From: a plasmid
DNA length: 64,000 bases
Sequence record: NZ_CP015380.1
Direction: 5' to 3' (one strand)
Part shown: positions 1 through 64,000 of the stretch, piece after piece
Position numbering within the stretch: the first letter of the stretch is position 1
How the letters are laid out: each line of letters begins with the position of its first letter
Notes under the pieces: generated by a model
Told to the model about the DNA's origin: nothing
Databases searched by the model: none
The model's input: the letters and a program-made list of their open reading frames with translations, nothing else
Made by a program: the position numbers and the translations under genes

Positions 1-270
1 GTCACAGAAACATAGCTGAAAGCAGCATTATATCTAGCTTTTAACTAGCCTAAAAAGATTTAAAAACATTAATAAAAAAGATCTTTTAAAAATATCGAGT
101 GTATATGTGGATAAGTGTGACCGAGAAATATGCACTATATGATGAAATTACGCTTCCTCACCAATTCGCTCACTGCGTTCGGTCATTGGTTGCGGCGAGC
201 GCTGCGGCTTTTTCTCTAAACTTTAGATCAAATCGTTACTTTTATGCGTTAGGACTTTACATTACAGTTT

Positions 271-1521
271 GTGTGTAGGATTATTGTATTAACTCATAAA
301 TGCTACATAAAAGGTAATGCAGTGAATAATGCCTATAAACAGATCGAAAAAGTGGCCGAACGTTCTGCACGCATGTTGCAATCATTAACTGAGCAAATTT
401 CATCGCAAAAGCAAGAACTGCAAGAAAATGTCTACTATCAAGTATATTCAAAAGCTGCAGTTGCAAAATTACCGAAGCTTACACGTGCAAACGTGGATTA
501 TGCCGTAAGCGAAATGGAAGCTAATGGGTATGCATTTGAAAAACGCCAAGCGGGTTCATCGATAAAGTATGCAATGACGCTGCAGAATATTATTGATTTA
601 TATCATCATCGTGGAGTACCTAAGTACCGTGATCGCCATTCTGATGCATTTACCTTTTTTGTCGGAAATTTGAAAGGTGGTGTCTCTAAGACGGTAAGTA
701 CAGTGTCATTGGCGCATGCATTGCGTACTCATCCCCATCTTATCTATGAAGATTTGCGAATTTTAGTCATCGATCTTGACCCTCAATCGTCAGCAACTAT
801 GTTTTTAAACCATGCCCAATCTATTGGCTCCATTGAAACAACGGCTGCTCAAGCAATGTTGCAAAACGTCAGTAGAGAAGAGTTACTGGAAGAGTTTATT
901 TTGCCTTCTGTTGTTCAAGGCGTAGATGTTATTGCAGCTTCAATTGAAGATGCTTTTATTGCATCTCGGTGGGAAGAACTTTGCTCTGAACATCTTCCTG
1001 ACCAAAATATTTATACGGTCTTAAAAGATAACATCATCATTAAATTAAGTAAGGATTATGACTTTATCTTTGTTGATAGCGGCCCTCATCTTGATGCATT
1101 TCTCTCAAATGCTATTGCAGCATCAAATATTTTAATGACACCAGTGCCTCCTGCTCAAGTTGATTTTCACTCAACACTTAAGTATCTAACTAGACTACCT
1201 GAACTAATTGAAATGATTGAAAAAACAGGTGCTACAACTAGCCTGATGGGCAACATTGGCTTTATGTCCAAACTTGTAAATAAGACAGATCACAAACTAT
1301 GTCACAGTTTGGCAAAAGAGATCTTTGGTGGAGATATGCTTGATGTTGCCTTACCGCGATTAGATGGGTTTGAGCGGTGTGGCGAATCATTTGATACGGT
1401 AATTTCAGCTAATCCAGCGACCTATGTAGGTAGTAGTGAAGCATTGAAGAATGCTAAGAGTGCTGCTGAAGATTTTGCTAAAGCAGTATTTGATCGTATT
1501 GAATTTATCCGTGCAAACTGA
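271..1521 (+). CDS. parA: ParA partition ATPase, P1/P7 type (type Ia, long N-terminal HTH form)
   Basis: 416-aa ORF. Near full-length similarity to P1 ParA as I recall it (…LTEQ…KLPKLTRANVDYAVSEME…KGGVSKTVSTVSLAHA…DFAKAVFDRIEFIR). Deviant Walker A KGGVSKT. The true start may be the GTG near 319, which follows an AAAGG ribosome-binding site. Confidence 0.9.
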   Translation: MCRIIVLTHKCYIKGNAVNNAYKQIEKVAERSARMLQSLTEQISSQKQELQENVYYQVYSKAAVAKLPKLTRANVDYAVSEMEANGYAFEKRQAGSSIKYAMTLQNIIDLYHHRGVPKYRDRHSDAFTFFVGNLKGGVSKTVSTVSLAHALRTHPHLIYEDLRILVIDLDPQSSATMFLNHAQSIGSIETTAAQAMLQNVSREELLEEFILPSVVQGVDVIAASIEDAFIASRWEELCSEHLPDQNIYTVLKDNIIIKLSKDYDFIFVDSGPHLDAFLSNAIAASNILMTPVPPAQVDFHSTLKYLTRLPELIEMIEKTGATTSLMGNIGFMSKLVNKTDHKLCHSLAKEIFGGDMLDVALPRLDGFERCGESFDTVISANPATYVGSSEALKNAKSAAEDFAKAVFDRIEFIRAN

Positions 1522-1528
1522 GGTTGCT

Positions 1529-2500
1529 ATGAATACGAAAAGAAAAACAATTGGTAGAACATTCAATGGCGCTCAGTTATCAAATGACGTTGAAAAACAA
1601 AAGGATAATCAACGGTTTACTTTATCTTCAGGTAAGACAGCAGTATTTAGCTTAGAGCACATCCCAGCCGATGATGTTGCTGAAAAAACTTTTGTGCAAT
1701 TGGTTGTCAACGGCCGAGATCAGAGCGGACTTACGGAGGCATCGCTTAGTGATATCACCAGAACAATTAAGTTGCAGCAATTCTTTCCTGCTATTGGATG
1801 TCGGGTCGGAGGGAAGATTGAGATTCTTGATGGATCACGCCGACGTGCAGCTGCGTTGTTATGTAACGTAGGGTTAGATATTTTAGTGACTCATGCCGAA
1901 CTTAGCATTGAGGATGCTCGCCAATTAGCTGCGGATATTCAAACAGCCAAGGAACACAATTTACGTGAAATTGGATTACGTTTGCTCCAGTTACGCGACA
2001 ATGGCATGAGTCAGAAAGAAATTGCAATGATAGAGAAGTTATCCACTGCAAAGGTTACTAGGGCTATTCAAGCGGCTTCTGTTCCTAATGAAATGGTTGC
2101 CATCTTCCCAGTACAGTCAGAGTTAACTTATCCAGATTATAAATTTTTACTCGACGTGCATTCTCAGATCCTCAAACATGCTATCTCAATAGAGATTTTA
2201 CTTAAGAATGTAAACGCAGCGAAAGAGCAAATTGATAACTTTGGATTTCTCCCGTCAGATGAACAGAAAAATATTCTCATTAGCCTTTTTAAACAAGAGA
2301 CCAAGAGTATTTTATCTCATGATAAAAATAAGAAGGCTATCCTTAATCCGTTATGGTCATTTGATGAAAAAGACGTCTATGCACGTAAGCGTATAAAAGA
2401 TCGGTCATTTAGCTATGAATTCAACCGTATGCCGAAGGTGTTTCAAGAAGAATTGGATCGAATGATCCAAATTGTCATTCGTAAGCACTTTCAAGAATAG
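1529..2500 (+). CDS. parB: ParB centromere-binding protein, P1 type
   Basis: ATG at 1529 follows a GAGG ribosome-binding site and overlaps the parA end. ParB box ILDGSRRRAAAL and C-terminal FSYEFNRMPKVFQEELDRMI match P1 ParB. Lies immediately downstream of parA. Confidence 0.9.
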   Translation: MNTKRKTIGRTFNGAQLSNDVEKQKDNQRFTLSSGKTAVFSLEHIPADDVAEKTFVQLVVNGRDQSGLTEASLSDITRTIKLQQFFPAIGCRVGGKIEILDGSRRRAAALLCNVGLDILVTHAELSIEDARQLAADIQTAKEHNLREIGLRLLQLRDNGMSQKEIAMIEKLSTAKVTRAIQAASVPNEMVAIFPVQSELTYPDYKFLLDVHSQILKHAISIEILLKNVNAAKEQIDNFGFLPSDEQKNILISLFKQETKSILSHDKNKKAILNPLWSFDEKDVYARKRIKDRSFSYEFNRMPKVFQEELDRMIQIVIRKHFQE

Positions 2501-2600
2501 TTCGCCATCGTGGTTTTATTGTTAACTATTTGTCTTTAATGGTGATTTGTTTTTTATTTCACCCTGAAATCGCCATGCTGTTTGGTTATCAAAAGCTACT
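2500..2600. promoter_or_regulatory. parS: candidate parS centromere (P1-like box A ATTTCAC and box B TCGCCA motifs)
   Basis: TCGCCATCGTGG at 2503. ATTTCACCCTGAAATCGCCATG at about 2556-2578 (box A, inverted box A and box B). Position is directly downstream of parB, as in P1. Confidence 0.45.
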
Positions 2601-2944
2601 CAATTTTCATTACCTGAATTAAAGAAGCTAGAGTAGTCGCTTGCGCGGCCTCAGTGGCTTATGCGTATTGAGCTAGTAGCAAATGGATTTTGCTACATTT
2701 AATCTCTCTCGAGGGGAATTCCTCGCAGCTTTCGGCGAAGCTAGTATATCTTACCAAACCATTTTTAGTTGCCTTACCGACAATTATTTACGCACGCATT
2801 AGCTCCGGTGATAGGTGTAAAATAAAGTGAAAGTAACGACAAATCAGGGGGAGGTTATTGTGAGGAGCAAGTGCTACATGGCGGATAAGCGCTCAAAGTG
2901 AATTATCTGGCTAATTGGAGTGTAGTGGTACACTGAATTTGGCC

Positions 2945-2983
2945 ACCTGAACAGAGGTGATATGCTCACCTCTGTTCAGGTGC
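2945..2983. repeat. perfect inverted repeat with 17-bp arms and 5-nt spacer (CACCTGAACAGAGGTGA-tatgc-TCACCTCTGTTCAGGTG)
   Basis: Read directly from the sequence. No T-tract follows. It could be a protein-binding site or a stem-loop. Confidence 0.6.
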
Positions 2984-3504
2984 TCTAATGAAAAGAAGAA
3001 GTTTCAGCGCAGAATTATCCGTAAATTGCTGAATCGTGTGAGCCAAGTAGCCATCAAGAAGCACGAAGTGTTCCTGATGAATGGGCTCGGTTCGTAAGGT
3101 TATTTATCTGGTGAGCATAAATACGTCAAAAAATGGAGTATGTCGATCCTGAACTGGTGGTTGGCAATGAGTCGTTTTATTATTGAGTTCGGTAATCAGC
3201 TCTAATACGGTGGCACTTGCATAGAATTCTCAATCTAAATTGCGATAATAATCCTTCCATGTGGAAAACCTTGCTATTGAAGCCACCCTTTTAAATATCC
3301 CCTCATTTTTTGCTCTAATTTTTTATTATCCTTTCCGTACTCTACAGCGGAAGACAATCCTTCCAAAACCATCTAGAAAAATCTTAAAAGCAGTAACTAG
3401 AGCATATTTATTATCAGGGATAACAAACTGTTACTCTTTGCTCTCACATTCAGACTTAAATCCTTTCCTTACTAAGATCAATCATTCATATACAGAAATT
3501 TAAC

Positions 3505-4167
3505 CGATCTGATATCAACGTTAGCTTATCGCGAAAAATGGTGCTAACAAACATGTTAACTCAAGCTCTCCTTAATCTGATAAATAACTAGATATAATCA
3601 ATACAGAGAAAAATCTTAAGCGGATAACTTAGTCAACAATCAAAAGCATTACCTTACTCCAGCGCTATCAAAATCAGATTGGAATTTATGTCTTATATAT
3701 TTTCCTAGAGCCAAATTTTTAAATCATTAAGAATAAACCACTTAAGTTTAAGGTTTATATAACATCAATATGTTGCATTTTTGTAATTTAAATTATTTAA
3801 AAATAAAACCATGGGGAATTATCCTAATTCATAATTGGATTAACTAGGAATATTCCAAATAAAACCAGATATCAGGACTTTTATTCCAACAACGGCACAA
3901 GCATTGTTAACAAACGATCTGAATCTCTAAGGATAAAATAACAATTAGAAAAATATACCGAATTCTTTTTATTGATTAGCAAAGCCTTTTATGTATAAAC
4001 AAAATAATTGTAATATTGATTTGTTAAATGGATTTATGAAATATCTTTCATTTAATAAAAATCGATATTTAAAACCACTGAATAAAATAGAGTAGCAAGT
4101 ACATAAATTTTCAATATGTGCTGTTACTTATTGATAGCAATACGCTAAATCTCTAGGAATATACAAT
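3505..4167. promoter_or_regulatory. AT-rich upstream regulatory region of the fimbrial operon
   Basis: About 660 bp of strongly AT-rich non-coding DNA precede the major subunit gene. This is typical of H-NS-silenced fimbrial promoters. No flanking inverted repeats suggesting an invertible switch were seen. Confidence 0.3.
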
Positions 4168-4710
4168 ATGCAAACGAATAAACTGGTAATTATTGCAGCT
4201 TTAGCTGCTGGCATGACGTCTATGACTGCATTCGCGGCTTACACTGGTTCTCCAACTACAGGTGAAATTCAATTCCAGGGCGAACTGGTTAACTCTGCCT
4301 GTGGTTTAGCGCCATCATCTAGCCCAGTGGTTGTTGATTTTGGTCAGATCCCAACTTCTGCTTTAGCTAATGGCCAGCAAGCTGGCAATATTCAGAAGAA
4401 TATTGAATTGCAGGACTGCGATACTACTGTGGCAAAAACTGCGACTGTTACCTATAACCCAAATACGATTAATACAGCCGATAATACCTTAGCTGCCTTC
4501 ACTTCTGGCACTGCTTCAGGCGCAGGTATCGGTCTGAAAGACAACGCAAGTAACAACGTGGCTTGGGGCCAAAAAATGACAGCTGTTCAGTTGGTTAACG
4601 GTACTAACAAGATCCCATTTGTCGCTTATCTGAAAGCTGACAATGCATCAGGTGCTGTGACTCCAGGTGCATTCCAATCTACCGTTAACTTCCAGATTGA
4701 TTATCAATAA
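4168..4710 (+). CDS. fimbrial major subunit (type 1/MR/P-like pilin)
   Basis: Signal peptide, Cys pair, and the C-terminal donor-strand motif ending …TVNFQIDYQ. Confidence 0.85.
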   Translation: MQTNKLVIIAALAAGMTSMTAFAAYTGSPTTGEIQFQGELVNSACGLAPSSSPVVVDFGQIPTSALANGQQAGNIQKNIELQDCDTTVAKTATVTYNPNTINTADNTLAAFTSGTASGAGIGLKDNASNNVAWGQKMTAVQLVNGTNKIPFVAYLKADNASGAVTPGAFQSTVNFQIDYQ

Positions 4711-4721
4711 ATCAGCCGTAC

Positions 4722-4750
4722 AACGCGGGAGCATTCCCGCGTTTAATTTC
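4722..4750 (+). terminator. intra-operon stem-loop terminator/attenuator after the major pilin gene
   Basis: AACGCGGGA-gcatt-CCCGCGTT hairpin followed by TAATTTCA. This is the classic position for pilin-to-assembly-gene stoichiometry control. Confidence 0.55.
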
Positions 4751-4788
4751 ACCCTTGGATAGAACATTATTCCTGACAGGGAGACATC

Positions 4789-5331
4789 ATGTTTATCCGC
4801 AGCTGGCTATATATCGCTATCGGTGTCATTCCGATCTTTGCCCATGCGCAAACAGGAAATATAACACCGGGTAGCCTAAGTATAAAAGGTGAATTAATCG
4901 AAGCTGCCTGTGTGATTGATCCACTCTACCGAGAACAGTGGCTCGAGTTTGGAAATATCTCAGCGAGGGATATAGCGCAAGGTTCCGGCGTGTTACTCAC
5001 AAAAAATTTTAATATCAAACTAACCGGTTGTGCATTGGCTAGCGTTATAAAACCCGGCAATTATTACCATAGCGCAAACGTAACATTCACCGGCATACCT
5101 GACTCATCCGATAACCAACTATTAGCCATTGACGGGGAAGCTAGAGGCTTTGCAATTCAATTAGCTGATACTCATGGTGAAATATTAACGCTAGGTAAGA
5201 ACACACCAGATTATGCCTTGATGGATGGTGACAACATTTTGAATTTCAGCGCGTCACTCGTTTCAACAGGGCGAAATATTCGTGCTGGCGATTTCTACGC
5301 TACGGCACGTTTTTTCATGGATTACCTGTAA
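4789..5331 (+). CDS. fimbrial subunit (FimI/MrpB-like)
   Basis: Signal peptide, pilin-like Cys pair, C-terminal Y-x-A-x-A…F motif. Paralogous to the 8811 ORF. Confidence 0.7.
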   Translation: MFIRSWLYIAIGVIPIFAHAQTGNITPGSLSIKGELIEAACVIDPLYREQWLEFGNISARDIAQGSGVLLTKNFNIKLTGCALASVIKPGNYYHSANVTFTGIPDSSDNQLLAIDGEARGFAIQLADTHGEILTLGKNTPDYALMDGDNILNFSASLVSTGRNIRAGDFYATARFFMDYL

Positions 5332-5509
5332 CTCCACGGCAGGTTAGCTATGTCTATCCAAAATAATTCAAGCCGCATTGGGGTGAAAAAAGTAAGCACC
5401 GTTAATAAAGATGCAGCTTGAAGTATGAAGGGAATATCTGATGGGGGGCGTTTTAGCTCGCTCTTAAGGGCTGCGCATGACAGCCGGTAAAATATAACGT
5501 AGTGATATT

Positions 5510-7984
5510 ATGCTTTATTCACCGAAAACGAAAAAAAATTTACTGGCTGTTTTGATCGTCCTGTTTTGCTACAGCGACAGGGTCACGGCCGATCCTATGG
5601 TGGAATTTAACACCGACGTTTTAGACGCGTCCGATCGTAAAAATGTCGATTTAAAGAGATTCTCATCCGATAACTATGTCGTTCCAGGGAATTATCTTTT
5701 AGATATCCGTGTTAATGGCCAAGCAGTATCACAGCAAAACGTAATCTATCGCGCCACAGCTAATAATGCTGACACCAGCTTTGTCTGCTTGACGCCAGAA
5801 CAGGTCGATTTTCTCGCTTTAAAAAAAGAAGCACAGGAGAAAATACAACACGTTGACCCACAGTGCCTCGACATCAAAGCGATCCCTGGCGTTGAACTCA
5901 ACAACCATGAAGGGATTCTGGATATCACCGTACCGCAAGCATGGATGAAATATAACGATCCTGATTGGGTACCGCCAGAACGCTGGGATGACGGCGTGGC
6001 AGGCTTAGTATTTGATTACAGCCTTTCTGGCCAGATGACTCACCAGCTTAAAGAAGGTGATAGCACACACTCATTGTCAGCCTATGGTCAAACCGGTTTT
6101 AACGCCGGTGCTTGGCGTATGCGTGGTGAATATCAGGCAAATTACGACAATGATGGCCAGCATAATCTTGACTGGAATCAGGTGTATGCCTACCGCCCGC
6201 TGCCAAGTCTGGCGTCAAAACTGACCGTTGGCGAAATCTATCTTAACTCACAGGTTTTTGACACCGTACGCTTCACCGGTATCAACATGATTAGCGATGA
6301 GCGTATGTTGCCGCCAAGCCTGCAGGGCTACGCGCCTGAAATTCACGGTATCGCAAAAAGCAACGCAAAGGTCACCGTTAGCCAAAGTGGCCGCGTTATT
6401 TATGAAACGACCGTGCCAGCGGGACCATTTAATATTCAGGACTTACGCAGTTCTGTGCGCGGTACGTTGGACGTAAAAGTTGAAGAACAAGATGGTTCGG
6501 TTTCGATTTTTCAAGTCAATACCGTCAATATCCCGTATCTCACACGCCCTGGCTATGTGCGCTACAACACCTCTATCGGTAAGCCATCACGCTATAACCA
6601 CCAGTTAGAAGGGCCGGCTTTTTACGTCGGAGATTTTTCATGGGGGATCAGCAATGCATGGTCACTGTACGGAGGCACCATGCTGACGGGTAATGACTAC
6701 AACGCATGGTCTTTAGGTCTTGGCCGCGACCTGAATGTGCTTGGCGCATTATCTGCTGACGTGACGCAATCCATCAGCCGCGTCCCCAATCAAGATAGCC
6801 AAAAAGGGATGTCCTTTAAGCTTAGCTACGCTAAAACCTTCGACGAATATAACAGTGCAATCACCTTTGCAGGCTACCGCTTTTCTCAAAAGACTTTCCG
6901 TTCTCTCTCTCAATATCTTGATGAGCGTTACCAGAAATACGACAACGTGGGTCGAGAAAAAGAGATGTACACCATTACGGGTAATAAAACCTTTTGGGCT
7001 GACAATCCTGACTGGGCGACCACCATGTTTCTTACCTACACCCATCAAAACTACTGGGATCGCAGCGGGCAAGATCGTTACGGAATCACGCTTGGGCGTT
7101 CTTTCCGATTGGCTGGTGTCAATGGCATCACGGCGAACGTATCAGCTTGGCGTTCAGACTATCAGGGCCGACGCGATGACAGTTTTGCCCTCTCGCTCTC
7201 CATCCCGATCGGCGATAGCCGCTGGATGGGCTATGACCTGCAAAACAGCGCAGGCAGCACGACTCAGTTAGCGTCTTATAGCGATAACAGCGACTACAAC
7301 AACCTGTGGCGAGTACGGGCCGGTTTAGGTCAAAACGATCGCGCAGCGATGGACGGTTATTACCAGCATCGCTCTCAGATGGCCGAACTCAACGCTAACT
7401 TGAGTTATCAGCAATCTCGCTATGTTTCTGTCGGCGGCACCATGCGCGGTGGATTTACCGCCACGCAATATGGAGCGGCCTTGCATAACAGCAGTGCGAC
7501 GCTCGATACGGCTCGCATCATGGTGGATACCAGCGGCATCGCCGGTGTTCCTCTTAATGGTAAGCATGCTTGGACCAACAGCCAAGGTGTCGCAGTCGTA
7601 CCTGATGTCGTGAGCTACAACAGTTTTGATACTCGAATCGACGTTGATGCGCTGGATGAGGATATCGAAGCCAGCAAAGCAATTTCGACAACGACGCTCA
7701 CCGAAGGGGCTATTGGTTATCAGCGCTTTGCTGTTGCTCAGGGTGAAAAAATGATGGCACTCATTCGCCTTGCTGATGGTTCTTTCCCTCCGTTTGGTTC
7801 AGAAATCGTCAATCGCGACGGCGTGAGCGTGGCCATGGTGATGGATAACGGTATGGCGTGGATCGCGGGTGTGACTCCAAGGGAAACACTCTCAGCCAAT
7901 TGGAACGGCAAGGGCCAGTGCCAACTGAAAATTCCTGACCATAACCTTAACTCTTCCAAACAATTACTACTGCCTTGCCAGTGA
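5510..7984 (+). CDS. fimbrial outer-membrane usher (PapC/FimD family)
   Basis: 824 aa, signal peptide, typical usher length and motifs, C-terminal Cys pair. Confidence 0.9.
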   Translation: MLYSPKTKKNLLAVLIVLFCYSDRVTADPMVEFNTDVLDASDRKNVDLKRFSSDNYVVPGNYLLDIRVNGQAVSQQNVIYRATANNADTSFVCLTPEQVDFLALKKEAQEKIQHVDPQCLDIKAIPGVELNNHEGILDITVPQAWMKYNDPDWVPPERWDDGVAGLVFDYSLSGQMTHQLKEGDSTHSLSAYGQTGFNAGAWRMRGEYQANYDNDGQHNLDWNQVYAYRPLPSLASKLTVGEIYLNSQVFDTVRFTGINMISDERMLPPSLQGYAPEIHGIAKSNAKVTVSQSGRVIYETTVPAGPFNIQDLRSSVRGTLDVKVEEQDGSVSIFQVNTVNIPYLTRPGYVRYNTSIGKPSRYNHQLEGPAFYVGDFSWGISNAWSLYGGTMLTGNDYNAWSLGLGRDLNVLGALSADVTQSISRVPNQDSQKGMSFKLSYAKTFDEYNSAITFAGYRFSQKTFRSLSQYLDERYQKYDNVGREKEMYTITGNKTFWADNPDWATTMFLTYTHQNYWDRSGQDRYGITLGRSFRLAGVNGITANVSAWRSDYQGRRDDSFALSLSIPIGDSRWMGYDLQNSAGSTTQLASYSDNSDYNNLWRVRAGLGQNDRAAMDGYYQHRSQMAELNANLSYQQSRYVSVGGTMRGGFTATQYGAALHNSSATLDTARIMVDTSGIAGVPLNGKHAWTNSQGVAVVPDVVSYNSFDTRIDVDALDEDIEASKAISTTTLTEGAIGYQRFAVAQGEKMMALIRLADGSFPPFGSEIVNRDGVSVAMVMDNGMAWIAGVTPRETLSANWNGKGQCQLKIPDHNLNSSKQLLLPCQ

Positions 7985-8031
7985 AATAACGACCGCTTTA
8001 TGGCGGCCTACTTAATAGCGAAAGGAATAAT

Positions 8032-8793
8032 ATGAACAAATTAACAGTCAAACGTTGGCTAAGCACGCTATGCCTATTCAGCGCCATTACAGGAAGCGCA
8101 CACGCAGGGATCTCATTGGATCGCACCCGCCTCATTATCACGGGTAACGATCGCTCGGCCAGCGCTAACCTGAGCAACACCAGTCCTGATATTCCTTTTT
8201 TAGCCCAGTCTTGGGTTGAAGATGCTGAAGGCAAAAAAGTCACTTCACCGTTAGTGGTACTGCCTCCTCTCCAGCGAATTAACGGGGGGCAAAAAGGCGT
8301 GGCTCGTATCACTAAGACCAATGGCATCGATGATTTACCACAGGATCGTGAAAGCCTGTTTTATCTCAATGTCAGAGAAATTCCGCCTAAACCGACAAAG
8401 CCAAACGTGTTGCAGTTAGCTATGCAGTCACGCATTAAGATCTTTTACCGCCCTAGCGCCATCGTGCCAAAGAGCAAAGGTGAGATATGGCAAAACCAAG
8501 TCGTTTTCCATAAGCAATCTGGCAACCGGATGACAATTGAAAATCCAACGCCTTACTACATCACGATTATTGGTTTGGCGCAGAAAACGGTGAAAGAAGG
8601 CGGAGGCAAACTGACTCAATTTCCTGGGGTATTGGTTGCACCGAAGTCATCACTCGATATTGACGTCACTAATTCCGCGGTGAGCAGTTTCGCGATGATG
8701 TACATCAACGATTATGGCGGTCATCCCGAACTGAAGTACAGCTGCCAAGGAAGCGTGTGTAAGGCATTACCTGCCGATCAGCAGCCTCGCTGA
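8032..8793 (+). CDS. periplasmic pilus chaperone (PapD/FimC family)
   Basis: 253 aa, signal peptide, LIITGNDRSASANLSNTS and other conserved chaperone N-domain motifs. Confidence 0.9.
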   Translation: MNKLTVKRWLSTLCLFSAITGSAHAGISLDRTRLIITGNDRSASANLSNTSPDIPFLAQSWVEDAEGKKVTSPLVVLPPLQRINGGQKGVARITKTNGIDDLPQDRESLFYLNVREIPPKPTKPNVLQLAMQSRIKIFYRPSAIVPKSKGEIWQNQVVFHKQSGNRMTIENPTPYYITIIGLAQKTVKEGGGKLTQFPGVLVAPKSSLDIDVTNSAVSSFAMMYINDYGGHPELKYSCQGSVCKALPADQQPR

Positions 8794-8810
8794 CCTACAT
8801 AAAGGAGGAT

Positions 8811-9425
8811 GTGATGAAACAGTTCCGGTTACCGATAATCGTATTAGCCGCAATGCCGCTCATGTTGCAGGCAGCACCGACCTTTCGACAAGATTTCAGT
8901 CATGTCGAAGGGGAAAACGGCGTCGTGCATTTCTCTGGATATGTTTATGTTGCCCCCTGTGTGCTCGATCCCCAATCTCGTGAGCAATACATCGATCTGG
9001 GAGATATCAGCGCTCGGCTGTTTCATCAGTCAGGAGACCGCAGCAAGCTCATTCCTTTCACACTGCGTCTTCGTGATTGTTTGAGAGGCGCCTCTCAGTC
9101 CGCAAGCGATATAACAAGTTACAGCGTCGGCCAACCGACTCATCGCTACACCAGCGGTGAACAGGCGGTTTCTCTCCGCCTAGAAGGGGAATCGTCTCCA
9201 ATAAACCAAGACCTATTACGTATCCAAGGCGCCGTCAAAGGCGCTGGAATTCGCCTGCTTGATGACAAAGGACACGCATTAGAGCTTAACCAAAAAGCAA
9301 ACACTTGGCTGCTCTCTCCCGGCGATAACGAACTACAGCTTAATGCCGCACTGGAATCCACACAGTCGAGCATCAGCGCCGGTGACTTTCGCAGCCTACT
9401 GCGGCTAATCATGGAGTATCAGTAA
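8811..9425 (+). CDS. fimbrial minor subunit
   Basis: Signal peptide, pilin fold signature, C-terminal …LIMEYQ. Confidence 0.7.
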   Translation: MMKQFRLPIIVLAAMPLMLQAAPTFRQDFSHVEGENGVVHFSGYVYVAPCVLDPQSREQYIDLGDISARLFHQSGDRSKLIPFTLRLRDCLRGASQSASDITSYSVGQPTHRYTSGEQAVSLRLEGESSPINQDLLRIQGAVKGAGIRLLDDKGHALELNQKANTWLLSPGDNELQLNAALESTQSSISAGDFRSLLRLIMEYQ

Positions 9426-10483
9426 TGAAAAAAGTAAATCAGTTTAGCCGCCGTTGGAGTACTGCTCTCGTTCTTGCTGCGCTCGCGTATACATCAAGCG
9501 CCCAAGCTTGGATCGAAGGCGAAGTCGAACCTAACAGCGGTACACATACGTATGACTTCGATCTGGAAACGATGGATATCTCCAACAACGTCGTGGGGGG
9601 AACCATCTCTAAGTCATGGGATTTGGGCGGTAATTTCGGCGTCACCGAATACTGTACTCAACGGATTAATGACGCTCGTTATTACTCAACGACGTCAACC
9701 ATGACCCCATCAACGTCAAATCCGGGCTACTACCGCTTAAATGAATATTTTGACGTTAAAGTAGAGGTCTGGATTGCAGGGAATCGAAGCGAATATGTGA
9801 CGTCGCCCTTTACCGATGAAACCAACCGTTATAGTGAAGCCTGTAAGCCGCCGTCATCTCGTTTTAACAACGTGCGTTCGGGGTCAAAAGGTAAAATAAC
9901 CTTCCGTGTCACCAAACCCGTTATTAACGGTATTGTATTGGTCGATCACGAACTGGTGAAGGTATTTGGTCGTCGTGGATTATTATCCGCAGGAGTTTTA
10001 TCCGGCGAGGCATTATCCACTATTAATATTCGCTCTGGCATTATTACCGTTCCAGATAAATGTATTATTAACCAAGGTACGCCAATTAGCGTCGAATTTG
10101 GAGCCATCCCTAATACCAGTGAAAAGCTAAATGGCAATAATTATGTGCAACAAGTCCCTATTCAAGTTCAGTGTAAAGGGGGCAGTTTCGATACGGGATA
10201 CCTTAATATAAAAATGGGTATTCAGTCTGCCGGTTCTGGTGTGGCAAGTTTTAACTCTGACTATTTGGGTACAAATGGCGCAAACGATCGTCGCGATCTT
10301 GGCATTGTCATAAAAGATTCATCAGGTAGCACGGTAGTCCCCAATCAATTCTACGACGTTCCTGGGTTTAATAATAACCAAGGTGTATGGAATTTAACCG
10401 CGGCACCGATTGCGAAACCGGGCAGTATTATTCCTGAAGGGGAATTCGATGCTGCAGCTACCGTCGTCGCACAGTTTCAATAA
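9425..10483 (+). CDS. fimbrial tip adhesin (two-domain, FimH/MrpH-like)
   Basis: 352 aa. Signal peptide, long N-terminal (lectin-like) region, then a C-terminal pilin domain ending …VVAQFQ. Start overlaps the preceding stop (ATGA). Confidence 0.6.
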   Translation: MKKVNQFSRRWSTALVLAALAYTSSAQAWIEGEVEPNSGTHTYDFDLETMDISNNVVGGTISKSWDLGGNFGVTEYCTQRINDARYYSTTSTMTPSTSNPGYYRLNEYFDVKVEVWIAGNRSEYVTSPFTDETNRYSEACKPPSSRFNNVRSGSKGKITFRVTKPVINGIVLVDHELVKVFGRRGLLSAGVLSGEALSTINIRSGIITVPDKCIINQGTPISVEFGAIPNTSEKLNGNNYVQQVPIQVQCKGGSFDTGYLNIKMGIQSAGSGVASFNSDYLGTNGANDRRDLGIVIKDSSGSTVVPNQFYDVPGFNNNQGVWNLTAAPIAKPGSIIPEGEFDAAATVVAQFQ

Positions 10484-10501
10484 CCAAGGAGAATAGCAAC
10501 G

Positions 10502-11050
10502 ATGCTACAACGCCATCAATTATACGGTGCCGCTATTTTTCTGCTTTTGAGTGGCCCTATCTACGCGCAGACGGAGCTAATTGGCGGAGACATTCGCTTC
10601 CACGGAACCGTGGAAGCGCTGCCGTGCAGCGTCAAACCAGGAGGAGATAAAATCGGTGTTAATTTCAAACAAATATCTACTAAAGATTTATACAGTAATA
10701 AAACGAGTCCACCGGTTCCTTTTACCATACCTCTAGAAAATTGCAGCGATGCCGTATTTAAAACCGTTTCAGTCACGTTTAGTGGAATAGAAAGTACAGA
10801 ACTTCCTAATCATCTGATTATAAATCCTGTCTCTCCAAGTTCAGCTTCTGGGGTTGCAATTGGTTTAAAAGAAAGCAATGGTTCGACAATAGAACTCAAT
10901 AAACCGACTACGGCGGAAAATATTGCTAACGGTTCTATGGATTTAACATTCCAAGCTTGGGTCGCAGGCATACCAATTGCATTGCAAAATGGAGATATAA
11001 CACTGGGGCCATTCACCGCCACGGCGAATTATACGCTGACTTATCAATAA
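10502..11050 (+). CDS. fimbrial subunit
   Basis: Signal peptide, Cys pair, C-terminal …YTLTYQ. Confidence 0.75.
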   Translation: MLQRHQLYGAAIFLLLSGPIYAQTELIGGDIRFHGTVEALPCSVKPGGDKIGVNFKQISTKDLYSNKTSPPVPFTIPLENCSDAVFKTVSVTFSGIESTELPNHLIINPVSPSSASGVAIGLKESNGSTIELNKPTTAENIANGSMDLTFQAWVAGIPIALQNGDITLGPFTATANYTLTYQ

Positions 11051-11063
11051 AGGTTAATATTGT

Positions 11064-11738
11064 ATGGAACTCCAACTCTGTATTTTTGACAGTGACGTTT
11101 CTTTCGCTCAGGGAATAAAAGCAATTATTGATACCAAAAATATATCCACACAATCTACATTGGAATATTTTGATCGTGACTTTCAAAAACTCGTCGATTA
11201 CCTTGCTAGCCCTATTTGGGGAAATAAACAGCAAATCATACTTTGTGATATTGCTAGCCTACCTGATGCACGATTTAAAGCCTTAAGTCTCCTTCGTCAC
11301 CAATATTTGAAAGGTGAACAACGTCAGTTGATTATGCTCGTTGAAGAGGGACAGGTTCCCCTGTTGTCAGCACTGTTCACCGAGCTGCCTTTGGCGAGTT
11401 GGTTCTGCAAGAAAGAGCCTCCCCAAGAATTAGTCAACATGCTGGAGCACCTGCGCTTAACCTCATTTAGCGCTCCTTATTACAGCAGTATGATCCGTAA
11501 AAGCATTGAGCATTACCGCAATCAGGCATTCTCGGTGCCGAGGTATGGCATCACCCATACAGAATGGTGGCTAATGGAGGAAATTCTCAAGGGGCAATCA
11601 CTCACACAGATTGCTCTCAACAGCGGCATCAGCGTTAAAAGCGTTAGCTATCGCAAAAGGCGCTTAATGAAAAAGCTCAATGTGACCAGCACAGTATCTC
11701 TGGCGCAAACGTTCCGCCACCTAACGGGGTTTGCTTAA
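11064..11738 (+). CDS. LuxR-family regulator with degenerate receiver-like N-domain (FimZ/BvgA/EvgA-like), encoded at the fimbrial operon end
   Basis: C-terminal LuxR/FixJ helix-turn-helix (EWWLMEEILKGQSLTQIALNSGISVKSVSYRKRRLMKKL). N-terminal region shows a receiver-like fold pattern (…ILCDIASLPD…LIMLVEEG…). Confidence 0.7.
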   Translation: MELQLCIFDSDVSFAQGIKAIIDTKNISTQSTLEYFDRDFQKLVDYLASPIWGNKQQIILCDIASLPDARFKALSLLRHQYLKGEQRQLIMLVEEGQVPLLSALFTELPLASWFCKKEPPQELVNMLEHLRLTSFSAPYYSSMIRKSIEHYRNQAFSVPRYGITHTEWWLMEEILKGQSLTQIALNSGISVKSVSYRKRRLMKKLNVTSTVSLAQTFRHLTGFA

Positions 11739-11740
11739 CT

Positions 11741-13407
11741 ATGCGCCGAATTTCACCGCGAGCTGGATACTATAGCGCATTAGTACCAGCTCTTTTTTTT
11801 GGCGGTATAGTGATGACCGTTTACCTGCCCAACATGGGAGGAAGTGGGCTATCTTTACCCCTGAATATCCTGAGTTGGATAGCCTTGTGCTGCTTTGCGA
11901 TACTTATCATTCAGGCGCCTAGAGTCTGGCGGCGGTATCGCCGATCAGCATCACTGATCTGGCTTTATGATGGATGTGCGGTGCTGGTTATTCGAGCCCT
12001 ATTGACCCCTTTACCTTGGTTTAACGACGCACTGATCGTCGCAATTGGTATAACCGCCGGATTATCGTTCTACCGTTTATTACTCCAGTTACCGTGGCGG
12101 CGGCAACACCTCTTGGCGGTACTCTCCACAGTGTGGATAGCATCAGTTTTGCAGTGTTTCATCGCTGTTATTCAGCTATTTCATCTAAAAGCAGCGGCGT
12201 GGTGGGAGTTTTCACCCGCGCAGTTACGCCCCTATGGTATTTTCCAGCAGGTTAATGTCTTAGCGAGCTTTATCGCATGCGGCATAGCAGCCACGCTGTT
12301 ATTGCTTTTATATCGCAGCAAAACTATCCCGTGGATGCGCGCTCTGCTGCATATCAGTCTCACGCTGCAAGGTTTTATTCTTTACGCATGCCAATCACAA
12401 ATTGGCTATCTGAGTACGGCGTTTGTCATACTCGCCTGCTTAGGAATATTTTGGCAGCAGCGTTTTATCATCTTTTCCGCAATCATAAGCTTGGTAGCTG
12501 GGGGCATCCTGTCGTTTGCCGTGCATGTTTGGCTACAGTTTCCTACCGTAGTTCACACCGACAGTACTCATACTCGACTGTTAATTTGGCAGCATAGCTG
12601 GCAGTTATTCAGTATGCATCCGCTGTTTGGGTGGGGCGTTGGCCGTTTTGAGTCCGTTTTTCTACATCAGTTTGGCGGACAAATCACTAACGTTGGCATC
12701 AGAACCGTCAGTCATCCGCATAATGAAATACTTTTATGGCTGGTTGAAGGGGGGGATTTACCGCCGTAGGAATGTTAATGCTGTTAATGGCAATCATCAC
12801 GCTTTGGCTAAAAGGGGGACGGCTTCAACGTGCCATGCTGCTAACCGCCTCTCCTGTTGCATTTCATATGATGACGGAATTTCCCTTATATCAATCGGCC
12901 CCACACTGGATTTTACTGATCGTTCTGCTGCGCTGCGCGGATCGTCCGTACTCGACAAGCACCGTGCCAAAGTCCATGAAATGGATCCGTGGAGGCATGA
13001 TATTTTTCACCGTATTCGCCGCCGGTGTTTTAACCCAAACCCTATACCTACAGAATCAGCTAACGATCGTTGAAAGGACTGGCACACAATATGATCTCCC
13101 GCCCCGTACAGTTTGGCAGACGGTATTGCAGCAGGATCGATATGAGTATGATCGACAGATGGGAGAGTTATTACGCTTTAATCACGTTCAGGATATTAAC
13201 GCATTGCGCAATTTTGAACATTGGGCTGCAGGCTATACTCTACGCCATCCAGACAACAATCTGTATGCCGTCCGTATTCAAATTGCGACATATTTAAACG
13301 CTCCAACTCAGGTTGAAAACCTTACCGATGAAGCTCGTTGGCTGTTCCCAGCAGATTCTCGGTGGACAGCGTATCTTGATGCTAAAAATGATAGTGGAAT
13401 AGACTAA
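11741..13407 (+). pseudogene. O-antigen ligase family (Wzy_C) polytopic membrane protein with C-terminal periplasmic domain, interrupted by a -1 frameshift at a G7 tract (12749-12755)
   Basis: Multiple transmembrane helices and the Wzy_C motif …HPHNEILLWLVEGG. Adding one G gives …LVEGGGFTAVGMLMLLMAI…, which continues into the 12772-13407 ORF, for an intact protein of about 555 aa. Confidence 0.65.
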
Positions 13408-14449
13408 AAATAACTATAAATGGTCAGGATGGATATAAATTAATAGATGTTATCGTTGTCAATTGTTTTTAAGTTGAATTAATTCCCATCGATGAAATAA
13501 AACTGGATTTTACTCCTAAGTAGTAGTAATAAAAATTAACATTTCATAACTAGAATGATAGGGGTTCTTTTTTTATGAAATATGTTAACGGTGTATTTTG
13601 AATGAGTATTTTTCTTATGCCATAAACAATAATAGAAGATTACAATTAATAGAAAATACTGTAACTATTTATGGTGGAGGAATTAACTCGATTATATCTA
13701 GTGTTAACTGTGTGTCGAAAGATTTTATTCAGAATGATATATAAGTATCCATCCTTGTTTGTGAAATTGTGAAGTCTCTCCAAGATATTAGTATGGTAAT
13801 TAATTATGAAATAGATATAAAATATTTTATAGTTCCAAGAACGTAGGCTATCGCATTCATGCCATTCAGTGAGTTGTAATACACTGTTGTCTGCCATCCA
13901 TTAGGATGATATATCCGATGAGTTCCATTAACCAGTGATGGTTCACTTATTTCACTTATTTCACTTATTTCAGTGTGTTCAGATTGACATCCTGTCGAGT
14001 TTACATCCAGTTATCTTTGCAATTATATTTTTATACGAGTTGCCTGTGCTGCTTGGTGATAGCATTTGTACGTTTGACGGAATAATATATACTGGTTCGG
14101 TGATGGAATCATCGTTTAGATTCAAGAATACTAGTGATAATGCACGGAACTAGAGGTTTTTTAGATCGGATAATAACACCATAAAAGTAGATGTTCGATG
14201 AAGTTTTAATAGGATAGAGCCCCTATTGCAGTAGCGCAGTGACCCAGACTACTACTAACTGAGTCGCTGAATAGATATCAAATATCATAAATTAACGTAC
14301 AATGAAAATTATATTAATTGAGTTTCTTTTATACATAAAATATATAAGTACCATCAATACGTTGAACATCTTTCGTTTCACGCTCAGAGCTAAGAAAATT
14401 TCATCCCATTTTTCTAATGCAGATAGATAGCCAATTGAATCGCTTTCGT

Positions 14450-14800
14450 CTTTATCGAAACGCTCGTCGTGATTATGCTGCCGGGGGGAACAAGAATCTG
14501 GATAGTGGTCGGAGTTATCGACATACGAAATGGGTTCAACGATCTAGCATCAAAGGTACAGAATGCGCTGAACCTGTACTGCAGTAACAAGTTGGCGTAG
14601 AGCGACAATAATATTGCGGAAAACGTGTTGCTGGGAGTAGCTTTGGGTCGAAAATATTTGTTGTTCGCAGGCTCAGACGAAAGTGGGGAGCCTGCGGCGA
14701 TACTATACTTGCTGATCGAGAGCTGTCGGGGAATTAGAATTTACCAACTCTTATATCTCTTGATAGCCACATGTGGGGGAGCTTTCACGAAATAGCGCTT
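14450..14800 (+). mobile_element. IS66-family transposase (TnpC) C-terminal remnant
   Basis: Frame 3 reads …IAENVLLGVALGRKYLLFAGSDESGEPAAILYLLIESCR…. This matches the conserved IS66 TnpC motif (…DNNxAENALR…GRKNWLF.GSD.GGERAA..YSLI…). It is interrupted by stops. Confidence 0.45.
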
Positions 14801-15847
14801 CTGTAGCATCCGTAGGTATTCCTGATAATTATTTTAGTTTTTTAACTGGGTATGAAACTGCATATATGAGATCCGAAGTTAAGCTTATTCTCCATCTTCT
14901 AGCAACAAGGGATAATGCGCTATCTACTTTATATGGTGCACAATATTGACAGATTTCTTTAGTAACTCAACTTCCATGTTTTAATTACTCCGCAGGTACT
15001 GAAGATCCTTGTTGTGTGATGCTAATTCAGAGGCTGGGAACGCCTGCTAACCTGCACTACGGCGGTCATACAGCCTTCCTGATATTGATTACGCCAGAGG
15101 AAAAAATGGAGCCACTCACATTGACGGGCAATGATCGAGACGCTCATACTTGATTCAAAATGAAGGTTTTTTAAATATTACACTGTATGCACTTTTCTTT
15201 ACCTAAAACGTTAATCATCGAGACTCCAATCAAACTTTAGGTTTACTACTTATTTTATTTATATCAGATGCTTAGGTGTTAATCAGGGCTAGTCTAGATA
15301 TTGTTTAATTTTTATTAGTGATGTTTATCTCTGCTGCAGATCCTGATTAGCCTTTGAGTGAAGTTACCTAGCTGAGAAGTTTTTTACTGTATTTCAGCAT
15401 ATTACTAAGCAAGCAAGGAGTAATTAGGAGGTTTTAGTGTGCTAATTATACTTTAATATACTAACCATTTATGATGCTTAAAGTAGATTTAAACATAAAA
15501 TTAATTTACTTGGTTGGTCTTATGAAAACGGTGGTTCGCGGGTTTTTTTTGACGATCAGTTTTGTGATAGGTCTATCGATGATGGTGAATGGTTTTATGA
15601 ATATTCCATACTCACCTCAGTTTTTTCGAATTATTCATGAGCATTCCTACCCTTGCAAATGTTTAGCTCTCGGGATAAAAAGCATTAAAATCATTTAATT
15701 ATAGCTGTTAACCTCTAGAACCACTTTAGAAAGTGGCTTCCGCTTTCCAAGGAAAAAAGACAAAGTCTCGATTTTCTCGAGATATCGCATGAGCGTATCT
15801 TAGTGTAAATAATGATAATTTTCACAAAAGTGAGGATAAGTAAAATG

Positions 15848-16611
15848 GGTAATGCATCTAATTAGTTGAATTGAGGTATAATGCCCGCTTTGAGGTTTTC
15901 TCATGGCCAGCGTTACTGTTCATTGTCCCCATTGTCAGTCTGCTCAGGTTTACCGTCATGGGTAGAAACCTAAAGGCCGTGACCGGTTTCGCTGTCGTGA
16001 GGGCCACCGTGTGTTTCTGCTCATCTATACTTATGAAGCCCGCAAGCTCGGCGTCATAGAACAAATTACCTAAATGGTATTCAACGGTGTCGGTATCCGG
16101 CAAGGAAGCTCAAAATCGGCATTAATACCGTCATTCATGCTTTAAAAAGCTCGCGCTGAAGCGAATAACATCCTCTCCGGTCGCTCATGCAGATGTGGCG
16201 CTTATCTGCAAACTCGATGAGCAATGGAGCTTTGTCGGCAGTAAAGCCCGGCAGCACTGGCTTTGGTACGCATACAACACCAAAACAGGTGGCATTCTGG
16301 CTTATACATTCGGACCACGGACAGATGATACCTGTCGTGAACTGCTGACCCTGCTCACTCCTAATATCGGCATGATAACAAGCGATGACTGGGGAGGTTA
16401 TGCCAGAGAAGTGCCGAAAGAGAAGCATCTGGCTGGCAAAATATTCACTTAGCGTATTGAGCGTAACAATCTGACGCTAAGAACCCGCATCAAGCGTTTG
16501 GCCCGAAAAACAATCTGCTTCTCACGCTCAATTGAACTACATGAAAAGGTCACCGGGACCTTCATTGAAAAACACATGTTCTACTAATTGAAATCATTAC
16601 CAATTAATTTT
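15848..16611 (+). mobile_element. IS1-family insertion sequence, copy 1 (defective)
   Basis: Terminal inverted repeats GGTAATGCATCTAATTAG / GGTAATGATTTCAATTAG. InsB-like ORF (MALICKLDEQWSFVGSKARQHWLWYAY…). insA has an in-frame TAG after …VYRHG. insB has TAG where copy 2 has CAG, plus a 3-bp deletion (LTPNIG versus LTPFNIG). Confidence 0.85.
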
Positions 16612-18182
16612 GTGTTATATCAATATGGTTTAAGCGTGTGATTTAAGATGCTATATAAATGACCTCAAAAATATGATTATCATTTCTAATGATTTTTATT
16701 TTAGTTGTTTTGATGGTTTTTTATTTTGTAAATCACACCCTATAGATTTATAAAATCCATGCTTTTATGATAAATTAATTATTTCTCTCGAATATGATGA
16801 GGTTAATAGTTTTTCTAAGGGGTGTAATGCTATAAGGGAGTAAAGTTAAATTTAATGGAAGATTATAATAACTTTCTTTTTTGTTTTTATTTAGCGCAAG
16901 CTAATTTCTTAAGCATCGTTTGAATTATGGTTGTCAGAGAGTGTTTTGTGGATTATAGATTTGAGTATATAACATTTCCCTAAGCCACATGTGAATATGT
17001 CATTCATCATATTTCTATTATCTCCTATCTTAGTATAAATGGGGCGGGGTGAGTTAAATTCTCCGGTGGGCAATGAAACATGGAGGGATAAAGTTAAGAA
17101 TATAATTATTAAACTCATGTGCTACCTATTATGATTAATGAATTTTTTAGAAGAATAGGAAGTTACTCATGATCGAAAATGCTATCTCAGTAATATACAG
17201 ACTTAGATAAAATTCAAGGTTAGATTAATCATGCTAAACAAAACATAAACCAAATCGATTTTGGCCACCTTGTCTCTATGGTGCGATCATTTTTTGTGTA
17301 GACTCTATCGCATTCATTACATAGGCCGCCAAAATGAGCACTCCCTGACTTTAAGGCCAAATTACTACTGCTGGTGACAATAGTCACTCCTTCAATGAGT
17401 AAACTAGATGCCTGCGGATAAACTAAGGAATGGCTTCTATAGGGTGGTATTGGTGTTTAAATGCGTTGAAGATAAATGATTTTTAAAATTAAATCATAAA
17501 AAACAATGCATTATGTTTTTTTTTGCTAATGCAATAGAACCTTAATTATGCGATATCTAATGACAGCTTTGGATTCTCTCCTCCCACCTTTAATACTTAA
17601 ACGCCTCTTGCTTGGCTCTTATTGCTTCCGGTGTGCATAGGCGATGAGATGATTTTTCTGAGGGTGGGAGAGTTACCTGATTTTAGATCTTTATTTTGAA
17701 ATTTTGAATAGTACGATCTATTGATCTAAAAACTCCATGATAAGTAGTATAAAATGCTTTTTTTTGTGTTTTTTTTATTGCCGTAGAGTTTTATTGATGA
17801 GATTATTCTTAATTTAAAGTCTATTGTTGTGTATTTAACACTTACGACATATTTGTGTTTATTTCTTACTCTAATCTCACTATATTTTAACTTATAGAAG
17901 TTACATTGCTTTACTCAATAAAGTTTTATTTTTACTCATTCTTTCTATAAGTGTAAGGCTTTTTTATCCTGACGTATCACTGCTACATAAGATGGATTTA
18001 TTATGCATGTACAAATTTGCGATTTGATTATCTTTATGAGTATATAATATATTTTATGCATTGTAAGTAATATGAATTATTTTTATATTCCTGTCATCTA
18101 TCTTGCAGCTATAATTATTTTTATGTTCCTTGTTTGGTTATTTTTCTTAATTCTAATATTTCCTGTATATAACAAAGGGTTC

Positions 18183-19010
18183 ATGCCAGTGCCAAAAGTA
18201 AATATATGTTCAGTTGCCTTTGCAACGATATTTCTTATGGGGTGCGATAGTCACCTAAAAGCTGATGTCAGCACGGTACCCGCTAGCTCGATTAGCATTA
18301 ATGTTTTACCGGTTATCGTGAGTGCTGTATTTAACGCAGTGCCTGAAATAAATAGTGATAACCGTGATGCTGTGCTCAATGGTATCTGTCGTGTAGCCTA
18401 TGGTGAAATTAAACCCACGGCCCTCAGAGATGATCTTAATCAGGCAGGGGTAATAAGCAAAGATAGCGTGAAAGATAATGCCTTCACCAAAATGATACAA
18501 AGTGAAGATATAAAACCTTATCAAACTGCGTGTGCCGCCTATATGATTACATCGATTGAGACCATCCCTGATGTGAATCAGTTTGTGAGTCAGCATAAAG
18601 ATACAAAAGGACAAGCCGCCATTGAAGCTAACGAAGGGGCGGTTATTAACTTGATGCCTTTCAGGCTGGCAGTCGCAAGAGCTACGGCCGAGCTGTATGG
18701 GAAACTCGCGGTAGACTTATCCGAGAAAAAGGCGCAGTCAATGGAAATGTATAACCAAAAGATTTATCGCCTATTTAATCAATCAGCAGAAGGTTATTTG
18801 AATAACGTTCGGAAATATAATCAGGAAGAAATGGGACATCGTTATCAGTTGCTGCTTTTACAAAAAGGGAGGTTTACATTCAAAAGTACAACCGGATATT
18901 TAATAGATGTTAGCCAAAAAGGCATGAGCGTTTATCTATATGGCACTCCATGGTTGGCAGATGGATATGTTTTAGGTGTGGTTCATAAGGCTGATTTTGA
19001 TATGAAATAA
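18183..19010 (+). CDS. SadB-like inner-membrane lipoprotein (putative trimeric-autotransporter biogenesis helper)
   Basis: Probable start at 18183 (MPVPKVNICSVAFATIFLMGC, lipobox LMGC). Predicted coiled-coil segment. Lies immediately upstream of the trimeric autotransporter gene, as SadB does for SadA. Confidence 0.45.
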   Translation: MPVPKVNICSVAFATIFLMGCDSHLKADVSTVPASSISINVLPVIVSAVFNAVPEINSDNRDAVLNGICRVAYGEIKPTALRDDLNQAGVISKDSVKDNAFTKMIQSEDIKPYQTACAAYMITSIETIPDVNQFVSQHKDTKGQAAIEANEGAVINLMPFRLAVARATAELYGKLAVDLSEKKAQSMEMYNQKIYRLFNQSAEGYLNNVRKYNQEEMGHRYQLLLLQKGRFTFKSTTGYLIDVSQKGMSVYLYGTPWLADGYVLGVVHKADFDMK

Positions 19011-19116
19011 GCTTTTATATAGATAATAAAAATACTATGTATATCCAGTCTTTTCACGAATGAACTATTTGTGAGGAGGTTTTCGCTATCCCATGAATTA
19101 ATCTAATAATGCATTC

Positions 19117-19977
19117 TTGAATGGGCAAAAAATGAAAATATATAAAATAACGCAATTATTTGCTGCCTCTTTAATTGCTAGTAGCTATTCAGCAATTGGA
19201 GCTAATTACTCGGCAGGTGGAGGTACTGTTAATAGTGCTTGTTCTAATGCAATTGCTATAGGACAAAATGCAAATAGTGCATGTGATAGCAGTAATCCTA
19301 ATACTATTGCAATTGGTAACAACTCTTATGCAGGGGGATCGGGCGTTGCTTTGGGCGATGGCGCAGATAGTTATTATGGATCTGTATCTTCTCAATCTAT
19401 AGCTATTGGACTCAATTCAAAAGCCAAGTCGCTAAACTCACTCGCAGCTGGTACAACTGCTGTTGCATCAGGTAATTACTCGACAGCATTGGGTGCAGCT
19501 TCAATTGCATCCGGTAATAATTCTGTAGCTTTAGGTCAGGCAGCTAACGCTTCGGCAGTTAACAGTATGGCATTGGGTACCTCCTCTGCATCTACGCTTG
19601 CTAACAGCGTAGCTCTTGGTAGCAACTCAACGGCATCAGCGGTTTCTGCAACGAGCGCAAATACCGTTGCCAACTCATTTATCAGCGGTAAAACCCTCTC
19701 AGTGGTACAGGCTCCCACTAATGGCGTGGTTGCTATCGGTAGTCGGCAGATACAGGGGGTCGCTGATGGGCAGTTATCGAGCACTTCTACCGATGCTGTA
19801 AACGGATCGCAGCTCTATCAGGTAACTTCTGGGCTAAACAGTAATATTAACGCGTTAGGATCAAGTTTTACCAGCGCACTGGGCGGCGGGGCCGCCTACA
19901 ACAGCACGACCGGCGCGTGGACCGCACCGAGTTATTCTATTCAAGGGGGAGCTATAGCAACGTTGGTAGCGCGCTGA
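19117..19977 (+). CDS. trimeric autotransporter adhesin, fragment 1: signal peptide and YadA-like head (Hep_Hag) repeats
   Basis: Head motifs NSVALG…SVALG…AIG and …DAVNGSQLY… connector. The frame is lost at the G5 run 19945-19949, where one extra G would restore …SYSIQGGSYSNVGSALTRVD…. Confidence 0.8.
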   Translation: MNGQKMKIYKITQLFAASLIASSYSAIGANYSAGGGTVNSACSNAIAIGQNANSACDSSNPNTIAIGNNSYAGGSGVALGDGADSYYGSVSSQSIAIGLNSKAKSLNSLAAGTTAVASGNYSTALGAASIASGNNSVALGQAANASAVNSMALGTSSASTLANSVALGSNSTASAVSATSANTVANSFISGKTLSVVQAPTNGVVAIGSRQIQGVADGQLSSTSTDAVNGSQLYQVTSGLNSNINALGSSFTSALGGGAAYNSTTGAWTAPSYSIQGGAIATLVAR

Positions 19978-22900
19978 CACGGGTAGATACTGGGCTGAGC
20001 GCCCTTAACGGCGGTAACGCCGGTTTGGTGCAACGTACTTCCACCAGTAACGTGGCAACAATGACCGCCACCGGAGGAACCGCGACAGCGCCGGGTACAG
20101 CGCAGAAGCTTACCAATCTGGCCGCGGGGACACTGTCTGGAACCTCCACCGACGCGGTGAACGGGAGTCAGCTGTTTGCCACCAATACCAATGTGGGAAC
20201 GAACGCCACGAACTTAGCCAATCTGGGCACCAGTACGGCTAGCGCACTGGGCGGCGGGGCTACCTATAACAGCACAACCGGTGCGTGGATCGCCCCGAGC
20301 TACACCGTACAGGGAAGCAGCTACAGCAACGTTGGTAGCGCGCTGACACGGGTAGATACTGGGCTGAGCGCCCTTAACGGCGGTAACGCCGGTTTGGTGC
20401 AACGTACTTCCACCAGTAACGTGGCAACAATGACCGCCACCGGAGGAACCGCGACAGCGCCGGGTACAGCGCAGAAGCTTACCAATCTGGCCGCGGGGAC
20501 ACTGTCTGGAACCTCCACCGACGCGGTGAACGGGAGTCAGCTGTTTGCCACCAATACCAATGTGGGAACGAACGCCACGAACTTAGCCAACCTGGGCACC
20601 AGTACGGCTAGCGCACTGGGCGGCGGGGCTGCCTATAACAGCACAACCGGTGCGTGGACCGCCCCGAGCTACACCGTACAGGGAAGCAGCTACAGCAACA
20701 TCGGTGATGCGTTTGGCGGCGTAGACGGCAGCCTAACGGCGTTAACCGACAGCATTTCGGAAGGAACCACCGGGGTGGTGCAGCGTACCGATACGGCGAA
20801 TAAAGCCGTTCTGACCGCGGCCAACGGCACCGCCGCCGCCCCCGGAGAGACGCAGACGCTGAGCAATCTGACGGCGGGCGATCTGGCGGCAGACTCCACC
20901 GACGCGGTGAACGGCAGCCAGCTGTTTGCCACTAATACCAATGTGGGGACGAATGCCACGAACTTAGCCAACCTGGGCACCAGTACCGCCAGCGCACTGG
21001 GCGGCGGGGCCGCCTACAACAGCACGACCGGTGCGTGGACCGCCCCGAGCTACACCGTACAGGGAAGCAGCTACAGCAACATCGGTGATGCGTTTGGCGG
21101 CGTAGACGGCAGCCTAACGGCGTTAACCGACAGCATTTCGGAAGGAACCACCGGGGTGGTGCAGCGTACCGATACGGCGAATAAAGCCGTCCTGACCGCG
21201 GCCAACGGCACCGCCGCCGCCCCCGGAGAGACGCAGACGCTGAGCAATCTGACGGCGGGCGATCTGGCGGCAGACTCCACCGACGCGGTGAACGGCAGCC
21301 AGCTGTTTGCCACTAATACCAATGTGGGGACGAATACCACGAACTTAGCCAACCTGGGCACCAGTACCGCCAGCGCACTGGGCGGCGGGGCCGCCTACAA
21401 CAGCTCGACCGGTGCGTGGACCGCCCCGAGCTACACCGTACAGGGAAGCAGCTACAGCAACATCGGTGATGCGTTTGGCGGCGTAGACGACAGCCTAACG
21501 GCGTTAACCGACAGCATTTCGGAAGGAACCACCGGGGTGGTGCAGCGTACCGATACGGCGAATAAAGCCGTCCTGACCGCGGCCAACGGCACCGCGGCCG
21601 CCCCCGGAGAGACGCAGACGCTGAGCAATCTGACGGCGGGCGATCTGGCGGCAGACTCCACCGACGCGGTGAACGGCAGCCAGCTGTTTGCCACTAATAC
21701 CAATGTGGGGACGAATACCACGAACTTAGCCAACCTGGGCACCAGTACCGCCAGCGCACTGGGCGGCGGGGCCGCCTACAACAGCTCGACCGGTGCGTGG
21801 ACCGCCCCGAGCTACACCGTACAGGGAAGCAGCTACAGCAACATCGGTGATGCGTTTGGCGGCGTAGACGGCAGCCTAACGGCGTTAACCGACAGCATTT
21901 CGGAAGGAACCACCGGGGTGGTGCAGCGTACCGATACGGCGAATAAAGCCGTCCTGACCGCGGCCAACGGCACCGCGGCCGCCCCCGGAGAGACGCAGAC
22001 GCTGAGCAATCTGACGGCGGGCGATCTGGCGGCAGACTCCACCGACGCGGTGAACGGCAGCCAGCTGTTTGCCACTAATACCAATGTGGGGACGAATACC
22101 ACGAACTTAGCCAACCTGGGCACCAGTACCGCCAGCGCACTGGGCGGCGGGGCCGCCTACAACAGCTCGACCGGTGCGTGGACCGCCCCGAGCTACACCG
22201 TACAGGGAAGCAGCTACAGCAACATCGGTGATGCGTTTGGCGGCGTAGACGGCAGCCTAACGGCGTTAACCGACAGCATTTCGGAAGGAACCACCGGGGT
22301 GGTGCAGCGTACCGATACGGCGAATAAAGCCGTCCTGACCGCGGCCAACGGCACCGCGGCCGCCCCCGGAGAGACGCAGACGCTGAGCAATCTGACGGCG
22401 GGCGATCTGGCGGCAGACTCCACCGACGCGGTGAACGGCAGCCAGCTGTTTGCCACTAATACCAATGTGGGGACGAATACCACGAACTTAGCCAACCTGG
22501 GCACTAGTACCGCCAGCGCACTGGGCGGCGGGGCCGCCTACAACAGCTCGACCGGTGCGTGGACCGCCCCGAGCTACACCGTACAGGGAAGCAGCTACAG
22601 CAACATCGGTGATGCGTTTGGCGGCGTAGACGGCAGCCTAACGGCGTTAACCGACAGCATTTCGGAAGGAACCACCGGGGTGGTGCAGCGTACCGATACG
22701 GCGAATAAAGCCGTCCTGACCGCGGCCAACGGCACCGCGGCCGCCCCCGGAGAGACGCAGACGCTGAGCAATCTGACGGCGGGCGATCTGGCGGCAGACT
22801 CCACCGACGCGGTGAACGGCAGCCAGCTGTTTGCCACTAATACCAATGTGGGGACGAATACCACGAACTTAGCCAACCTGGGCACCAGTACCGCCAGCGC

Positions 22901-23760
22901 ACTGGGCGGCGGGGCCGCCTACAACAGCACGACCGGTGCGTGGACCGCCCCGAGCTACACCGTACAGGGAAGCAGCTACAGCAACATCGGTGATGCGTTT
23001 GGCGGCGTAGACGGCAGCCTAACGGCGTTAACCGACAGCATTTCGGAAGGAACCACCGGGGTGGTGCAGCGTACCGATACGGCGAATAAAGCCGTCCTGA
23101 CCGCGGCCAACGGCACCGCGGCCGCCCCCGGAGAGACGCAGACGCTGAGCAATCTGACGGCGGGCGATCTGGCGGCAGACTCCACCGACGCGGTGAACGG
23201 CAGCCAGCTGTTTGCCACTAATACCAATGTGGGGACGAATACCACGAACTTAGCCAACCTGGGCACTAGTACCGCCAGCGCACTGGGCGGCGGGGCCGCC
23301 TACAACAGCTCGACCGGTGCGTGGACCGCCCCGAGCTACACCGTACAGGGAAGCAGCTACAGCAACATCGGTGATGCGTTTGGCGGCGTAGACGGCAGCC
23401 TAACGGCGTTAACCGACAGCATTTCGGAAGGAACCACCGGGGTGGTGCAGCGTACCGATACGGCGAATAAAGCCGTCCTGACCGCGGCCAACGGCACCGC
23501 CGCCGCCCCCGGAGAGACGCAGACGCTGAGCAATCTGACGGCGGGCGATCTGGCGGCAGACTCCACCGACGCGGTGAACGGCAGCCAGCTGTTTGCCACT
23601 AATACCAATGTGGGGACGAATACCACGAACTTAGCCAACCTGGGCACCAGTACCGCCAGCGCACTGGGCGGCGGGGCCGCCTACAACAGCACGACCGGTG
23701 CGTGGACCGCCCCGAGCTACACCGTACAGGGAAGCAGCTACAGCAACATCGGTGATGCGT
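19780..23760 (+). repeat. coding tandem repeats: 2 x 369 bp then about 9 x 381 bp, copies differing by only a few SNPs
   Basis: Spurious minus-strand ORFs recur at an exact 381-bp spacing (20690, 21071, … 23357). Direct comparison of copies shows only NAT/NTT and STT/SST codon differences. Confidence 0.9.
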
Positions 23761-24023
23761 TTGGCGGCGTAGACAGCAGCCTGACCGCGCTTAACAATAG
23801 CGTGTCGTCCGGTAGCACGGGGGTCGTGCAGCGTACCAGTACGGCTAACGTCGCAACCTTGACCGCAGCCGGTGGAACAGCCTCTGCACCGGGAGAGGCC
23901 CAGAAGCTAACTAATCTGGCTGAGGGGAAACTGACCGCGGATTCAACGGATGCCGTCAACGGCAGCCAGTTATACGCTGTAGCTGATCAGGTTTCTAAAA
24001 TACTACCGACATTGCTGGCCTGA
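19917..24023 (+). CDS. trimeric autotransporter adhesin, fragment 2: stalk made of about 11 near-identical tandem repeats
   Basis: Repeating unit …SYSNIGDAFGGVDGSLTALTDSISEGTTGVVQRTDTANKAVLTAANGTAAAPGETQTLSNLTAGDLAADSTDAVNGSQLFATNTNVGTN…. The frame is lost at A4 23997-24000, where one extra A gives …VSKNTTDIAGLTTIVNN…. Confidence 0.8.
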   Translation: MDRTELFYSRGSYSNVGSALTRVDTGLSALNGGNAGLVQRTSTSNVATMTATGGTATAPGTAQKLTNLAAGTLSGTSTDAVNGSQLFATNTNVGTNATNLANLGTSTASALGGGATYNSTTGAWIAPSYTVQGSSYSNVGSALTRVDTGLSALNGGNAGLVQRTSTSNVATMTATGGTATAPGTAQKLTNLAAGTLSGTSTDAVNGSQLFATNTNVGTNATNLANLGTSTASALGGGAAYNSTTGAWTAPSYTVQGSSYSNIGDAFGGVDGSLTALTDSISEGTTGVVQRTDTANKAVLTAANGTAAAPGETQTLSNLTAGDLAADSTDAVNGSQLFATNTNVGTNATNLANLGTSTASALGGGAAYNSTTGAWTAPSYTVQGSSYSNIGDAFGGVDGSLTALTDSISEGTTGVVQRTDTANKAVLTAANGTAAAPGETQTLSNLTAGDLAADSTDAVNGSQLFATNTNVGTNTTNLANLGTSTASALGGGAAYNSSTGAWTAPSYTVQGSSYSNIGDAFGGVDDSLTALTDSISEGTTGVVQRTDTANKAVLTAANGTAAAPGETQTLSNLTAGDLAADSTDAVNGSQLFATNTNVGTNTTNLANLGTSTASALGGGAAYNSSTGAWTAPSYTVQGSSYSNIGDAFGGVDGSLTALTDSISEGTTGVVQRTDTANKAVLTAANGTAAAPGETQTLSNLTAGDLAADSTDAVNGSQLFATNTNVGTNTTNLANLGTSTASALGGGAAYNSSTGAWTAPSYTVQGSSYSNIGDAFGGVDGSLTALTDSISEGTTGVVQRTDTANKAVLTAANGTAAAPGETQTLSNLTAGDLAADSTDAVNGSQLFATNTNVGTNTTNLANLGTSTASALGGGAAYNSSTGAWTAPSYTVQGSSYSNIGDAFGGVDGSLTALTDSISEGTTGVVQRTDTANKAVLTAANGTAAAPGETQTLSNLTAGDLAADSTDAVNGSQLFATNTNVGTNTTNLANLGTSTASALGGGAAYNSTTGAWTAPSYTVQGSSYSNIGDAFGGVDGSLTALTDSISEGTTGVVQRTDTANKAVLTAANGTAAAPGETQTLSNLTAGDLAADSTDAVNGSQLFATNTNVGTNTTNLANLGTSTASALGGGAAYNSSTGAWTAPSYTVQGSSYSNIGDAFGGVDGSLTALTDSISEGTTGVVQRTDTANKAVLTAANGTAAAPGETQTLSNLTAGDLAADSTDAVNGSQLFATNTNVGTNTTNLANLGTSTASALGGGAAYNSTTGAWTAPSYTVQGSSYSNIGDAFGGVDSSLTALNNSVSSGSTGVVQRTSTANVATLTAAGGTASAPGEAQKLTNLAEGKLTADSTDAVNGSQLYAVADQVSKILPTLLA

Positions 24024-24159
24024 CCACTATTGTTAACAATTCGACTGAGAGCAATCTAGTGAAACAAAGCAGTGAGGATAACAGCATCAATATCGGCGCT
24101 AATAAGGCGGGGAAAACCGTGTCTATCGGGGTACGGAAGGTAACCGAATCTTAAGTGGC

Positions 24160-24957
24160 GTGGCCGACGGAGTAGCGGCCAATGATGCTGCCACAGTAGG
24201 ACAATTGCAGGGGGTTATGGGCAATATCAGTAGTCGAGATGATACTGGCTTGGGCGTGGCGAAAGCGACTGGTAAAAATGGATTAGCGGTCGGTGCGGGT
24301 TCGGTGGCTTCAGGCGACTTCAGTACGGCTAACGGTGCGGGCGCGCAGGCCACGGCGGCTAACAGTAGCGCTAGCGGTAGCGGTGCCAAAGCAACGACTG
24401 AGAATTCCTCTGCGTTCGGCCAGGGGGCTACAGCCTCAGGGGCGAGTGCGCTAGCGGTAGGACAGGGTAGTAGCGCCACAGGTTCACAGACTGTTGCATT
24501 AGGTACGGGTAGTCATGCTAGCGGTGCCCAGTCCGTGGCGTTGGGCAATGGTTCAGTGGCAGATAGAGACAATAGCGTTTCCGTCGGTAGTGTAGGTCAC
24601 GAACGTCAGGTAACCAATGTCGCCGCGGGTACGGCCAGAACCGATGCTGCCAACGTGGGGCAGGTCAATGACGCTTTCCAGAGTTTAGGCAAAAGCGTTA
24701 ACAAAAAGATTAATGATCTGGATGATAAGCTGACCGGCGGGATAGCCTCGGCGATGGCGATGTCGGGTATTCCTCAGGTGTATCAACCTAACTCAAGTTT
24801 GGTTGGTGCCTCGGCTTCGACGTATAACGGTCAGTCAGCTATTTCGGTCGGTGTCTCTAAAACATCTGAAGATGGAAAGTGGATTTTTAAAGTCAACGGC
24901 AGTGGTAATACCCAGAGTGACTTTGGTGCCTCAGTGGGGGTTGGGTACCAGTGGTAA
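24160..24957 (+). CDS. trimeric autotransporter adhesin, fragment 3: neck plus YadA-like C-terminal membrane anchor
   Basis: …GTEGNRILSGVADGVAANDAATVGQL… neck motif (needs one extra G at G4 24128-24131 to join fragment 2). Classic anchor ending …SAISVGVSKTSEDGKWIFKVNGSGNTQSDFGASVGVGYQW. Confidence 0.85.
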   Translation: MADGVAANDAATVGQLQGVMGNISSRDDTGLGVAKATGKNGLAVGAGSVASGDFSTANGAGAQATAANSSASGSGAKATTENSSAFGQGATASGASALAVGQGSSATGSQTVALGTGSHASGAQSVALGNGSVADRDNSVSVGSVGHERQVTNVAAGTARTDAANVGQVNDAFQSLGKSVNKKINDLDDKLTGGIASAMAMSGIPQVYQPNSSLVGASASTYNGQSAISVGVSKTSEDGKWIFKVNGSGNTQSDFGASVGVGYQW

Positions 24958-25134
24958 GACGGTTTACCCACTCGCCATGACACCTGACATATTCACTTTG
25001 GGTTAGATTAACGGGCGGCTCATAGGTCGCCCATTATCTCATTAACGCTCTACCACTCGCATTAAAGTGTCGATAAAAAGGGTGTGCAGGGCCGATCGAG
25101 AGGAGCGCTTGGTACATCAGAGGATATCCTGACC

Positions 25135-25698
25135 ATGAAGAACGTTACGATGGATAAATTAAATATCACCACGCTTGTGCCTGAGAGCAATTATGCACCT
25201 TACTTTCAAGGGGTCTCGGTCATTTCATCATGTACCTATATGTCTCAAGGTTTGGTTTATTTGTGTCAGAGCGTTAAGTGCGTCGCTCGCACTTATCTGA
25301 TTGACTTTTTTTCCGCTAACTATTTATTTAAATACGGCGCCACACTGACGAGTAAAAAGTTCTTTGCTCCCTATCATCACTATGTCGTCCACGTATCCAT
25401 GGGACAGGACACGATGTTTGCTGACTTGATGGCGCTTATTGTCATTACTAATAATCTACCGTTAACTAGCACGATTACGATATTGAGCAAGCTGCCGCCA
25501 GATTTTATTTATCACACGCTCCACCTCAATCTGCATAAGCGGGTTACCCTTACAAGATGTCGATGGATATGTGCCAAAAACCCGCCGTCGTATATCAGCG
25601 CAACGATACCCTGCCCATCTCGTCACTCTACGGCGGTTATGTTGGAAAGGGGGGAGACGGCCGAAAATAGCCGTTATATCGGGCTAACATGCTTTTAA
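25135..25698 (+). CDS. hypothetical protein (no recognisable domain)
   Basis: ORF upstream of the EAL gene. Start assigned at MKNVTMDKL…. No motif recognised, and GC is lower than the adhesin. Confidence 0.25.
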   Translation: MKNVTMDKLNITTLVPESNYAPYFQGVSVISSCTYMSQGLVYLCQSVKCVARTYLIDFFSANYLFKYGATLTSKKFFAPYHHYVVHVSMGQDTMFADLMALIVITNNLPLTSTITILSKLPPDFIYHTLHLNLHKRVTLTRCRWICAKNPPSYISATIPCPSRHSTAVMLERGETAENSRYIGLTCF

Positions 25699-25867
25699 AT
25701 CAATATGTTAATAATTTTTCGCTACCCTCATTCGGGAATAAGGAATGTGAAAATGAGAAGTAAACAATTCCACCATCATAAACTCTCTGGGCTCAGAAAA
25801 CTGTCACAACTTCCAGGCAAAGAAGGGCAAGTGTTTGCTGGATTTATTCATTCAAAAAAAAGTCTCC

Positions 25868-26605
25868 ATGCCCCCTTTAGCTAGCGAGGCGGAGGCGTTT
25901 AAGGCATTAGCGGATGGCGCTATCTTTCCATTTTATCAACCAGTCGTGAACAGAGATAAACATATCCTAGGTTATGAGTTGTTGATGCGCTGGCAAATAG
26001 GTGATGACATTCTTTCCCCGGCGGTGTTTATGGCGAACTTTCATTCTAGCCGGCTGTGGCAGCAACTCACGGAAATGATGGTGCATTCAGCGATTAATAC
26101 AATTCTCCGCTTTCGGGGTAGCACCACTTTTGCTGTCAACCTACCGGATTGCTTGCTCTACGAGGAGTGGATTGAACATATTATGAAGCAGGTACGACAT
26201 CGTTTAGTGGGTAAAGCTTCGATGTCACGCTTAGTGTTTGAAATTAGTGAACATTCCGTTCTTACCGAGCTATCCGAGGGCGGGAGGGCAATCGCCTTGC
26301 TGCGGGAGAATGGGTGCCGTGTATATTTGGATGATTGCTTTGGGGAGACAAGCGTTATTTTTCCCGTGAAAAATATTCCGCTCGACGGATTTAAGATAGA
26401 TAAAAGCATTGTCGATACTTTTCAAAACAACACGTATCATGAAAATTTGATACGGTCGTTGATTTATTTATGTTGCCTGAACCAGACAATTTGCATTGCC
26501 GAAGGAGTCGATACTCCGGATAAATTTGAGGCGCTGGCGGCGCTAGGTATCAACGCTTTTCAGGGATATCTAATAGGGAGACCGGAGGTTCTGAGTTTTG
26601 ATTAG
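25868..26605 (+). CDS. stand-alone EAL-domain protein (ELL variant, c-di-GMP phosphodiesterase-like)
   Basis: FYQPVV…GYELLMRW, FEISEHS, DDCFGETS (DDFGTG loop), KIDKSIV, IAEGVDT, QGY. Only about 245 aa, with no sensor or GGDEF domain. Confidence 0.75.
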   Translation: MPPLASEAEAFKALADGAIFPFYQPVVNRDKHILGYELLMRWQIGDDILSPAVFMANFHSSRLWQQLTEMMVHSAINTILRFRGSTTFAVNLPDCLLYEEWIEHIMKQVRHRLVGKASMSRLVFEISEHSVLTELSEGGRAIALLRENGCRVYLDDCFGETSVIFPVKNIPLDGFKIDKSIVDTFQNNTYHENLIRSLIYLCCLNQTICIAEGVDTPDKFEALAALGINAFQGYLIGRPEVLSFD

Positions 26606-27149
26606 AAGCCCTGTTATAGAGGAAAAACGGTGCTATATGGTGAGGCTAAAAGATATTCTGAGCGTGATAAAGTCCTAAACCCCCTAACCATGCTCCGGAT
26701 TTTCGCGCATATACTGTGTACCCTCTTTTTATTAAACCCCAATGGGCTGCTGAAGGCGATTTGTCTCAATGGCCCACGCCAACAAAAAATAATTAATCCG
26801 CTTTGCGATGTTTGGGAAGAGCTGCCGCGCGGACGTTTTCATATATCGATGTGTCGACGGCAATGATAAGATTTCGCGCCTGACCGTTTTATTCGATATC
26901 AGGCAGGGACAGTGACCTCTGCTTGCCCGCGCCGAAAAAACACGCACCGTTGGCGCACGGGAATGCAGCGGTGCTAACGCACCGCATATCTCCCCGTTTC
27001 GTGATGTCAGAGTAGTGTGTTGCGTTGTGTTTCCATACAGCCTATTGCCTATTGCTGTTCTTCTTCCTCTCCATCTTCTTCATCTTCTCCTGAATATACA
27101 TCTTTCTGCTGTAGTGCTTTTTCTCTTTACCTCTTAAAAATCCAAACAA

Positions 27150-27385
27150 CAGCCTATGGGGCACCGAGGGCGTGTGCTGTTCCGGCCCAAGATGACTGAC
27201 ACAACTAGTCGCGCCCTGACTGCGGGCACGCCAAGTTTTACGCAGCCACTCGACGTGTCTGCGCCCATGCGGGGTAGAGCCGCTGCTGTAAGGTCAACAG
27301 CATCGCTTGCTGTGACCTGCTGGTCACGCCGCTTTCACTGCCGGCGAGAGAATGCCGGCGCTAAGGGGCAATGCCGTTTCGCGCC
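27150..27385 (+). repeat. structured leading-region repeat, copy A (Frpo/ssi-like), upstream of ssb
   Basis: About 220 bp, near-identical to 30160-30395. Internal hairpins (GTGACCtgctgGTCAC, CAGCAtcgctTGCTG). GC-rich and non-coding. Confidence 0.45.
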
Positions 27386-27758
27386 CGCGCGTTTCGTCAT
27401 TGCGGCGGGTTTCTGCTCATCAACGCTGGCTGATTTCCCCCCTTTGAGTCCGAACGCCGGGGCTGAGATAACCACAACGCGTCTTGCTGTCCAGGGACGC
27501 AAAAGCCTTTCGCAATAAATTTATGGCGGCCATTTCGCAAGCTTCATTAGACCGCCATAAATTTCCCGCTCACCCCGGACAGCTTCACCACGCTGTGCTG
27601 ATTGACGCCCTTGCGGCGTACGGCTCTCAAACGGGTGAAGGTAACAACCAGCGGGAGTGTGCAGCAGGTCCCCGCAAAACGTCAAAACCGCGGCCCCGGC
27701 AACTCAACGGGTGATGGTTTTTAAAGGCAAAAAATCAACGAATATCAGGAGAGACACT

Positions 27759-28286
27759 ATGGCGAGCAAAGGCGTTAATAAAGTGATTTTAGTGGGACAT
27801 TTAGGCCAAGAACCCGAAGTACGCTACATGCCAAATGGGGGCGCGGTGGCTAATTTATCACTGGCCACCTCAGAAACATGGCGTGATAAGCAATCGGGCG
27901 AACAAAAAGAAAAAACCGAATGGCATCGCGTTGTGGTGTTTGGCAAGTTGGCTGAAATCGCAGGGGAATACCTGCAAAAGGGCTCACAGGTCTATATCGA
28001 GGGGGCTTTGCAAACTCGTAAGTGGACAGACACGCAAGGGAACGAGCGTTACACCACCGAAATTATCGTCAACGTGGGCGGCACTCTACAGATGCTGGGC
28101 AACCGTCTTGAAGCCAACCCAACCCCAGCACCGCAGACCAGCGGTCAGCCACAACAACAGGCAGCAACTCCCACAGCTAAAAAGGCCAGCAAAGTCAAAA
28201 AATCCAAGACCGCCGTACAGCCAGAATCTCAGCCGCAGAGCGGGGACTTCCCGCCGATGGATTTTGACGACGATATCCCATTCTAG
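27759..28286 (+). CDS. ssb: single-stranded DNA-binding protein (plasmid/leading-region type)
   Basis: [39 protein letters not shown]…, Gly/Gln-rich tail, ends DFDDDIPF. Confidence 0.9.
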
Positions 28287-28472
28287 AGTTGACTTGCCCT
28301 GCGAGAGCGGGGCTTAAACAGGAGAAATACTATGTCAGACAATATCGAGGCCAAGCCCTTAAAATCCCTGTCCGATGGCACCTTCACCCGCGAACACGCA
28401 GTAAGCAGTAAGCGAGGTGCCGGATGCTAGGACATCCGGCAGACATTAATCAACACTATCGAGGTATCAACC

Positions 28473-28772
28473 ATGTCAGAGAAGAATACTAAAGCAACCC
28501 GTAATGCGAGTAAAGCGAGCAAAAAATCTCCCCCAATGGCGCAGGCCGAAGCAGCCAACACCGCGCTGCGTGATATTCCCGTTTCTATGGTTAGCGTGAG
28601 TTCACTCGCCCATTCAACGCTGAACGTGCGCAAACAAGCCCCTGATGCTGCTAAATTGGCAGAGCTTGCCGAGAGCATTAAAGCGGTTAGCCTTTTGCAG
28701 AATCTGGTGGCGTTCGAACAGTCAGATAGCCTGTTAACGTCCATCAGTTTGCGGCAACGCAGGCCATCATAG
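28473..28772 (+). pseudogene. ParB-like nuclease-domain protein (leading-region YfjB/YdaB-like) N-terminal fragment, truncated
   Basis: …IPVSMVSVSSLAHSTLNVRK…LAELAESIKAVSLLQNLVA… resembles the ParB/Srx N-domain. It ends after 99 aa, whereas the plasmid homologues are large proteins. Confidence 0.4.
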
Positions 28773-29026
28773 ATGTCGAGCATAAGCAGCTACGCGGCAC
28801 ATAACTCGGACAACATCCTTATGCGCGGGCTTTATTCCGCCACTTACGTGGTGGCGCGATGCGCATCACCGCCAGAGATAGACGAAGAAGATATCTAATG
28901 TATTGGGGATGTCTGTGTCACCACAGGCTAACCTTCATTTCAAAATGGTGAGTGTGTTAGTAAAACTTAGCTCTTAAAATGAATACAGATGTAATACATG
29001 TGAATTATACATGTATTCATTTTCTG

Positions 29027-29320
29027 TTATAAAAGCCGCTTTTGAGCCATCTCATAGGCCTTCTCGGCTTCTCGTTTGCCGACAGCAATCACCCATATAA
29101 CTATCTCATCATCGATAACCTTGTAAATTAGACGAAAGCCTGATGCTCTTAGCTTTATTTTAAAGCAGCCAGCGAGATCTCCATGCAATCTCGCTGATTC
29201 AACGTAAGGGTTTTGCTGCAGTTTTTTTAGCTTCTTTTTGAATTGTTCGCGGACAGTTTTTTCAAGCTTATTCCATTCCTTGAAAGCCCTTTCGTCAAAT
29301 TCAATACTAAAAGTCATCAA
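29027..29320 (-). CDS. relE: RelE/ParE-family mRNA interferase toxin
   Basis: Strong similarity to E. coli RelE (…FDERAFKEWNKL…VREQFKKKL…CFKIKLRASGFRLIYKVIDDEIVIWVIAVGKRE). Confidence 0.85.
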   Translation of the reverse strand: MMTFSIEFDERAFKEWNKLEKTVREQFKKKLKKLQQNPYVESARLHGDLAGCFKIKLRASGFRLIYKVIDDEIVIWVIAVGKREAEKAYEMAQKRLL

Positions 29321-29561
29321 CGTTAACCCTGATCCGTTTGCCCGGATTTTTCATCCTTTCTCTGACGACCGCCAAGATATCAGCATCCTCATCATCTTCA
29401 CTCACCATCACTGAGACTTCAGCAAAAGGCAGTTTTTCGTTCTCTACGACATATCGCAGGAACAGACGAAGTGCATCAGAAGGAGACAGATTCAGTTTTT
29501 CAAAGGCCTGATAGGCATCTTTTTTCAGCTCGTCATCTACGCGGATTTGGATTGTGCTCAT
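29307..29561 (-). CDS. relB: RelB antitoxin
   Basis: MSTIQIRVDDELKKDAYQAFEKLNLSPSDALRLFLRYVVENEKLPF… matches RelB. Overlaps relE. Palindromic operator-like repeats lie upstream at 29600-29700. Confidence 0.85.
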   Translation of the reverse strand: MSTIQIRVDDELKKDAYQAFEKLNLSPSDALRLFLRYVVENEKLPFAEVSVMVSEDDEDADILAVVRERMKNPGKRIRVNVDDF

Positions 29562-29696
29562 TGCAAATACTCCGATAGTTCATGTCCAATTATTATACAC
29601 GCACTACATATGTAATGACAAATGTAGTGCTATATTATCTTGAATACGAATGGGGAATACCTCTTTAATGAATTACATTTGTATTACACGTGTAAT

Positions 29697-29940
29697 CTAT
29701 TTGTGTTTCAATAATTGTGCATAATCACGATGATCGAGCGAGAAGGTCACGACCAACTGTGGCGCGACATCGAGCGCAAATACCTTTAGATAAACTTCGG
29801 TGCTTTCATAACGTTCATGCCCCATATAGGTTTGAACGACCTTAGGCGGAACATGATTGAAGAACAGGTGCATCGCAAAGCTGTGCCTAAATGTTTTTGG
29901 ATTGAGTGTCTGTAAAGCAAATTGTACCCCCTCCTCGGAT
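29697..29940 (-). pseudogene. tyrosine recombinase/integrase C-terminal fragment
   Basis: Minus-strand translation …FRHSFAMHLFFNHVPPKVVQTYMGHERYESTEVYLKV…*. This carries the box II HxxR and the catalytic-Tyr region only. No N-terminal part is present. Confidence 0.6.
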
Positions 29941-30159
29941 GGATTGGATGTTGCTCAACAATAAGCTTTGCCAGGGTGTCCGGTAAACAAACAACGACAA
30001 ACGCTGCTGTGGCTTCGCCACGGCGGCGCTCTTCATTTCACATTATACGGTCTTAAATCCCTTCACCAATAGTCTTCTTAATATCTAGATTTACTCTAGT
30101 TCTCCTGCTGTTCTTACCAACTTACCTATTTCTCGCTTAGACCCAAAAACAAAGCAAAT

Positions 30160-30395
30160 GCCCTTGGGGCACCGAAGGCGTGCGCCGTTCCGACACACGA
30201 CGACTGACACAACTAGTCGCGCCTAAACAAACGGGCACGCCAAGTTTTACGCAGCCACAAAAGGTGTCTGCGCCCATGCGGGGTAGAGCCGTTGCTGGCA
30301 GGTCAACGGCATCGCTTGCTGTGACCTTAAGGTCACGCCGCTGTCACTGCCGGTGATAAAGCCACCGGCGCTAAGGACGCCACGTTTTTAACGTG
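30160..30395 (+). repeat. structured leading-region repeat, copy B (Frpo/ssi-like), upstream of the DUF932::traD ORF
   Basis: Direct repeat of 27150-27385, with the same hairpin-forming segments. Confidence 0.45.
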
Positions 30396-30703
30396 GCGAG
30401 TGTGTGCCTGCGCATTTATCGCCTGATTACCCACGCTCATGCGTTCTTTGCGGAGGGCTGGGTTTAGCACCACCCCCGTTCTAAACACAAAAGAGAATAA
30501 ATGCCGCAAGCGGCCTTTTGTGTTTAGCCCTGGTCTGTCGCAACAACGCCCATTGCCGCAAGGAACTCATCGAGAGATGGCTTAACCATCAGAGTAAGAA
30601 AAAATGCAGCTGGCACACACGAAACGTCAACACCGCCGCTGCAGAATCTATCGAAAGATAGGGAAGCCCGCTCAAGCATTTATTTAAATTTGGAGGTCAT
30701 ACC

Positions 30704-32254
30704 ATGAGACTCGCATCCCGCTTTGGCAATATTAACTCTGTACGTCGCGATCGTCCGTTAACGAATGATGAACTAGCACAATACGTCCCGAGTGTTTTTT
30801 CTGAAGAAAAACATGCGTCCCGTAGTGCGCGATATACCTATATTCCGACTATCACCCTGCTTGATAAATTGCGCGCTGAAGGATTCCAGCCGTTTTATGC
30901 CTGTCAAACCCGTGTACGCGATGAAGATAAGCGCGGTCATACCAAACATCTACTACGTTTGCGTCGTGAAGAAGGGATCGCCATTACGGGAAAGGAAGTG
31001 CCTGAAATTATTCTGCTCAATAGCCATGATGGTTCGAGCAGTTATCAAATGCTGCCGGGAATGTTCCGATTTGCATGCGCCATCCGCTACCTGCACGGCA
31101 TAGAGCGTAACGGCGAACCCTTCACCATCCGTGACTGGATGCGCGGGGTACGTGAAGATGGCAATAACGGTTGGTTGTTTATCTCATCGAATGCCGATAC
31201 TCACGCGTCCCTTAAGCCGGTGATATCGATGTGGCTGTCGTTGGCCATTCGCGGCCTATTGGCGATGGGGGAGAATCGTCAGCGCCGCGTTTGGTTTTTT
31301 GCCGATGAGATACCAACCCTGCATAAACTGCCGGATTTGGTAGAAATCGTGCCCGAGGCGCGAAAGTTCGGTGGTTGCTACGTGTTGGGCTTCCAGTCCT
31401 ACGCCCAGTTGGAAGATATCTATGGCGCCAAAGGCGCTGCCACGCTGTTCGATGTGCTTAATACCCGCGCCTTCTTCCGCTCGCCGAGTAAGCAGATTGC
31501 GGATTTTGCCGCCGGTGAAATCGGTGAAAAAGAGCAGCTCAAAGCTTCCGAGCAATATTCTTACGGTGTCGACCCTGTGCGTGATGGCACCTCGGTGGGC
31601 AAAGACATGGAGCGTGTGACGCTGGTGAGCTACAGCGACATTCAAACCCTGCCCGATTTAACCTGCTATATCACGCTGCCGGGGCCGTACCCGGCGGTGA
31701 AACTGCCGCTGAAGTACCAGACGCGTCCCAAGGTCGCACCGGAATTTATCGCCCGCACTATCGATACCGACGCCGAGACGCACCTGAGTGCCGTACTGGC
31801 CGCTCGTGAGGAAGAAGGACGTGGGATTGCCGAGCTCTTTACCCCTGATGCTGAGACAGCCGAACCCGCCTCGACGGAAAATGAGCCCGTTGCTGAGACA
31901 GCGACTCAAACTCAAACGACACCGCCTGTTACGCCTCTTCGCGAAGAGAGCGCACCGAAGCCAGCACCCAAAACGTCACCTAAGGCAGCTGCCGCATCGA
32001 CAACGGCGGCCAGCGCCACCGCAGCGGCGGTGGTTGCACCGGTCGGCGGCGTAGAGCAAGAACTCGAGGAACATGAAGAGGCGTTACCGCCGGGTATTGA
32101 TAGCCAAGGCGAACTGGTTGATCCGGATGCTTACGAGCGTTGGCAAGCTGAGCATGAGGCTAACGGCCAGCGCACGATGCAACGCCGTGAAGAGGTCAAT
32201 ATCAATCACGGTCAGTCGTCTCTCGATGACGTTGAAGTAGGAGATACATTTTGA
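30704..32254 (+). CDS. chimeric ORF: DUF932 (YfjQ-like) N-terminal 125 aa fused in frame to the C-terminal ~390 aa of an F-type TraD coupling protein
   Basis: Residues 1-125 match YfjQ/DUF932 (…RRDRPLT…[19 protein letters not shown]…[19 protein letters not shown]). The rest matches the F TraD C-terminus as I recall it (…[19 protein letters not shown]…[23 protein letters not shown]…EVNIN…GDTF). Confidence 0.75.
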
Positions 32255-32260
32255 GGGTAA

Positions 32261-32659
32261 CTAGATCCAATCTTCCAGCCGCAGACCAGAAACACGCTCA
32301 AACTCACGTGTATTGTTAGTGACAACGATAAGTCCACAACTCCGAGCATGACCAGCAATCATCAGGTCATAGGGGCCAATAGGTTTACCAAAGCGCGCTA
32401 GCTCAGCCCTAATTTGACCAGAATGTGCGGCTGCATAGCAGTCGTAATTAAGTACGGATAAACGTGCCGTAAAACCTTCAATGATGGCTAAGTTACGCTC
32501 AGGTGCGGTGCTTTTTTCCGCACCATAAATGAGCTCCATTAAAGTCACTGAACTAATACAAAGTTGATGACTGTGGCAATTGAATTTTTCGCGTACAGAC
32601 TCCGGTTTATTTTTAATGGTGAAAATACAAATGTTGGTATCAAGCATGTATTTGAGCAT
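32261..32659 (-). CDS. vapC: VapC PIN-domain toxin
   Basis: MLKYMLDTNICI… PIN acidic residues. 132 aa. Overlaps the upstream antitoxin by 1 bp. Confidence 0.85.
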   Translation of the reverse strand: MLKYMLDTNICIFTIKNKPESVREKFNCHSHQLCISSVTLMELIYGAEKSTAPERNLAIIEGFTARLSVLNYDCYAAAHSGQIRAELARFGKPIGPYDLMIAGHARSCGLIVVTNNTREFERVSGLRLEDWI

Positions 32660-32886
32660 TACAGGGCCTCACGCTCTTGCATTTCAGGTTGTTCGCGCTC
32701 AGACATAAAGTCATCTGTAACCGAATTTCCCTCAAACCAACTATCCCATGATTCTCCGGCTGGCGTAATTAAGCGAGTTCGACCTATAGCAATGATCTCT
32801 ACACGTTTGACATCTTCGGGTAGTGCCACGGCTTTGGGTAAACGAACAGCCTGACTGCGATTGCTGAGGAATACGCTAGTTTCCAT
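32659..32886 (-). CDS. vapB: VapB antitoxin (AbrB/SpoVT-type)
   Basis: 75 aa, METSVFLSNRSQAVRLPKAVALP…, immediately upstream of vapC. Confidence 0.8.
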   Translation of the reverse strand: METSVFLSNRSQAVRLPKAVALPEDVKRVEIIAIGRTRLITPAGESWDSWFEGNSVTDDFMSEREQPEMQEREAL

Positions 32887-32998
32887 GTGTGTCTCCTTTG
32901 GATATACGAGATGTATATCCAGTGTAGTTTACTTGTTGGATATGTCAATGGGATATCCCTCTTCTATTTAAGATACAACAAACAAAAGGTTATCTGCG

Positions 32999-35588
32999 AT
33001 GATGAGTTTTAGCCAGGTGAAGTCGGCAGGCGGAGCAGCAGGCTACTACACCGACAAAGACAATTATTACGTCTTGGGCAGTATGGATGACCGTTGGCAT
33101 GGCGAGGGCGCCAAGCTGTTGGGTTTAGAGGGCTGCATCGATAAAGACACCTTCACCCGTGCGCTTAAGGGATTACTGCCTGACGGTTCCGATTTGTCCC
33201 GTCTGCAGGGTGGCAGTAATAAGCACCGTCTGGGCTATGACCTGACTTTCTCTGCACCCAAGAGTGTTTCGGTGATGGCGATGCTGGGCGGTGATAAACG
33301 CCTGATTGAAGCCCATAACGTTGCGTAATGAGGCAGGGGAAAGCCAACAGATAAAACTGTCGGCGTTAAATAGCCAGTGGTCGTTGTATCGCTCAGAGCA
33401 GCTGCCGGTTGCCGTGGGGGAAAAACTGAACGTGCTGGGGAAAATGCCAGAGCACAAACTGCGCGCCGGTGATGATCTCAACGTGGTCAGTCATGCCGAG
33501 GGCAAGATAGCCGTGGTACGTAATGGGAAAGGAGTCGCTCAGCCGCTACCCGTGGGCAATTCACCGTTCTCTGCGATAAAGGTGGGGCATGCGTGGGTGG
33601 AGGGATTAGGGCGCTCGGTCAGTGATGACGCTACGGTCTTTGTGGCCGCAAGCAACCGCGACCTCGACAAGATGACCTTGAACCAACTGTCGCGCAGCGG
33701 CGCACAGATACAGATGTATTCGGCGCAAAGCCCCGAAAAAACGGCTGAAAAACTCACACGTCATCCGGCGTTTAAGGTTGTGACGCAGCAGATAAAAGCC
33801 GTGGCGGGCGAGTCGGTTCTCGATGAGGCGCTACAGCACCAGAAAACAGCGCTCAATACGCCGGTACAGCAGGCGATGCATTTGGCTATCCCCACGCTTG
33901 AAAACCAAAAACTGGCGTTTTCGCACGTCTCTCTTCTGGCGGCGGCGCAGGAGTTCGGTAACGGTAAGCTCTCGCTGCCGGCGATTGAGCAAGAGGTTCA
34001 GCAGCAGGTCAAAGAGGGGGCATTAATCGCGGTCGATGTCGCTCAAGGGCACGGCAATGATTTGCTGGTCTCTCGGGTGTCCTTTGAGGCAGAAAAAAGC
34101 ATTATTCGCCATATCGCCAAGGGGAAAGAGGCGGTCGCACCTCTGATGAATGACGTCCCCGAGAGCCTCTTAGCAGGGTTGACGACGGGTCAACAGGCGG
34201 CGACGCGCATGATACTCGAAACGCCCGACCGTTTTGTGACGGTACAAGGTTATGCCGGCGTGGGCAAAACTACCCAGTTCCGTGCGGTGATGCAGGCCAT
34301 TAATACCTTGCCTGAAGAATATCGTCCTCGCGTCATCGGGCTAGGTCCTACTCATCGCGCGGTGGGAGAGATGCGTGGTGCGGGGCTTGATGCCCAAACG
34401 CTGGCCTCTTTTCTCTATGACACCGCACAGCAGCAGCGGCAGGGGGAAACACCGGATTATCGTAATACGGTTTTTGTGGTGGATGAAAGCTCGATGCTGG
34501 GCAATACCGACATGGCCAAAACTTATGCGCTGATTGCGGCAGGCGGTGGACGGGCGGTCTTTAGCGGAGACAGTGACCAGCTGCAGCCGATTGCACCGGG
34601 CCAACCGTTTAAGCTGCAGCAAAGGCGCAGTGCTGCCGATGTGGCCATTATGCAGGAAATCGTGCGCCAGACCCCCGCGCTCCGGCCTGCGGTGTATCGC
34701 ATGATTGAGCGTGATATCAGCGGCGCGTTGGCCACGGTGGAGAGTGTCGCACCGGTACAGGTGCCGCGCCAACCCGGCGCGTGGGTCCCTGACAGTTCGG
34801 TAATGGAGTTTACCCGCGAGCAAGAAAATGCGATACGAGAAGCCATCCAAGAAGCGGGTAAAGGTGTGAATATTGATGAGAGTAAGCCTACGACTCTTTA
34901 CGAGAGCATCGTCGCAGATTATATGGGGCGCACGCCTGACGCCCGCGCGCAAACGCTGATTGTGACGCACTTGAACGACGACCGTCGCGTAGTGAATGCG
35001 ATGATACATAACGCCCGTGAGAATGCCGGCGAACTTGGCGGTAAGACCTCTATTCCGATTTTAGTCACGGCGAACGTACGCGACGGTGAACTCAGGCGAC
35101 TGAGTACGTGGGAAGAACACCGTTGTGACCGCGTGCTCATGGACAATATCTACCATCAGATAGCCGATATTGATAAGCAGGCTGAGCTAATCACGCTGCG
35201 CGATAACGCCGGCAATACGCGGCTACTCTCCCCCCGCGAAGCCGCCAGTGAAGGGGTAACGCTGTATAAGCAAGACGTGATAACGGTCGGTGTGGGCGAC
35301 AAAATGCGCTTTTCAAAAAGTGACAATGAGCGGGGCTATATTGCCAACAGCGTGTGGACGGTCTCGGATATAGCGGGTGACAGTGTCACGCTAACAGACG
35401 GTCAACAGCAGCGCACGGTGAAACCCTATCGTGATGAAGCGCAGAGCCATATTGATTTAGCCTATGCGGTCACCGCACACGGTGCGCAGGGGGCCAGTGA
35501 GTCCTTTGCCATTGCACTCGAAGGGACCGACGGTGGCCGCAAGCAGATGGTGAGTTTTGAGTCAGTGTACGTTGACGGAGACAACTAA
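32999..35588 (+). pseudogene. traI: F-type TraI relaxase/helicase remnant: N-terminal 109 aa joined out of frame to the central helicase region, with the C-terminal ~270 aa absent
   Basis: N-terminal part matches F TraI residues 1-109 (MMSFSQVKSAGGAAGYYTDKDNYYVLGSM…). The second ORF aligns with F TraI from …TLRDAQGE…SSWSLF… through …HIDLAYAITAHGAQGASE…. The relaxase catalytic region is deleted. Confidence 0.85.
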
Positions 35589-36257
35589 AGACCAATAATG
35601 CCTTCGCTTACAACGGACAAGCCGTGCCGCTCAGAAGTTTAAGTTCCTCCCATCGCTATGCGACGGGCCCCATACAAATCACTTTAGTTACAACACTCTC
35701 AACATCCACACAGCAATCCGTGCACATCGGCAGCCACAGAGCGAAACCTATCCCACTGCAAAGCGGCTCGCCACCGGCCCAAAGGGCCGGAAATGAGTCG
35801 CTTTATAAGTGGATGTTGTAACTAGAGAATTTGTGTTGCTGTAAGTCATGTGGCGGATTGTTTCAGGTACATGCTCGTAAGCGGCTCTACGACCCGCTAA
35901 CGCGGAGATACACCCCAACTGCGGCAAAGCCTTGTAGTGGTCACTCCGACCGCATAATGGAACTTCTACGCCGCTTTTAGTGGGTTTAACTTTGCAGCTA
36001 TCGTGTTCTGTCAAAAAAAGTCGCTTCTAATTTAGACATACAGCCCCCTAAGCGCTGCCAGCAAGCTGCCAGCACTAAGTCCCCGATACATCGCGGCTAC
36101 GCCGCGCTAACGGGGTTAAAAGGACTTAAATCAGCATTTTTATCGCTGTAAGTCTGCATGGCTCTTCAGGGCGGGAGGGGTATAAGGATCTTTTATGATC
36201 CTACTCCGGCTTACGCCGGGCTTCGGCGGTTTGACTACAGATTCATATAAAACAACA

Positions 36258-37268
36258 TCATGCCGCCTTACATGCGCTACGCGCATCTAAAGACAGATAT
36301 TCAGCATCAAACGGCTTCTGTGTTTTCAAGACCCCATAGCACCAGTGAACAAGCTTGCGCATCAGTGCACCAATAGCACACATTTTGACCTTGCCACGCT
36401 GGCATAAACGCTTATACATCGCCTTCATCATTGGGTTAAATCTCAGACCGCACAACGATGCTAGATACAGTTTTGCCCTGACTTTCGGTGGCCCAATTTT
36501 TGACAATCTCGGTTTCCCTCTGACCGATGTGCCGGAGTTTTTTTCGACAGGAACGACGCCCAGAAAGGCAGCTACCTGCTCTGCTGTGTCGAAATGATGA
36601 CTCCGCAGGATAACCAGCATATTCAGTCCTAACTGAAAACCCACGGATTTTATCGATGTCAGCAGGTCAAAATCCTTCTTTAATTCAGGATGCTGGTCGA
36701 AATGGGTCAGGATAAGAGCGTCCAGATGCTCCAGCTCTGCACTCAGATTACGAAGCACATTTTCGATCGATTCAGCAACAATAGGAGGGATGTCCGTTGC
36801 CCTGCATTTTTCCAGTCTGTTTTTTGCGCGGGTACAGTCTGTGACGAATGCATCGCGGCAACGCAGAAGTGCGTTGAGATAGCGGACATTTTCCGGTTGG
36901 TGGTTCCCATGGCTCCGGCTCCTTAAGTGCCCCATAACAGGCCAGCATATAAGCGTCCACTTTGTCATTTTTTGTCAGAATATCCATGCCGCGGGCAAAT
37001 TCTCTGCTGCGGTGTGAGTTGCAAGCGATACCTTTGCTCCGGCATTGTGCAGACCGTAAGCCAGCGATTCGTGATAAACCCCGGTGGCTTCCATGATGAT
37101 ATGAACATCTTCTGGGATGCTGTGCTGCTTATGGAGCCAGTTGATTACAACACTGGCCGCATTGAAATCATTTTTAAGCTTGCGGGATTTTACCTTGCCT
37201 TTAACGCCTTCACGCAGCAGGCACAAATCCAAAGTTTTCTTACTGACATCAATACCTAACTGAAACAT
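36258..37268 (-). mobile_element. IS110-family transposase gene, split by two frameshifts into three ORF pieces
   Basis: N-terminal DEDD domain (MFQLGIDVSKKTLDLCLL…), middle piece …KNDKVDAYMLACYGAL…, C-terminal Transposase_20-like region (…LTSIKSVGFQLGLNMLVI…SKIGPPKVRAKLYLAS…). Confidence 0.8.
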
Positions 37269-37659
37269 AGGTGTATTCTCCTCACTGAACCATCACGCCT
37301 ATTATCCTTGTACATGCAGAGTCATCGCTCTTGGCAACAGTTCAATGTTAATGCTGGCGTGAAAGGTGAAGCGGAGGGCTTTTACTGCAAATCAAGGTTC
37401 GTGCCATTTAGGGGGGGACAAGCTCACTCTGCCTCATATGATGGTAGCTAACCACCATATGTTTATTACATACAAGGGGTGGGAAGGGGATTGAGGATAC
37501 CTATCAACGCAGGGCGGCTACGCCGCGTTTCCGGCGCCATTTAACGTCCAACAACGTCTGGCGCCTCCATGCCGCAAAGCGGCATCAGTCAGATGGAATA
37601 TTCCACCGAATGTGCTACTATCCGTGTAAGTTACACATCTTATCTGGAGTATTTCTATC

Positions 37660-37893
37660 ATGAGCATTAAACGTAATAAACAGAGTGTCACCGTGACTCT
37701 GGAACGTAGCCTGCTGTCACGGGCTCGTGAAGCCGGCGTTAATATGAGCGCTACGTTAGCTGCTGCACTTGATACAGAACTAAAAAAAAATGCAGCGATG
37801 CGCTGGCTCGAAGATAACGCAGAATCTGTTGCTGTACTAAATCGTATTGGGGAAGAAACGGGATGTTTTTCTGACGAGTACCGGAGTTTTTAA
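37660..37893 (+). CDS. ccdA: CcdA antitoxin
   Basis: 77 aa. C-terminal …RWLEDNAESVAVLNRIGEETGCFSDEYRSF parallels F CcdA …RWKAENQEGMAEVARFIEMNGSFADENRDW. Confidence 0.75.
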   Translation: MSIKRNKQSVTVTLERSLLSRAREAGVNMSATLAAALDTELKKNAAMRWLEDNAESVAVLNRIGEETGCFSDEYRSF

Positions 37894-37895
37894 CA

Positions 37896-38210
37896 ATGCA
37901 ATTTACTGTATACCGAGGTATCGGTAAAAACGCGGCTTTCCCATTGTTAATCGATATTACCAGTGACATCATTGGTGATATTAATCGCCGTCTGGTTATT
38001 CCTTTAATGCCTGTGGAACGTTTTGGGCATCATCGGCCACCGGAAAGACTTAACCCAGTACTGGATATGACTGACGGTAAAAAATACGTATTGATGACTC
38101 ATGAAGCCGCGACTATTCCGGTAAAAGCGCTTGGTGTAAAATTTTGTGATGCAACAGCATATAGGGTAGTCATCAAAGGTGCTGTTGACTTCATGTTGGA
38201 TGGAATCTGA
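37896..38210 (+). CDS. ccdB: CcdB gyrase-poison toxin
   Basis: MQFTVYRG…LLIDITSDIIGDINRRLVIPLMP…, 104 aa, ends …MLDGI (F CcdB ends …MFWGI). Confidence 0.85.
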   Translation: MQFTVYRGIGKNAAFPLLIDITSDIIGDINRRLVIPLMPVERFGHHRPPERLNPVLDMTDGKKYVLMTHEAATIPVKALGVKFCDATAYRVVIKGAVDFMLDGI

Positions 38211-38415
38211 AGCTCTGCCGTCAAACGATATGCGTTCGCTTGATGGTTAGGAAATTGGATCCGTTTTTTCCTTTAGATCAGAGGTAAAAGAAGGTGATAG
38301 GGCCATGAGTTTCATCCGCTCAGGTAGAACCTCCCTAAGCTGCTAATAACCATCGCTTCTTTTCTAGCTGCTGATGGCGTTCGGCCAGCAAGGGGGCCAT
38401 TTGGAAAACGGAGCC

Positions 38416-38453
38416 CATTACTAGGGGACTGAAGCCCAACCGTACGAAAACGT
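38416..38453 (+). repeat. Tn3-family 38-bp terminal inverted repeat (left end, reading inward)
   Basis: GGGGACTGAAGCCCAACCGTACGAAAACGTACGCTAAG. Compare the Tn3 repeat GGGGTCTGACGCTCAGTGGAACGAAAACTCACGTTAAG. A minus-strand ORF fragment ends with its TAA stop just inside this repeat, as tnpA does in Tn3-family elements. Confidence 0.7.
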
Positions 38454-38734
38454 ACGCTAAGTACGTTTATTGAGCTAAAACTATCGAGATCCTGTAGCCC
38501 CATTTTTTCGCTTTTACTACTGCCGGTTCTGCTTTTCCGGCCTGCAATACCACCAGTTGTTCGTTATGCGCTTTCAACGCCATTAATTCACCAGTCATCG
38601 TCGCTTTAGATTCCCTTGCCTCAACAGCCTCTTTCAAGGCTTTATCCAGTGCTGTTTTCCTGGCCTTTGCGGGTGGACTTAACCTGAAAAAAGTCGTTAA
38701 AAATAGTTACCCTTCATTCTTTGATAAAATCTCA

Positions 38735-39529
38735 ATGCTGTCTCTGTATTTGCTTCTGGTGTTTATGGGGGCCACGGTTGGTGGGATCCCTGATATTAAG
38801 GGGCAACTCTCCGTCGCGGGCTTTAATGATCTGATCATTGCGTCAGATACATCGGTGATAACCTTTATTACCCTGGTCGCTGTAGGCAAGCTGAGTGGAG
38901 AAAAACGGCCTCCCCGTAATGCTTCACACCTGCAGAACAGTCTTTCAAATCTGCTGTCAATTTTTCTTCCCACGCTCTCTCAGTTCATCACGGTGGCGGC
39001 CGGCTTTATACTGGGGTTAAAAGGGTTAATGCCCGACCTGTACGCAGACCACATTATCTCTTTGCTTCTGTATCTGTTGATATTTTCCGTCGCGGTAAAA
39101 TTATCGTATTCGAATATTAGTATAAAACGCGTGCTGTTAAATAAAACCAACCTGTGGCTAACGTTGGTCACGATATTGTCATCATTTATGGGAGCCGCGC
39201 TGGCATCATTGTTTATCAACGTACCGCTCCATGAAGTTCTGGCGATCGGATCCGGTTTTGTATGGTATACCCTTTCTGGAACGCTGTTCACAAAAATGGG
39301 CAATCCTCTGTTAGGAACCGTGGCTTTCTTAAGCGAACTGTTTCGCGGGATATCTGCGCTGATGCTCATTCCGCTGATTTCGCGGTTCGGTTACAGCACC
39401 GCTACCATCGCTATATCCGGTTCAACGGCTCTTGATGTGACGCTGCCGGTTGCGCGACTTATATCCCTTTCTTCTATTACCTTTAAAGAGGCCTTTTGGC
39501 AGCGGAGAAAGGACAGTAGAAAAACTTAA
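38735..39529 (+). CDS. polytopic membrane protein (possibly DUF340/LysO-like exporter)
   Basis: 264 aa, about 8 predicted transmembrane helices in two repeated halves. Family assignment is tentative. Confidence 0.4.
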   Translation: MLSLYLLLVFMGATVGGIPDIKGQLSVAGFNDLIIASDTSVITFITLVAVGKLSGEKRPPRNASHLQNSLSNLLSIFLPTLSQFITVAAGFILGLKGLMPDLYADHIISLLLYLLIFSVAVKLSYSNISIKRVLLNKTNLWLTLVTILSSFMGAALASLFINVPLHEVLAIGSGFVWYTLSGTLFTKMGNPLLGTVAFLSELFRGISALMLIPLISRFGYSTATIAISGSTALDVTLPVARLISLSSITFKEAFWQRRKDSRKT

Positions 39530-39686
39530 CCACGGCGATTGACCTGATTTCATCGACTAATGACCTGTGAGCATGTCACGGCCCATCCCTTCCTCCTCTT
39601 ATAGTAAAGCTACTCGCAGCCACCCAGCCTGATTATGCTAAACGCAGTAGCTGGGCTTCAAATCTAATGAATCACTGGAGCAAATA

Positions 39687-40466
39687 ATGAAATTAACGCA
39701 AATCCGCAATGCCACTCTCTTGCTGCAATATGCCGGTAAAAAATTCCTTATCGACCCAATGCTCGCAGAAAAGGAAGCCTGGGATGGTTTTGCCGGAAGT
39801 GCCCGCCCGCACCTGCGTAATCCCATGGTTGCCTTGCCTGTGCCTGTAGAAGATTTACTGGCTGTTGATGCCGTTATCCTGACCCACACTCATACCGATC
39901 ATTGGGACGAAGCAGCACAGCAGTCTGTTCCTAAAGACATGCTTATTTATACGCAGGATGAAAAAGATGCGGCGCTGATCCGTTCTCAGGGCTTTCTTAA
40001 CGTCCGCGTTCTGAAAGATGAAAATCATTTTGTTGACGGACTGACGATTTATAAAACTGACGGCCAGCACGGCAGTAACGAACTATACGCCGATACCCAA
40101 TTGGGTGATTTACTGGGTGACGCATGCGGTCTGGTCTTCACGCATCATGATGAAAAAACGCTTTATATCGCCGGTGATACCGTCTGGGTCAAGCCTTATA
40201 TAAAAAGCCTTCAGCGCTTCAAGCCGGAGATTGTGGTACTCAATACCGGCTATGCGGTCAACGACCTGTACGGTCCGATCATCATGGGAAAAGAAGATAC
40301 CTTACGCACACTTAAGATGTTGCCGACTGCGACCATCGTGGCGTCTCACATGGAATCAATCAATCATTGCCTCCTTACCCGCGCAGAATTACGCGAGTTC
40401 TCACTTGAACATGGCATTGAAGATAAAGTCCTTATTCCTGCAGACGGTGAAACAATGTCTTTCTGA
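39687..40466 (+). CDS. MBL-fold metallo-hydrolase
   Basis: THTHTDHWD (HxHxDH) motif with downstream His and Asp ligands. 259 aa. Confidence 0.8.
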   Translation: MKLTQIRNATLLLQYAGKKFLIDPMLAEKEAWDGFAGSARPHLRNPMVALPVPVEDLLAVDAVILTHTHTDHWDEAAQQSVPKDMLIYTQDEKDAALIRSQGFLNVRVLKDENHFVDGLTIYKTDGQHGSNELYADTQLGDLLGDACGLVFTHHDEKTLYIAGDTVWVKPYIKSLQRFKPEIVVLNTGYAVNDLYGPIIMGKEDTLRTLKMLPTATIVASHMESINHCLLTRAELREFSLEHGIEDKVLIPADGETMSF

Positions 40467-40594
40467 TAAGCCAATAAGATTTATTTGGGCGAAAAATGTA
40501 TTCCGACAGGTCACCTGTTATCCTCTGGTCAATCGGAATCAGCAATACTGCCGCCGGTGATCTGGTGGCTCTCCTTTACGGCAAGGTTAACGTT

Positions 40595-41569
40595 ATGTCT
40601 GTATTGACGGTCGCCGTGATTGCCACGGCCGGATTCAGCCCTTTTCACTTTTCAGTCCCCTGTATTATTTTCGGACAGTCTATGCCGCAGTCGGATTTAT
40701 TCCGCGTGGAAATTTGTGCTGAAAAACCGGGCGTCGTCCTGTCAGATATTGGCCTGTCAATCAATGTGAAACATGGCCTCGAGCTACTTGACGTCGCAGA
40801 CATTGTTATCGTGCCCTACTGGAATCATCCGGAAGAGCGACCTTCTCAGGCGCTACTTGACAAGCTGATAAGCGCATGGCAGCGCGGCGCAGAAGTGGTT
40901 GGGCTTTGTCTCGGTGCATACGTGCTGGCCTATTCTGGGTTACTGGATCAGCGCCGGGCGGTAACACACTGGGAGTTCGAACAGGACTTCGTTGAACGAT
41001 TTCCAGCCGTTTGTCTGGACAGCAACTCGCTGTATACCAGCGATGAACGCCTTATTACCTCTGCCGGCACCGCCGCCGGTATTGACTGCTGTCTTAATAT
41101 TATCCGGGATCATTACGGTTCAGCGGTTGCTAACCGTGTAGCAAGAAGAATGGTGGTTCCTCCTTATCGGGAAGGCGGCCAGGCACAGTTTATTGAACGC
41201 CCGGTCCCTGTATCTACGCGGGACGGAAAAATGAACGAGCTGATGGACTACCTGCGTCGCAATCTGGACAAGCCGCACGACCTCGACTCGCTGGCGGGAT
41301 TTGCCAGCATGAGCAGGCGGACACTTACCCGTCATTTTTTTAAGGCAACCGGGACAACGCTGGGTGGCTGGCTAAACGCTGAGCGTCTTCAGAGAAGCCA
41401 GGAGCTGCTGGAAACTACGGACAGCAGTATTGAAAACGTGTCTGATATTGCCGGGTTTCAGTCGCCAATCTCTTTCCGCCAGAGTTTTAAGGCGAAATTC
41501 AGCGTCAGCCCAAGCGAATGGCGCCGGGCATTTCGCGGTCCTGTACCAGTTGATCACGGAAAGGCCTGA
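40595..41569 (+). CDS. AraC-family transcriptional regulator with N-terminal DJ-1/PfpI (GlxA-type) domain
   Basis: Probable start MSVLTVAVIATAGFSPFHFSVP…. C-terminal AraC helix-turn-helix (…RRTLTRHFFKATGTTLGGWLNAERLQRSQELL…). Confidence 0.8.
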   Translation: MSVLTVAVIATAGFSPFHFSVPCIIFGQSMPQSDLFRVEICAEKPGVVLSDIGLSINVKHGLELLDVADIVIVPYWNHPEERPSQALLDKLISAWQRGAEVVGLCLGAYVLAYSGLLDQRRAVTHWEFEQDFVERFPAVCLDSNSLYTSDERLITSAGTAAGIDCCLNIIRDHYGSAVANRVARRMVVPPYREGGQAQFIERPVPVSTRDGKMNELMDYLRRNLDKPHDLDSLAGFASMSRRTLTRHFFKATGTTLGGWLNAERLQRSQELLETTDSSIENVSDIAGFQSPISFRQSFKAKFSVSPSEWRRAFRGPVPVDHGKA

Positions 41570-41899
41570 GCGGAAGCTAAGAAATCATAATAATTTTAGA
41601 AAACTGGCAGCCTGATACCGGAATAAAAATTTGTTCCTGAAATGAGTGAACTGGCTCATTCTTTAAGGGGGCCGCTTGGAAAACGAATCTATGGCCACTC
41701 CCGTTTTTGCAACACCGATTTTGACAATAAGTTGGCTTGCTTGAATCTATCCGGCGTCTGAATGGGATTTTATTTCCGCGCCTGATGAACCTCAGAAAAT
41801 ATACGGCTTCAATGAGCCTTTCCGTTTTACAGCTTCCTCAACAGGCCGATAGGCCGTTAGTATCATCAATATTAGTATTCGCAAAACCAGATCAGTGAT

Positions 41900-42860
41900 T
41901 CTTTAAACCGGTGTATTTCTGCCGTTATGCTACATAAGTTTGCTATCGTGCAGTTAAGGCCTAGGCTATTCTGGCTAGCTTGTTTGCTAGAGCACAAGTG
42001 ACGACAAAGTTCCTTTTCCGGCACAGTAAATCCCTGACCCAATCGGCCAATTTTCCAGACTGGTGTTCCAGTTTTTGTATGAATACCCTGGCACATTGAA
42101 CCAACAAAGTTCGGATCTTTTTGTTACCTCGCTTACTAATTCCCAGCAATGTCGTCCGACCTCCCGTCGCCAATCTCAGTTGAAATAGTATTCGCTGTCA
42201 GTGTTCCGACGCCGGGAATGCTCAGCAAGCGCTGTCCAATCTCATCTTCGTCCAACTTTCGTTTCAACTGGGATTCAAAATCTTTAATCTGCTCAATAAG
42301 ATAGTGATAATGCTGTTATAATTTCAGCAATAACTGGCTGAGGTAAAAAGGCAAACTATTGTCCTCAGTTGGCTAATAACGGCAGTTCCTCGGGGGAACG
42401 CTAATGCCAAATTCCAGCAGAAAAGCATGCATTTGATTACCTTATCCTGAACCAGGGATTAACGGATAGGGTGCAGAGCCCGCATTGCCTGCTGAGATTC
42501 CGTTCTAGGTTGCACAAAACGCATAGATGGACGCGATGCAGCTTCACAAATAGCTTCGGCGTCGAAAAAGTCGTTTTTGTTACTTTTAACGAATGGACGG
42601 ACAAATTGTGGTGATATCAGCTTTGGAAAATGCCCCAATTCTTCCAACTTGCGAGCCATAAAGTGAGAGCCTCCGCAGGCTTCCATTGCGATGGTTGTAG
42701 CAGGGCATGTCGCCAAAAATTCGATTAACCTTGGCCGGGTAAATTTTTTACGGTAAACAGCCTTGCCGCGACGATCCTAGCAATGAATATGGAAAGAGTT
42801 TTTACCCAGATCAATACCAATGAGCGCAATGTTTTCCATGATAGTTCTCCGAATGAAAGC
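41900..42860 (-). mobile_element. IS110-family transposase remnant (in-frame stop plus internal deletion)
   Basis: Minus strand MENIALIGIDLGKNSFHIHC*…, …MEACGGSHFMARKLEELGHF…KSNKNDFFDAEAICEAASRP…, and a C-terminal fragment …GISKRGNKKIRTLLVQCA…. Confidence 0.6.
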
Positions 42861-43043
42861 CTGTCCTCAGCACAGTAGCGGGAAGGAGGGAGTGGCCATC
42901 TCATTAAATATCCTACTCTAAGGCGATTTCTTAAGCAGACATGACAGGCAGCTCTGAGCGAGGAGCGGACGCTGCCCGACAGACCTGATGTGCAACTGAG
43001 CCGGTTAGAAAGCACCAGTTTGGTTAAAACACATACTTAGCGT

Positions 43044-43081
43044 ACGTTTCCGTACGGTTGGGCTTCAGACCCCTACTAGCG
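43044..43081 (-). repeat. Tn3-family 38-bp terminal inverted repeat (right end)
   Basis: The reverse complement reads GGGGTCTGAAGCCCAACCGTACGGAAACGTACGCTAAG. It matches 38416-38453 at 36 of 38 positions, in inverted orientation. Confidence 0.7.
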
Positions 43082-44382
43082 TTATTTAAATCGTGAGTCC
43101 CAGTTTTTTTCCGATAACTATTGGCCCTTGTTACCATCGTGCAGAAATAACAATAATATCTGAATACTAAAAGAGTAACTATAAACCTAGAGTTCATAAA
43201 AAAGCGACTTGATATGGACGTAGTAATATCAAGTCGCAAATGTTATATACACGTATATAACAATGAGTTTTCACATTCTCTGTAGTGCAAGGAAACTATA
43301 CATAAATCAATACCAGGTTTCCTTAATGAATATTGTTTTATTTATGAAATATTGAAGTAAAAACTTAAAAATAAAAATCCAATAACAAACACATAACATT
43401 AATAATATATTTGGTTATTTTAACATTAGTAACTCTATGAAAGACTCGATCTTGCCTTAAAAGTTACATATTCCATATTTCACGACTCACACCTCGACAG
43501 GACATTTATTTAATTAAATGCTTCTAGCTATTATAAACATAAATACTATTTTTATAAAAACAGGATACAGTAAAGATGCGGTAATGTTATTTTTATCTCT
43601 GAGGGAAGAGGATTGCATAGGGTTTTACTTATAGCAATTAAATATCTAAGCTTCTAGGAGAGGGGACTATTAAAAGTGGGTGTCTTTATTTATAATTTAT
43701 GTAATGAGTTAAGCGCATTATTTAATGTAATTTAAAGTCATTATTTTGTAATGGTTTTTAAATATTATTTCTTTTACATGCATTGTATTAACTTAAAACA
43801 TGAACGAAATTATTTATTGAGCTACGACATCACGAATGCCGTATGGTAATTTGAATCATGATTAAATACTATTGGTTTATAATCAAACACATTTCTGATA
43901 ATTAAGTTGAGCGTATTGGTTAAAAATACACTGAGCGTTGATATAGCTAAATCGTATTGTATTCGTAGAAATACTATATATATCTAGAACTTATGGATAT
44001 TTTATTTTTTAAGGTAATATATAATACAATGGTGAGTCGTGTTATCTTATTAATAATAAATCATTACTCTTGGAGTCTATATGCACCAGGTGAAATTAGA
44101 TTAGATGACATATGAAATTATCTATCATAATACTAATACACGCGTTATTTTACTTGAGTGTTACTATCAGATTATTGTGAGTCTACCTAATATAAGGATT
44201 TAAAAAATAAGGTTATTTACAATGACTCTGCATCACAAGAGTCATTGTTATTTAAGGTTATCATCACCACTTAGTTGTATTTTACTTATTTATATCATAA
44301 TTATATAAAGCAATCCATCAGATGGTTAATTACAAGGATTTTAGTGGGGTTTACTGTGACTAAATATAAGATAAATACTTAT

Positions 44383-45447
44383 CTACTTTTTAAAAAGTAT
44401 ATTATTTACTGATAACTTTAAGACTTCAAACTGCTTAGCCAGCTCCAAACTTAGCCATATATAGCCATATACTGAAGCTTCATAATTATTAACATCAGTG
44501 TTATCATATAGCAAAGACTGATGGAGATTGCTTACACTATCACTTAGTTTTATATTAGTCATATCAATAGATGATAGCTGGCCAAGTTCTAATGTATCCT
44601 CTATATCCTGTAGTGCATTTACTGTCATATAAATAGACTCATGTAACTCTGATGAGTTAATTATTAAGAAATGACTTTTCCTTGATTCCCAGTGTGCATG
44701 GGCCTGTGACTCAAGAATACATATGATATTGGTGCATGTTTTTTGTATTAGTTCAAACTCCTCTTTACTTCTATGGCACTCCTTACATGCAGCTACAATC
44801 AAAGATCTTAAACTCACAATATCCAAAACAATTTTTTGGATTTCTTTATCTAAACAAGGCTGTTCAATTAGATTTCGGGAGTTGACTGTTTGATAAAGTT
44901 TAGAAAGTCGATTAATAATACATCCAAGTTTTAAACGCCAGTGAACGTATGCTCTCTGTGGATACAATCCAGTGAAAATTATAGCAAGAAAAGCGCCAAG
45001 TATTATATTAGCGCTGCGCCAAAAAGCCGTCATAACATCACCAGCAGGAGCACTAGATACAACGGATAATGTAATTCCAATTAGTAATGCTAAATATGGT
45101 TTTTTACCTAATGTTAGATAGCCACAAATGAACATACATATTGCACACCAAATTAACATATATGCAAATGAAAACATCTCGATTTTTAGTGCTATAATTC
45201 CTAGTATTGCACCAGCAAGTGTTCCACCTATACGTTCTAGCGCTCTTGGCACCGCACTACCTAGGAATGAGATAGGCCCCATGACAACAACAAGTGTAAT
45301 TAATGGCCATGTATGATCTGGTAGATTAGCAAAATGCAATATTACAAATGTTAAGACAAATGAAATTGAAATACGAATGGCATGTACAAATCTGAAATGT
45401 TTATAAAGAAATTTCTCTCTTTTGGTTATTTTAACACATCCGCTCAC
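44383..45447 (-). CDS. FUSC-family inner-membrane protein (YeeA-like)
   Basis: 354 aa. N-terminal multi-transmembrane region followed by a soluble C-terminal region. AT-rich, with long AT-rich flanks. Confidence 0.5.
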   Translation of the reverse strand: MSGCVKITKREKFLYKHFRFVHAIRISISFVLTFVILHFANLPDHTWPLITLVVVMGPISFLGSAVPRALERIGGTLAGAILGIIALKIEMFSFAYMLIWCAICMFICGYLTLGKKPYLALLIGITLSVVSSAPAGDVMTAFWRSANIILGAFLAIIFTGLYPQRAYVHWRLKLGCIINRLSKLYQTVNSRNLIEQPCLDKEIQKIVLDIVSLRSLIVAACKECHRSKEEFELIQKTCTNIICILESQAHAHWESRKSHFLIINSSELHESIYMTVNALQDIEDTLELGQLSSIDMTNIKLSDSVSNLHQSLLYDNTDVNNYEASVYGYIWLSLELAKQFEVLKLSVNNILFKK

Positions 45448-45804
45448 TTAATCTCCAATTTCTATTAATAGAATATATGGAATTATTATATAAAAAACCA
45501 ACCCACTCACAAACTATTAATTTTCTTATTATTGCAATCTAACAGTTAAAAACATTTAGTAATAAAGTTTTCGGGATTCCGCGCTAGTGATTGAGTACCA
45601 ATCCGAAATGTCGAATTTTTTAATGGGTGGTATCATTGACTTAAGAATAGAATGATATTTTAAAATTAAATATTGGTATTGTTAAAATCTAAAATATGAA
45701 TGAGATCAGCTAAAAAAATAGCGTATACGCCCTTATTATCTAAAGACAAGGACCTGGCACAGGCCTGCAGGGATTTAGGTGGGACTGCTGTCCCATCGAC
45801 TATG

Positions 45805-46569
45805 GGTAATGATTCCAATTAGTAGAACATGTGTTTTTCAATGAAGGCCCCGGTGACCTTTTCATGTAGTTCAATTGAGCGTGAGAAGCAGATTGTTTTT
45901 CGGGCCAAACGCTTGATGCGGGTTCTTAGCGTCAGATTGTTACGCTCAATACGCTGAGTGAATATTTTGCCAGCCAGATGCTTCTCTTTCGGCACTTCTC
46001 TGGCATAACCTCCCCAGTCATCGCTTGTTATCATGCCGATATTAAACGGAGTGAGCAGGGTCAGCAGTTCACGACAGGTATCATCTGTCCGTGGCCCGAA
46101 TGTATAAGCCAGAATGCCACTTGTTCTGGTGTTGTATGCGTACCAAAGCCAGTGCTGTCGGGCTTTACTGCCGACAAAGCTCCATTGCTCATCGAGTTTG
46201 CAGATAAGCGCCACATCTGCATGAGCGACCGGAGAGGATGTTATTCGCTTCAGCGCGAGCTTTTTAAAGTATGAATGACGGTATTAATGCCGATTTTGAG
46301 CGTCCTTGCAGTATCCCGGACGCCGACACCGTTGAATACCATTTAGGTAATTTGTCCTATGACGCCGAGCTTGCGGGCTTCATAAGTATAGATGAGCAGA
46401 AACACACGGGGCACTCACGACAGCGAAACCGGTCACGGCCTTTAGTAGGATTCTACCCATGACGGTAAACCTGAGCAGACTGACAATGGGGACAATGAAC
46501 AGTAACGCTGGCCATGAGAAAACCTCAAAGCGGGCATTATATCTCAATTCAACTAATTAGATGCATAAC
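45805..46569 (-). mobile_element. IS1-family insertion sequence, copy 2 (inverted relative to copy 1; insB intact, insA with an in-frame TAG)
   Basis: Inverted repeats GGTAATGATTCCAATTAG … and rc GGTTATGCATCTAATTAG. InsB 131 aa intact (MALICKLDEQ…KHMFY). insA again reads …VYRHG*. Confidence 0.85.
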
Positions 46570-46851
46570 CAACCTTTGGCGATTTCACACGTAACAGGAT
46601 TATCCATATATTGGACGAAGCCGAACAAGGTCAAAATGGATTTAACTACCGTGCGGAACGTACCGATGATGAGGGAAAATCATTCCCTATCACAACGATA
46701 AATAGATGCGCATATACATCGTATTGACTCGATCGTAGGTATATAAATAAACACCAAAGTGGTAACTAGGTAACCTACTCTATTAGAATGGCTGGCGCAT
46801 GCGACCTTCTAATAGGAAGCAGTTACCCGTCTCATTATTATAGTTGCAATA

Positions 46852-48306
46852 TTAGTACAAGCCTAAAACCTTCCACCACATTAAGCCAAATATTAGGAAT
46901 ACTGCTTGATTAATGAGACTAATAATAAATCCTGTTCGCCACCACACACCGGTCGGAACATATCCGGCACCAAATAGAATAGGGCCACGAGCATGTGTGT
47001 ATTGAGTCAGTGAACAGTAGAGGCTGCTGGAAAAGGCTAGCATAAGCGCAGTTGGTACAGTTGGAATACCTAAATTAATACTAACACTGAGGAATACCCC
47101 ATATAGAGCAGCTATCTGAGCATTACCGCTGGCAAAGAAATAGTGTGTGTAAAAATATGCAGCATTTAATAATATTAGAATGATTATCCAGTTAGTTCCA
47201 TGCATAGTATGACCAATGCTGTTACCTATAAGATTGCCAAACCAAGTTGTAAAGCCTAATCTTTTTAACTGGTTTGCCATCATAAGTAATGCTGCAAACC
47301 ATATTAATGTATCCCAAGCATCCTTTTCATTTTTCACATCATCCCAATTGAGCACACCAGATAAAAGCAGAGCTGATAGGCCAACAAATGCAGCAATCGT
47401 TGGATCGATACCCCATCTGCTACCAAAGATCCATAGCACTAACAACAATAGAACGGTTCCAATCATCATATATTCACTGAGTGAAATCGAACCCATTTTC
47501 GATAATTCAGCACGTGCAATGCTCGGAGCATCAGGCGTTTTACGAATTTCTGGTTTTGTTAACCAATAAACCAAGGGAGGGATAAGAATCAAAGAAATTA
47601 GACATGGAATTATAGATGCCATTAACCATCCGCCCCAACTCAAGGTAACACCAGCGTTGGCTGCCAATTTTACCGCGAGCAGATTCCCAGTATAACCGGT
47701 CATGAACATGGCAGCAGTGACATCATTGACATTACCGATACAGGTAACTAAAAATGTTCCAATCTTACTTCGAGAAGCATCGTCAGGTCTCGAATCGAAA
47801 CTGCGTGCTAGTGAATCTGCAATCGGATAAATGACACCACCGCATCGTGCCGTATTACTAGGCATAGCAGGAGATAAAATTAAGTCTGCAAAAGCTAAGC
47901 CGTACGCCAAACCTAACGTGCGCTTTCCCAGTAAACGAATCATTAACAGTGCAATACGCCGACCTAACCCCGTTTTTATGAATCCTCTAGCAATCATAAA
48001 AGCAACAACAATTAACCAAATTAACGAACTATTAAGATCACTTAACGCTATTTTAACGTTATCAGCAGAGCTTGTATCTCCTGACGAATGCACCAAAGCA
48101 AAGACAGTTATTCCGATAAATCCAACTGCGCCAATAGGCAAAACTTTAACGACAATACACGCGATAGTGGCTATAAAAATAATTGTTGAATGCCAAGCGG
48201 GTACGCTCAATCCATTAGGTTGTCTTAGATACCAAAATATTGCAGCAATCATGGTTATGATAATTAAAGGTAGCCATCGCACATTATTCTGCTGTTGACA
48301 TGTCAT
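46852..48306 (-). CDS. DASS-family anion transporter (CitT/TtdT-like dicarboxylate/tricarboxylate antiporter)
   Basis: 484 aa. …GLGRRIALLMIRLLGKRTLGLAYGLAFADLILSPAMPSNTARCGGVIYPI… matches the TtdT/CitT signature region. Confidence 0.8.
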   Translation of the reverse strand: MTCQQQNNVRWLPLIIITMIAAIFWYLRQPNGLSVPAWHSTIIFIATIACIVVKVLPIGAVGFIGITVFALVHSSGDTSSADNVKIALSDLNSSLIWLIVVAFMIARGFIKTGLGRRIALLMIRLLGKRTLGLAYGLAFADLILSPAMPSNTARCGGVIYPIADSLARSFDSRPDDASRSKIGTFLVTCIGNVNDVTAAMFMTGYTGNLLAVKLAANAGVTLSWGGWLMASIIPCLISLILIPPLVYWLTKPEIRKTPDAPSIARAELSKMGSISLSEYMMIGTVLLLLVLWIFGSRWGIDPTIAAFVGLSALLLSGVLNWDDVKNEKDAWDTLIWFAALLMMANQLKRLGFTTWFGNLIGNSIGHTMHGTNWIIILILLNAAYFYTHYFFASGNAQIAALYGVFLSVSINLGIPTVPTALMLAFSSSLYCSLTQYTHARGPILFGAGYVPTGVWWRTGFIISLINQAVFLIFGLMWWKVLGLY

Positions 48307-48386
48307 AAGGCATCTCTTCTCATATGTATTATACGTTGGGCTCCCCCAACGTAATTTTTTTGGAAAACTTAATAATAAATATTTAA

Positions 48387-50048
48387 TTAGAAAGAAATAC
48401 GTTTGTAATTTTGATACTCAGGCTTCCAAAAGGTATTTTCTAATTCATCCTTAAGTTCAAAAACAGTCATTTGTTTTGCGACACCATCCTCTACGCCAGC
48501 TAATGCAACAGCAATGGCTATTTTTTTAGATATATCATGAATATTTGTCAATTCTGGTAATAGAGTACCCTCAGGATTTTCAATCATTGGAGATGATTCA
48601 GCAAGAACCTTACTAGCAGCAAGGAACATATTTTCCGTCACTCGTTTTGCTTTAGAGATCAAAACACCAAGGCCAAGTCCAGGAAAAATATATGAGTTAT
48701 TACATTGGGATATAATATATTTTTTTCCATTATAGATTACTGGTTGAAATGGACTACCTGTAGCAATAATTACATTTCCATCGGTCCACTCAATAATATC
48801 TTTTGGTACAGCCTCCACACGAGATGTAGGGTTAGATAGTGGGAGTATAATCGGCATTGTGAAACTGGAATACATGGACTTAACAACCTCCTCGGTAAAT
48901 AACCCAGGTACACCTGAAACACCAATCAAAATTGATGGCTGGATATGGGTTACCAGTTCTGCTAGATCCTTCCCATCAGGTGAGAATGAGAGGCTTTCCC
49001 TTGTGTGGGCTAATCTATATTGAAAGTCCGTTAGCATTGGGGTATCTTTTAATATCAAGCCATCTTTGTCGACTAGAAATATATGACTTCTGGCTACATC
49101 CTCATCTAACCCATCATTCCTAAGTGCTGCAATGATTAGTTCAGCAATACCGCAGCCAGCAGAGCCTGCTCCGACGAACATAATTCTCTGTTCAGATAGT
49201 CGTATGTTATTATGAAGGCATGCAGCAAGAATCGACCCTAACGCTACAGTTGCAGTTCCTTGAATATCGTCATTAAAACAACATAGTTTATCCTTATACA
49301 TTTGAAGCAAAGGAGTTGCATGCTTTAGAGCAAAATCTTCAAACTGTAGCAGTACCCCTGGCCAACGACGCTCAATAGAGGAGATAACCGTATCGATAAA
49401 CTCATAATATTCAGAATCTAAAATACGCGGATGACGAGCTCCCATATATAGAGGGTTATTTAATAGTTCTTGGTTGTTTGTTCCGACATCTAGCATGATA
49501 GGCAAGCATTGGTGCGGAGGTATACCACCGCAAGCTGTATATAAAGATAATTTTCCGATAGGGATGCCCATGCCACCGATGCCCTGATCACCTAAGCCAA
49601 GAATACGTTCACCATCGGTGATCACGATAATTTTTATTTCATCGCCAATAACATTACGAAGAATACTTTCAATTTTATTTCTATCTTCCCAAGAAATAAA
49701 TAGCCCTCGATTCTTACGCCATATTTCTGAAAAATGTTGGCAGGCATAGCCGACAGTTGGAGTGTAAATTAATGGGAGTGAGTCATCTATGTTTGATGTT
49801 ATATAGTGATAAAATAGAACTTCATTAGTATCTTGTAGATTCCTCAGAAAAATATGCCTAGCCTCATCAGTAGTAAACCGATTCAACTGAAATCGGATAC
49901 GTTCACTTTGTTCATCTATCGATTCAACTACAGCAGGTACAAGTCCGTGAAGGTTGAATTCATCGCGCTCACTATTACTAAACGCGCTTCCCTTATTAAA
50001 TGAAGTACAGCTTAGCAATGATTGGCCTGAAAGATGAGTGTATCGCAT
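48387..50048 (-). CDS. maeA: NAD-dependent malic enzyme
   Basis: Near-collinear similarity to E. coli SfcA/MaeA (…FNKGSAFS…IYTPTVG…VITDGERILGLGDQGIGGMGIPIGKLSLYTACGGI…FNDDIQGTA…GAGSAGCGIAE…). Start at MRYTH, after an AGGAG ribosome-binding site. Confidence 0.9.
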   Translation of the reverse strand: MRYTHLSGQSLLSCTSFNKGSAFSNSERDEFNLHGLVPAVVESIDEQSERIRFQLNRFTTDEARHIFLRNLQDTNEVLFYHYITSNIDDSLPLIYTPTVGYACQHFSEIWRKNRGLFISWEDRNKIESILRNVIGDEIKIIVITDGERILGLGDQGIGGMGIPIGKLSLYTACGGIPPHQCLPIMLDVGTNNQELLNNPLYMGARHPRILDSEYYEFIDTVISSIERRWPGVLLQFEDFALKHATPLLQMYKDKLCCFNDDIQGTATVALGSILAACLHNNIRLSEQRIMFVGAGSAGCGIAELIIAALRNDGLDEDVARSHIFLVDKDGLILKDTPMLTDFQYRLAHTRESLSFSPDGKDLAELVTHIQPSILIGVSGVPGLFTEEVVKSMYSSFTMPIILPLSNPTSRVEAVPKDIIEWTDGNVIIATGSPFQPVIYNGKKYIISQCNNSYIFPGLGLGVLISKAKRVTENMFLAASKVLAESSPMIENPEGTLLPELTNIHDISKKIAIAVALAGVEDGVAKQMTVFELKDELENTFWKPEYQNYKRISF

Positions 50049-51768
50049 TATAACTCCTACCATATAAATTAATTAAATAGCTTATTTTCTAAAAGGTATA
50101 TTCACGATTTTCTTTTAGCAAGTAGTTTATAGTGGCTACTAATTAACCTATATAGTAGAATTGCATTCAAATTATGATTAATATGCGCAAGTGAAATAAT
50201 AGCTGTGTAAAGTTAACAAAATATCTCATGGAAAAACTATTTCTTATCATTTTTGATGTATGAATAAACAATTTTTTAGCATGTGTGTTATTTAAGGAGT
50301 AAGTGAAACCAAAAATGTATTTTTCTTGGTGTATGGGATCGAGGGACAGTGATGTAAAAAAGCAAGTTATGGAGATAACTTATTGTTTGTAATGAAATTA
50401 ATTGATGTTGACTCTCCATTCAGAATGTCATCCGATAACGAAAACGTATAGTGGTCTAACATATTTATATAACTATGTTTAAGCGGGGATAACCTCGCCA
50501 GATGTACCTCCTACGGTATTTCACCCCACCGTTCACTATTCTCCAGCCAGAGATCTCGACGGAACAAAGAATCCTGAAAACGTTCCAGCAGGCACAACGA
50601 ATAAACCCGCGCGTAGAATCCGGCCATCTCTGCCATAGACTAGGCGTTCTAGGGGCCAGAAGTGATTTGCTCTGGAACATCGTCGAGCATGCGTATTTTT
50701 GAGCCTTTCAGCTCGGTCAGATAATGGATTATGGACAATGATTGTTGGCCCGCAGGGCCGGCTGAAAGTGTAAGTCACGCAACATCGCGGACAAGTGCTG
50801 GCAAAATGCCATATCTGATAACCCAGAAAACCTAGTTATGAAGCCTTGATTGGCCAACATGAATGTGGCGCCTAGAAGCCATATCTTCTCAGAACAATGA
50901 CCTCGACTGATTAATGCGTTGGTTTGAAGGTGTTTCTGGGGAGAGGCAATGTTAAGCAACATCACCCTAAAAAGGACATTATTTGAATATTAGTCTAATG
51001 CGACAGAGTACAACGTATGTATTCTAATATCTGAGTAATGAATTTAAGCTATGAATTAGGAGTACTCTCATTTATACTACCTATGCTTAATTAAATTGTA
51101 TCTTAAAAATTATTGAATTAAGTTTAACAAATGTTCATGATTAAATGTTAGATGTATGATATGAAGGCTGAGATAGAATAGTTTACATTATTTTACAAAT
51201 GGTTCTTAACGTTAAAATATTCGTTATATATTGTTTTGTTAATGTGTGTTTTTTATTTGTTTTTATGATTTTCTACTTTTCAGATAAGATAAAAAATAAA
51301 CAAATGAAAAACGACTGTAATTAATTTTAAAATTCAGACAAACAAATAGAATATAACTTTCTTTTTTTTACAAAATCCTGTTACTTATCTAAAAACAAAA
51401 AAAAATAGCATCTTATCCTGTTTTTATCAAATTAATGGCCTGTATATTTGTTTTTTGTTTTTAATCATTATAATAAGCTAAGCATGTGTCCCTTATGTCT
51501 ATTGCATATATAGGATCGAGAAAACAATGACAATACTGAGCTATATCCTCCCATGATATAGTGATGCTTCATGCTATAAGTATCAGATTGTTTTTCATTA
51601 CAGAAACTTGCTATAGGGATATATATTTTTATCTATGTTCATACTCTGGTGAGTGTATATGTAAATCGTAACTTCAATGTCAAAGAATGGGGCAGATGGT
51701 TTTAATTTTAAAATGCATTTTTCTTACTTAATATTCATTATTCTACATTATTAGCTATAGAGTTTTAT

Positions 51769-54700
51769 ATGAAAAAATCCCCCCCTCCTTTTACCTCTGA
51801 AATAAAAATAGGTAGAAAATATATCCGTGCCATTGCACACCTGAATATCGGTATGCAGGTTGTATTTCCTTTAGTGATGTCATTTACCCCAGTGATGGTC
51901 GCAAGAGCTGAAACAGAAGACAAAAAATTCCTCACGACCAGCGCCCCAGTGACAACTATTCCCTATGTGTTACAACCTGGGGATTCGATTGCTCAGATAG
52001 CAGAAAAATTTCACCTCACCGTGGCACAGCTTAAAACGCTGAATCAATATCGAACCTTTGCCCACGGCTTTGAATCAGTGCGCGCTGGGGATGAGATCGA
52101 CGTTCCCGTTCAATCCAAAAGCATCGCCACTGATGCTGGCAGTGATGACAGCGCAGCACTGGCTCAGCGTGCCCAGCAGGCCGGTCACTTTTTACAAAAC
52201 AATCCCAACAGCGACAGCGCGAAAGATTTGGCGCGCAGCCAAGCGTTGGGTGCAGCGAACAGCAAAGCGAATCAAGAAGTGGCCAGTTGGCTGAACGGCA
52301 AGGGAAAAGCGCGGGTAAAATTGGATGCCGACCGTGATTTCTCACTAAAAAACTCTGAGCTGGATGTGCTGTATCCGCTGTGGGAAAACAACGCCCATCA
52401 GGTGTTTACGCAGGGTTCGGTGCATCATACCGACAGCCGCAACCAGTCCAATCTGGGGTTGGGCTACCGCTATTTTGAAGGCACCTATTTGCTGGGCGCC
52501 AACACCTTCTTTGACCACGACTGGTCACGCAGCCACTCGCGTTTAGGCCTCGGTGCCGAATATCAGCGCGATTTCCTCAAAGTGGCCGCCAACGCCTACA
52601 TGCGTCTGACTAACTGGAAAAATTCACCGGACTTCGATAACTACGAAGAACGCCCAGCCAACGGGTGGGACATTCGTACCGAAGGCTATTTACCTGCCTA
52701 TCCGGGCATCGGCGGCAAGCTGGTGTATGAACAGTATTACGGCGACCGCGTCGGACTGTTTGGTAAAGATAATCAGCAAAAAGATCCGGTAGCGGTGACG
52801 GCCGGCGTTAACTATTCGCCTTTCCCGCTGATGAAGTTCAACGTCGATCACCGCATGGGTAAAAGCAATCAAAACGACACCCGTTTCGGTATCGATCTGA
52901 ACTATGTGTTTGGTGCGCCGTTAGGTCAGCAGTTGGATAGCAGCCTGTTGGCGGCGAGCCGCAGCTTGGCCGCGAATCGTTACGACTTTGTCGAACGTAA
53001 CAACAACATCGTGTTGGAATACCGCAAAAAAGACACCATCAGCCTCCGGTTGGCCTCGCAAATCAGCGGCTACAGCGGTGAAAGTAAATCGCTGGGCGTG
53101 TCGGTCAACAGCACCAACGGCGTTGAGCGCATTGAGTGGACCGCGCCAGAACTGCTGAGTCAGGGCGGGCAGATTGTTCAGGTTTCTGAACAGCAGTTCA
53201 ACGTGATCATTCCTGAATATCAATACGGCAACGATGCCAACAACAGCTATGTGGTGAGCGGCGTTGCCTATGATAAATCCGGCAATGCATCGCCAAAAGC
53301 GGAAAGCTTAGTGGTTGTTGCCTCGGCTGCGGTGAGTACGGTTAACAGCATGCTAACCCCGATGGAGCTTCAGTTACCGAACGACGGTACCTCTACGGCT
53401 AAATTGACGCTGGTATTGCGTGATGCGAACAATCATCTCATCAGCGGTGTCGCCGATGACATCAAAACCACACTAAGTCCCGTGGGTCGCGGCCAGCCAG
53501 ATGTCACGGTGAGTGCTTTTAGTGAAGACATGACCCGCATGGGCACCTATAACGCCACCGTCACGGCGGGCGAAAATATGGGTGAATATAAAATTACGCC
53601 TGAAATCCATAATGCCAAACTTGCGTCAGCGACGCTGTATGTCGGCAGAGCACCGGTGATCAGCGGTTTAATCATGAGCGGCAAGCTGGCGTTAGGCGAG
53701 CAGCTATCGGGTCATTATCAGTTCGATAGTAACAGCGGCAATGCACAAGATGCCTCTCTTTACCAATGGGGCAATAAAGGGCAAACCACAGGGCTGAATG
53801 GCGCTGAGACCATCGTTACTTCAGGTAGCGTGCCGGGCTATACGCTGGTCGCCAGCGATGTTGGGCAGGTAAAAGAGCTGTCGGTTCAGGCGCGTAACGG
53901 GGTGGAAACCTTAGGGAATACGCTGACGGTCACTACGGCTCCGGGCGATAGCGGCAACAACACCGAAGGTGGCGGAGAAGGCGGTGCGATCGTGGATGAA
54001 ACCGCAGCACCAAGCATCAGCGATGTGACGATAAGCGGTAAGCTTTCGCTAGGTGAAGCGCTGAGCGGTCGTTACACCTTTGTGCCGCACACCGGCAACA
54101 CAACCGATACGTCGGAATACCAGTGGGGCGTGGAAGGCACGACCGCAAGCGTAGTGGATAACGGCGGTGGAAAAGCGATCACTCAAAGCGGCGTGGTACC
54201 AAGCTATACCCTGCAAAGCAGCGATGCGGGTCAGGTGTTGGAAGTTTCTGTGCGGGCTAAAAACGCTGCCGATGTGTATGGCAACAGCGCCACGGTGACC
54301 ACCGCACAAACAGGCGGCGGCAACAACACCGAGGGCGGTGGTGAAGGCGGCGTGATTGTTGATGAAACGGCAGCGCCAAGCATCAGCAGCGTGGCTATCA
54401 GCGGCAAGCTGGCGGTTGGCGAAGCACTGAGCGGCAGCTACACCTTTGATGCCAAGACCGGTAACCCAACGGATACTTCCGAGTATCAGTGGGGCGCGAA
54501 AGGCTCAACCGCAAGCGTAGTGGAAAGCGGTGAAGGCAAAGCAATCAGCCAAAGCGGCGTAGTGCCAAGCTACACCTTACAAAGCAGCGATGCGGGTCAG
54601 GTATTGGAAGTTTCTGTGCGGGCTAAAAACGCTGCCGATGTGTATGGCAACAGCGCGACGGTGACCACCGCACAAACAGGCGGTGGCAACAACACCGAAG

Positions 54701-64000: not shown

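Follow-up and report, generated by a model that had tools for sequence, protein, structure and literature searches.

Organisation of the fimbrial operon

The window, a stretch of 64,000 nucleotides from a Hafnia alvei plasmid (NZ_CP015380.1), contains a nine-gene operon at positions 4168-13407, encoded throughout on the plus strand. The gene order given in an earlier sequence-only reading is borne out by the Pfam domains and the confirmed ORF coordinates: two fimbrial subunits are followed by an usher, a chaperone, a minor subunit, a two-domain tip adhesin and a further subunit, and the operon closes with a LuxR-type regulator and then a Wzy_C gene. The first gene (4168-4710) codes for a PmfA/StfA-like major subunit of 180 aa (Pfam Fimbrial, E 3e-17), which is among the better conserved proteins of the operon (59-66% identity over six genera), and a second subunit is encoded 5' of the usher (4789-5331; 180 aa; Fimbrial, E 3e-15). 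The outer-membrane usher (5510-7984; 824 aa; PapC_N, Usher at 513 bits and PapC_C) and the periplasmic PapD-type chaperone (8032-8793; 253 aa; PapD_N and PapD_C) precede a minor subunit of 203-204 aa (8811-9425; Fimbrial, E 9e-15), whose translation more likely begins at the ATG at 8814, the gene callers of the sister assemblies giving 203 aa. The tip adhesin (9425-10483; 352 aa) matches the Fimbrial profile only at residues 202-352, and its predicted structure (AF2 pLDDT 86.4) comprises an N-terminal beta-sandwich receptor-binding domain and a C-terminal pilin domain. The best Foldseek match of this model is LpfD (5AFO; E 7e-21, TM 0.64), followed by CsuE, FimH, CupB6 and PapG. Another subunit (10502-11050; 182 aa; Fimbrial, E 2e-20) and a LuxR/GerE-type helix-turn-helix (HTH) regulator of 224 aa (11064-11738; GerE at residues 164-215) separate the adhesin gene from the terminal Wzy_C gene. 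The latter begins 2 nt after the regulator stop codon on the same strand, as had been noted, and is operonic with the fimbrial genes.

A chromosomal copy of the operon occurs in H. paralvei. Homology between the two (95.5% at the nucleotide level) begins at position 3552, 616 bp 5' of the major-subunit gene, and extends to about 30 nt before the stop codon of the terminal gene, thus spanning both the fimbrial genes and the latter, which indicates that they form one unit of transfer. The AT-rich region at 3552-4167 (GC about 33%) has moved along with the operon and presumably contains its promoter and regulatory sequences; no convincing sigma-70 or terminator sites were found in it and no recombinase is encoded nearby. 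The claim that LPS or O-antigen genes are absent from the vicinity also holds for what was scanned: apart from the operon, the window has 23 ORFs of 200 aa or more, and no domain of this kind was detected in 22 of them, nor in four small ORFs; the other one, 1451-2500, is named ParB in a source annotation.

Class of the fimbriae

The fimbriae had been described as MR/P-like. The mrpABCDEFGHJ operon of Proteus mirabilis resembles the window operon in its pi-class gene order and in the regulator at its 3' end, but an MR/P identity is not supported, since the adhesin lacks the MrpH_N and MrpH_C domains, the regulator is of the GerE rather than the MrpJ-type HTH_3 family, and there is no MrpI-type recombinase. 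Instead, the best-scoring models for both usher and chaperone come from the Salmonella Stf, Ste and Std systems. Among NCBIfam entries, the usher matches NF011812/PRK15284 first (779 bits, below the 972-bit cut-off) and then the usher models for Ste and StdB; the best matches of the chaperone are StfD, StdC and SteC. A homologue that its source names 'PmfE family' shares 38-41% identity with the adhesin. By sequence, the fimbriae are of the Stf/PMF type of the pi class, and the region is best explained as a mobile chaperone-usher module of this type, captured on an H. alvei adhesin plasmid. The Proteus PMF (pmfACDEF) and Salmonella Stf/Ste/Std operons share the usher-before-chaperone order; the window operon differs from them in its second pre-usher subunit, extra minor subunit, LuxR-type regulator and terminal gene. 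In Morganella, a separate operon linked to a homologue of the terminal gene adjoins a true mrp operon.

The regulator cannot be called FimZ-like, as no receiver domain (Response_reg) was detected in it even at E<=10, and a weak NCBIfam match to FimY is limited to the HTH. Ahead of the HTH, the protein has an N-terminal domain with no family assignment. The regulator is confined to the Hafnia versions of the operon and is missing from those of Tatumella, Citrobacter, Providencia and Morganella.

The terminal gene encodes a PglL-family protein

The terminal gene (11741-13407) is split by a -1 frameshift into two ORFs (11741-12769 and 12772-13407). Its product, which had been assigned broadly to the O-antigen ligase family, exceeds the Pfam gathering cut-offs for PglL_A (35.5 bits), Wzy_C (60.7 bits) and Wzy_C_2 (47.6 bits), on which basis a WaaL-type ligase was rejected and the protein is placed in the PglL family of O-oligosaccharyltransferases. 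The same three domains (PF15864, PF04932 and PF11846) make up the general O-oligosaccharyltransferase PglL of Neisseria meningitidis, with which the protein also shares, judged by motif spacing, the PglL-specific residues: the QxN, GxG and HxxxExP motifs together with an Arg and a His in the Wzy_C core. The spacing of the invariant residues (Q170, N172, R279, G297, G299, H327, H376, E380 and P382) agrees with that given in PMC3643930 for residues that are PglL-specific or catalytic. Across 82 sequences, only one signature residue varies, the equivalent of R215 in E. coli WaaL and R224 in N. meningitidis PglL, which is Gln in the window protein and Gln or Leu throughout the subclade of Hafnia, Tatumella, Citrobacter, Raoultella and Providencia. 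The predicted structure (AF2 pLDDT 84.8) has a sole fold match in the PDB, the WaaL of C. metallidurans (7TPG; fold E 1e-4, target-normalised TM 0.54; profile E 2e-13), with which the Wzy_C membrane core is shared. WaaL, however, lacks the PglL_A motif and the C-terminal helical-repeat domain of about 140 residues and is encoded in core-LPS clusters.

The frameshift is caused by a G7 homopolymer (12749-12755), which encodes a conserved E-G-G within the H-N-x9-G-x-x-[GTY] ligase motif. One added G restores a 555-aa product, in agreement with the length expected after frame repair, and the same locus in five further, independent plasmid assemblies (L008-L012; 99.8% identical) has a G8 tract and an intact ORF of this size. 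As the frameshift is found in the window record only, and as all four single-base indels of the window, one of which also disrupts a trimeric autotransporter gene, are one- or two-base homopolymer contractions, it is most likely a homopolymer sequencing error. A true slipped-strand phase switch, in which G8 would turn the enzyme ON and G7 would turn it OFF independently of fimbrial expression, the window being an OFF variant, seems improbable. Phase-variable poly-G tracts are known in the pgl genes of Neisseria, the plasmid lineage carries a run of eight G exactly where chromosomal alleles have GGTGGGATA (others have GGGGGGATA), and a second G-tract at 14775 differs among assemblies (G5, G6, G7); yet the tract is G8 in all five other assemblies and the contractions in the window bear the signature of under-calling.

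Still more improbable is that the gene is an inactive relic, in the window strain or in the whole subclade, that is merely carried with the operon. The frameshift, the substituted Arg and a dN/dS above that of the neighbouring genes would fit such a relic, but the ratio relative to the chromosomal copy is still 0.26, which indicates purifying selection, the other signature residues are retained, and 14 members of the subclade, spanning seven genera, have a full-length ORF. Together with the intact gene in the sister assemblies, this dN/dS argues that the gene is functional. It nevertheless diverges faster than the fimbrial genes (91% amino-acid identity against 97-99%; across genera, 34-41% where the usher, chaperone and major subunit have 59-73%), a pattern consistent with its adapting to the glycans of the host and not to the fimbrial proteins.

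Linkage of PglL genes to chaperone-usher operons

Among Enterobacterales, an usher lies within 7 kb in 48 of the 58 PglL-family loci, against a background that we roughly estimate at about 5%. Homologues thus also occur outside LPS and ECA clusters, which makes fimbria-linked glycosylation a reasonable hypothesis. The PglL gene lies downstream on the same strand in 33 of the linked loci, divergently in nine, upstream in four and inside the operon in two, in one case (L036) between the chaperone and the minor subunits. All eight linked ushers tested best match NF011812 (962-1207 bits), so that the linkage is conserved to one usher lineage. Two PglL copies, each beside its own operon, are found in Y. 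ruckeri, Y. massiliensis and S. proteamaculans, suggesting dedicated enzymes, unlike the general PglL of N. meningitidis, which is likewise encoded outside the LPS cluster but is unlinked to its substrates. None of the 22 loci in Vibrionaceae (Vibrio), Psychromonas, Motilimonas and Aeromonadaceae (Aeromonas) is usher-linked. Operons of the same fimbrial type also occur without the gene: it is missing, with no remnants left, in 35 of 56 metagenome operons anchored on the adhesin, so that the fimbrial operon works without it in many lineages. The PMF-type operons examined in Proteus and Erwinia sorbitola lack it as well. The view that the arrangement is not a standard one stands in part: to our knowledge the textbook E. 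coli and Salmonella fimbrial operons have no such terminal gene, but the pairing is common elsewhere in Enterobacterales. No function for it was reported in the literature searched.

Known relatives encoded beside filament genes include the type IV pilin-linked transferases (P. aeruginosa PilO/TfpO, A. baylyi PglL/PglS with ComP, and the 'pilin'-context homologues in Table 1 of PMC3643930), whose genes, like that in the window, adjoin a filament-subunit gene and are usually co-oriented with it. In A. baylyi, the enzyme encoded next to the pilin gene acts on that pilin, ComP (PMC3643930). The neighbours in the window differ in being Ig-like chaperone-usher subunits, which assemble by donor-strand exchange and exit through the usher pore. 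The Yersinia homologues are given the context 'type IV pilin homologue' in PMC3643930; in the Yersinia loci L025, L028, L029, L031, L039 and L044, the PglL neighbours are Fimbrial-domain genes and an usher, as well as a chaperone except in the truncated L029 cluster. Experimental data exist for just one relative, the PglL homologue WaaLxs (Ye777) of Y. enterocolitica, which is not known to have a protein substrate. As summarised in PMC3643930, it plays no role in native LPS (Pinta et al. 2012) and complements an E. coli waaL deletion, so that lipid A-core ligation is possible. WaaLxs differs from the window protein in that it retains the canonical Arg and is transcribed divergently instead of ending the operon. 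A Y. proxima protein of the same name, WaaL-xs (P0056), belongs to the family of the window protein (29-34% identity), and in Y. proxima (L039) the gene of this family is divergent from a Stf-type operon.

Proposed role of the terminal gene

With about even confidence, we propose that the terminal gene codes for a fimbria-dedicated O-oligosaccharyltransferase, comparable to the enzymes encoded beside type IV pilin genes. Co-transcribed with the subunits and located in the inner membrane, the enzyme would use a short, host-made undecaprenyl-pyrophosphate-linked glycan, such as an O-unit, so that the operon would need no glycan genes of its own. In the periplasm, the glycan would be moved en bloc onto Ser/Thr residues of at least one fimbrial protein that has been exported by Sec and is about to be, or is being, captured by the chaperone and passed through the usher. 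A candidate for binding the acceptor is the periplasmic helical-repeat domain at the C-terminus. Some of the fimbriae, or a product made along with them, may then be sugar-coated. The PglL motifs, the linkage to ushers of one lineage, the paralogues, the transfer unit, the intact gene, WaaLxs and the ComP precedent count in favour of this role, whereas the frequent absence of the gene, the Arg to Gln substitution and the complementation by WaaLxs count against it. So does the lack of an acceptor-site signature in a comparison of de-duplicated operons from this fimbrial family, 13 with and 20 without the PglL gene: four Ser/Thr columns are conserved only in the positive operons and eight show the reverse pattern, and sister pairs are alike at these columns. 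The second pre-usher subunit is present in all 13 positive operons and in nine of the 20 negative ones. We further reason that glycosylated subunits would need to pass through the narrow usher pore; no glycosylated fimbria of the chaperone-usher type is known to us, and literature searches found none.

It is possible, though less likely, that the enzyme, while made together with the fimbriae, has a non-fimbrial acceptor and serves as an alternative lipid A-core ligase or as a general O-oligosaccharyltransferase of other periplasmic or surface proteins. The cell surface would then be remodelled during fimbriation, for instance by diverting undecaprenyl-pyrophosphate-linked O-units and unmasking short fimbriae. 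The waaL complementation reported for WaaLxs, the missing acceptor signature, the dispensability of the gene and its faster divergence would all agree with such an acceptor. On the other hand, WaaLxs has no role in native Yersinia LPS according to the same summary and the PglL-specific motifs are present, while several paralogues per genome, each tied to its own operon, and the location of the gene inside the operon in two of the 58 loci are hard to explain for a general enzyme. The general PglLs of Vibrio and Psychromonas, moreover, are not fimbria-linked.

Organisation of the fimbrial operon

The operon at 4168-13407 comprises nine genes in one orientation, separated by tiny intergenic gaps. 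Pfam searches place two fimbrial subunits (4168-4710 and 4789-5331) before an usher with PapC_N, Usher and PapC_C domains (5510-7984), a PapD chaperone (8032-8793), a third fimbrial subunit (8811-9425), a 352-aa protein with a Fimbrial domain at residues 202-352 only (9425-10483), a fourth subunit (10502-11050), a 224-aa protein with a GerE helix-turn-helix at residues 164-215 (11064-11738) and a Wzy_C gene read as two ORFs (11741-13407). The ORFs, Pfam matches and tip adhesin fold bear out the gene list and coordinates of the sequence-only reading. The N-terminal domain of the 352-aa protein has no Pfam match and an LpfD-like fold. In its AF2 model (pLDDT 86.4) the protein forms two beta-rich domains, with the LpfD adhesin as best fold match (5AFO; E 7e-21, TM 0.64), followed by CsuE, FimH, CupB6 and PapG; it is a genuine tip adhesin.

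Two labels given to the operon from its sequence have been dropped. It was called MR/P-like, but MrpH_N and MrpH_C domains and an MrpI-type recombinase are missing, the regulator is of the GerE rather than the HTH_3 (MrpJ) type, and only the pi-class order of usher then chaperone is held in common with MR/P fimbriae. Its regulator was called FimZ-like; the helix-turn-helix is present, but no Response_reg receiver match was obtained even at E<=10, response-regulator models giving low-scoring partial alignments only. This GerE-type regulator is found only in Hafnia versions of the operon. The usher, which precedes the chaperone, finds its best NCBIfam match in NF011812 at 779 bits (cut-off 972), a cut-off passed by seven of eight other ushers linked to the Wzy_C-type gene. 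The closest named relatives of these fimbriae are the Stf, Ste and Std models and PMF.

Plasmid setting and mobility

The operon is carried by an 87.6-kb Hafnia alvei plasmid, just downstream of ParA and ParB genes (271-2500), and its GC content (42-53%) exceeds that of the flanks (33-39%). The remainder of the window encodes a trimeric autotransporter adhesin, a 2180-aa inverse autotransporter of the intimin/invasin type (51769-58311; LysM, IAT_beta and Big_2), an EAL protein and transfer-gene fragments. Together with the fimbriae, the two autotransporters make the plasmid adhesin-rich. No LPS or O-antigen domains were found among the 22 scanned of the 23 larger non-operon ORFs of the window, the remaining one being named ParB, in agreement with the earlier view that such genes do not lie nearby. 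This is an adhesin plasmid without LPS or O-antigen genes.

At the nucleotide level, 3552-13375 is 95.5% identical to a chromosomal locus of H. paralvei. The homology begins 616 bp 5' of the first fimbrial gene and ends about 30 nt before the Wzy_C stop codon, boundaries which indicate that the regulatory region and the seven fimbrial genes moved as one unit with the regulator and the Wzy_C gene, the last of these forming the 3' edge. A PLSDB search with the operon and an Rfam search returned no match, and promoter and terminator scans gave fewer sites than shuffled sequence. An invertible promoter was considered and rejected, the upstream inverted repeats being weak and in AT-rich DNA, with no recombinase ORF.

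Several smaller features were observed around the operon. Just 3' of it, at 13942-13972, lie 3.4 copies of a 9-bp tandem repeat, TTCACTTAT, one copy more than in the sister assemblies. Transfer genes at 30704-32254 and 33306-35588 appear decayed or mis-assembled: one ORF joins DUF932 to coupling-protein domains of the TraD/TrwB type, and a second encodes a TraI-like helicase that is truncated. A transposase of the IS110 family is encoded at 36258-36968. The EAL-domain protein is encoded at 25835-26605, and in Citrobacter werkmanii (locus L004, 11670-12389) another EAL gene begins 2 nt past the homologue of the Wzy_C gene; such genes may connect these fimbrial operons to c-di-GMP control.

Integrity of the last gene

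A G7 run at 12749-12755 splits the Wzy_C gene into its two ORFs, and the addition of one G yields a single 555-aa product. In each of five independent assemblies of this plasmid locus (L008-L012; 99.8% identical) the run is G8 and the gene is intact; the chromosomal alleles have GGTGGGATA or GGGGGGATA here. Four single-base indels distinguish the window from these assemblies (G7 against G8 at 12749, G5 against G6 or G7 at 14775, T6 against T7 at 16877 and G5 against G6 at 19945), each a homopolymer contraction in the window, and that at 19945 also disrupts the trimeric autotransporter gene. G7 could alternatively be a true slipped-strand OFF variant of the gene; this is improbable, since a pattern made up of contractions only is that of homopolymer under-calling, and the frameshift is most likely a sequencing artefact. 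The pattern suggests that the record carries systematic homopolymer errors, so that further split genes in it could likewise be artefacts.

The YadA-type trimeric autotransporter adhesin (19117-24957) is read as three ORFs of 286, 1368 and 265 aa; the first break falls at the G5/G6 difference at 19945, and L008 has it called as one 1815-aa product. A non-coding G-tract at 14770-14780 has five G in the window, six in L011 and seven in L008 and L010, and is either truly hypervariable or subject to repeated sequencing error.

Assignment to the PglL family

In the repaired protein, three domains score above their Pfam cut-offs: PglL_A (PF15864; residues 164-189, 35.5 bits against 25), the Wzy_C core (PF04932; residues 208-344, 60.7 bits against 31.7) and the C-terminal Wzy_C_2 (PF11846; residues 366-542, 47.6 bits against 28.5). 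The profile check called for by the sequence-only reading places the product in the PglL family. The PglL_A motif was built by Schulz et al. to tell protein O-oligosaccharyltransferases from WaaL ligases (PMC3643930). The WaaL O-antigen ligase lies in the core-LPS (waa) cluster and is without PglL motifs, whereas the window gene lies outside such a cluster and has PglL_A. An orthologue is already listed at NCBI as 'PglL family O-oligosaccharyltransferase [Hafnia alvei]'.

Across 82 family members, Q170, N172, R279, G297, G299, H327, N328, E329, H376, E380 and P382 are fully or almost fully conserved; Q170, N172, G297, G299, H376, E380 and P382 are invariant in 24 sequences and conserved in all but one of the 82. 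For Neisseria meningitidis PglL the residues given are Q178, N180, R298, G316, G318, H349, H400, E404 and P406, of which R298 and H349 are common to WaaL and the other seven are PglL-specific (PMC3643930). From the matching motif spacing, the conserved residues of the window protein would correspond to these. R279 and H327, the equivalents of the WaaL-shared Arg and His, are invariant, and an H-N-x9-G-x-x-T motif occupies residues 327-341. The canonical Arg of E. coli WaaL (R215) and N. meningitidis PglL (R224) is missing, its aligned position being Q220. In a subclade of 14 members from Hafnia, Tatumella, Citrobacter, Raoultella, Klebsiella, Rosenbergiella and Providencia this position is always Gln or Leu; the remaining 68 sequences have Arg there. 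A search of the subclade for a basic residue that might compensate gave none.

The AF2 model of the protein, a confident one (pLDDT 84.8, pTM 0.86), resembles only the WaaL ligase 7TPG among solved structures (profile E 2e-13; Foldseek E 1e-4). A single-sequence search of the PDB gave no match, the profile search gave 7TPG only, and no PglL structure was among the matches. Five helices follow the last membrane helix in the model, with only weak TPR-like fold hits, and might speculatively form a protein-binding module.

Linkage to chaperone-usher operons

The homologues in Tatumella, Citrobacter, Providencia and Morganella (44-28% identity) are each the last gene of a chaperone-usher operon. 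Linkage was surveyed in one genome per species for the best 80 of 427 confirmed genome hits, each locus being annotated with our own usher, chaperone and subunit profiles. An usher lies within 7 kb of the PglL gene in 48 of the 58 Enterobacterales loci, against a rough background estimate of about 5% for lying so near an usher by chance. The gene is 3' of the operon on the same strand, as in the window, in 33 of the 58, divergent from the first operon gene in nine, immediately upstream in four and inside the operon in two; in the latter it stands between the chaperone and the minor subunits (L036) or precedes a 325-aa gene matching our subunit profile (L088). One further locus adjoins a fimbrial gene on a short contig, and nine have no operon, three of these with short flanks. 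No linkage to an operon occurs in the 22 loci from Vibrio, Photobacterium, Psychromonas, Motilimonas, Aeromonas and Pseudaeromonas.

The eight linked ushers tested, drawn from all four arrangements, score best against NF011812 (962-1207 bits), which ties the enzyme to one fimbrial lineage. Yersinia ruckeri, Y. massiliensis and Serratia proteamaculans each have two paralogues, and every paralogue is paired with a separate operon. Three Yersinia PglL homologues have been assigned a 'pilin' context, defined as a type IV pilin homologue (PMC3643930); in the Yersinia loci examined here the neighbours are chaperone-usher genes, with mutS on the opposite side in Y. proxima. The pattern that would have counted against the sequence-only reading, homologues always part of LPS or ECA clusters, is not seen, since 48 of 58 Enterobacterales loci lie beside fimbrial ushers.

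The enzyme as an optional accessory

The adhesin homologues include a 'PmfE family' protein, and a PglL gene is absent from the PMF-type operons examined in Proteus and Erwinia sorbitola. In an adhesin-anchored metagenome scan, 56 operons had a flank long enough to judge, and the gene was present in 21 and absent from 35 (eight and 16 after de-duplication). A search downstream of PglL-negative operons revealed no PglL remnants in 38 loci. Positive and negative operons are interleaved on the usher tree, including two sister pairs. The fimbriae do not require the enzyme, and its gene is accordingly an optional accessory, gained or lost several times.

Between the plasmid and H. paralvei copies, protein identity is 97-99% for the fimbrial genes and 91% for PglL, with dN/dS of 0.26 for PglL and 0.05-0.15 for the other operon genes; the former is under purifying selection, though of a looser form. 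Across genera PglL is also the least conserved member of the operon (34-41%, against 59-73% for major subunit, usher and chaperone). This faster change would be in keeping with adaptation to glycan donors that differ between hosts. Within fimbrial operons it is usually the major pilin that varies most; the major subunit here (4168-4710 and orthologues) is unusually conserved across genera, at 59-66% identity and near usher level, in PglL-positive and PglL-negative operons alike.

Candidate acceptors and function

Each operon protein was aligned between 13 PglL-positive and 20 PglL-negative de-duplicated operons, and Ser/Thr residues conserved only where the enzyme is present were sought. Four columns fit this pattern (T93 of the major subunit, S120 of the minor subunit, S580 and S795 of the usher) and eight show the reverse; since the four are outnumbered and sister pairs do not differ at the two subunit columns inspected, they were rejected as phylogenetic noise. 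At these two columns, the sister pair L157/L158 is identical and the pair L161/L168 uninformative. A Ser in the 'DNAS' loop of the major subunit was PglL-specific against four controls and lost this property against the 20 PglL-negative operons. The Ser/Thr/Pro-rich loop of the adhesin (residues 86-102) is conserved with and without PglL, and is well ordered rather than disordered in the AF2 model (pLDDT about 93). No acceptor signature was thus detectable in any operon protein across these 33 operons, which somewhat weakens the idea of subunit glycosylation. PglL enzymes are known for loose acceptor requirements, and for this reason the idea survives.

On the best explanation, with about an even chance of being right, the protein is a fimbria-dedicated PglL-type O-oligosaccharyltransferase, analogous to enzymes encoded beside type IV pilin genes. 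As in filament-linked enzymes of the TfpO/PglS type, the gene adjoins and is co-oriented with a filament subunit gene; there the neighbour is a type IV pilin, here a set of PF00419 Fimbrial subunits with their PapC usher and PapD chaperone. The main rival is an enzyme co-regulated with the fimbriae but acting on LPS or other proteins. According to the account of Pinta et al. 2012 in PMC3643930, WaaLxs, the Yersinia enterocolitica homologue, complements E. coli lacking waaL but has no role in the native LPS, and the same work is cited there as having earlier speculated that WaaLxs could be a protein O-oligosaccharyltransferase. In the literature covered, which extends to few subscription journals, no work on the function of a PglL-type enzyme within a chaperone-usher system was found, and none on 'WaaL-xs'. 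Action on LPS or other proteins is considered rather unlikely. Of the sequence-only interpretation, a PglL-family, fimbria-linked gene stands, without the MR/P and FimZ labels. The broader proposal, its probability a little short of even, is that a dedicated PglL, one subclade of which is without the canonical Arg, may be a widespread, mobile and optional add-on to Enterobacterales fimbriae of the Stf/PMF type, decorating subunits or the tip adhesin with host Und-PP-linked glycans.

Enteric bacteria adhere chiefly through chaperone-usher fimbriae, which are also vaccine targets and, to our knowledge, are generally regarded as unglycosylated. If the proposal is true, the system would be the first to O-glycosylate chaperone-usher pili en bloc, tying fimbrial antigenicity or adhesion to the O-antigen repertoire of the host, and the operon-borne enzyme would offer a new means of varying the surface, masking it from immunity or shielding it from proteases. 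It would also account for hundreds of genes that at present bear the label 'O-antigen ligase family protein' in Citrobacter, Klebsiella aerogenes, Raoultella, Providencia, Morganella, Serratia, Yersinia and Erwinia, and could be a source of new enzyme-acceptor pairs for making bioconjugate vaccines.

Atypical loci

Copies without fimbrial linkage occur in the Serratia fonticola group, S. nevei and S. montpellierensis (L032, L033, L035, L068 and L086), with the same neighbours within each group, none matching our fimbrial profiles; they may be general O-oligosaccharyltransferases descended from fimbria-linked ancestors. In Edwardsiella anguillarum (L050, about 9842-11541) the fimbria-adjacent PglL-family gene is disrupted, a 164-aa in-frame piece being left from the start of the match. 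L058, labelled Pseudomonas lundensis I31, groups within the S. proteamaculans/S. quinivorans loci on the PglL tree and has the same layout, and the assembly is probably contaminated or mislabelled. In Morganella morganii (L006/L007, 1-12300), the PglL-linked operon lies directly 3' of a true mrp operon, with MrpH domains followed by an HTH_3 regulator. The PglL-linked operon there is flanked by two small Phage_integrase genes, and could therefore be controlled by an invertible element.

Follow-up and report, generated by a model that had tools for sequence, protein, structure and literature searches.

Three deletions, the largest ending at a recurrent traD breakpoint, distinguish an 87.6-kb Hafnia alvei plasmid from its F-like relatives

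The DNA analysed here (the window, a stretch of 64 kb) is derived from an 87.6-kb plasmid of Hafnia alvei (a finished record of 87,576 bp), and its exact protein matches on that record are the H. alvei plasmid proteins ANC42856-ANC42866. The features of the region under study are as follows.

26907-27750, plus strand: non-coding block upstream of ssb with Frpo-like copy A (core 27137-27366), from homology and single-stranded DNA (ssDNA) folding
27759-28286, plus strand: intact ssb, 175 aa (PF00436, E = 2e-40; NF006533, 272.6 bits against a cutoff of 260; ANC42856.1)
28414-28880, plus strand: truncated ParB-like gene and an internal psiA fragment (blastn against pA23BA)
28473-28772, plus strand: 99-aa ORF, ParB N-terminal fragment (blastn; weak ParB_N match in relatives)
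29027-29561, minus strand: relE/relB (TIGR02385 RelE_StbE, 36.9 bits, cutoff 27.9; NF008412 RelB/DinJ, 116.2, cutoff 96)
29697-29873, minus strand: tyrosine recombinase C-terminal fragment, 58 aa (weak PF00589, E = 8e-4)
29937-30033, plus strand: psiA 3' end and the sequence just downstream (95% identity to pA23BA, L002 11692-11596)
30040-30703, plus strand: non-coding block upstream of DUF932 with Frpo-like copy B (core 30145-30376), from the repeat and ssDNA folding
30704-32254, plus strand: chimeric ORF, 516 aa (Pfam/NCBIfam matches, BLASTP to F proteins and DNA junction)
32261-32886, minus strand: vapC/vapB (VapC NF010285, 243.7 bits, cutoff 143; VapB NF040493, 116.3, cutoff 60)
32999-33328, plus strand: traI 5' remnant (TraI residues 1-107 and two junction-derived codons; PRK13709 positions 1-109)
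33318-35574, plus strand: traI middle remnant (F TraI residues 681-1434; BLASTP 62% identity)
35575-35997 and 37477-37585, no strand assigned: sequence downstream of IncFII repA, split by IS110 (comparison with relatives)
35998-37476, ORFs on the minus strand: broken IS110-family element, its domains split over ORFs of 97 and 236 aa
37660-38210, plus strand: ccdA/ccdB (PF07362, E = 1e-23; PF01845, E = 8e-29; ANC42865.1 and ANC42866.1)

The order given by the first-pass annotation (Frpo-like repeat, ssb, ParB fragment, relBE, integrase fragment, Frpo-like repeat, chimera, vapBC, truncated traI, IS110, and ccdAB) was confirmed element by element. The window shares 99.5-100% identity with a family of 110-132-kb F-like H. 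alvei plasmids, and positions 17382-48220 are collinear, at the same level of identity, with members whose fetched tra regions are intact, i.e. OZ061321.1 (110,159 bp; L014), LAZG01000002.1, and the contigs L010, L012, and L015-L017. By segment, identity was 99.6% to L014 (20851-31082), 99.9% to L016 (23745-31082), 99.96-100% to L012 and L013 (31082-35574), and 99.9% to L005 (35575-48209). The window and these relatives have in common the order YadA adhesin, EAL gene, Frpo, ssb, ParB fragment, relBE, integrase fragment, Frpo, and DUF932, followed by traD, vapBC, and traI and then by ccdAB, LysO, MBL, AraC, and FUSC. Unlike the window, the relatives retain a 275-aa DUF932 gene, the SLT gene, oriT, and tra genes in every fetched stretch (traM through traB and traN through traG), a 740-aa TraD, a 1756-aa TraI, traX, finO, and IncFII repA; traI is intact, as are traD and the other tra genes wherever those stretches were fetched. 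The alignments are broken only at three deletion junctions, and these three deletions (approximately 23.5 kb, 1,721 nt, and 5,674 nt), which are absent from the close relatives, are the differences specific to the window. Because of this collinearity, and because sopAB-type partition genes are present at 271-2500, the window is, judged from its sequence, the plasmid backbone itself and not a remnant block inside something else. The earlier picture of a decayed remnant also needs changing: the decayed leading region (ParB fragment, parB-psiB-psiA deletion, relBE, and integrase fragment) is found in every relative fetched there, and the IS110 copy in some tra-intact relatives only, which leaves the three deletions as plasmid-specific.

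The shared decay of the leading region was traced against pA23BA (NZ_CP050151.1, 85 kb, IncFII/MOBF/MPF_F), a more distant H. alvei plasmid with 87-94% identity to the window, which, unlike the window, retains a full parB-like gene, psiB, and psiA and has no vapBC between traD and traI. In blastn comparisons with pA23BA, the 2,088-nt ParB-N gene was matched at its 5' end by 28414-28739, and psiA by 28736-28880; the join corresponds to a deletion of the parB 3' end, psiB, and the psiA 5' end, and the identical 99-aa ORF is present in the tra-intact L014-L017. The middle of psiA is replaced by relBE, which occupies this position in all relatives fetched there, and by the integrase fragment, which is also common to the relatives and shares 48% identity (E = 6e-16) with residues 202-257 of a site-specific integrase, 260 aa long, encoded by pA23BA. 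The two psiA fragments (28736-28880 and 29937-30033) had not been listed previously. The block upstream of ssb shares 87% identity with its pA23BA counterpart and weak homology with the region upstream of F ssb. Frpo-like copies A and B are 83% identical over 232 nt, and folding of the minus (transferred) strand as ssDNA, compared with shuffled sequences, gave z = -2.4 for copy A and z = -3.7 for copy B. Their leading-region position and repeat structure fit Frpo, for which no Rfam family exists, with no single long hairpin or promoter hexamers demonstrated.

At the largest deletion, DUF932 residues 1-126 are joined in frame to TraD residues 351-740 (350-717 in F numbering), with the junction at 31082/31083 (GCATGCGCCA|TCCGCTACC). 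PF06067 matches residues 36-126 of the product and TrwB_AAD_bind residues 122-336, and the N- and C-terminal parts share 71% and 68% identity (BLASTP) with DUF932 and TraD of F, respectively; the ORF is annotated in GenBank as a hypothetical protein (ANC42860.1). The in-frame fusion, previously placed after 125 DUF932 residues, was thus borne out, and the proposed alignment to F traD and a leading-region DUF932 gene identified the N-terminus as DUF932 and mapped the breakpoints. Neither partner is complete. The F-type TraD model (NF010254 / TIGR02759) is matched over positions 347-735 of 735 with 639.7 bits against a cutoff of 1221, and PF06067 over positions 1-90 of 227. Walker A (GTVGAGKS, near F TraD residue 195) lies N-terminal of the junction at residue 350 and is absent from the chimera. 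Because both the membrane anchor and Walker A are missing, the TraD part would be unable to act as a coupling ATPase. Expression through the Frpo-like element had also been suggested. An Frpo promoter arises only when the DNA enters the cell single-stranded; because the plasmid has no oriT and no duplex sigma-70 consensus promoter was found at 29900-30760, Frpo-driven expression of the chimera is unlikely to matter.

The second deletion (1,721 nt at 33318/33319, with a 2-nt microhomology, AC) lies within traI. The 5' remnant, annotated as ANC42863.1, covers positions 1-108 of 286 of the TrwC domain only, and the second ORF (33306-35588) is in a different frame. The two pieces scored 200.4 and 1126.1 bits with the F-type TraI model (NF010263 / PRK13709; cutoff 2212). 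TraI residues 108-680 and 1435-1756 are absent, and a complete TrwC domain with the HUH histidines is not present. Alignment to F TraI and TrwC coverage therefore agree with the traI deletion and the loss of the relaxase core proposed in the first-pass annotation. Its frame break also stands, but 107 rather than 109 TraI residues are retained, the sequence resumes at F residue 681 and not at approximately 840, and the second remnant, which stops at residue 1434 of 1756, is 322 aa short rather than about 270.

The third deletion (5,674 nt relative to L005) removed the 3' end of traI, traX, a PLD-like gene, finO, repA2, and repA; in the relatives, repA2 and repA are located between finO and the IS110/ccdAB region. 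In the relatives, the counterpart of 35575-35997/37477-37585 is located downstream of the repA stop codon, at a distance of 282 nt or more. Neither the loss of IncFII repA nor this remnant appeared in the earlier account. IS110 occupies the identical site in L005 and L007 and is absent from OZ061321.1; a single ORF with both the DEDD and Transposase_20 domains, as in an active element, was not found, the domains being in two ORFs, and an intact 336-aa form of the transposase belongs to the same protein cluster. An IncFII replicon (repA with its copA/copB control region) is likewise absent, all of it lying inside the 5,674-nt deletion, and replication must therefore use another replicon, outside the window.

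No oriT, mating-pair gene, or other relaxase was found anywhere in the 64-kb window. The oriT of the relatives (14536-14970 in L014, with a nic-like GTGTGT|GGTC) has no match in the window and lies inside the 23.5-kb deletion; the nic region of the Hafnia family, TTTGCGTGGTGTGT|GGTC, is conserved with that of F, GTGGGGTGT|GGTGC. The mating-pair genes traA, L, E, K, B, V, C, W, U, N, F, H, and G are missing among the window ORFs, and those fetched in the relatives all fall within the same deletion. The statement that the block cannot self-transfer, made on the absence of oriT, mating-pair genes, and a relaxase core, is upheld, and the plasmid is predicted to be neither self-transferable nor, because it has no oriT, mobilisable. 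The three addiction modules reported earlier are intact: RelBE, VapBC, and CcdAB (CcdA, 83.7 bits, cutoff 22.4; CcdB, 100.2, cutoff 28.6) are each encoded by adjacent genes scoring above their family cutoffs and are predicted type II toxin-antitoxin pairs. The vapBC pair, considered as an insertion, was rejected as such since F itself has vapBC between traD and traI, as do E. coli F-like plasmids and the Hafnia relatives. The plasmid probably persists by means of a replicon outside the window, the sopAB-type partition genes, and the three toxin-antitoxin pairs; we infer the sustaining replicon and the absence of a second oriT from the visible 64 of 87.6 kb.

We consider it very probable that the plasmid is a recent non-transmissible deletion derivative of an F-like (MOBF / MPF_F, IncFII plus a second replicon) H. 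alvei family and that the three deletions explain all of its specific features. The deletions probably arose by illegitimate recombination, the microhomology at their junctions being 0-2 nt (or up to 4 nt, should the parental traD have had the GCC allele). The first, of approximately 23.5 kb between DUF932 nt 379 and traD nt ~1051, eliminated the SLT gene, oriT, traM/J/Y, and all mating-pair genes; the second took away the HUH segment of the relaxase together with most of the vestigial helicase, causing a frameshift; and the third extended from traI codon 1432 to 282 nt past IncFII repA.

The traD end of the first deletion recurs. Three Hafnia deletions, whose left ends lie in DUF932, traE, and traG, all stop at one traD nucleotide, GCTA|TCCGC, and TA|TCCG sites in traD are likewise where deletions of E. 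coli F plasmids cluster. The sibling contig L003, which covers three segments of the window at 100%, 99.9%, and 100% identity, contains a traE'::'traD deletion ending at the traD nucleotide of the window and retains intact DUF932, the SLT gene, traM, traJ, traA, traL, and traI. L018 contains a traG-to-traD deletion with the same traD end. At least two of the three Hafnia deletions are independent, because the L018 lineage is only 93% identical. The breakpoint recurrence is an exception to otherwise ordinary decay, and the position of the largest deletion is not random. As a candidate for the recurrent breakpoint, we considered the Rci/sfx shufflon site, which consists of a 7-bp spacer, GTGCCAA, and a 12-bp right arm, TCCGGTAC(G/C)TGG (PMC4176322), and would call for an Rci recombinase in the cell. 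The Hafnia site, AAAGCTA|TCCGCTACCTGC, agrees with it at 10 of 12 right-arm positions and two of seven spacer positions, with the break at the boundary corresponding to that between spacer and arm; the E. coli traD deletion sites agree with the Rci consensus at 5-7 of 9 positions. pA23BA carries no Rci-like gene, and one E. coli assembly bearing such a traD deletion contains no IncI plasmid.

These variants bear on the earlier proposal of one deletion from the leading region into mid-traD. The deletion junction stands, but a single event is not required, as a two-step route is equally compatible with it: an L003-like ancestor would have lost traE to traD and then DUF932 to the same traD site. 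The near-identical L003, with the same end nucleotide and an intact DUF932, fits this route, the traD site survives each event and could act again, and L018 adds a third member to a nested series. However, the final junction is the same by either route, with 1-nt microhomology to either parent, and at least two events are independent in any case, and we regard the two-step origin as possible but with somewhat less than an even chance.

The chimera itself is ordinary plasmid decay, probably a by-product of the largest deletion, because a metagenome contig from JGI (L019; 3 mismatches in 4,462 nt) has both this chimera and the traI deletion, and similar TraD fusions are common in databases, their N-terminal part coming from TraB, TraC, TraG, TraH, or a methylase of the leading region; fusions of TraD to TraX or TraI are also present. 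Among the 3,298 complete E. coli records in which traD was matched, approximately 210 have no full-length match. The chimera and the two traI ORFs are probably by-products (pseudogenes) rather than evolved genes. Counting against this view, the chimeric ORF is intact, in frame, and present in two datasets. The C-terminal tail of F TraD binds TraM, and a soluble fragment of TraD that retains Walker B and this tail, with its expression beginning at the DUF932 start, might have been selected as a decoy against incoming or co-resident F-like plasmids. This is improbable. Its 516 codons are uninterrupted, isolate and metagenome share the junction, and a start codon again precedes the TraD 351-740 segment in both siblings (ATG in L003 and GTG in L018), but the sibling junctions are out of frame relative to their upstream genes, the upstream sequence has no duplex promoter consensus, the fragment is without Walker A and half of the RecA-like core, the DUF932 part represents 90 of 227 profile positions, the copies are nearly identical, with too little divergence for a measurement of purifying selection, and fusions of this kind often arise as by-products elsewhere. 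It is scarcely credible that assembly or scaffolding produced the junctions artificially: although part of DUF932 is wrongly duplicated in L019 at a scaffold join of 10 N, the three junctions of the window are continuous, without N or shared k-mers long enough to mislead an assembler, in a finished record, and two of them, those of the chimera and the traI deletion, are seen again on the right-hand side of L019, which comes from an independent JGI assembly.

The deletion derivative can be compared with the F plasmid (NC_002483.1), which is complete and conjugative and has the same layout of leading-region and Dtr genes (ssb, DUF905, a parB-like gene, and psiB, then DUF932, the SLT gene, oriT, and traM, and further on traD, vapCB, traI, and traX), its proteins sharing 62-71% identity with those of the window. 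In other tra-deleted F-like plasmids, internal deletions have similarly taken out transfer genes, so that chimeric in-frame ORFs and pieces of the relaxase gene remain beside maintenance modules; pO157-type plasmids, for example, retain only traI from nt 3881 onward. Unlike in other TraD deletion fusions, the partner here is the leading-region DUF932 gene, so that the deletion also takes oriT, and the breakpoint lies at traD codon 351, compared with codons of about 171-202 in the E. coli cases checked.

The window carries sopA/sopB-type partition genes at its start and fimbrial, YadA-type, and invasin-type adhesin genes further on; it therefore consists of plasmid backbone along its whole length and is not chromosomal DNA into which a remnant was inserted. 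The first-pass annotation, which had described a decayed F-like, non-transferring block, was right in kind and wrong in context. Its gene list agrees with our ORF listing and profile searches, in which relBE, vapBC, and ccdAB each scored above the respective family cutoff; the IS110 transposase comprises two ORFs (97 and 236 aa). By exact sequence, the proteins of the window belong to a plasmid of Hafnia alvei of 87,576 bp (ANC42856-ANC42866). At 19117-24957, the gene for a trimeric autotransporter adhesin of the YadA type is split into ORFs of 286, 1368, and 265 aa; the repeats in its stalk are numerous (62-65% GC, strong AT skew). The gene is undivided (1815 aa) in the close relative OZ061321.1, and much shorter versions occur in other relatives, so the repeat number varies and the gene is probably broken in the window. 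The right end of the window is low in GC (~33%) and holds two genes not usually carried by F-like plasmids, one for a sigma-70-family sigma factor (61770-62615) and a truncated cyclopropane-fatty-acid-synthase-like ORF (63051-63653). The features of the decayed region are as follows.

29697-29873, tyrosine recombinase fragment, 58 aa, C-terminal fifth of a plasmid enzyme
30704-32254, chimeric ORF, 516 aa, DUF932 profile positions 1-90 of 227 on residues 36-126
31082, deletion 1, DUF932 nt 379 joined to traD nt ~1051
32999-33328, traI 5' piece, TraI 1-107 and two codons from the junction
33306-35588, second traI piece in another frame, corresponding to F TraI 681-1434 (62% identity)
Inside traI, deletion 2, 1,721 nt, microhomology AC
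From traI codon 1432 to 282 nt past the repA stop codon, deletion 3, 5,674 nt, no microhomology

The chimeric ORF (ANC42860.1) is an in-frame DUF932::TraD fusion, as first proposed: its N-terminal part matches F DUF932 1-124 (71% identity) and the rest F TraD 350-717 (68%). From residue 122 onwards, it corresponds to the C-terminal half of a TraD of the F type (639.7 bits, cutoff 1221; positions 347-735 of the 735 in the profile), with neither the membrane anchor nor Walker A. The traI gene is broken and continues out of frame in the helicase region, as had been noticed, but it resumes at F residue 681 instead of about 840, and alignment to F TraI places its end 322 aa early instead of about 270. 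Only positions 1-108 of 286 of the TrwC relaxase domain were found in the profile search, so that the N-terminal tyrosines are kept and the HUH histidines are gone; the positions of these residues are established for F TraI.

Two Frpo-like copies, which are 83% identical to each other, lie at the correct positions, and their transferred strand folds better than shuffled controls. No promoter hairpin was demonstrated in either copy, and an Rfam gathering search of 26000-39000 returned no match; the label Frpo-like is plausible. Promoters of the Frpo type act only on incoming single strands, which the window plasmid can no longer produce. The promoter scan found no sigma-70 consensus promoter upstream of the chimera. 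The first-pass annotation overstated how much the junction and the argument for expression can tell. Because domains are missing, no consensus promoter was found, and incoming single strands can no longer be made, the three tra ORFs are read as pseudogene by-products. Annotators should be aware that ANC42860.1, a 'hypothetical protein' (A6V27_20775) in GenBank, is a deletion chimera; the traI stub is annotated as "nicking and unwinding protein".

The window plasmid is absent from the one-genome-per-species collection and from PLSDB, and exact-match scans of one-genome-per-species contigs with the junction 24-mer and the traD flank gave zero matches. The top PLSDB relative is the conjugative H. 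alvei plasmid pA23BA (IncFII/MOBF/MPF_F; 87-94% identity). Look-ups with the SSB, VapC, and CcdB of the window retrieved closer relatives, namely OZ061321.1 (110,159 bp), LAZG01000002.1, and several metagenome and Logan contigs, which are 99.5-100% identical to window ~17382-48220. Their leading region is arranged as in the window (Frpo-like block, ssb, 99-aa ParB fragment, relBE, integrase fragment, and second Frpo-like block). There follow genes and sites that the window lacks, i.e. an intact DUF932 gene (275 aa), an SLT gene, oriT, traM, traJ, traY, traA, traL, traE, traK, and traB, and later traN, traF, traH, traG, and traS. The relatives then have a 740-aa TraD, vapBC, a 1756-aa TraI, traX, a PLD-like gene, finO, repA2, and IncFII repA, after which IS110 is present or absent and ccdAB and the LysO-MBL-AraC-FUSC block follow. 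The decay of the leading region is thus common to relatives whose fetched tra regions are intact, and some of them share the IS110 copy. Mapped against pA23BA, this decay consists of a parB-psiB-psiA deletion and a relBE/integrase fragment replacing the middle of psiA. The vapBC pair between traD and traI is native, because F and E. coli F-like plasmids have the same arrangement.

The relatives vary at several other points. In two of them (L015 and L017), ssb and the ParB fragment are separated by a DUF905 gene, which the window (28393-28402), OZ061321.1, and L016 lack through a small deletion of ~160 nt. At the position of window 35998-37476, two relatives (L004 and L009) carry an IS110 copy that is itself split by an element of the IS91 family (Y2 transposase); OZ061321.1 has no IS110, and its adjoining ori-proximal sequence is only 90.6% identical. 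The LysO, MBL-fold, and GlxA/AraC genes (38735-41569) adjoining ccdAB have ~94% identity to a block found on thousands of plasmids from Enterobacterales (Klebsiella, Escherichia, Enterobacter, Pantoea, Pectobacterium, and Providencia) and form a widely travelling cargo module.

Three deletions are specific to the window plasmid. The native sequences at deletion 1 are GCATGCGCCA|ACGG and AAAGCTA|TCCGC (the bar marks the breakpoint), with a microhomology of 1 nt (4 nt for a parent carrying the GCC allele); its size is ~23.5 kb by arithmetic from locus coordinates in OZ061321.1, assuming a complete circular record. A JGI metagenome contig (L019) shares the chimera and the traI deletion, with three mismatches in 4,462 nt; an extra DUF932 duplication in this contig is an artefact, its left part being mis-scaffolded at a join of 10 N. 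As the first-pass annotation held, no oriT, mating-pair gene, or relaxase core exists within the 64-kb window, and IncFII repA is likewise absent. The plasmid would be kept by a replicon outside the window, the partition genes, and the three toxin-antitoxin pairs.

The traD end of deletion 1 recurs. Two further N-terminally truncated TraD proteins, which cluster with the chimera at 90% identity, have the same start. In the Logan contig L003 (99.9-100% identical to the window), traE nt 207 is joined to traD at GATGCATCATAT|CCGC (microhomology TAT), and DUF932, the SLT gene, traM, traJ, traA, traL, and traI are otherwise intact. In the Logan contig L018, from a lineage 93% identical to the window, traG nt 39 is joined to traD at GAGTGGCTA|TCCGC (microhomology GCTA). 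The retained traD thus starts at one nucleotide, GCTA|TCCGCTACCTGC, in three Hafnia deletions that are independent of each other and begin in DUF932, traE, and traG on the left, and, with microhomology allowed, all three junctions fit one break, GCT|A or GCTA|T. Among 12 sequences covering this stretch, 8 are intact and 4 are deleted, with left ends in DUF932 (the window and L019), traE (L003), and traG (L018). The junctions lie as follows.

Window, 31079-31083
L003, 4976-4990
L018, 71-90

The left break in the traI of the window (33316-33319, CCCATA|AC, also CATA|ACCGCG) resembles the traD break sites. In a 127-aa protein of a Logan contig (P0187), TraI residue ~105 is followed directly by the PLD-like gene situated downstream of traX; the left break of this join lies 0-2 nt from that of the window's traI deletion, giving a second common breakpoint with a different partner.

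Six independent deletions in E. coli F-type loci break traD at TA|TCCG. A traB::traD join (L020) and two different traG::traD joins (L021 and L032) end at GTTA|TCCGTCG (nt 603/604), a traG::traD (L023) and a traD::traX join (L033) have their break at ATTA|TCCGGG (nt 538), and a further traG::traD join (L034) has it at GATA|TCCGGA (nt 513/514). For a Klebsiella-type traC::traD join, the break is GTC|ATCCGCC. There are five copies of TATCCG in F traD and two in Hafnia traD. L020, L021, and L023 were picked after the Ile-Arg start had been noticed and are hence biased, whereas L032, L033, and L034 were drawn from truncated records in two samples taken at even spacing and without selection; there, TATCCG sites accounted for 3 of 10 traD endpoints, and we estimate the expectation at ~1.6% for each endpoint. 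When the motif was widened to any TCCG/CGGA boundary (12% expected by chance), unbiased samples of truncated genes gave 3/10 traD and 0/9 traI endpoints; the wider motif was dropped, the effect does not reach traI, and it is only in traD, at TATCCG, that endpoints stand out. A traI deletion in L034 (GCCA|TCCGTCC) nevertheless looks similar to the traD sites.

It is a tentative and rather unlikely reading that the traD junction marks a sequence-specific DNA break and not a random accident; a nicking enzyme or an abortive recombinase may act at TA|TCCG-type sites. A candidate actor would be a shufflon-type tyrosine recombinase on pseudo-sfx right arms. In the shufflon sfx site, the right arm is conserved as TCCGGTACCTGG (PMC4176322); the Hafnia site agrees with it at 10 of the 12 positions and has its break at the spacer/arm boundary; against this, the Hafnia spacer is unmatched and the E. 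coli sites match less well. The gene for the shufflon recombinase Rci was not found on pA23BA or in the assembly of E. coli DJH_183sputum, which has a traG::traD(603) deletion and consists only of a chromosome, a 4.4-kb plasmid, and an F-like plasmid, and so gives no support for co-residence of Rci. A hairpin at the site was also considered, but its 8-bp inverted repeat, present in the window's lineage, is not conserved in that of L018 and pA23BA. A pseudo-nic site of TraI was rejected, since the family nic GTGTGT|GGTC and the traD site GCGGAT|AGCT (transferred strand) are dissimilar and the strand geometry does not fit. IS elements are absent from the junctions of the window, L003, L018, L020-L023, and L032-L034, all of which are direct joins.

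The step from a conjugative to a non-conjugative state is one of the main routes by which virulence and resistance plasmids evolve. Should a nicking enzyme or an abortive recombinase act at TA|TCCG-type sites, the way in which F-like plasmids lose conjugation would be predictable and driven in part by hot spots; if tra deletions are anchored at TA|TCCG in traD, this step would have a mechanistic component that is testable and can be surveyed across thousands of sequenced plasmids. The present case documents the conversion of a conjugative F-like plasmid of a food/gut bacterium into a non-transmissible, addiction-stabilised, adhesin-carrying plasmid, a finding that in itself matters little; the recurrent traD breakpoint is its sole feature worth follow-up.

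The window plasmid is otherwise an ordinary tra-deleted F-like plasmid, and decay of this sort is common. Our homology search found TraB::TraD, TraC::TraD, TraG::TraD, TraH::TraD, and methylase::TraD as well as TraD::TraX and TraD::TraI fusions in E. coli, Salmonella, and Klebsiella plasmids, and of the complete E. coli records that match traD at all, ~6% have no full-length match to it. The F-like plasmid of L021 (E. coli Logan/NCBI contigs; 4018-4802) carries a TraG::TraD fusion and a 204-aa TraI stub joined to traX, and its multiple tra deletions form a pattern closely resembling that of the window.

Follow-up and report, generated by a model that had tools for sequence, protein, structure and literature searches.

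Does the GC-rich, hairpin-rich repeat that occurs twice on this plasmid (sequence record NZ_CP015380.1) act as a single-stranded DNA (ssDNA) promoter of the Frpo/ssi type, as proposed in an initial annotation, or does it accompany such promoters in another capacity? We analyzed a stretch of 64,000 nucleotides, referred to below as the window, and conclude that each repeat is very probably the promoter-distal half of a leading-region ssDNA promoter unit, where it may form a structural boundary on the single strand. The two repeat copies (modules), the tract preceding them and the genes that follow are located as follows.

27020-27136, plus strand: pyrimidine-rich, G-poor tract before module A, matched by one at about 30040-30144 before module B
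27137-27375, no strand assigned: module copy A, a GC-rich series of short hairpins that makes up the upstream part of the ssb promoter unit, forming local hairpins in the whole-unit fold
27759-28286, plus strand: plasmid ssb (Pfam SSB, E 2e-40), served by unit A and starting 384 nt after copy A
30145-30383, no strand assigned: module copy B, the corresponding repeat before the DUF932::TraD open reading frame (ORF), also forming local hairpins in the whole-unit fold
30704-32254, plus strand: ORF after unit B, a DUF932 N-terminus fused to a TraD C-terminus (Pfam, mapping to plasmid pA23BA)

A repeat search of the window recovered the pairs 27223-27347/30232-30356 (125 nt, 90%) and 27137-27215/30145-30223 (79 nt, 82%), and local BLAST aligned copy A with copy B at 84.9% over 212 nt. 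The copies are thus in direct orientation at about 85-90% identity, with no third copy in the window, which confirms the initial description of two highly similar direct repeats; its boundaries fall within about 15 nt of ours. Two core strings of 22-26 nt occur twice each in the window, against zero occurrences expected from shuffles. The GC content of the two copies (63% and 61.5%, compared with 45% window-wide) and the fate of a 120-amino-acid ORF overlapping copy A (27156-27518) also support the earlier view of GC-rich, non-coding sequence with spurious ORFs. This ORF has no Pfam match, its ATG is missing from copy B and the two copies differ from each other by indels; the modules are therefore non-coding, and a coding role was rejected. 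Searches of the whole window at gathering thresholds, and of 26900-30750 at permissive E-values, returned no relevant Rfam family. Similarly, a promoter and terminator scan detected neither a duplex sigma-70 promoter nor an intrinsic terminator in the modules, and these ordinary explanations were dropped. Upstream of copy B, a terminator-like hairpin is present at 30002-30028. Pyrimidine-rich tracts like that at 27020-27136 are also found in F and in other units.

The locus is a degraded, IncF-like and transfer-dead leading-region remnant, syntenic with Hafnia alvei plasmid pA23BA and with F. Its leading genes lie on the plus strand in the same order as in pA23BA and F, pointing to the position that oriT occupies in relatives. 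The two intergenic regions correspond to Frpo2 of F, which precedes ssb, and to Frpo1 of F, which precedes ygeA-DUF932; the copies do sit upstream of ssb and the DUF932 ORF, as first noted, the latter being the DUF932::TraD fusion. This fusion shows where oriT and the tra genes were deleted: oriT and a type IV secretion system (T4SS) are absent from the locus, where the fusion, TraI fragments and an IS110 are left. The initial annotation was right in calling the remnant transfer-dead, and with oriT and the transfer genes lost, the entire arrangement survives here as a relic. A live plasmid matches the whole remnant at 87-97% identity; the decay is therefore recent, and retention of the repeats, initially thought notable, needs no special explanation.

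Homology to known ssDNA promoters was sought by BLAST searches of both whole units against five known elements, and it was found next to the modules. The features concerned are given below.

27381-27698, minus strand: long imperfect hairpin A, a class-1 Frpo/ssi homologue before ssb (-91.2 kcal/mol, z -5.3)
27488-27515, minus strand: candidate promoter boxes in the 3' arm of hairpin A near its apex, TTGCGA (27510-27515), a 16-nt spacer and TGGACA (27488-27493), proposed from sequence comparison
30378-30398: separate small hairpin beside hairpin B
30400-30620, minus strand: long imperfect hairpin B before DUF932::TraD, by sequence of the "Frpo*" class (-67.1 kcal/mol, z -6.8)
27660-27694 and, in copy B, 30605-30639: motif common to both units near the genes, reading GCGGTTTTGACGTTTTGCGGGGACC on the minus strand

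The stretch homologous to F ssiD and to the Frpo2 fragment that others found active in vivo (27362-27719, about 330 nt) starts where module A ends. It matches Serratia Frpo'1 with 82.5% identity (E 3e-101) and F ssiD with E-values of 9e-19 and 1e-10, compared with a homology threshold of E <= 1e-6 for Frpo/ssi elements in Samuel et al. Segment A clusters by sequence with ssiD and ColIb ssi1-3, and F ssiD, folded as a control, gave -93.9 kcal/mol (z -9.0). The candidate boxes of hairpin A are preceded by an A/T-rich tract and align with TTGCGG-N17-TGGACT in F ssiD and TTGTGG-N16/17-TGGAC in ColIb; as -35/-10 boxes they match the consensus poorly, TGGACA being far from TATAAT. In F, the motif at 27660-27694 corresponds to the 5' arm at the base of the long hairpin. 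Hairpin B is unrelated to hairpin A (48% identity). It matches Salmonella Frpo*5 (E 9e-12) and clusters with Frpo*5/7; its homology is limited to these candidates, with none to ssiD or ColIb ssi, and Samuel et al. 2024 (Nature 635:186) rated the "Frpo*" class as low certainty. The ssDNA-promoter mechanism established for F Frpo1/2 and ColIb ssi1-3 thus probably extends, by homology, to unit A, while for unit B the fold and the similarity to "Frpo*" candidates are what suggests it.

No match to the five elements was found within 27150-27360 or 30160-30380, save the distal flank of the Frpo*7 entry of Samuel et al. Against the F leading region the module gave E-values of at least 0.4, resembling neither F ssp2 nor any other part of that region, and the folds of both modules lack a long stem and a sigma-70-like hexamer pair in a stem. 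The proposed Frpo/ssi resemblance therefore has to be divided: the regions are Frpo-type units, but the flagged 220 bp are not Frpo, the homology lying in the adjacent 27362-27719. The nucleotide comparison with the IncF leading region, suggested initially as a check, divides in the same way, with the adjacent stretch matching F ssiD and the module matching nothing; the suggested folding of the repeat itself yielded several short hairpins but neither a long stem nor -35/-10 geometry.

In the orientation of the genes, each unit consists of a pyrimidine-rich tract, a chain of short hairpins of about 230 nt, a long-hairpin segment of about 220-330 nt, and a ribosome-binding site with its gene. 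In relatives still able to transfer, entry into the recipient would allow the long hairpin to form on the transferred strand (here minus). The hairpin would mimic duplex promoter DNA, recruit RNA polymerase of the host and drive expression of ssb or of the DUF932 operon, until synthesis of the complementary strand flattens the hairpin and silences the promoter.

On the minus strand the module folds into five to six short hairpins, which in whole-unit folds of both units form locally and independently of the long hairpin. The fold of copy B has a z of -5.9; that of copy A is weak (z -1.7), which is a point against our preferred explanation. The best-defined elements are the following, with no strand assigned to the hairpins.

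27241-27263 (copy B 30250-30272): hairpin P2, 5 bp, a conserved C/T mismatch and 3-4 bp
27298-27312: inverted repeat CAGCA-TCGCT-TGCTG of copy A
27312-27327 (copy B 30321-30336): hairpin P5, GTGACC-N4-GGTCAC (GTGACC-TGCT-GGTCAC)
27340-27359 (copy B 30349-30369): hairpin P6, GCCGGC/GCCGGC in copy A and GCCGGTG/CACCGGC in copy B

The inverted repeats quoted in the initial annotation are present at 27298-27312 and 27312-27327. The linker between P6 and P5 reads GTGAAAGCGGCG on the minus strand, with the hexamer AAGCGG at 27329-27334. A minus-strand pair common to some lineages, TTGACC-N15-TACCCC/TAGCCG, was considered as a promoter within the module and rejected: spacing and second hexamer are poor, F-type units do not have it, and it is not in an Frpo-like stem geometry.

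Compensatory changes preserve P2, P5 and P6 in units from IncF, IncI1, Klebsiella and Hafnia. P2 is retained in 127 of 131 unique family units, with compensatory changes at seven of its nine pairs and 97.8% of pairs Watson-Crick; it was counted with an architecture-anchored script, as MAFFT misplaced P2 in IncI1-type rows. The variable pair of P5 is C-G in 149 cases across the family, T-A in 12 and an intermediate in 12, and the stems of P6 covary across lineages. The family was gathered with a P5-centred pattern, so that it is a set of P5-bearing units in which conservation of P5 and its flanks is partly by construction. In the covariation analysis, 86.6% of cells are paired, compared with 28-45% when partners are slid, and none of 500 shuffles reached the observed covariation. 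All 12 P5 intermediates give G.T on the minus strand and C.A on the plus strand, whereas P1 and the ends of P6 show the opposite, with G.T pairs on the plus strand (P5: minus, 12 to 0). Because the hairpins give contradictory signals, assignment of the folded strand from this G.T versus A.C asymmetry was dropped.

The association of the module with long hairpins extends to other plasmids. Among 40 representative units, 38 carry a long hairpin on the transferred strand after the module (median span 314 nt, z -7.7), and these hairpins represent, by sequence, three or more classes with no relation to one another. In 10 of 14 same-contig pairs, conservation of the module exceeds that of the promoter; module copies on one plasmid are 81-99% identical, and the conserved 3' part of the module is present in more than 2,300 PLSDB plasmids. 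The module, then, is a separately conserved structured element common to different promoter hairpins. It is not the promoter, and in F it is dispensable for promoter activity. Our leading guess is that it acts as a structural boundary or insulator on ssDNA, where it would either preserve the proper fold of the promoter hairpin or protect that hairpin against polymerases that approach from the 3' side, be it RNA polymerase reading through or complementary-strand DNA synthesis. A bolder version, which we regard as possible but tentative, is that the module is an autonomous, widespread and hitherto undescribed leading-region cis-element: a single-strand insulator, roadblock or priming site placed before unrelated classes of ssDNA promoters and setting the duration and cleanness of their firing after entry.

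The module could instead act in the RNA of the upstream operon, as a Rho-dependent terminator, pause site or 3'-end stabilizer insulating the downstream promoter. All leading genes are co-oriented, hence upstream transcripts run into the module, directly before which lies the CU-rich, G-poor tract; P1 keeps G.T pairs on the plus strand, and early transcription of pESBL comprises six separate operons (PMC12672017). We nevertheless consider this unlikely, since no intrinsic terminator is predicted in the module, the terminator-like hairpin at 30002-30028 being separate, and the P5 intermediates would be C.A on the plus strand. The averaged skew of C over G is also modest; a rut-like composition upstream of the module was rejected on this ground, the average showing merely a modest pyrimidine and C>G bias.

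A conserved hairpin cluster on transiently single-stranded DNA might equally be a priming signal for the complementary strand (a PriA-type primosome assembly site or another ssi), located 3' of the promoter on the transferred strand and timing its switch-off. The G.T pairs of the P5 intermediates on the minus strand fit this role, as does AAGCGG on that strand, a hexamer common to phiX174-type n' sites. Such a hexamer is weak evidence, and it is missing from F- and Citrobacter-type units; moreover, priming in F has been assigned to the Frpo transcript itself, and the portions of published accounts compared here place no ssi on the module segment. We therefore view a priming role as quite improbable.

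We give as little credence to a module without any function of its own, carried along while recombination or gene conversion among repeated units homogenizes its copies. The high identity within plasmids is what gene conversion produces, and F Frpo2 is active without the module, but compensatory stem changes across distant lineages, with loops and linkers varying, and retention before unrelated promoter hairpins are both unexpected for neutral sequence. Finally, that the flagged 220-bp repeat itself is an Frpo-type promoter, as its hairpins, its position upstream of leading genes, its duplication like that of F Frpo1/2 and the overlap of its final 20 nt or so with the base of hairpin A might suggest, is highly improbable given the lack of significant similarity to ssiD or ColIb ssi in 27150-27360, the short hairpins without a long stem or -35/-10 arrangement, and an F fragment active in vivo that has no counterpart of the repeat.

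As a device, the flagged site is a further case of the well-studied ssDNA promoter units, and Frpo-like promoters have already been counted in thousands of conjugative elements. The repeated unit has roughly double the length of the usually annotated element; the hairpins of its upstream half are conserved and covary in their own right, and this half occurs together with different promoter hairpins. Should the module govern read-through, priming or the moment of strand conversion, it would fill a gap in the model of how plasmids time the expression of anti-defence genes on entry, and would be a better sequence handle for finding such units than the fast-diverging promoter hairpins.

Comparison with known systems places the module outside the published Frpo/ssi limits that we compared, save for its 3' end (the P6 region in ColIb-P9 and about 20 nt of F ssiD). 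In F, Frpo1/ssiD and Frpo2 (ssp1a/ssp1b) are class-1 ssDNA promoters with the same positions (before ssb and the DUF932 operon) and orientation as the units described here, with two dispersed copies, a long imperfect hairpin on the transferred strand and homology at 27362-27719. Both F units have class-1 hairpins that are about 90% alike, in contrast to the unrelated pair here. The F repeat also reaches about 250 nt further upstream and includes P2 and P5: in L002 coordinates, ssiD begins at 6267 and the functional construct of Frpo2 at 6356, whereas the P2/P5 counterparts are at 6125-6211, which is 58124-58210 in NC_002483. The flagged repeat is thus the part of the F repeat outside ssiD and the tested Frpo2 fragment. 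In the IncI1 plasmids ColIb-P9/R64, with ssi1-3, IncI1-type units have the same P2 and P5 upstream of ssi, and their P1 region is lineage-specific in sequence. The published 328-nt ssi of ColIb holds P6-equivalent hairpins and ends immediately past P5, which leaves P1-P5 without a description in that system as well. The 400-nt entries for Frpo*5-7 (Samuel et al. 2024, Nature 635:186) contain module P4-P6 at their distal ends; they are fixed 400-nt upstream windows, and the parts of that study compared here do not single out or discuss the module. Like the module, F ssp2 (Fraikin et al. preprint 2026, bioRxiv 10.64898/2026.01.09.698686) is a GC-rich, stable structure on the transferred strand of the leading region. 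It belongs to a different sequence class, is a promoter hairpin in its own right and has no sequence similarity to the module, but as an ssDNA promoter that also blocks complementary-strand synthesis it offers a precedent for a roadblock role.

The initial annotation read a hairpin-rich repeat as an Frpo/ssi promoter, one of the single-stranded-DNA promoter elements of F-like plasmids. This reading stands in part: the locus carries Frpo-type units, but the repeat is a conserved upstream module of such units rather than the promoter itself. The features concerned are as follows.

27137-27375: repeat copy A, about 235 nt, direct relative to copy B
27241-27263: short hairpin P2 (5 bp, a conserved C/T mismatch, 4 bp)
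27312-27327: short hairpin P5, alternating between GCGACC/GGTCGC and GTGACC/GGTCAC
27381-27698, minus strand: hairpin A, one long imperfect hairpin (fold -91 kcal/mol, z -5.3)
27759-28286, plus strand: ssb, beginning 384 nt past copy A
30145-30383: repeat copy B, about 235 nt, direct relative to copy A
30400-30620, minus strand: hairpin B, the long hairpin downstream of copy B (fold z -6.8)
30704-32254, plus strand: DUF932 N-terminus fused to the C-terminal half of TraD, the ORF downstream of copy B

Much of the original description was confirmed. The copies are similar (90% over 125 nt and 82% over 79 nt in a repeat search of the window; 84.9% identity across 212 nt by local BLAST), direct and GC-rich (63% and 61.5%, versus 45% window-wide), they contain the inverted repeats quoted, and they precede ssb and the DUF932 ORF, the latter being fused to TraD. 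Two core strings (22 and 26 nt) are each found at exactly two places in the window and never in shuffles. The copies are non-coding and the ORFs called in them spurious, since Pfam gave no match for the sole long ORF, copy B lacks the start codon that this ORF has in copy A, and indels separate the copies.

Samuel et al. 2024 supply, in their supplements, the sequences of ssiD/Frpo and of the Frpo2 fragment from which an anti-CRISPR was expressed in vivo. The suggested comparison with F elements did reveal homology, both to ssiD (E 9e-19 and 1e-10) and to Serratia Frpo'1 (82.5% over 361 nt, E 3e-101), but within 27362-27719, a stretch that opens where the repeat closes. Plasmid F has a ~600-nt repeat ahead of ssb (Frpo2) and ahead of ygeA-DUF932 (Frpo1). 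In the F leading-region sequence (L002) ssiD starts at 6267 and the functional Frpo2 fragment at 6356, past the counterparts of the flagged hairpins (6125-6211); the module is thus dispensable for Frpo2 activity in F. Entries for ColIb-P9 ssi stop just past P5, and therefore P1-P5 also lie outside the ssi definition in that plasmid.

Folding agreed with the promoter proposal only for the long minus-strand hairpins beside both copies, the module itself forming short hairpins (P1-P6); in whole-unit folds (module plus adjoining long hairpin) the two parts form independently. The F ssiD fold (-94 kcal/mol, z -9) is comparable to hairpin A, which near its apex has an A/T tract followed by TTGCGA-N16-TGGACA, a candidate positional counterpart of TTGCGG-N17-TGGACT in F and TTGTGG-N16/17-TGGAC in ColIb. 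Hairpins A and B are unrelated in sequence (48% identity), and hairpin B groups with Salmonella "Frpo*" candidates, rated low certainty by Samuel et al.

Full-length module matches in PLSDB come from Hafnia plasmids only, whereas the 90 nt at its 3' end have matches in more than 2,300 plasmids, mainly Klebsiella. A degenerate pattern centred on P5, applied to species genomes and metagenomes, gave 173 units (131 unique, 47 clusters at 93%); this sample holds only P5-bearing units, so that P5 conservation is partly built in. When the 380 nt behind the module are folded as transferred strand, 38 of 40 representatives form a long hairpin, with a median span of 314 nt and a median z of -7.7. By sequence, these hairpins make up at least three classes unrelated to one another. 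In Hafnia paralvei a DUF3560-methyltransferase operon follows one copy of the module and a second ssb follows another, the latter with yet another hairpin class. On contig 65 of strain ATCC 29927 (L029) the modules lie at 3143-3362 and 5868-6093, and the second-ssb hairpin (6085-6385, z -5.8) matches no known Frpo/ssi. Of 14 pairs of copies on one contig, 10 show higher conservation in the module than in the hairpin that follows it (medians 85% versus 55%).

P2 is present in 127 of the 131 unique units; its base pairs are Watson-Crick in 97.8% of cases, and compensatory change is seen at seven of the nine. Hafnia stems read, for example, CGCAG/CTGCG, those of F CGGAG/CTCCG and those of Klebsiella and IncI1 CCGAA/TTCGG. 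Across 15 distinct stem variants the Watson-Crick fraction is 0.889, versus a mean of 0.645 (maximum at most 0.80) in partner shuffles that ignore phylogeny. P6 covaries within the Hafnia/Klebsiella type. Taken jointly, P5 and P6 have 86.6% of their cells paired, versus 28-45% with slid partners, and the observed covariation was reached in 0 of 500 equally phylogeny-blind shuffles. The P1 region forms a long hairpin in every lineage, yet is unalignable across lineages. Strand signals conflict: G.T falls on the minus strand in all 12 intermediates of P5, but on the plus strand in P1 and at the ends of P6, DNA G.T pairs being weak evidence for the folded strand.

Several further details were observed around these hairpins. 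In other plasmids the loop of P5 (27318-27321, 30327-30330) reads either GTTCC or GGAAC, its reverse complement, while the arms stay identical, indicating that the hairpin flipped in place in some lineages. Some units have AAGGTC hexamers, up to five in tandem and reading TTGACC on the transferred strand, directly upstream of P4 (L088 ~3000-3070, L004, L076; window 27291-27297), and TTGACC-N15-TAGCCG/TACCCC on that strand is common to Hafnia, Klebsiella and Salmonella units. Pyrimidine-rich, G-poor tracts directly precede both modules (27020-27136, 30040-30144); the same place holds CTT/CCT-rich tracts in F and (GTTCCT)n in a Citrobacter unit.

The nearest record to the window is pA23BA (L001), a conjugative IncFII plasmid of Hafnia alvei, whose leading region runs ardA, ssb, DUF905, ParB-N, psiB, psiA, two small genes, DUF932, SLT and then oriT, as in F. 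That the locus is a transfer-dead remnant was borne out: the window retains pieces of this region (87-97% identity) with internal deletions, everything between DUF932 and mid-traD is gone, and past DUF932::TraD lie a PIN/MazE-like pair, TraI fragments, IS110 and housekeeping-type genes. The in-frame fusion (DUF932 aa 36-126 of the N-terminus) marks the deletion that took SLT, oriT and the tra operon as far as mid-traD. A ParE/RelB pair and an integrase fragment are inserted at the pA23BA psiA site (28880-29937, minus strand: ParE toxin 29027-29320, RelB antitoxin 29307-29561, tyrosine-recombinase fragment 29697-29873), flanked by AT-rich inverted repeats (28976-29023, 29665-29714). The PIN-domain toxin (32261-32659) and MazE-like antitoxin (32659-32886), on the minus strand, lie between what is left of traD and what is left of traI. 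The two small ygeA-like genes between hairpin and DUF932 in pA23BA (L001 14100-14925) and F are absent (30663-30704), so hairpin B abuts the DUF932 start; the window also lacks the IS200/IS605 immediately upstream of pA23BA copy B (L001 12847-13465). Homology to pA23BA starts abruptly at 26907, 44 nt past the position of the ardA end in pA23BA, with EAL-domain and YadA-adhesin genes upstream, which makes this a rearrangement junction of the remnant.

Long Frpo/ssi hairpins have an established mechanism, a promoter formed in single-stranded DNA that gives early transient expression. The leading genes are on the plus strand, and the would-be transferred template strand is therefore the minus strand. 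Hairpin A, judged by homology, would form on the entering strand and recruit host RNA polymerase, giving early, transient expression until conversion to duplex silenced it; for hairpin B the same may be proposed from its fold and its similarity to the low-certainty candidates.

The module itself seems to be undescribed so far, within reach of a limited literature search, and matched no Rfam family. Rival readings are that it serves as a priming site, that it terminates or stabilises transcripts of the upstream operon at the RNA level, or that it is neutral and kept uniform by recombination. A duplex promoter or intrinsic terminator was rejected, a scan of the module having found neither. We favour a structural boundary on single-stranded DNA, a role the module may play by analogy with the roadblock of ssp2, the F single-stranded promoter that blocks complementary-strand synthesis (bioRxiv 10.64898/2026.01.09.698686).

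Follow-up and report, generated by a model that had tools for sequence, protein, structure and literature searches.

Does a stretch of plasmid DNA that carries the terminal repeats of a Tn3-family transposon, and no transposase between them, represent a cassette that foreign transposases can move, or the remains of a transposon that once moved by itself? The question is raised by a locus in a 64-kb window (the whole stretch of DNA that was analyzed, 64,000 nucleotides of the plasmid record NZ_CP015380.1), which the preliminary description had presented as a 4.67-kb non-autonomous passenger cassette. The two 38-bp inverted repeats reported there are real and match each other at 36 of 38 positions, but both had been placed 8 bp off (at 38416–38453 and 43044–43081). 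The left copy of the repeat, here called IR-A, lies at 38424–38461 on the plus strand (GGGGACTGAAGCCCAACCGTACGAAAACGTACGCTAAG), and its inward-facing partner, also found by pattern match, lies at 43036–43073 on the minus strand (GGGGTCTGAAGCCCAACCGTACGGAAACGTACGCTAAG); the distance between their outer edges is 4,650 bp rather than 4.67 kb. Both repeats begin with GGGG and end with TAAG, as is typical of the Tn3 family. The left repeat matched the search pattern with 0 mismatches (0 expected by chance), the pattern gave 0 matches over 100 shuffles of the sequence, and no IR-A copy beyond these two was found in the window with up to 3 mismatches allowed. Compared with the consensus from 24 genome loci, the left repeat has a private A instead of T at position 5, and the right repeat has a rare G instead of A at position 24. 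A perfect 5-bp duplication, TACTA, can be read directly at both outer edges (38419–38423 and 43074–43078). A match at all five flanking positions has a probability of 1/1024 by chance, and its location directly outside both repeats indicates that a single 4,650-bp Tn3-family unit was inserted at this site.

The claim that this unit contains neither transposase nor resolvase was borne out. In tblastn searches with six TnpA proteins of the matching lineage and one from a 9.2-kb transposon described below, no match was observed within 38424–43073, and no intact Tn3-family tnpA was found in the 64-kb window. Resolvase queries from two related transposon lineages likewise found no match in the window, and blastn with complete relatives matched the termini only, with no res or tnpR. 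The element keeps its two ends, which are all the cis sites that a Tn3-family transposase requires, and is thus formally non-autonomous; its mobilization in trans would be possible in principle. Since res is missing, however, such mobilization would stop at the cointegrate stage, from which only homologous recombination by the host could release the element.

From which transposon do the two ends derive? At 24 genome loci, elements with a tnpA have IR-A at their boundaries, and the repeat flanks intact Tn3 transposases of ~1,050 aa (PF01526 + DUF4158) in L024, L028 and L022. The autonomous elements include those of the Serratia sp. L9 plasmid CP192593 (L030, 5.4 kb), Photorhabdus namnaonensis (L024) and Pantoea (L028), and complete elements with 5-bp duplications are seen in Serratia L030 (TGCTA) and Salmonella arizonae L016/L018 (GTTAA). 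Like the autonomous elements, the window element lies on a plasmid in Enterobacterales and is flanked by a 5-bp duplication; its 38-bp repeats are identical or nearly identical to theirs, and the similarity extends over 15–28 nt of subterminal sequence on each side. Unlike them, it has no tnpA, tnpR or res, and its interior is foreign. Full-length relatives align with only 52–66 nt at each of its ends. On the left, the subterminal sequence at 38462–38482 (plus strand) matches the passenger-side end in L031 and L025, and the left end as a whole aligns over 52–59 nt with L031 165–216 and L025 1638–1695. On the right, alignment to relatives identifies the 28 nt at 43008–43035 (minus strand) as tnpA-proximal. 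Of the original right end, no more than 66 nt are kept, and these stop before the point at which intact relatives have the tnpA stop codon, ~50 nt inside the repeat. In the Buttiauxella L031 and Xenorhabdus L019 elements, the left subterminal sequence has its counterpart at the passenger end and the right one at the tnpA-proximal end; the two are the complementary end types of one transposon lineage.

Next to the left repeat is an open reading frame of 56 aa (38467–38637, minus strand), which had been suggested to be the last remnant of tnpA. Its stop codon lies 6 nt inward of the inner edge of the repeat, outside the repeat itself. By tblastn, the reading frame belongs to a 3′ remnant (the last 59 codons) of a gene for a KfrA-type DNA-binding protein (38467–38679, minus strand): window positions 38679–38503 correspond to residues 303–361 of a 361-aa pPrAq1 protein that carries KfrA_N (PF11740), at 85% identity. 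No TnpA matched the frame by tblastn, and the TnpA proteins of the lineage end in ...KGQLRPLKQAEESDEWPL; the tnpA identity was consequently rejected. No tnpA codons are left at either end of the element. In pPrAq1 (Pectobacteriaceae/Brenneria IncFII plasmids; CP129115, CP128860), a truncated copy has the same repeat, then the full kfrA gene, and then a resolvase 97–99% identical to those of L019, L030 and L031. The shared kfrA tail is 93–95% identical in nucleotides, and each copy lies downstream of an IncFII repA, at a distance of a few kb; the flanking sequences differ, so the pPrAq1 insertion site is independent. On the other hand, pPrAq1 has a full kfrA and tnpR and no tnpA or second repeat, whereas the window element has neither gene. 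In the pPrAq1 plasmids, kfrA is a passenger gene adjoining the repeat.

The kfrA remnant is joined to lysO at 38652–38664 (junction J1), within the sequence TTTKCCTGG, as seen in a three-way comparison of the window with L002 (kfrA) and L050 (lysO); J1 is an illegitimate join at a 9-nt microhomology. The gene content that follows is as first described: LysO/DUF340, an MBL-fold hydrolase, a GlxA-type regulator and broken IS110-family fragments. The lysO gene (PF03956, Lys_export; 38652–39529, plus strand) has lost its start codon with the rest of its first 28 nt, and a deletion of ~70 nt near the 3′ end alters the C-terminus; it is a probable pseudogene. The MBL-fold hydrolase (39687–40466, plus strand; 259 aa) is intact and 96.9% identical to the copy in a 9.2-kb transposon of pKAM645_1. 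Also intact is the DJ-1/PfpI + AraC-HTH (GlxA-type) regulator (40595–41569, plus strand), which is 96% identical to the copy in that transposon and has 324 aa counted from the conserved start, the frame being open from 40496. Over the whole of 38652–41665, nucleotide identity to the 9.2-kb transposon is 94% and the gene order is the same.

This 9.2-kb Tn3-family transposon is carried by pKAM645_1, pMO17_54 and Drgb3. In pKAM645_1, it is 9,231 bp long, with its own repeats (GGGGTTTGAGGGCCATTGATGTAAAAAACCACGCTAAG) and a TATAT duplication, and it contains MFS, isochorismatase, lysO, MBL, araC, tnpR and tnpA genes; the TnpA of the IR-A lineage is 64.6% identical to its TnpA. Of this transposon, the window has no more than an internal piece, with a truncated lysO and without its repeats, MFS, isochorismatase and tnpR/tnpA. 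The segment is a piece of the passenger region of a different transposon. What had been described as a passenger cassette is not native cargo; the genes are another transposon's fragment, with lysO cut at both ends and illegitimate junctions. The alignment ends at 41665–41666 (junction J2), where the stop-codon end of tnpR in the 9.2-kb transposon meets the outer edge of a third terminal repeat exactly.

This third Tn3-family repeat, IR-B, is split. Sequence comparison places its outer half, GGGGGCCGCTTGGAAAACG, at 41667–41685 (plus strand) and its inner half, ATTAAATATCCTACTCTAAG, at 42903–42922 (plus strand), where homology to L001 ends. Between them, at 41686–42902 (minus strand), is a decayed IS4321-like element of the IS1111 group of the IS110 family, and its two flanks rejoin as a Tn3-type repeat, seen uninterrupted in L061 284–321. 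The copy measures ~1,217 bp, ~110 bp less than the 1,327 bp of IS4321, to which it is 91–93% identical in nucleotides, with several deletions and frameshifts, and it keeps the subterminal repeats ATGGCCACTCCC / GGGAGTGGCCAT. Unlike that of IS4321, its transposase frame is broken, into reading frames of 85, 70 and 43 aa that match PF01548 + PF02371, two of the three below the Pfam cut-off. The transposase gene would be present but dead. According to the account of Partridge & Hall (2003) as cited in PMC11187229, IS4321 and IS5075 target the 38-bp terminal repeats of Tn21-family transposons; the window copy likewise sits in a Tn3-type terminal repeat, directly after GAAAACG. The ~52 nt after IR-B (42923–42974, plus strand) are subterminal sequence of that transposon type, found after IR-B in >1,000 plasmids. 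The next 33 nt (42975–43007, the J3 region, which separates the right end from the IR-B fragment) had no homologue on either side.

How could such a mosaic come to stand between the two ends of one transposon? We consider it probable that a complete IR-A transposon inserted once and was then gutted in place, leaving an inert, vertically inherited relic. A complete Tn3-subgroup transposon, with the layout IR, kfrA passenger, res, tnpR, tnpA, IR, would have inserted once between ccdB and a FUSC-family gene of an F-like plasmid, duplicating TACTA. All that lay between the 59 terminal kfrA codons and the 66 terminal nt of the right end would have been lost and replaced by the truncated lysO, MBL and araC fragment and by the terminal ~90 nt of the third Tn3-type element, whose repeat had already been struck by the IS4321-like insertion sequence. 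Most economically, the third transposon would have arrived as an unresolved cointegrate, or as an insertion bringing neighboring donor DNA; two illegitimate deletions, one at the 9-nt microhomology, would have followed, and the relic would have passed on vertically with the plasmid. The anatomy, the duplication, the source of each piece and the fixation at a single site are shown; the sequence of the steps, and that the decay took place in situ, we infer. Both repeats outlasted two large deletions, one ending 66 nt from a tip, which is somewhat fortunate for decay in place; the survival of both is the pattern expected under post-deletion selection for transposability.

The distribution of the element also bears on this question. 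A comparison with related replicons, which the preliminary description had called for, found the element in ~25 related contigs, always at the same TACTA site and 4,650 bp long, and at least 99.8% identical in those examined, its divergence being that of the flanks. Neither an empty site nor a full transposon at TACTA, as an intermediate, was found. No second-site copy was found in PLSDB, GTDB representative genomes, JGI metagenomes or the ~25 related contigs, and a junction-specific scan of the JGI metagenomes gave one contig, at the same site only. Among PLSDB backbones, that of Hafnia alvei pA23BA comes closest, at 92%; sampling of the host lineage is poor, so the absence of other copies is weak evidence.

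Could the mosaic instead have been built elsewhere and moved here as a tnpA-less cassette by an IR-A-lineage transposase acting in trans, which made the TACTA duplication and might still mobilize it? This is possible, though we favor it clearly less. Both repeats are near-consensus and correctly oriented, the duplication is clean, and both ends are intact although deletions came so close to one tip. Experiments have established that non-autonomous derivatives of Tn3 can be mobilized in trans, as Tn1000 does with IS101 and ISSod9-type transposases do with TIME-COMPs (PMC13367494, PMC4133298), and other IR-A-bounded elements with absent or truncated tnpA exist in Rouxiella (L025, 2.7 kb) and Buttiauxella (L031, 4.3 kb). 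However, these two have no target-site duplications, and the reading requires one event more than decay in place. There is also no donor copy in the collections searched, no intact tnpA in the window and no res site, and each repeat has a substitution that few or no other members of the family show. That the unit is an active res-less cassette today, moved by an IR-A-lineage transposase with its cointegrates resolved by RecA, we regard as improbable; if it were, an MBL-hydrolase/GlxA-regulator pair would be shuttled between plasmids of environmental Enterobacterales.

It is very unlikely that each repeat comes from a separate, unrelated transposon that was truncated independently, with the TACTA match a coincidence. 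At least three transposon lineages do contribute to the mosaic interior, and an orphan half-repeat lies just beyond the left end. Against this, the five-of-five flanking identity, the inward-facing 36/38 repeats and the pairing of a passenger end with a tnpA end of one lineage all argue for a single transposon type, and this objection to the original proposal fails. Like IS101, TIMEs and TIME-COMPs, the window element has Tn3-type repeats, 5-bp direct repeats and no transposase, and would depend on one in trans. TIMEs are 50–500 bp long, and in TIME-COMPs a complete TIME stands at either end (Szuplewska 2014, PMC4133298; Gomi & Yano 2026, PMC13367494), whereas the window element is a 4.65-kb deletion/substitution derivative with no sign of movement, seen at one site only (~25 contigs, one JGI contig, PLSDB) rather than at several with different 5-bp repeats. 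A composite with a miniature Tn3-derived element at each end, the pair mobilizing the DNA between, is the least credible reading, despite the duplication and the missing transposase, both also typical of TIME-COMPs: there are only two IR-A copies in the window with up to 3 mismatches allowed, neither is accompanied by a partner within a few hundred bp, and the ends of the 4,650-bp element are single repeats followed by gene remnants.

The element is thus an ordinary defective Tn3-family transposon, and its history one of ordinary plasmid decay. Its value lies mostly in annotation, as a clear illustration of the cassette-like shell that nested Tn3-family insertions, together with deletions, leave behind. 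For annotators, an open reading frame that ends beside a Tn3 repeat is not always tnpA, the lysO here is probably a pseudogene, and an IS4321-like copy flags a concealed third terminal repeat. The analysis also defines two transposon lineages that are only generically annotated in public records: the IR-A lineage, with its variable passengers, and the 9.2-kb MFS-isochorismatase-lysO-MBL-araC transposon.

The 38-bp Tn3-type terminal repeat that bounds the element, here called IR-A (GGGGNCTGAAGCCCAANCGTACGNAAACGTACGCTAAG), occurs in exactly two copies in the window, at 38424–38461 on the plus strand and at 43036–43073 on the minus strand, and shuffled sequence contained none. The preliminary description had placed each repeat 8 bp too far out. 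The two copies differ at two positions (A or T at position 5, A or G at position 24), and each carries one substitution, the A5 and G24 variants, seen seldom or never elsewhere in the family. Directly outside each repeat lies TACTA (38419–38423 and 43074–43078; left flank ...CATTACTA, right flank TACTAGCG...), a perfect 5-bp direct repeat for which the chance of an accidental match is 1/1024. Direct repeats of 5 bp are the size made by Tn3-family transposition, and the preliminary description had proposed looking for them at these ends. Taken together, the repeats and the flanking TACTA indicate that the 4,650-bp element between ccdB and the FUSC-family gene is the product of one insertion event.

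Are the two repeats the proper ends of the same transposon? When one genome per species was scanned, IR-A turned up at 24 loci, nearly all in Enterobacterales. An intact transposase of 1,012–1,052 aa with DUF4158 and DDE_Tnp_Tn3 lies next to it in each of Photorhabdus (L024), Pantoea (L028) and a MAG (L022). Complete IR-A-bounded elements are present on a Serratia plasmid (L030; 5,426 bp, 5-bp duplication TGCTA) and in Salmonella arizonae (L016/L018; 5-bp duplication GTTAA). The layout in complete relatives is repeat, passenger, res, tnpR, tnpA, repeat, and the subterminal sequences differ between the two ends. The left end in the window is of the passenger-side type, matching L031 and L025 over 52–59 nt, and the right end is of the tnpA-side type, matching L019 and L023 over 66 nt. 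Therefore, the two repeats belong together as the true ends of a single transposon of this lineage and do not come from two independently truncated transposons, as had been considered earlier.

Other units with this repeat type were also seen. The 2.7-kb unit of Rouxiella silvae (L025, 1638–4352) has neither tnpA nor tnpR and encodes nothing but a 546-aa ABC-type ATPase, and the 4.3-kb unit of Buttiauxella sp. B2 (L031, 165–4425) encodes the same ATPase, tnpR and a truncated 408-aa tnpA; a matching 5-bp duplication was found on neither. The enterobacterial-type repeat is also present in Chlamydiota-assigned L022 (Simkaniaceae MAG JBFWSA010000008.1), adjoining the intact 1,012-aa transposase, and in Bacteroidota-assigned L033 (Chryseobacterium contig CACSKA010000018.1), which could be due to mis-binning, contamination or long-range transfer.

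The short minus-strand ORF inside the left repeat (38467–38637), earlier thought to be a possible tnpA tail, turned out to be the tail of KfrA. It corresponds, with 85% identity, to residues 303–361 of a 361-aa protein, KfrA_N by Pfam, encoded by the pPrAq1 plasmids (IncFII plasmids of Pectobacteriaceae/Brenneria). In pPrAq1 of strain CE90, this repeat precedes the full kfrA, after which comes a serine resolvase, transcribed divergently and with 97–99% identity to those of L019, L030 and L031. Because the repeat, the full kfrA and the lineage resolvase occur together there, kfrA is a passenger gene of one lineage member, and the window keeps only its last 59 codons. The lineage transposases end in ...KGQLRPLKQAEESDEWPL (...DEWPL), ~50 nt inward from the repeat of the opposite end; since the right end in the window keeps just 28 subterminal nt, no tnpA codon is left. 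For the same reason, the codons before the TAA at ~43030 were excluded as a TnpA C-terminus. Inside the element, none of seven transposase and two resolvase queries gave a tblastn match, in agreement with the preliminary description, and blastn of complete relatives matched at the termini only. The res site is absent as well. By its anatomy, the element can be classed as a defective Tn3-family transposon.

What fills the space between these ends? The stretch 38652–41665 is 94% identical to a segment from the interior of another Tn3-family transposon, which in Klebsiella pKAM645_1 is 9,231 bp long, is bounded by GGGGTTTGAGGGCCATTGATGTAAAAAACCACGCTAAG repeats with a TATAT duplication, and carries MFS, isochorismatase, lysO, MBL, araC, tnpR and tnpA genes. 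The MBL hydrolase and the DJ-1/PfpI-AraC regulator are intact in the window (96.9% and 96% aa identity, respectively, to the source copies). On the other hand, the first 28 nt of lysO are missing and ~70 nt close to its 3' end have been deleted, and this damage at both ends makes it a probable pseudogene. At the left junction (GCTGTTTTCCTGGCCTTTGCGGGTGGAC), antisense kfrA is fused to lysO at a TTTKCCTGG microhomology; the right junction (41665/41666) corresponds to the stop-codon end of tnpR in the source transposon and abuts the GGGGG outer end of a third Tn3-type repeat, IR-B.

IR-B is split by an IS4321-like copy (41686–42902; 91–93% identity, ~110 bp shorter than IS4321, with multiple frameshifts) that retains the subterminal repeats ATGGCCACTCCC / GGGAGTGGCCAT. 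The sequences on either side of it, GGGGGCCGCTTGGAAAACG (41667–41685) and ATTAAATATCCTACTCTAAG (42903–42922), form a Tn3-type terminal repeat when joined, and E. coli pEC291_1 (L061, 284–321) has such a repeat without the interruption. According to Partridge & Hall 2003, as cited in PMC11187229, IS4321 and IS5075 target exactly such terminal repeats. Past IR-B, ~52 nt (42923–42974) are common to >1,000 plasmids, and 33 unassigned nt (42975–43007) separate this stretch from the 66-nt right end. In pCP131-IncHI1, 3 kb separates the cassette from an IS4321 copy of the same orientation, but given the ubiquity of IS4321, this plasmid was set aside as a candidate ancestor.

Half-repeats of this kind were also observed elsewhere. 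In pEC291_1, an IS4321 copy sits between a Tn21-type half-repeat, GGGGGCACCTCAGAAAACG, and one of the other type, ATTAAATATCCTACGTTAAG (L061, 1163–1181 and 2509–2528), a mismatch that suggests recombination between IS4321 copies in different transposon ends. In the window, 38397–38417 (GGGGGCCATTTGGAAAACGGA), separated by 1 bp from the left TACTA and running in the same direction as the copy at 41667, is an orphan half-repeat, with 17/19 matches to the outer half of IR-B over 38397–38415. Insertion of the element into a relic terminal repeat was rejected, as the expected inner half was no better than shuffles (p ~0.3).

Related contigs were gathered by exact-protein look-ups of the FUSC protein, CcdB and the MBL hydrolase. 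In all of the ~25 contigs returned, from isolates and metagenomes, the 4,650-bp element occupies the same TACTA site and is at least 99.8% identical, a similarity equal to that of the flanks. In plasmid OZ061316.1, an IS66-associated rearrangement has taken away the left repeat together with the rest of the first 271 nt. A junction-specific scan of JGI metagenomes gave one contig, with the same site. PLSDB yielded neither a second copy nor an empty site: the reconstructed uninterrupted site (...CATTACTAGCGTTATTT...) matched only a conserved 90-nt stretch downstream of ccdB. The three protein look-ups returned a filled site every time. The nearest backbone, Hafnia alvei pA23BA (92% over tra/rep), is without the ccdAB-FUSC region.

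Several other features of the window were noted. The ~90 nt of non-coding sequence just downstream of ccdB (38240–38330) are 83–90% conserved and intergenic in Yersinia, Serratia, Erwinia and Arsenophonus plasmids; an Rfam scan of the window returned no families, there or elsewhere. Upstream of ccdAB, a second, unrelated IS110-family remnant (36258–37500; ~81% identity with copies in Pantoea and E. coli) has been split by an IS91-family element in some sister plasmids and replaced in others, marking this flank as a rearrangement hot spot. The 64-kb window holds no intact Tn3-family transposase, and the sole other trace is a separate, degraded relic at 50335–50822. It consists of a degenerate terminal repeat, GGGATCGAGGGACAGTGATGTAAAAAAGCAAGTTATGG (~50337–50374), which does not match those of the element, and two minus-strand tnpA fragments with 57–69% aa and 75–83% nt identity to the transposase of the 9.2-kb transposon. 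Weak tblastn matches every 381 nt at 20595–23444, inside a 1,368-aa ORF (19917–24023), indicate ~127-aa tandem repeats in a large surface or adhesin-like protein.

How might the element have reached its present state? Decay in place is the likeliest history, and we hold it with moderate confidence. A complete kfrA-tnpR-tnpA transposon would have inserted at TACTA, an IR-B transposon would then have brought in adjacent donor DNA, most simply via an unresolved cointegrate, and two illegitimate deletions would have eliminated the transposition module along with the bulk of the incoming DNA; this order is inferred, not observed. The preliminary description had suggested an element that could be mobilized in trans, and arrival in an already tnpA-less state is a possible but rather doubtful alternative: such mobilization is well documented for IS101 and TIME-COMPs (PMC13367494, PMC4133298) and the host group is thinly sampled, but it takes one event more than decay in place and no second copy supports it. 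Under either history, because res is gone, any future movement would need a transposase supplied in trans and host recombination to resolve the cointegrates. The biology is that of ordinary plasmid mosaicism, and the element adds one more example to a known kind.
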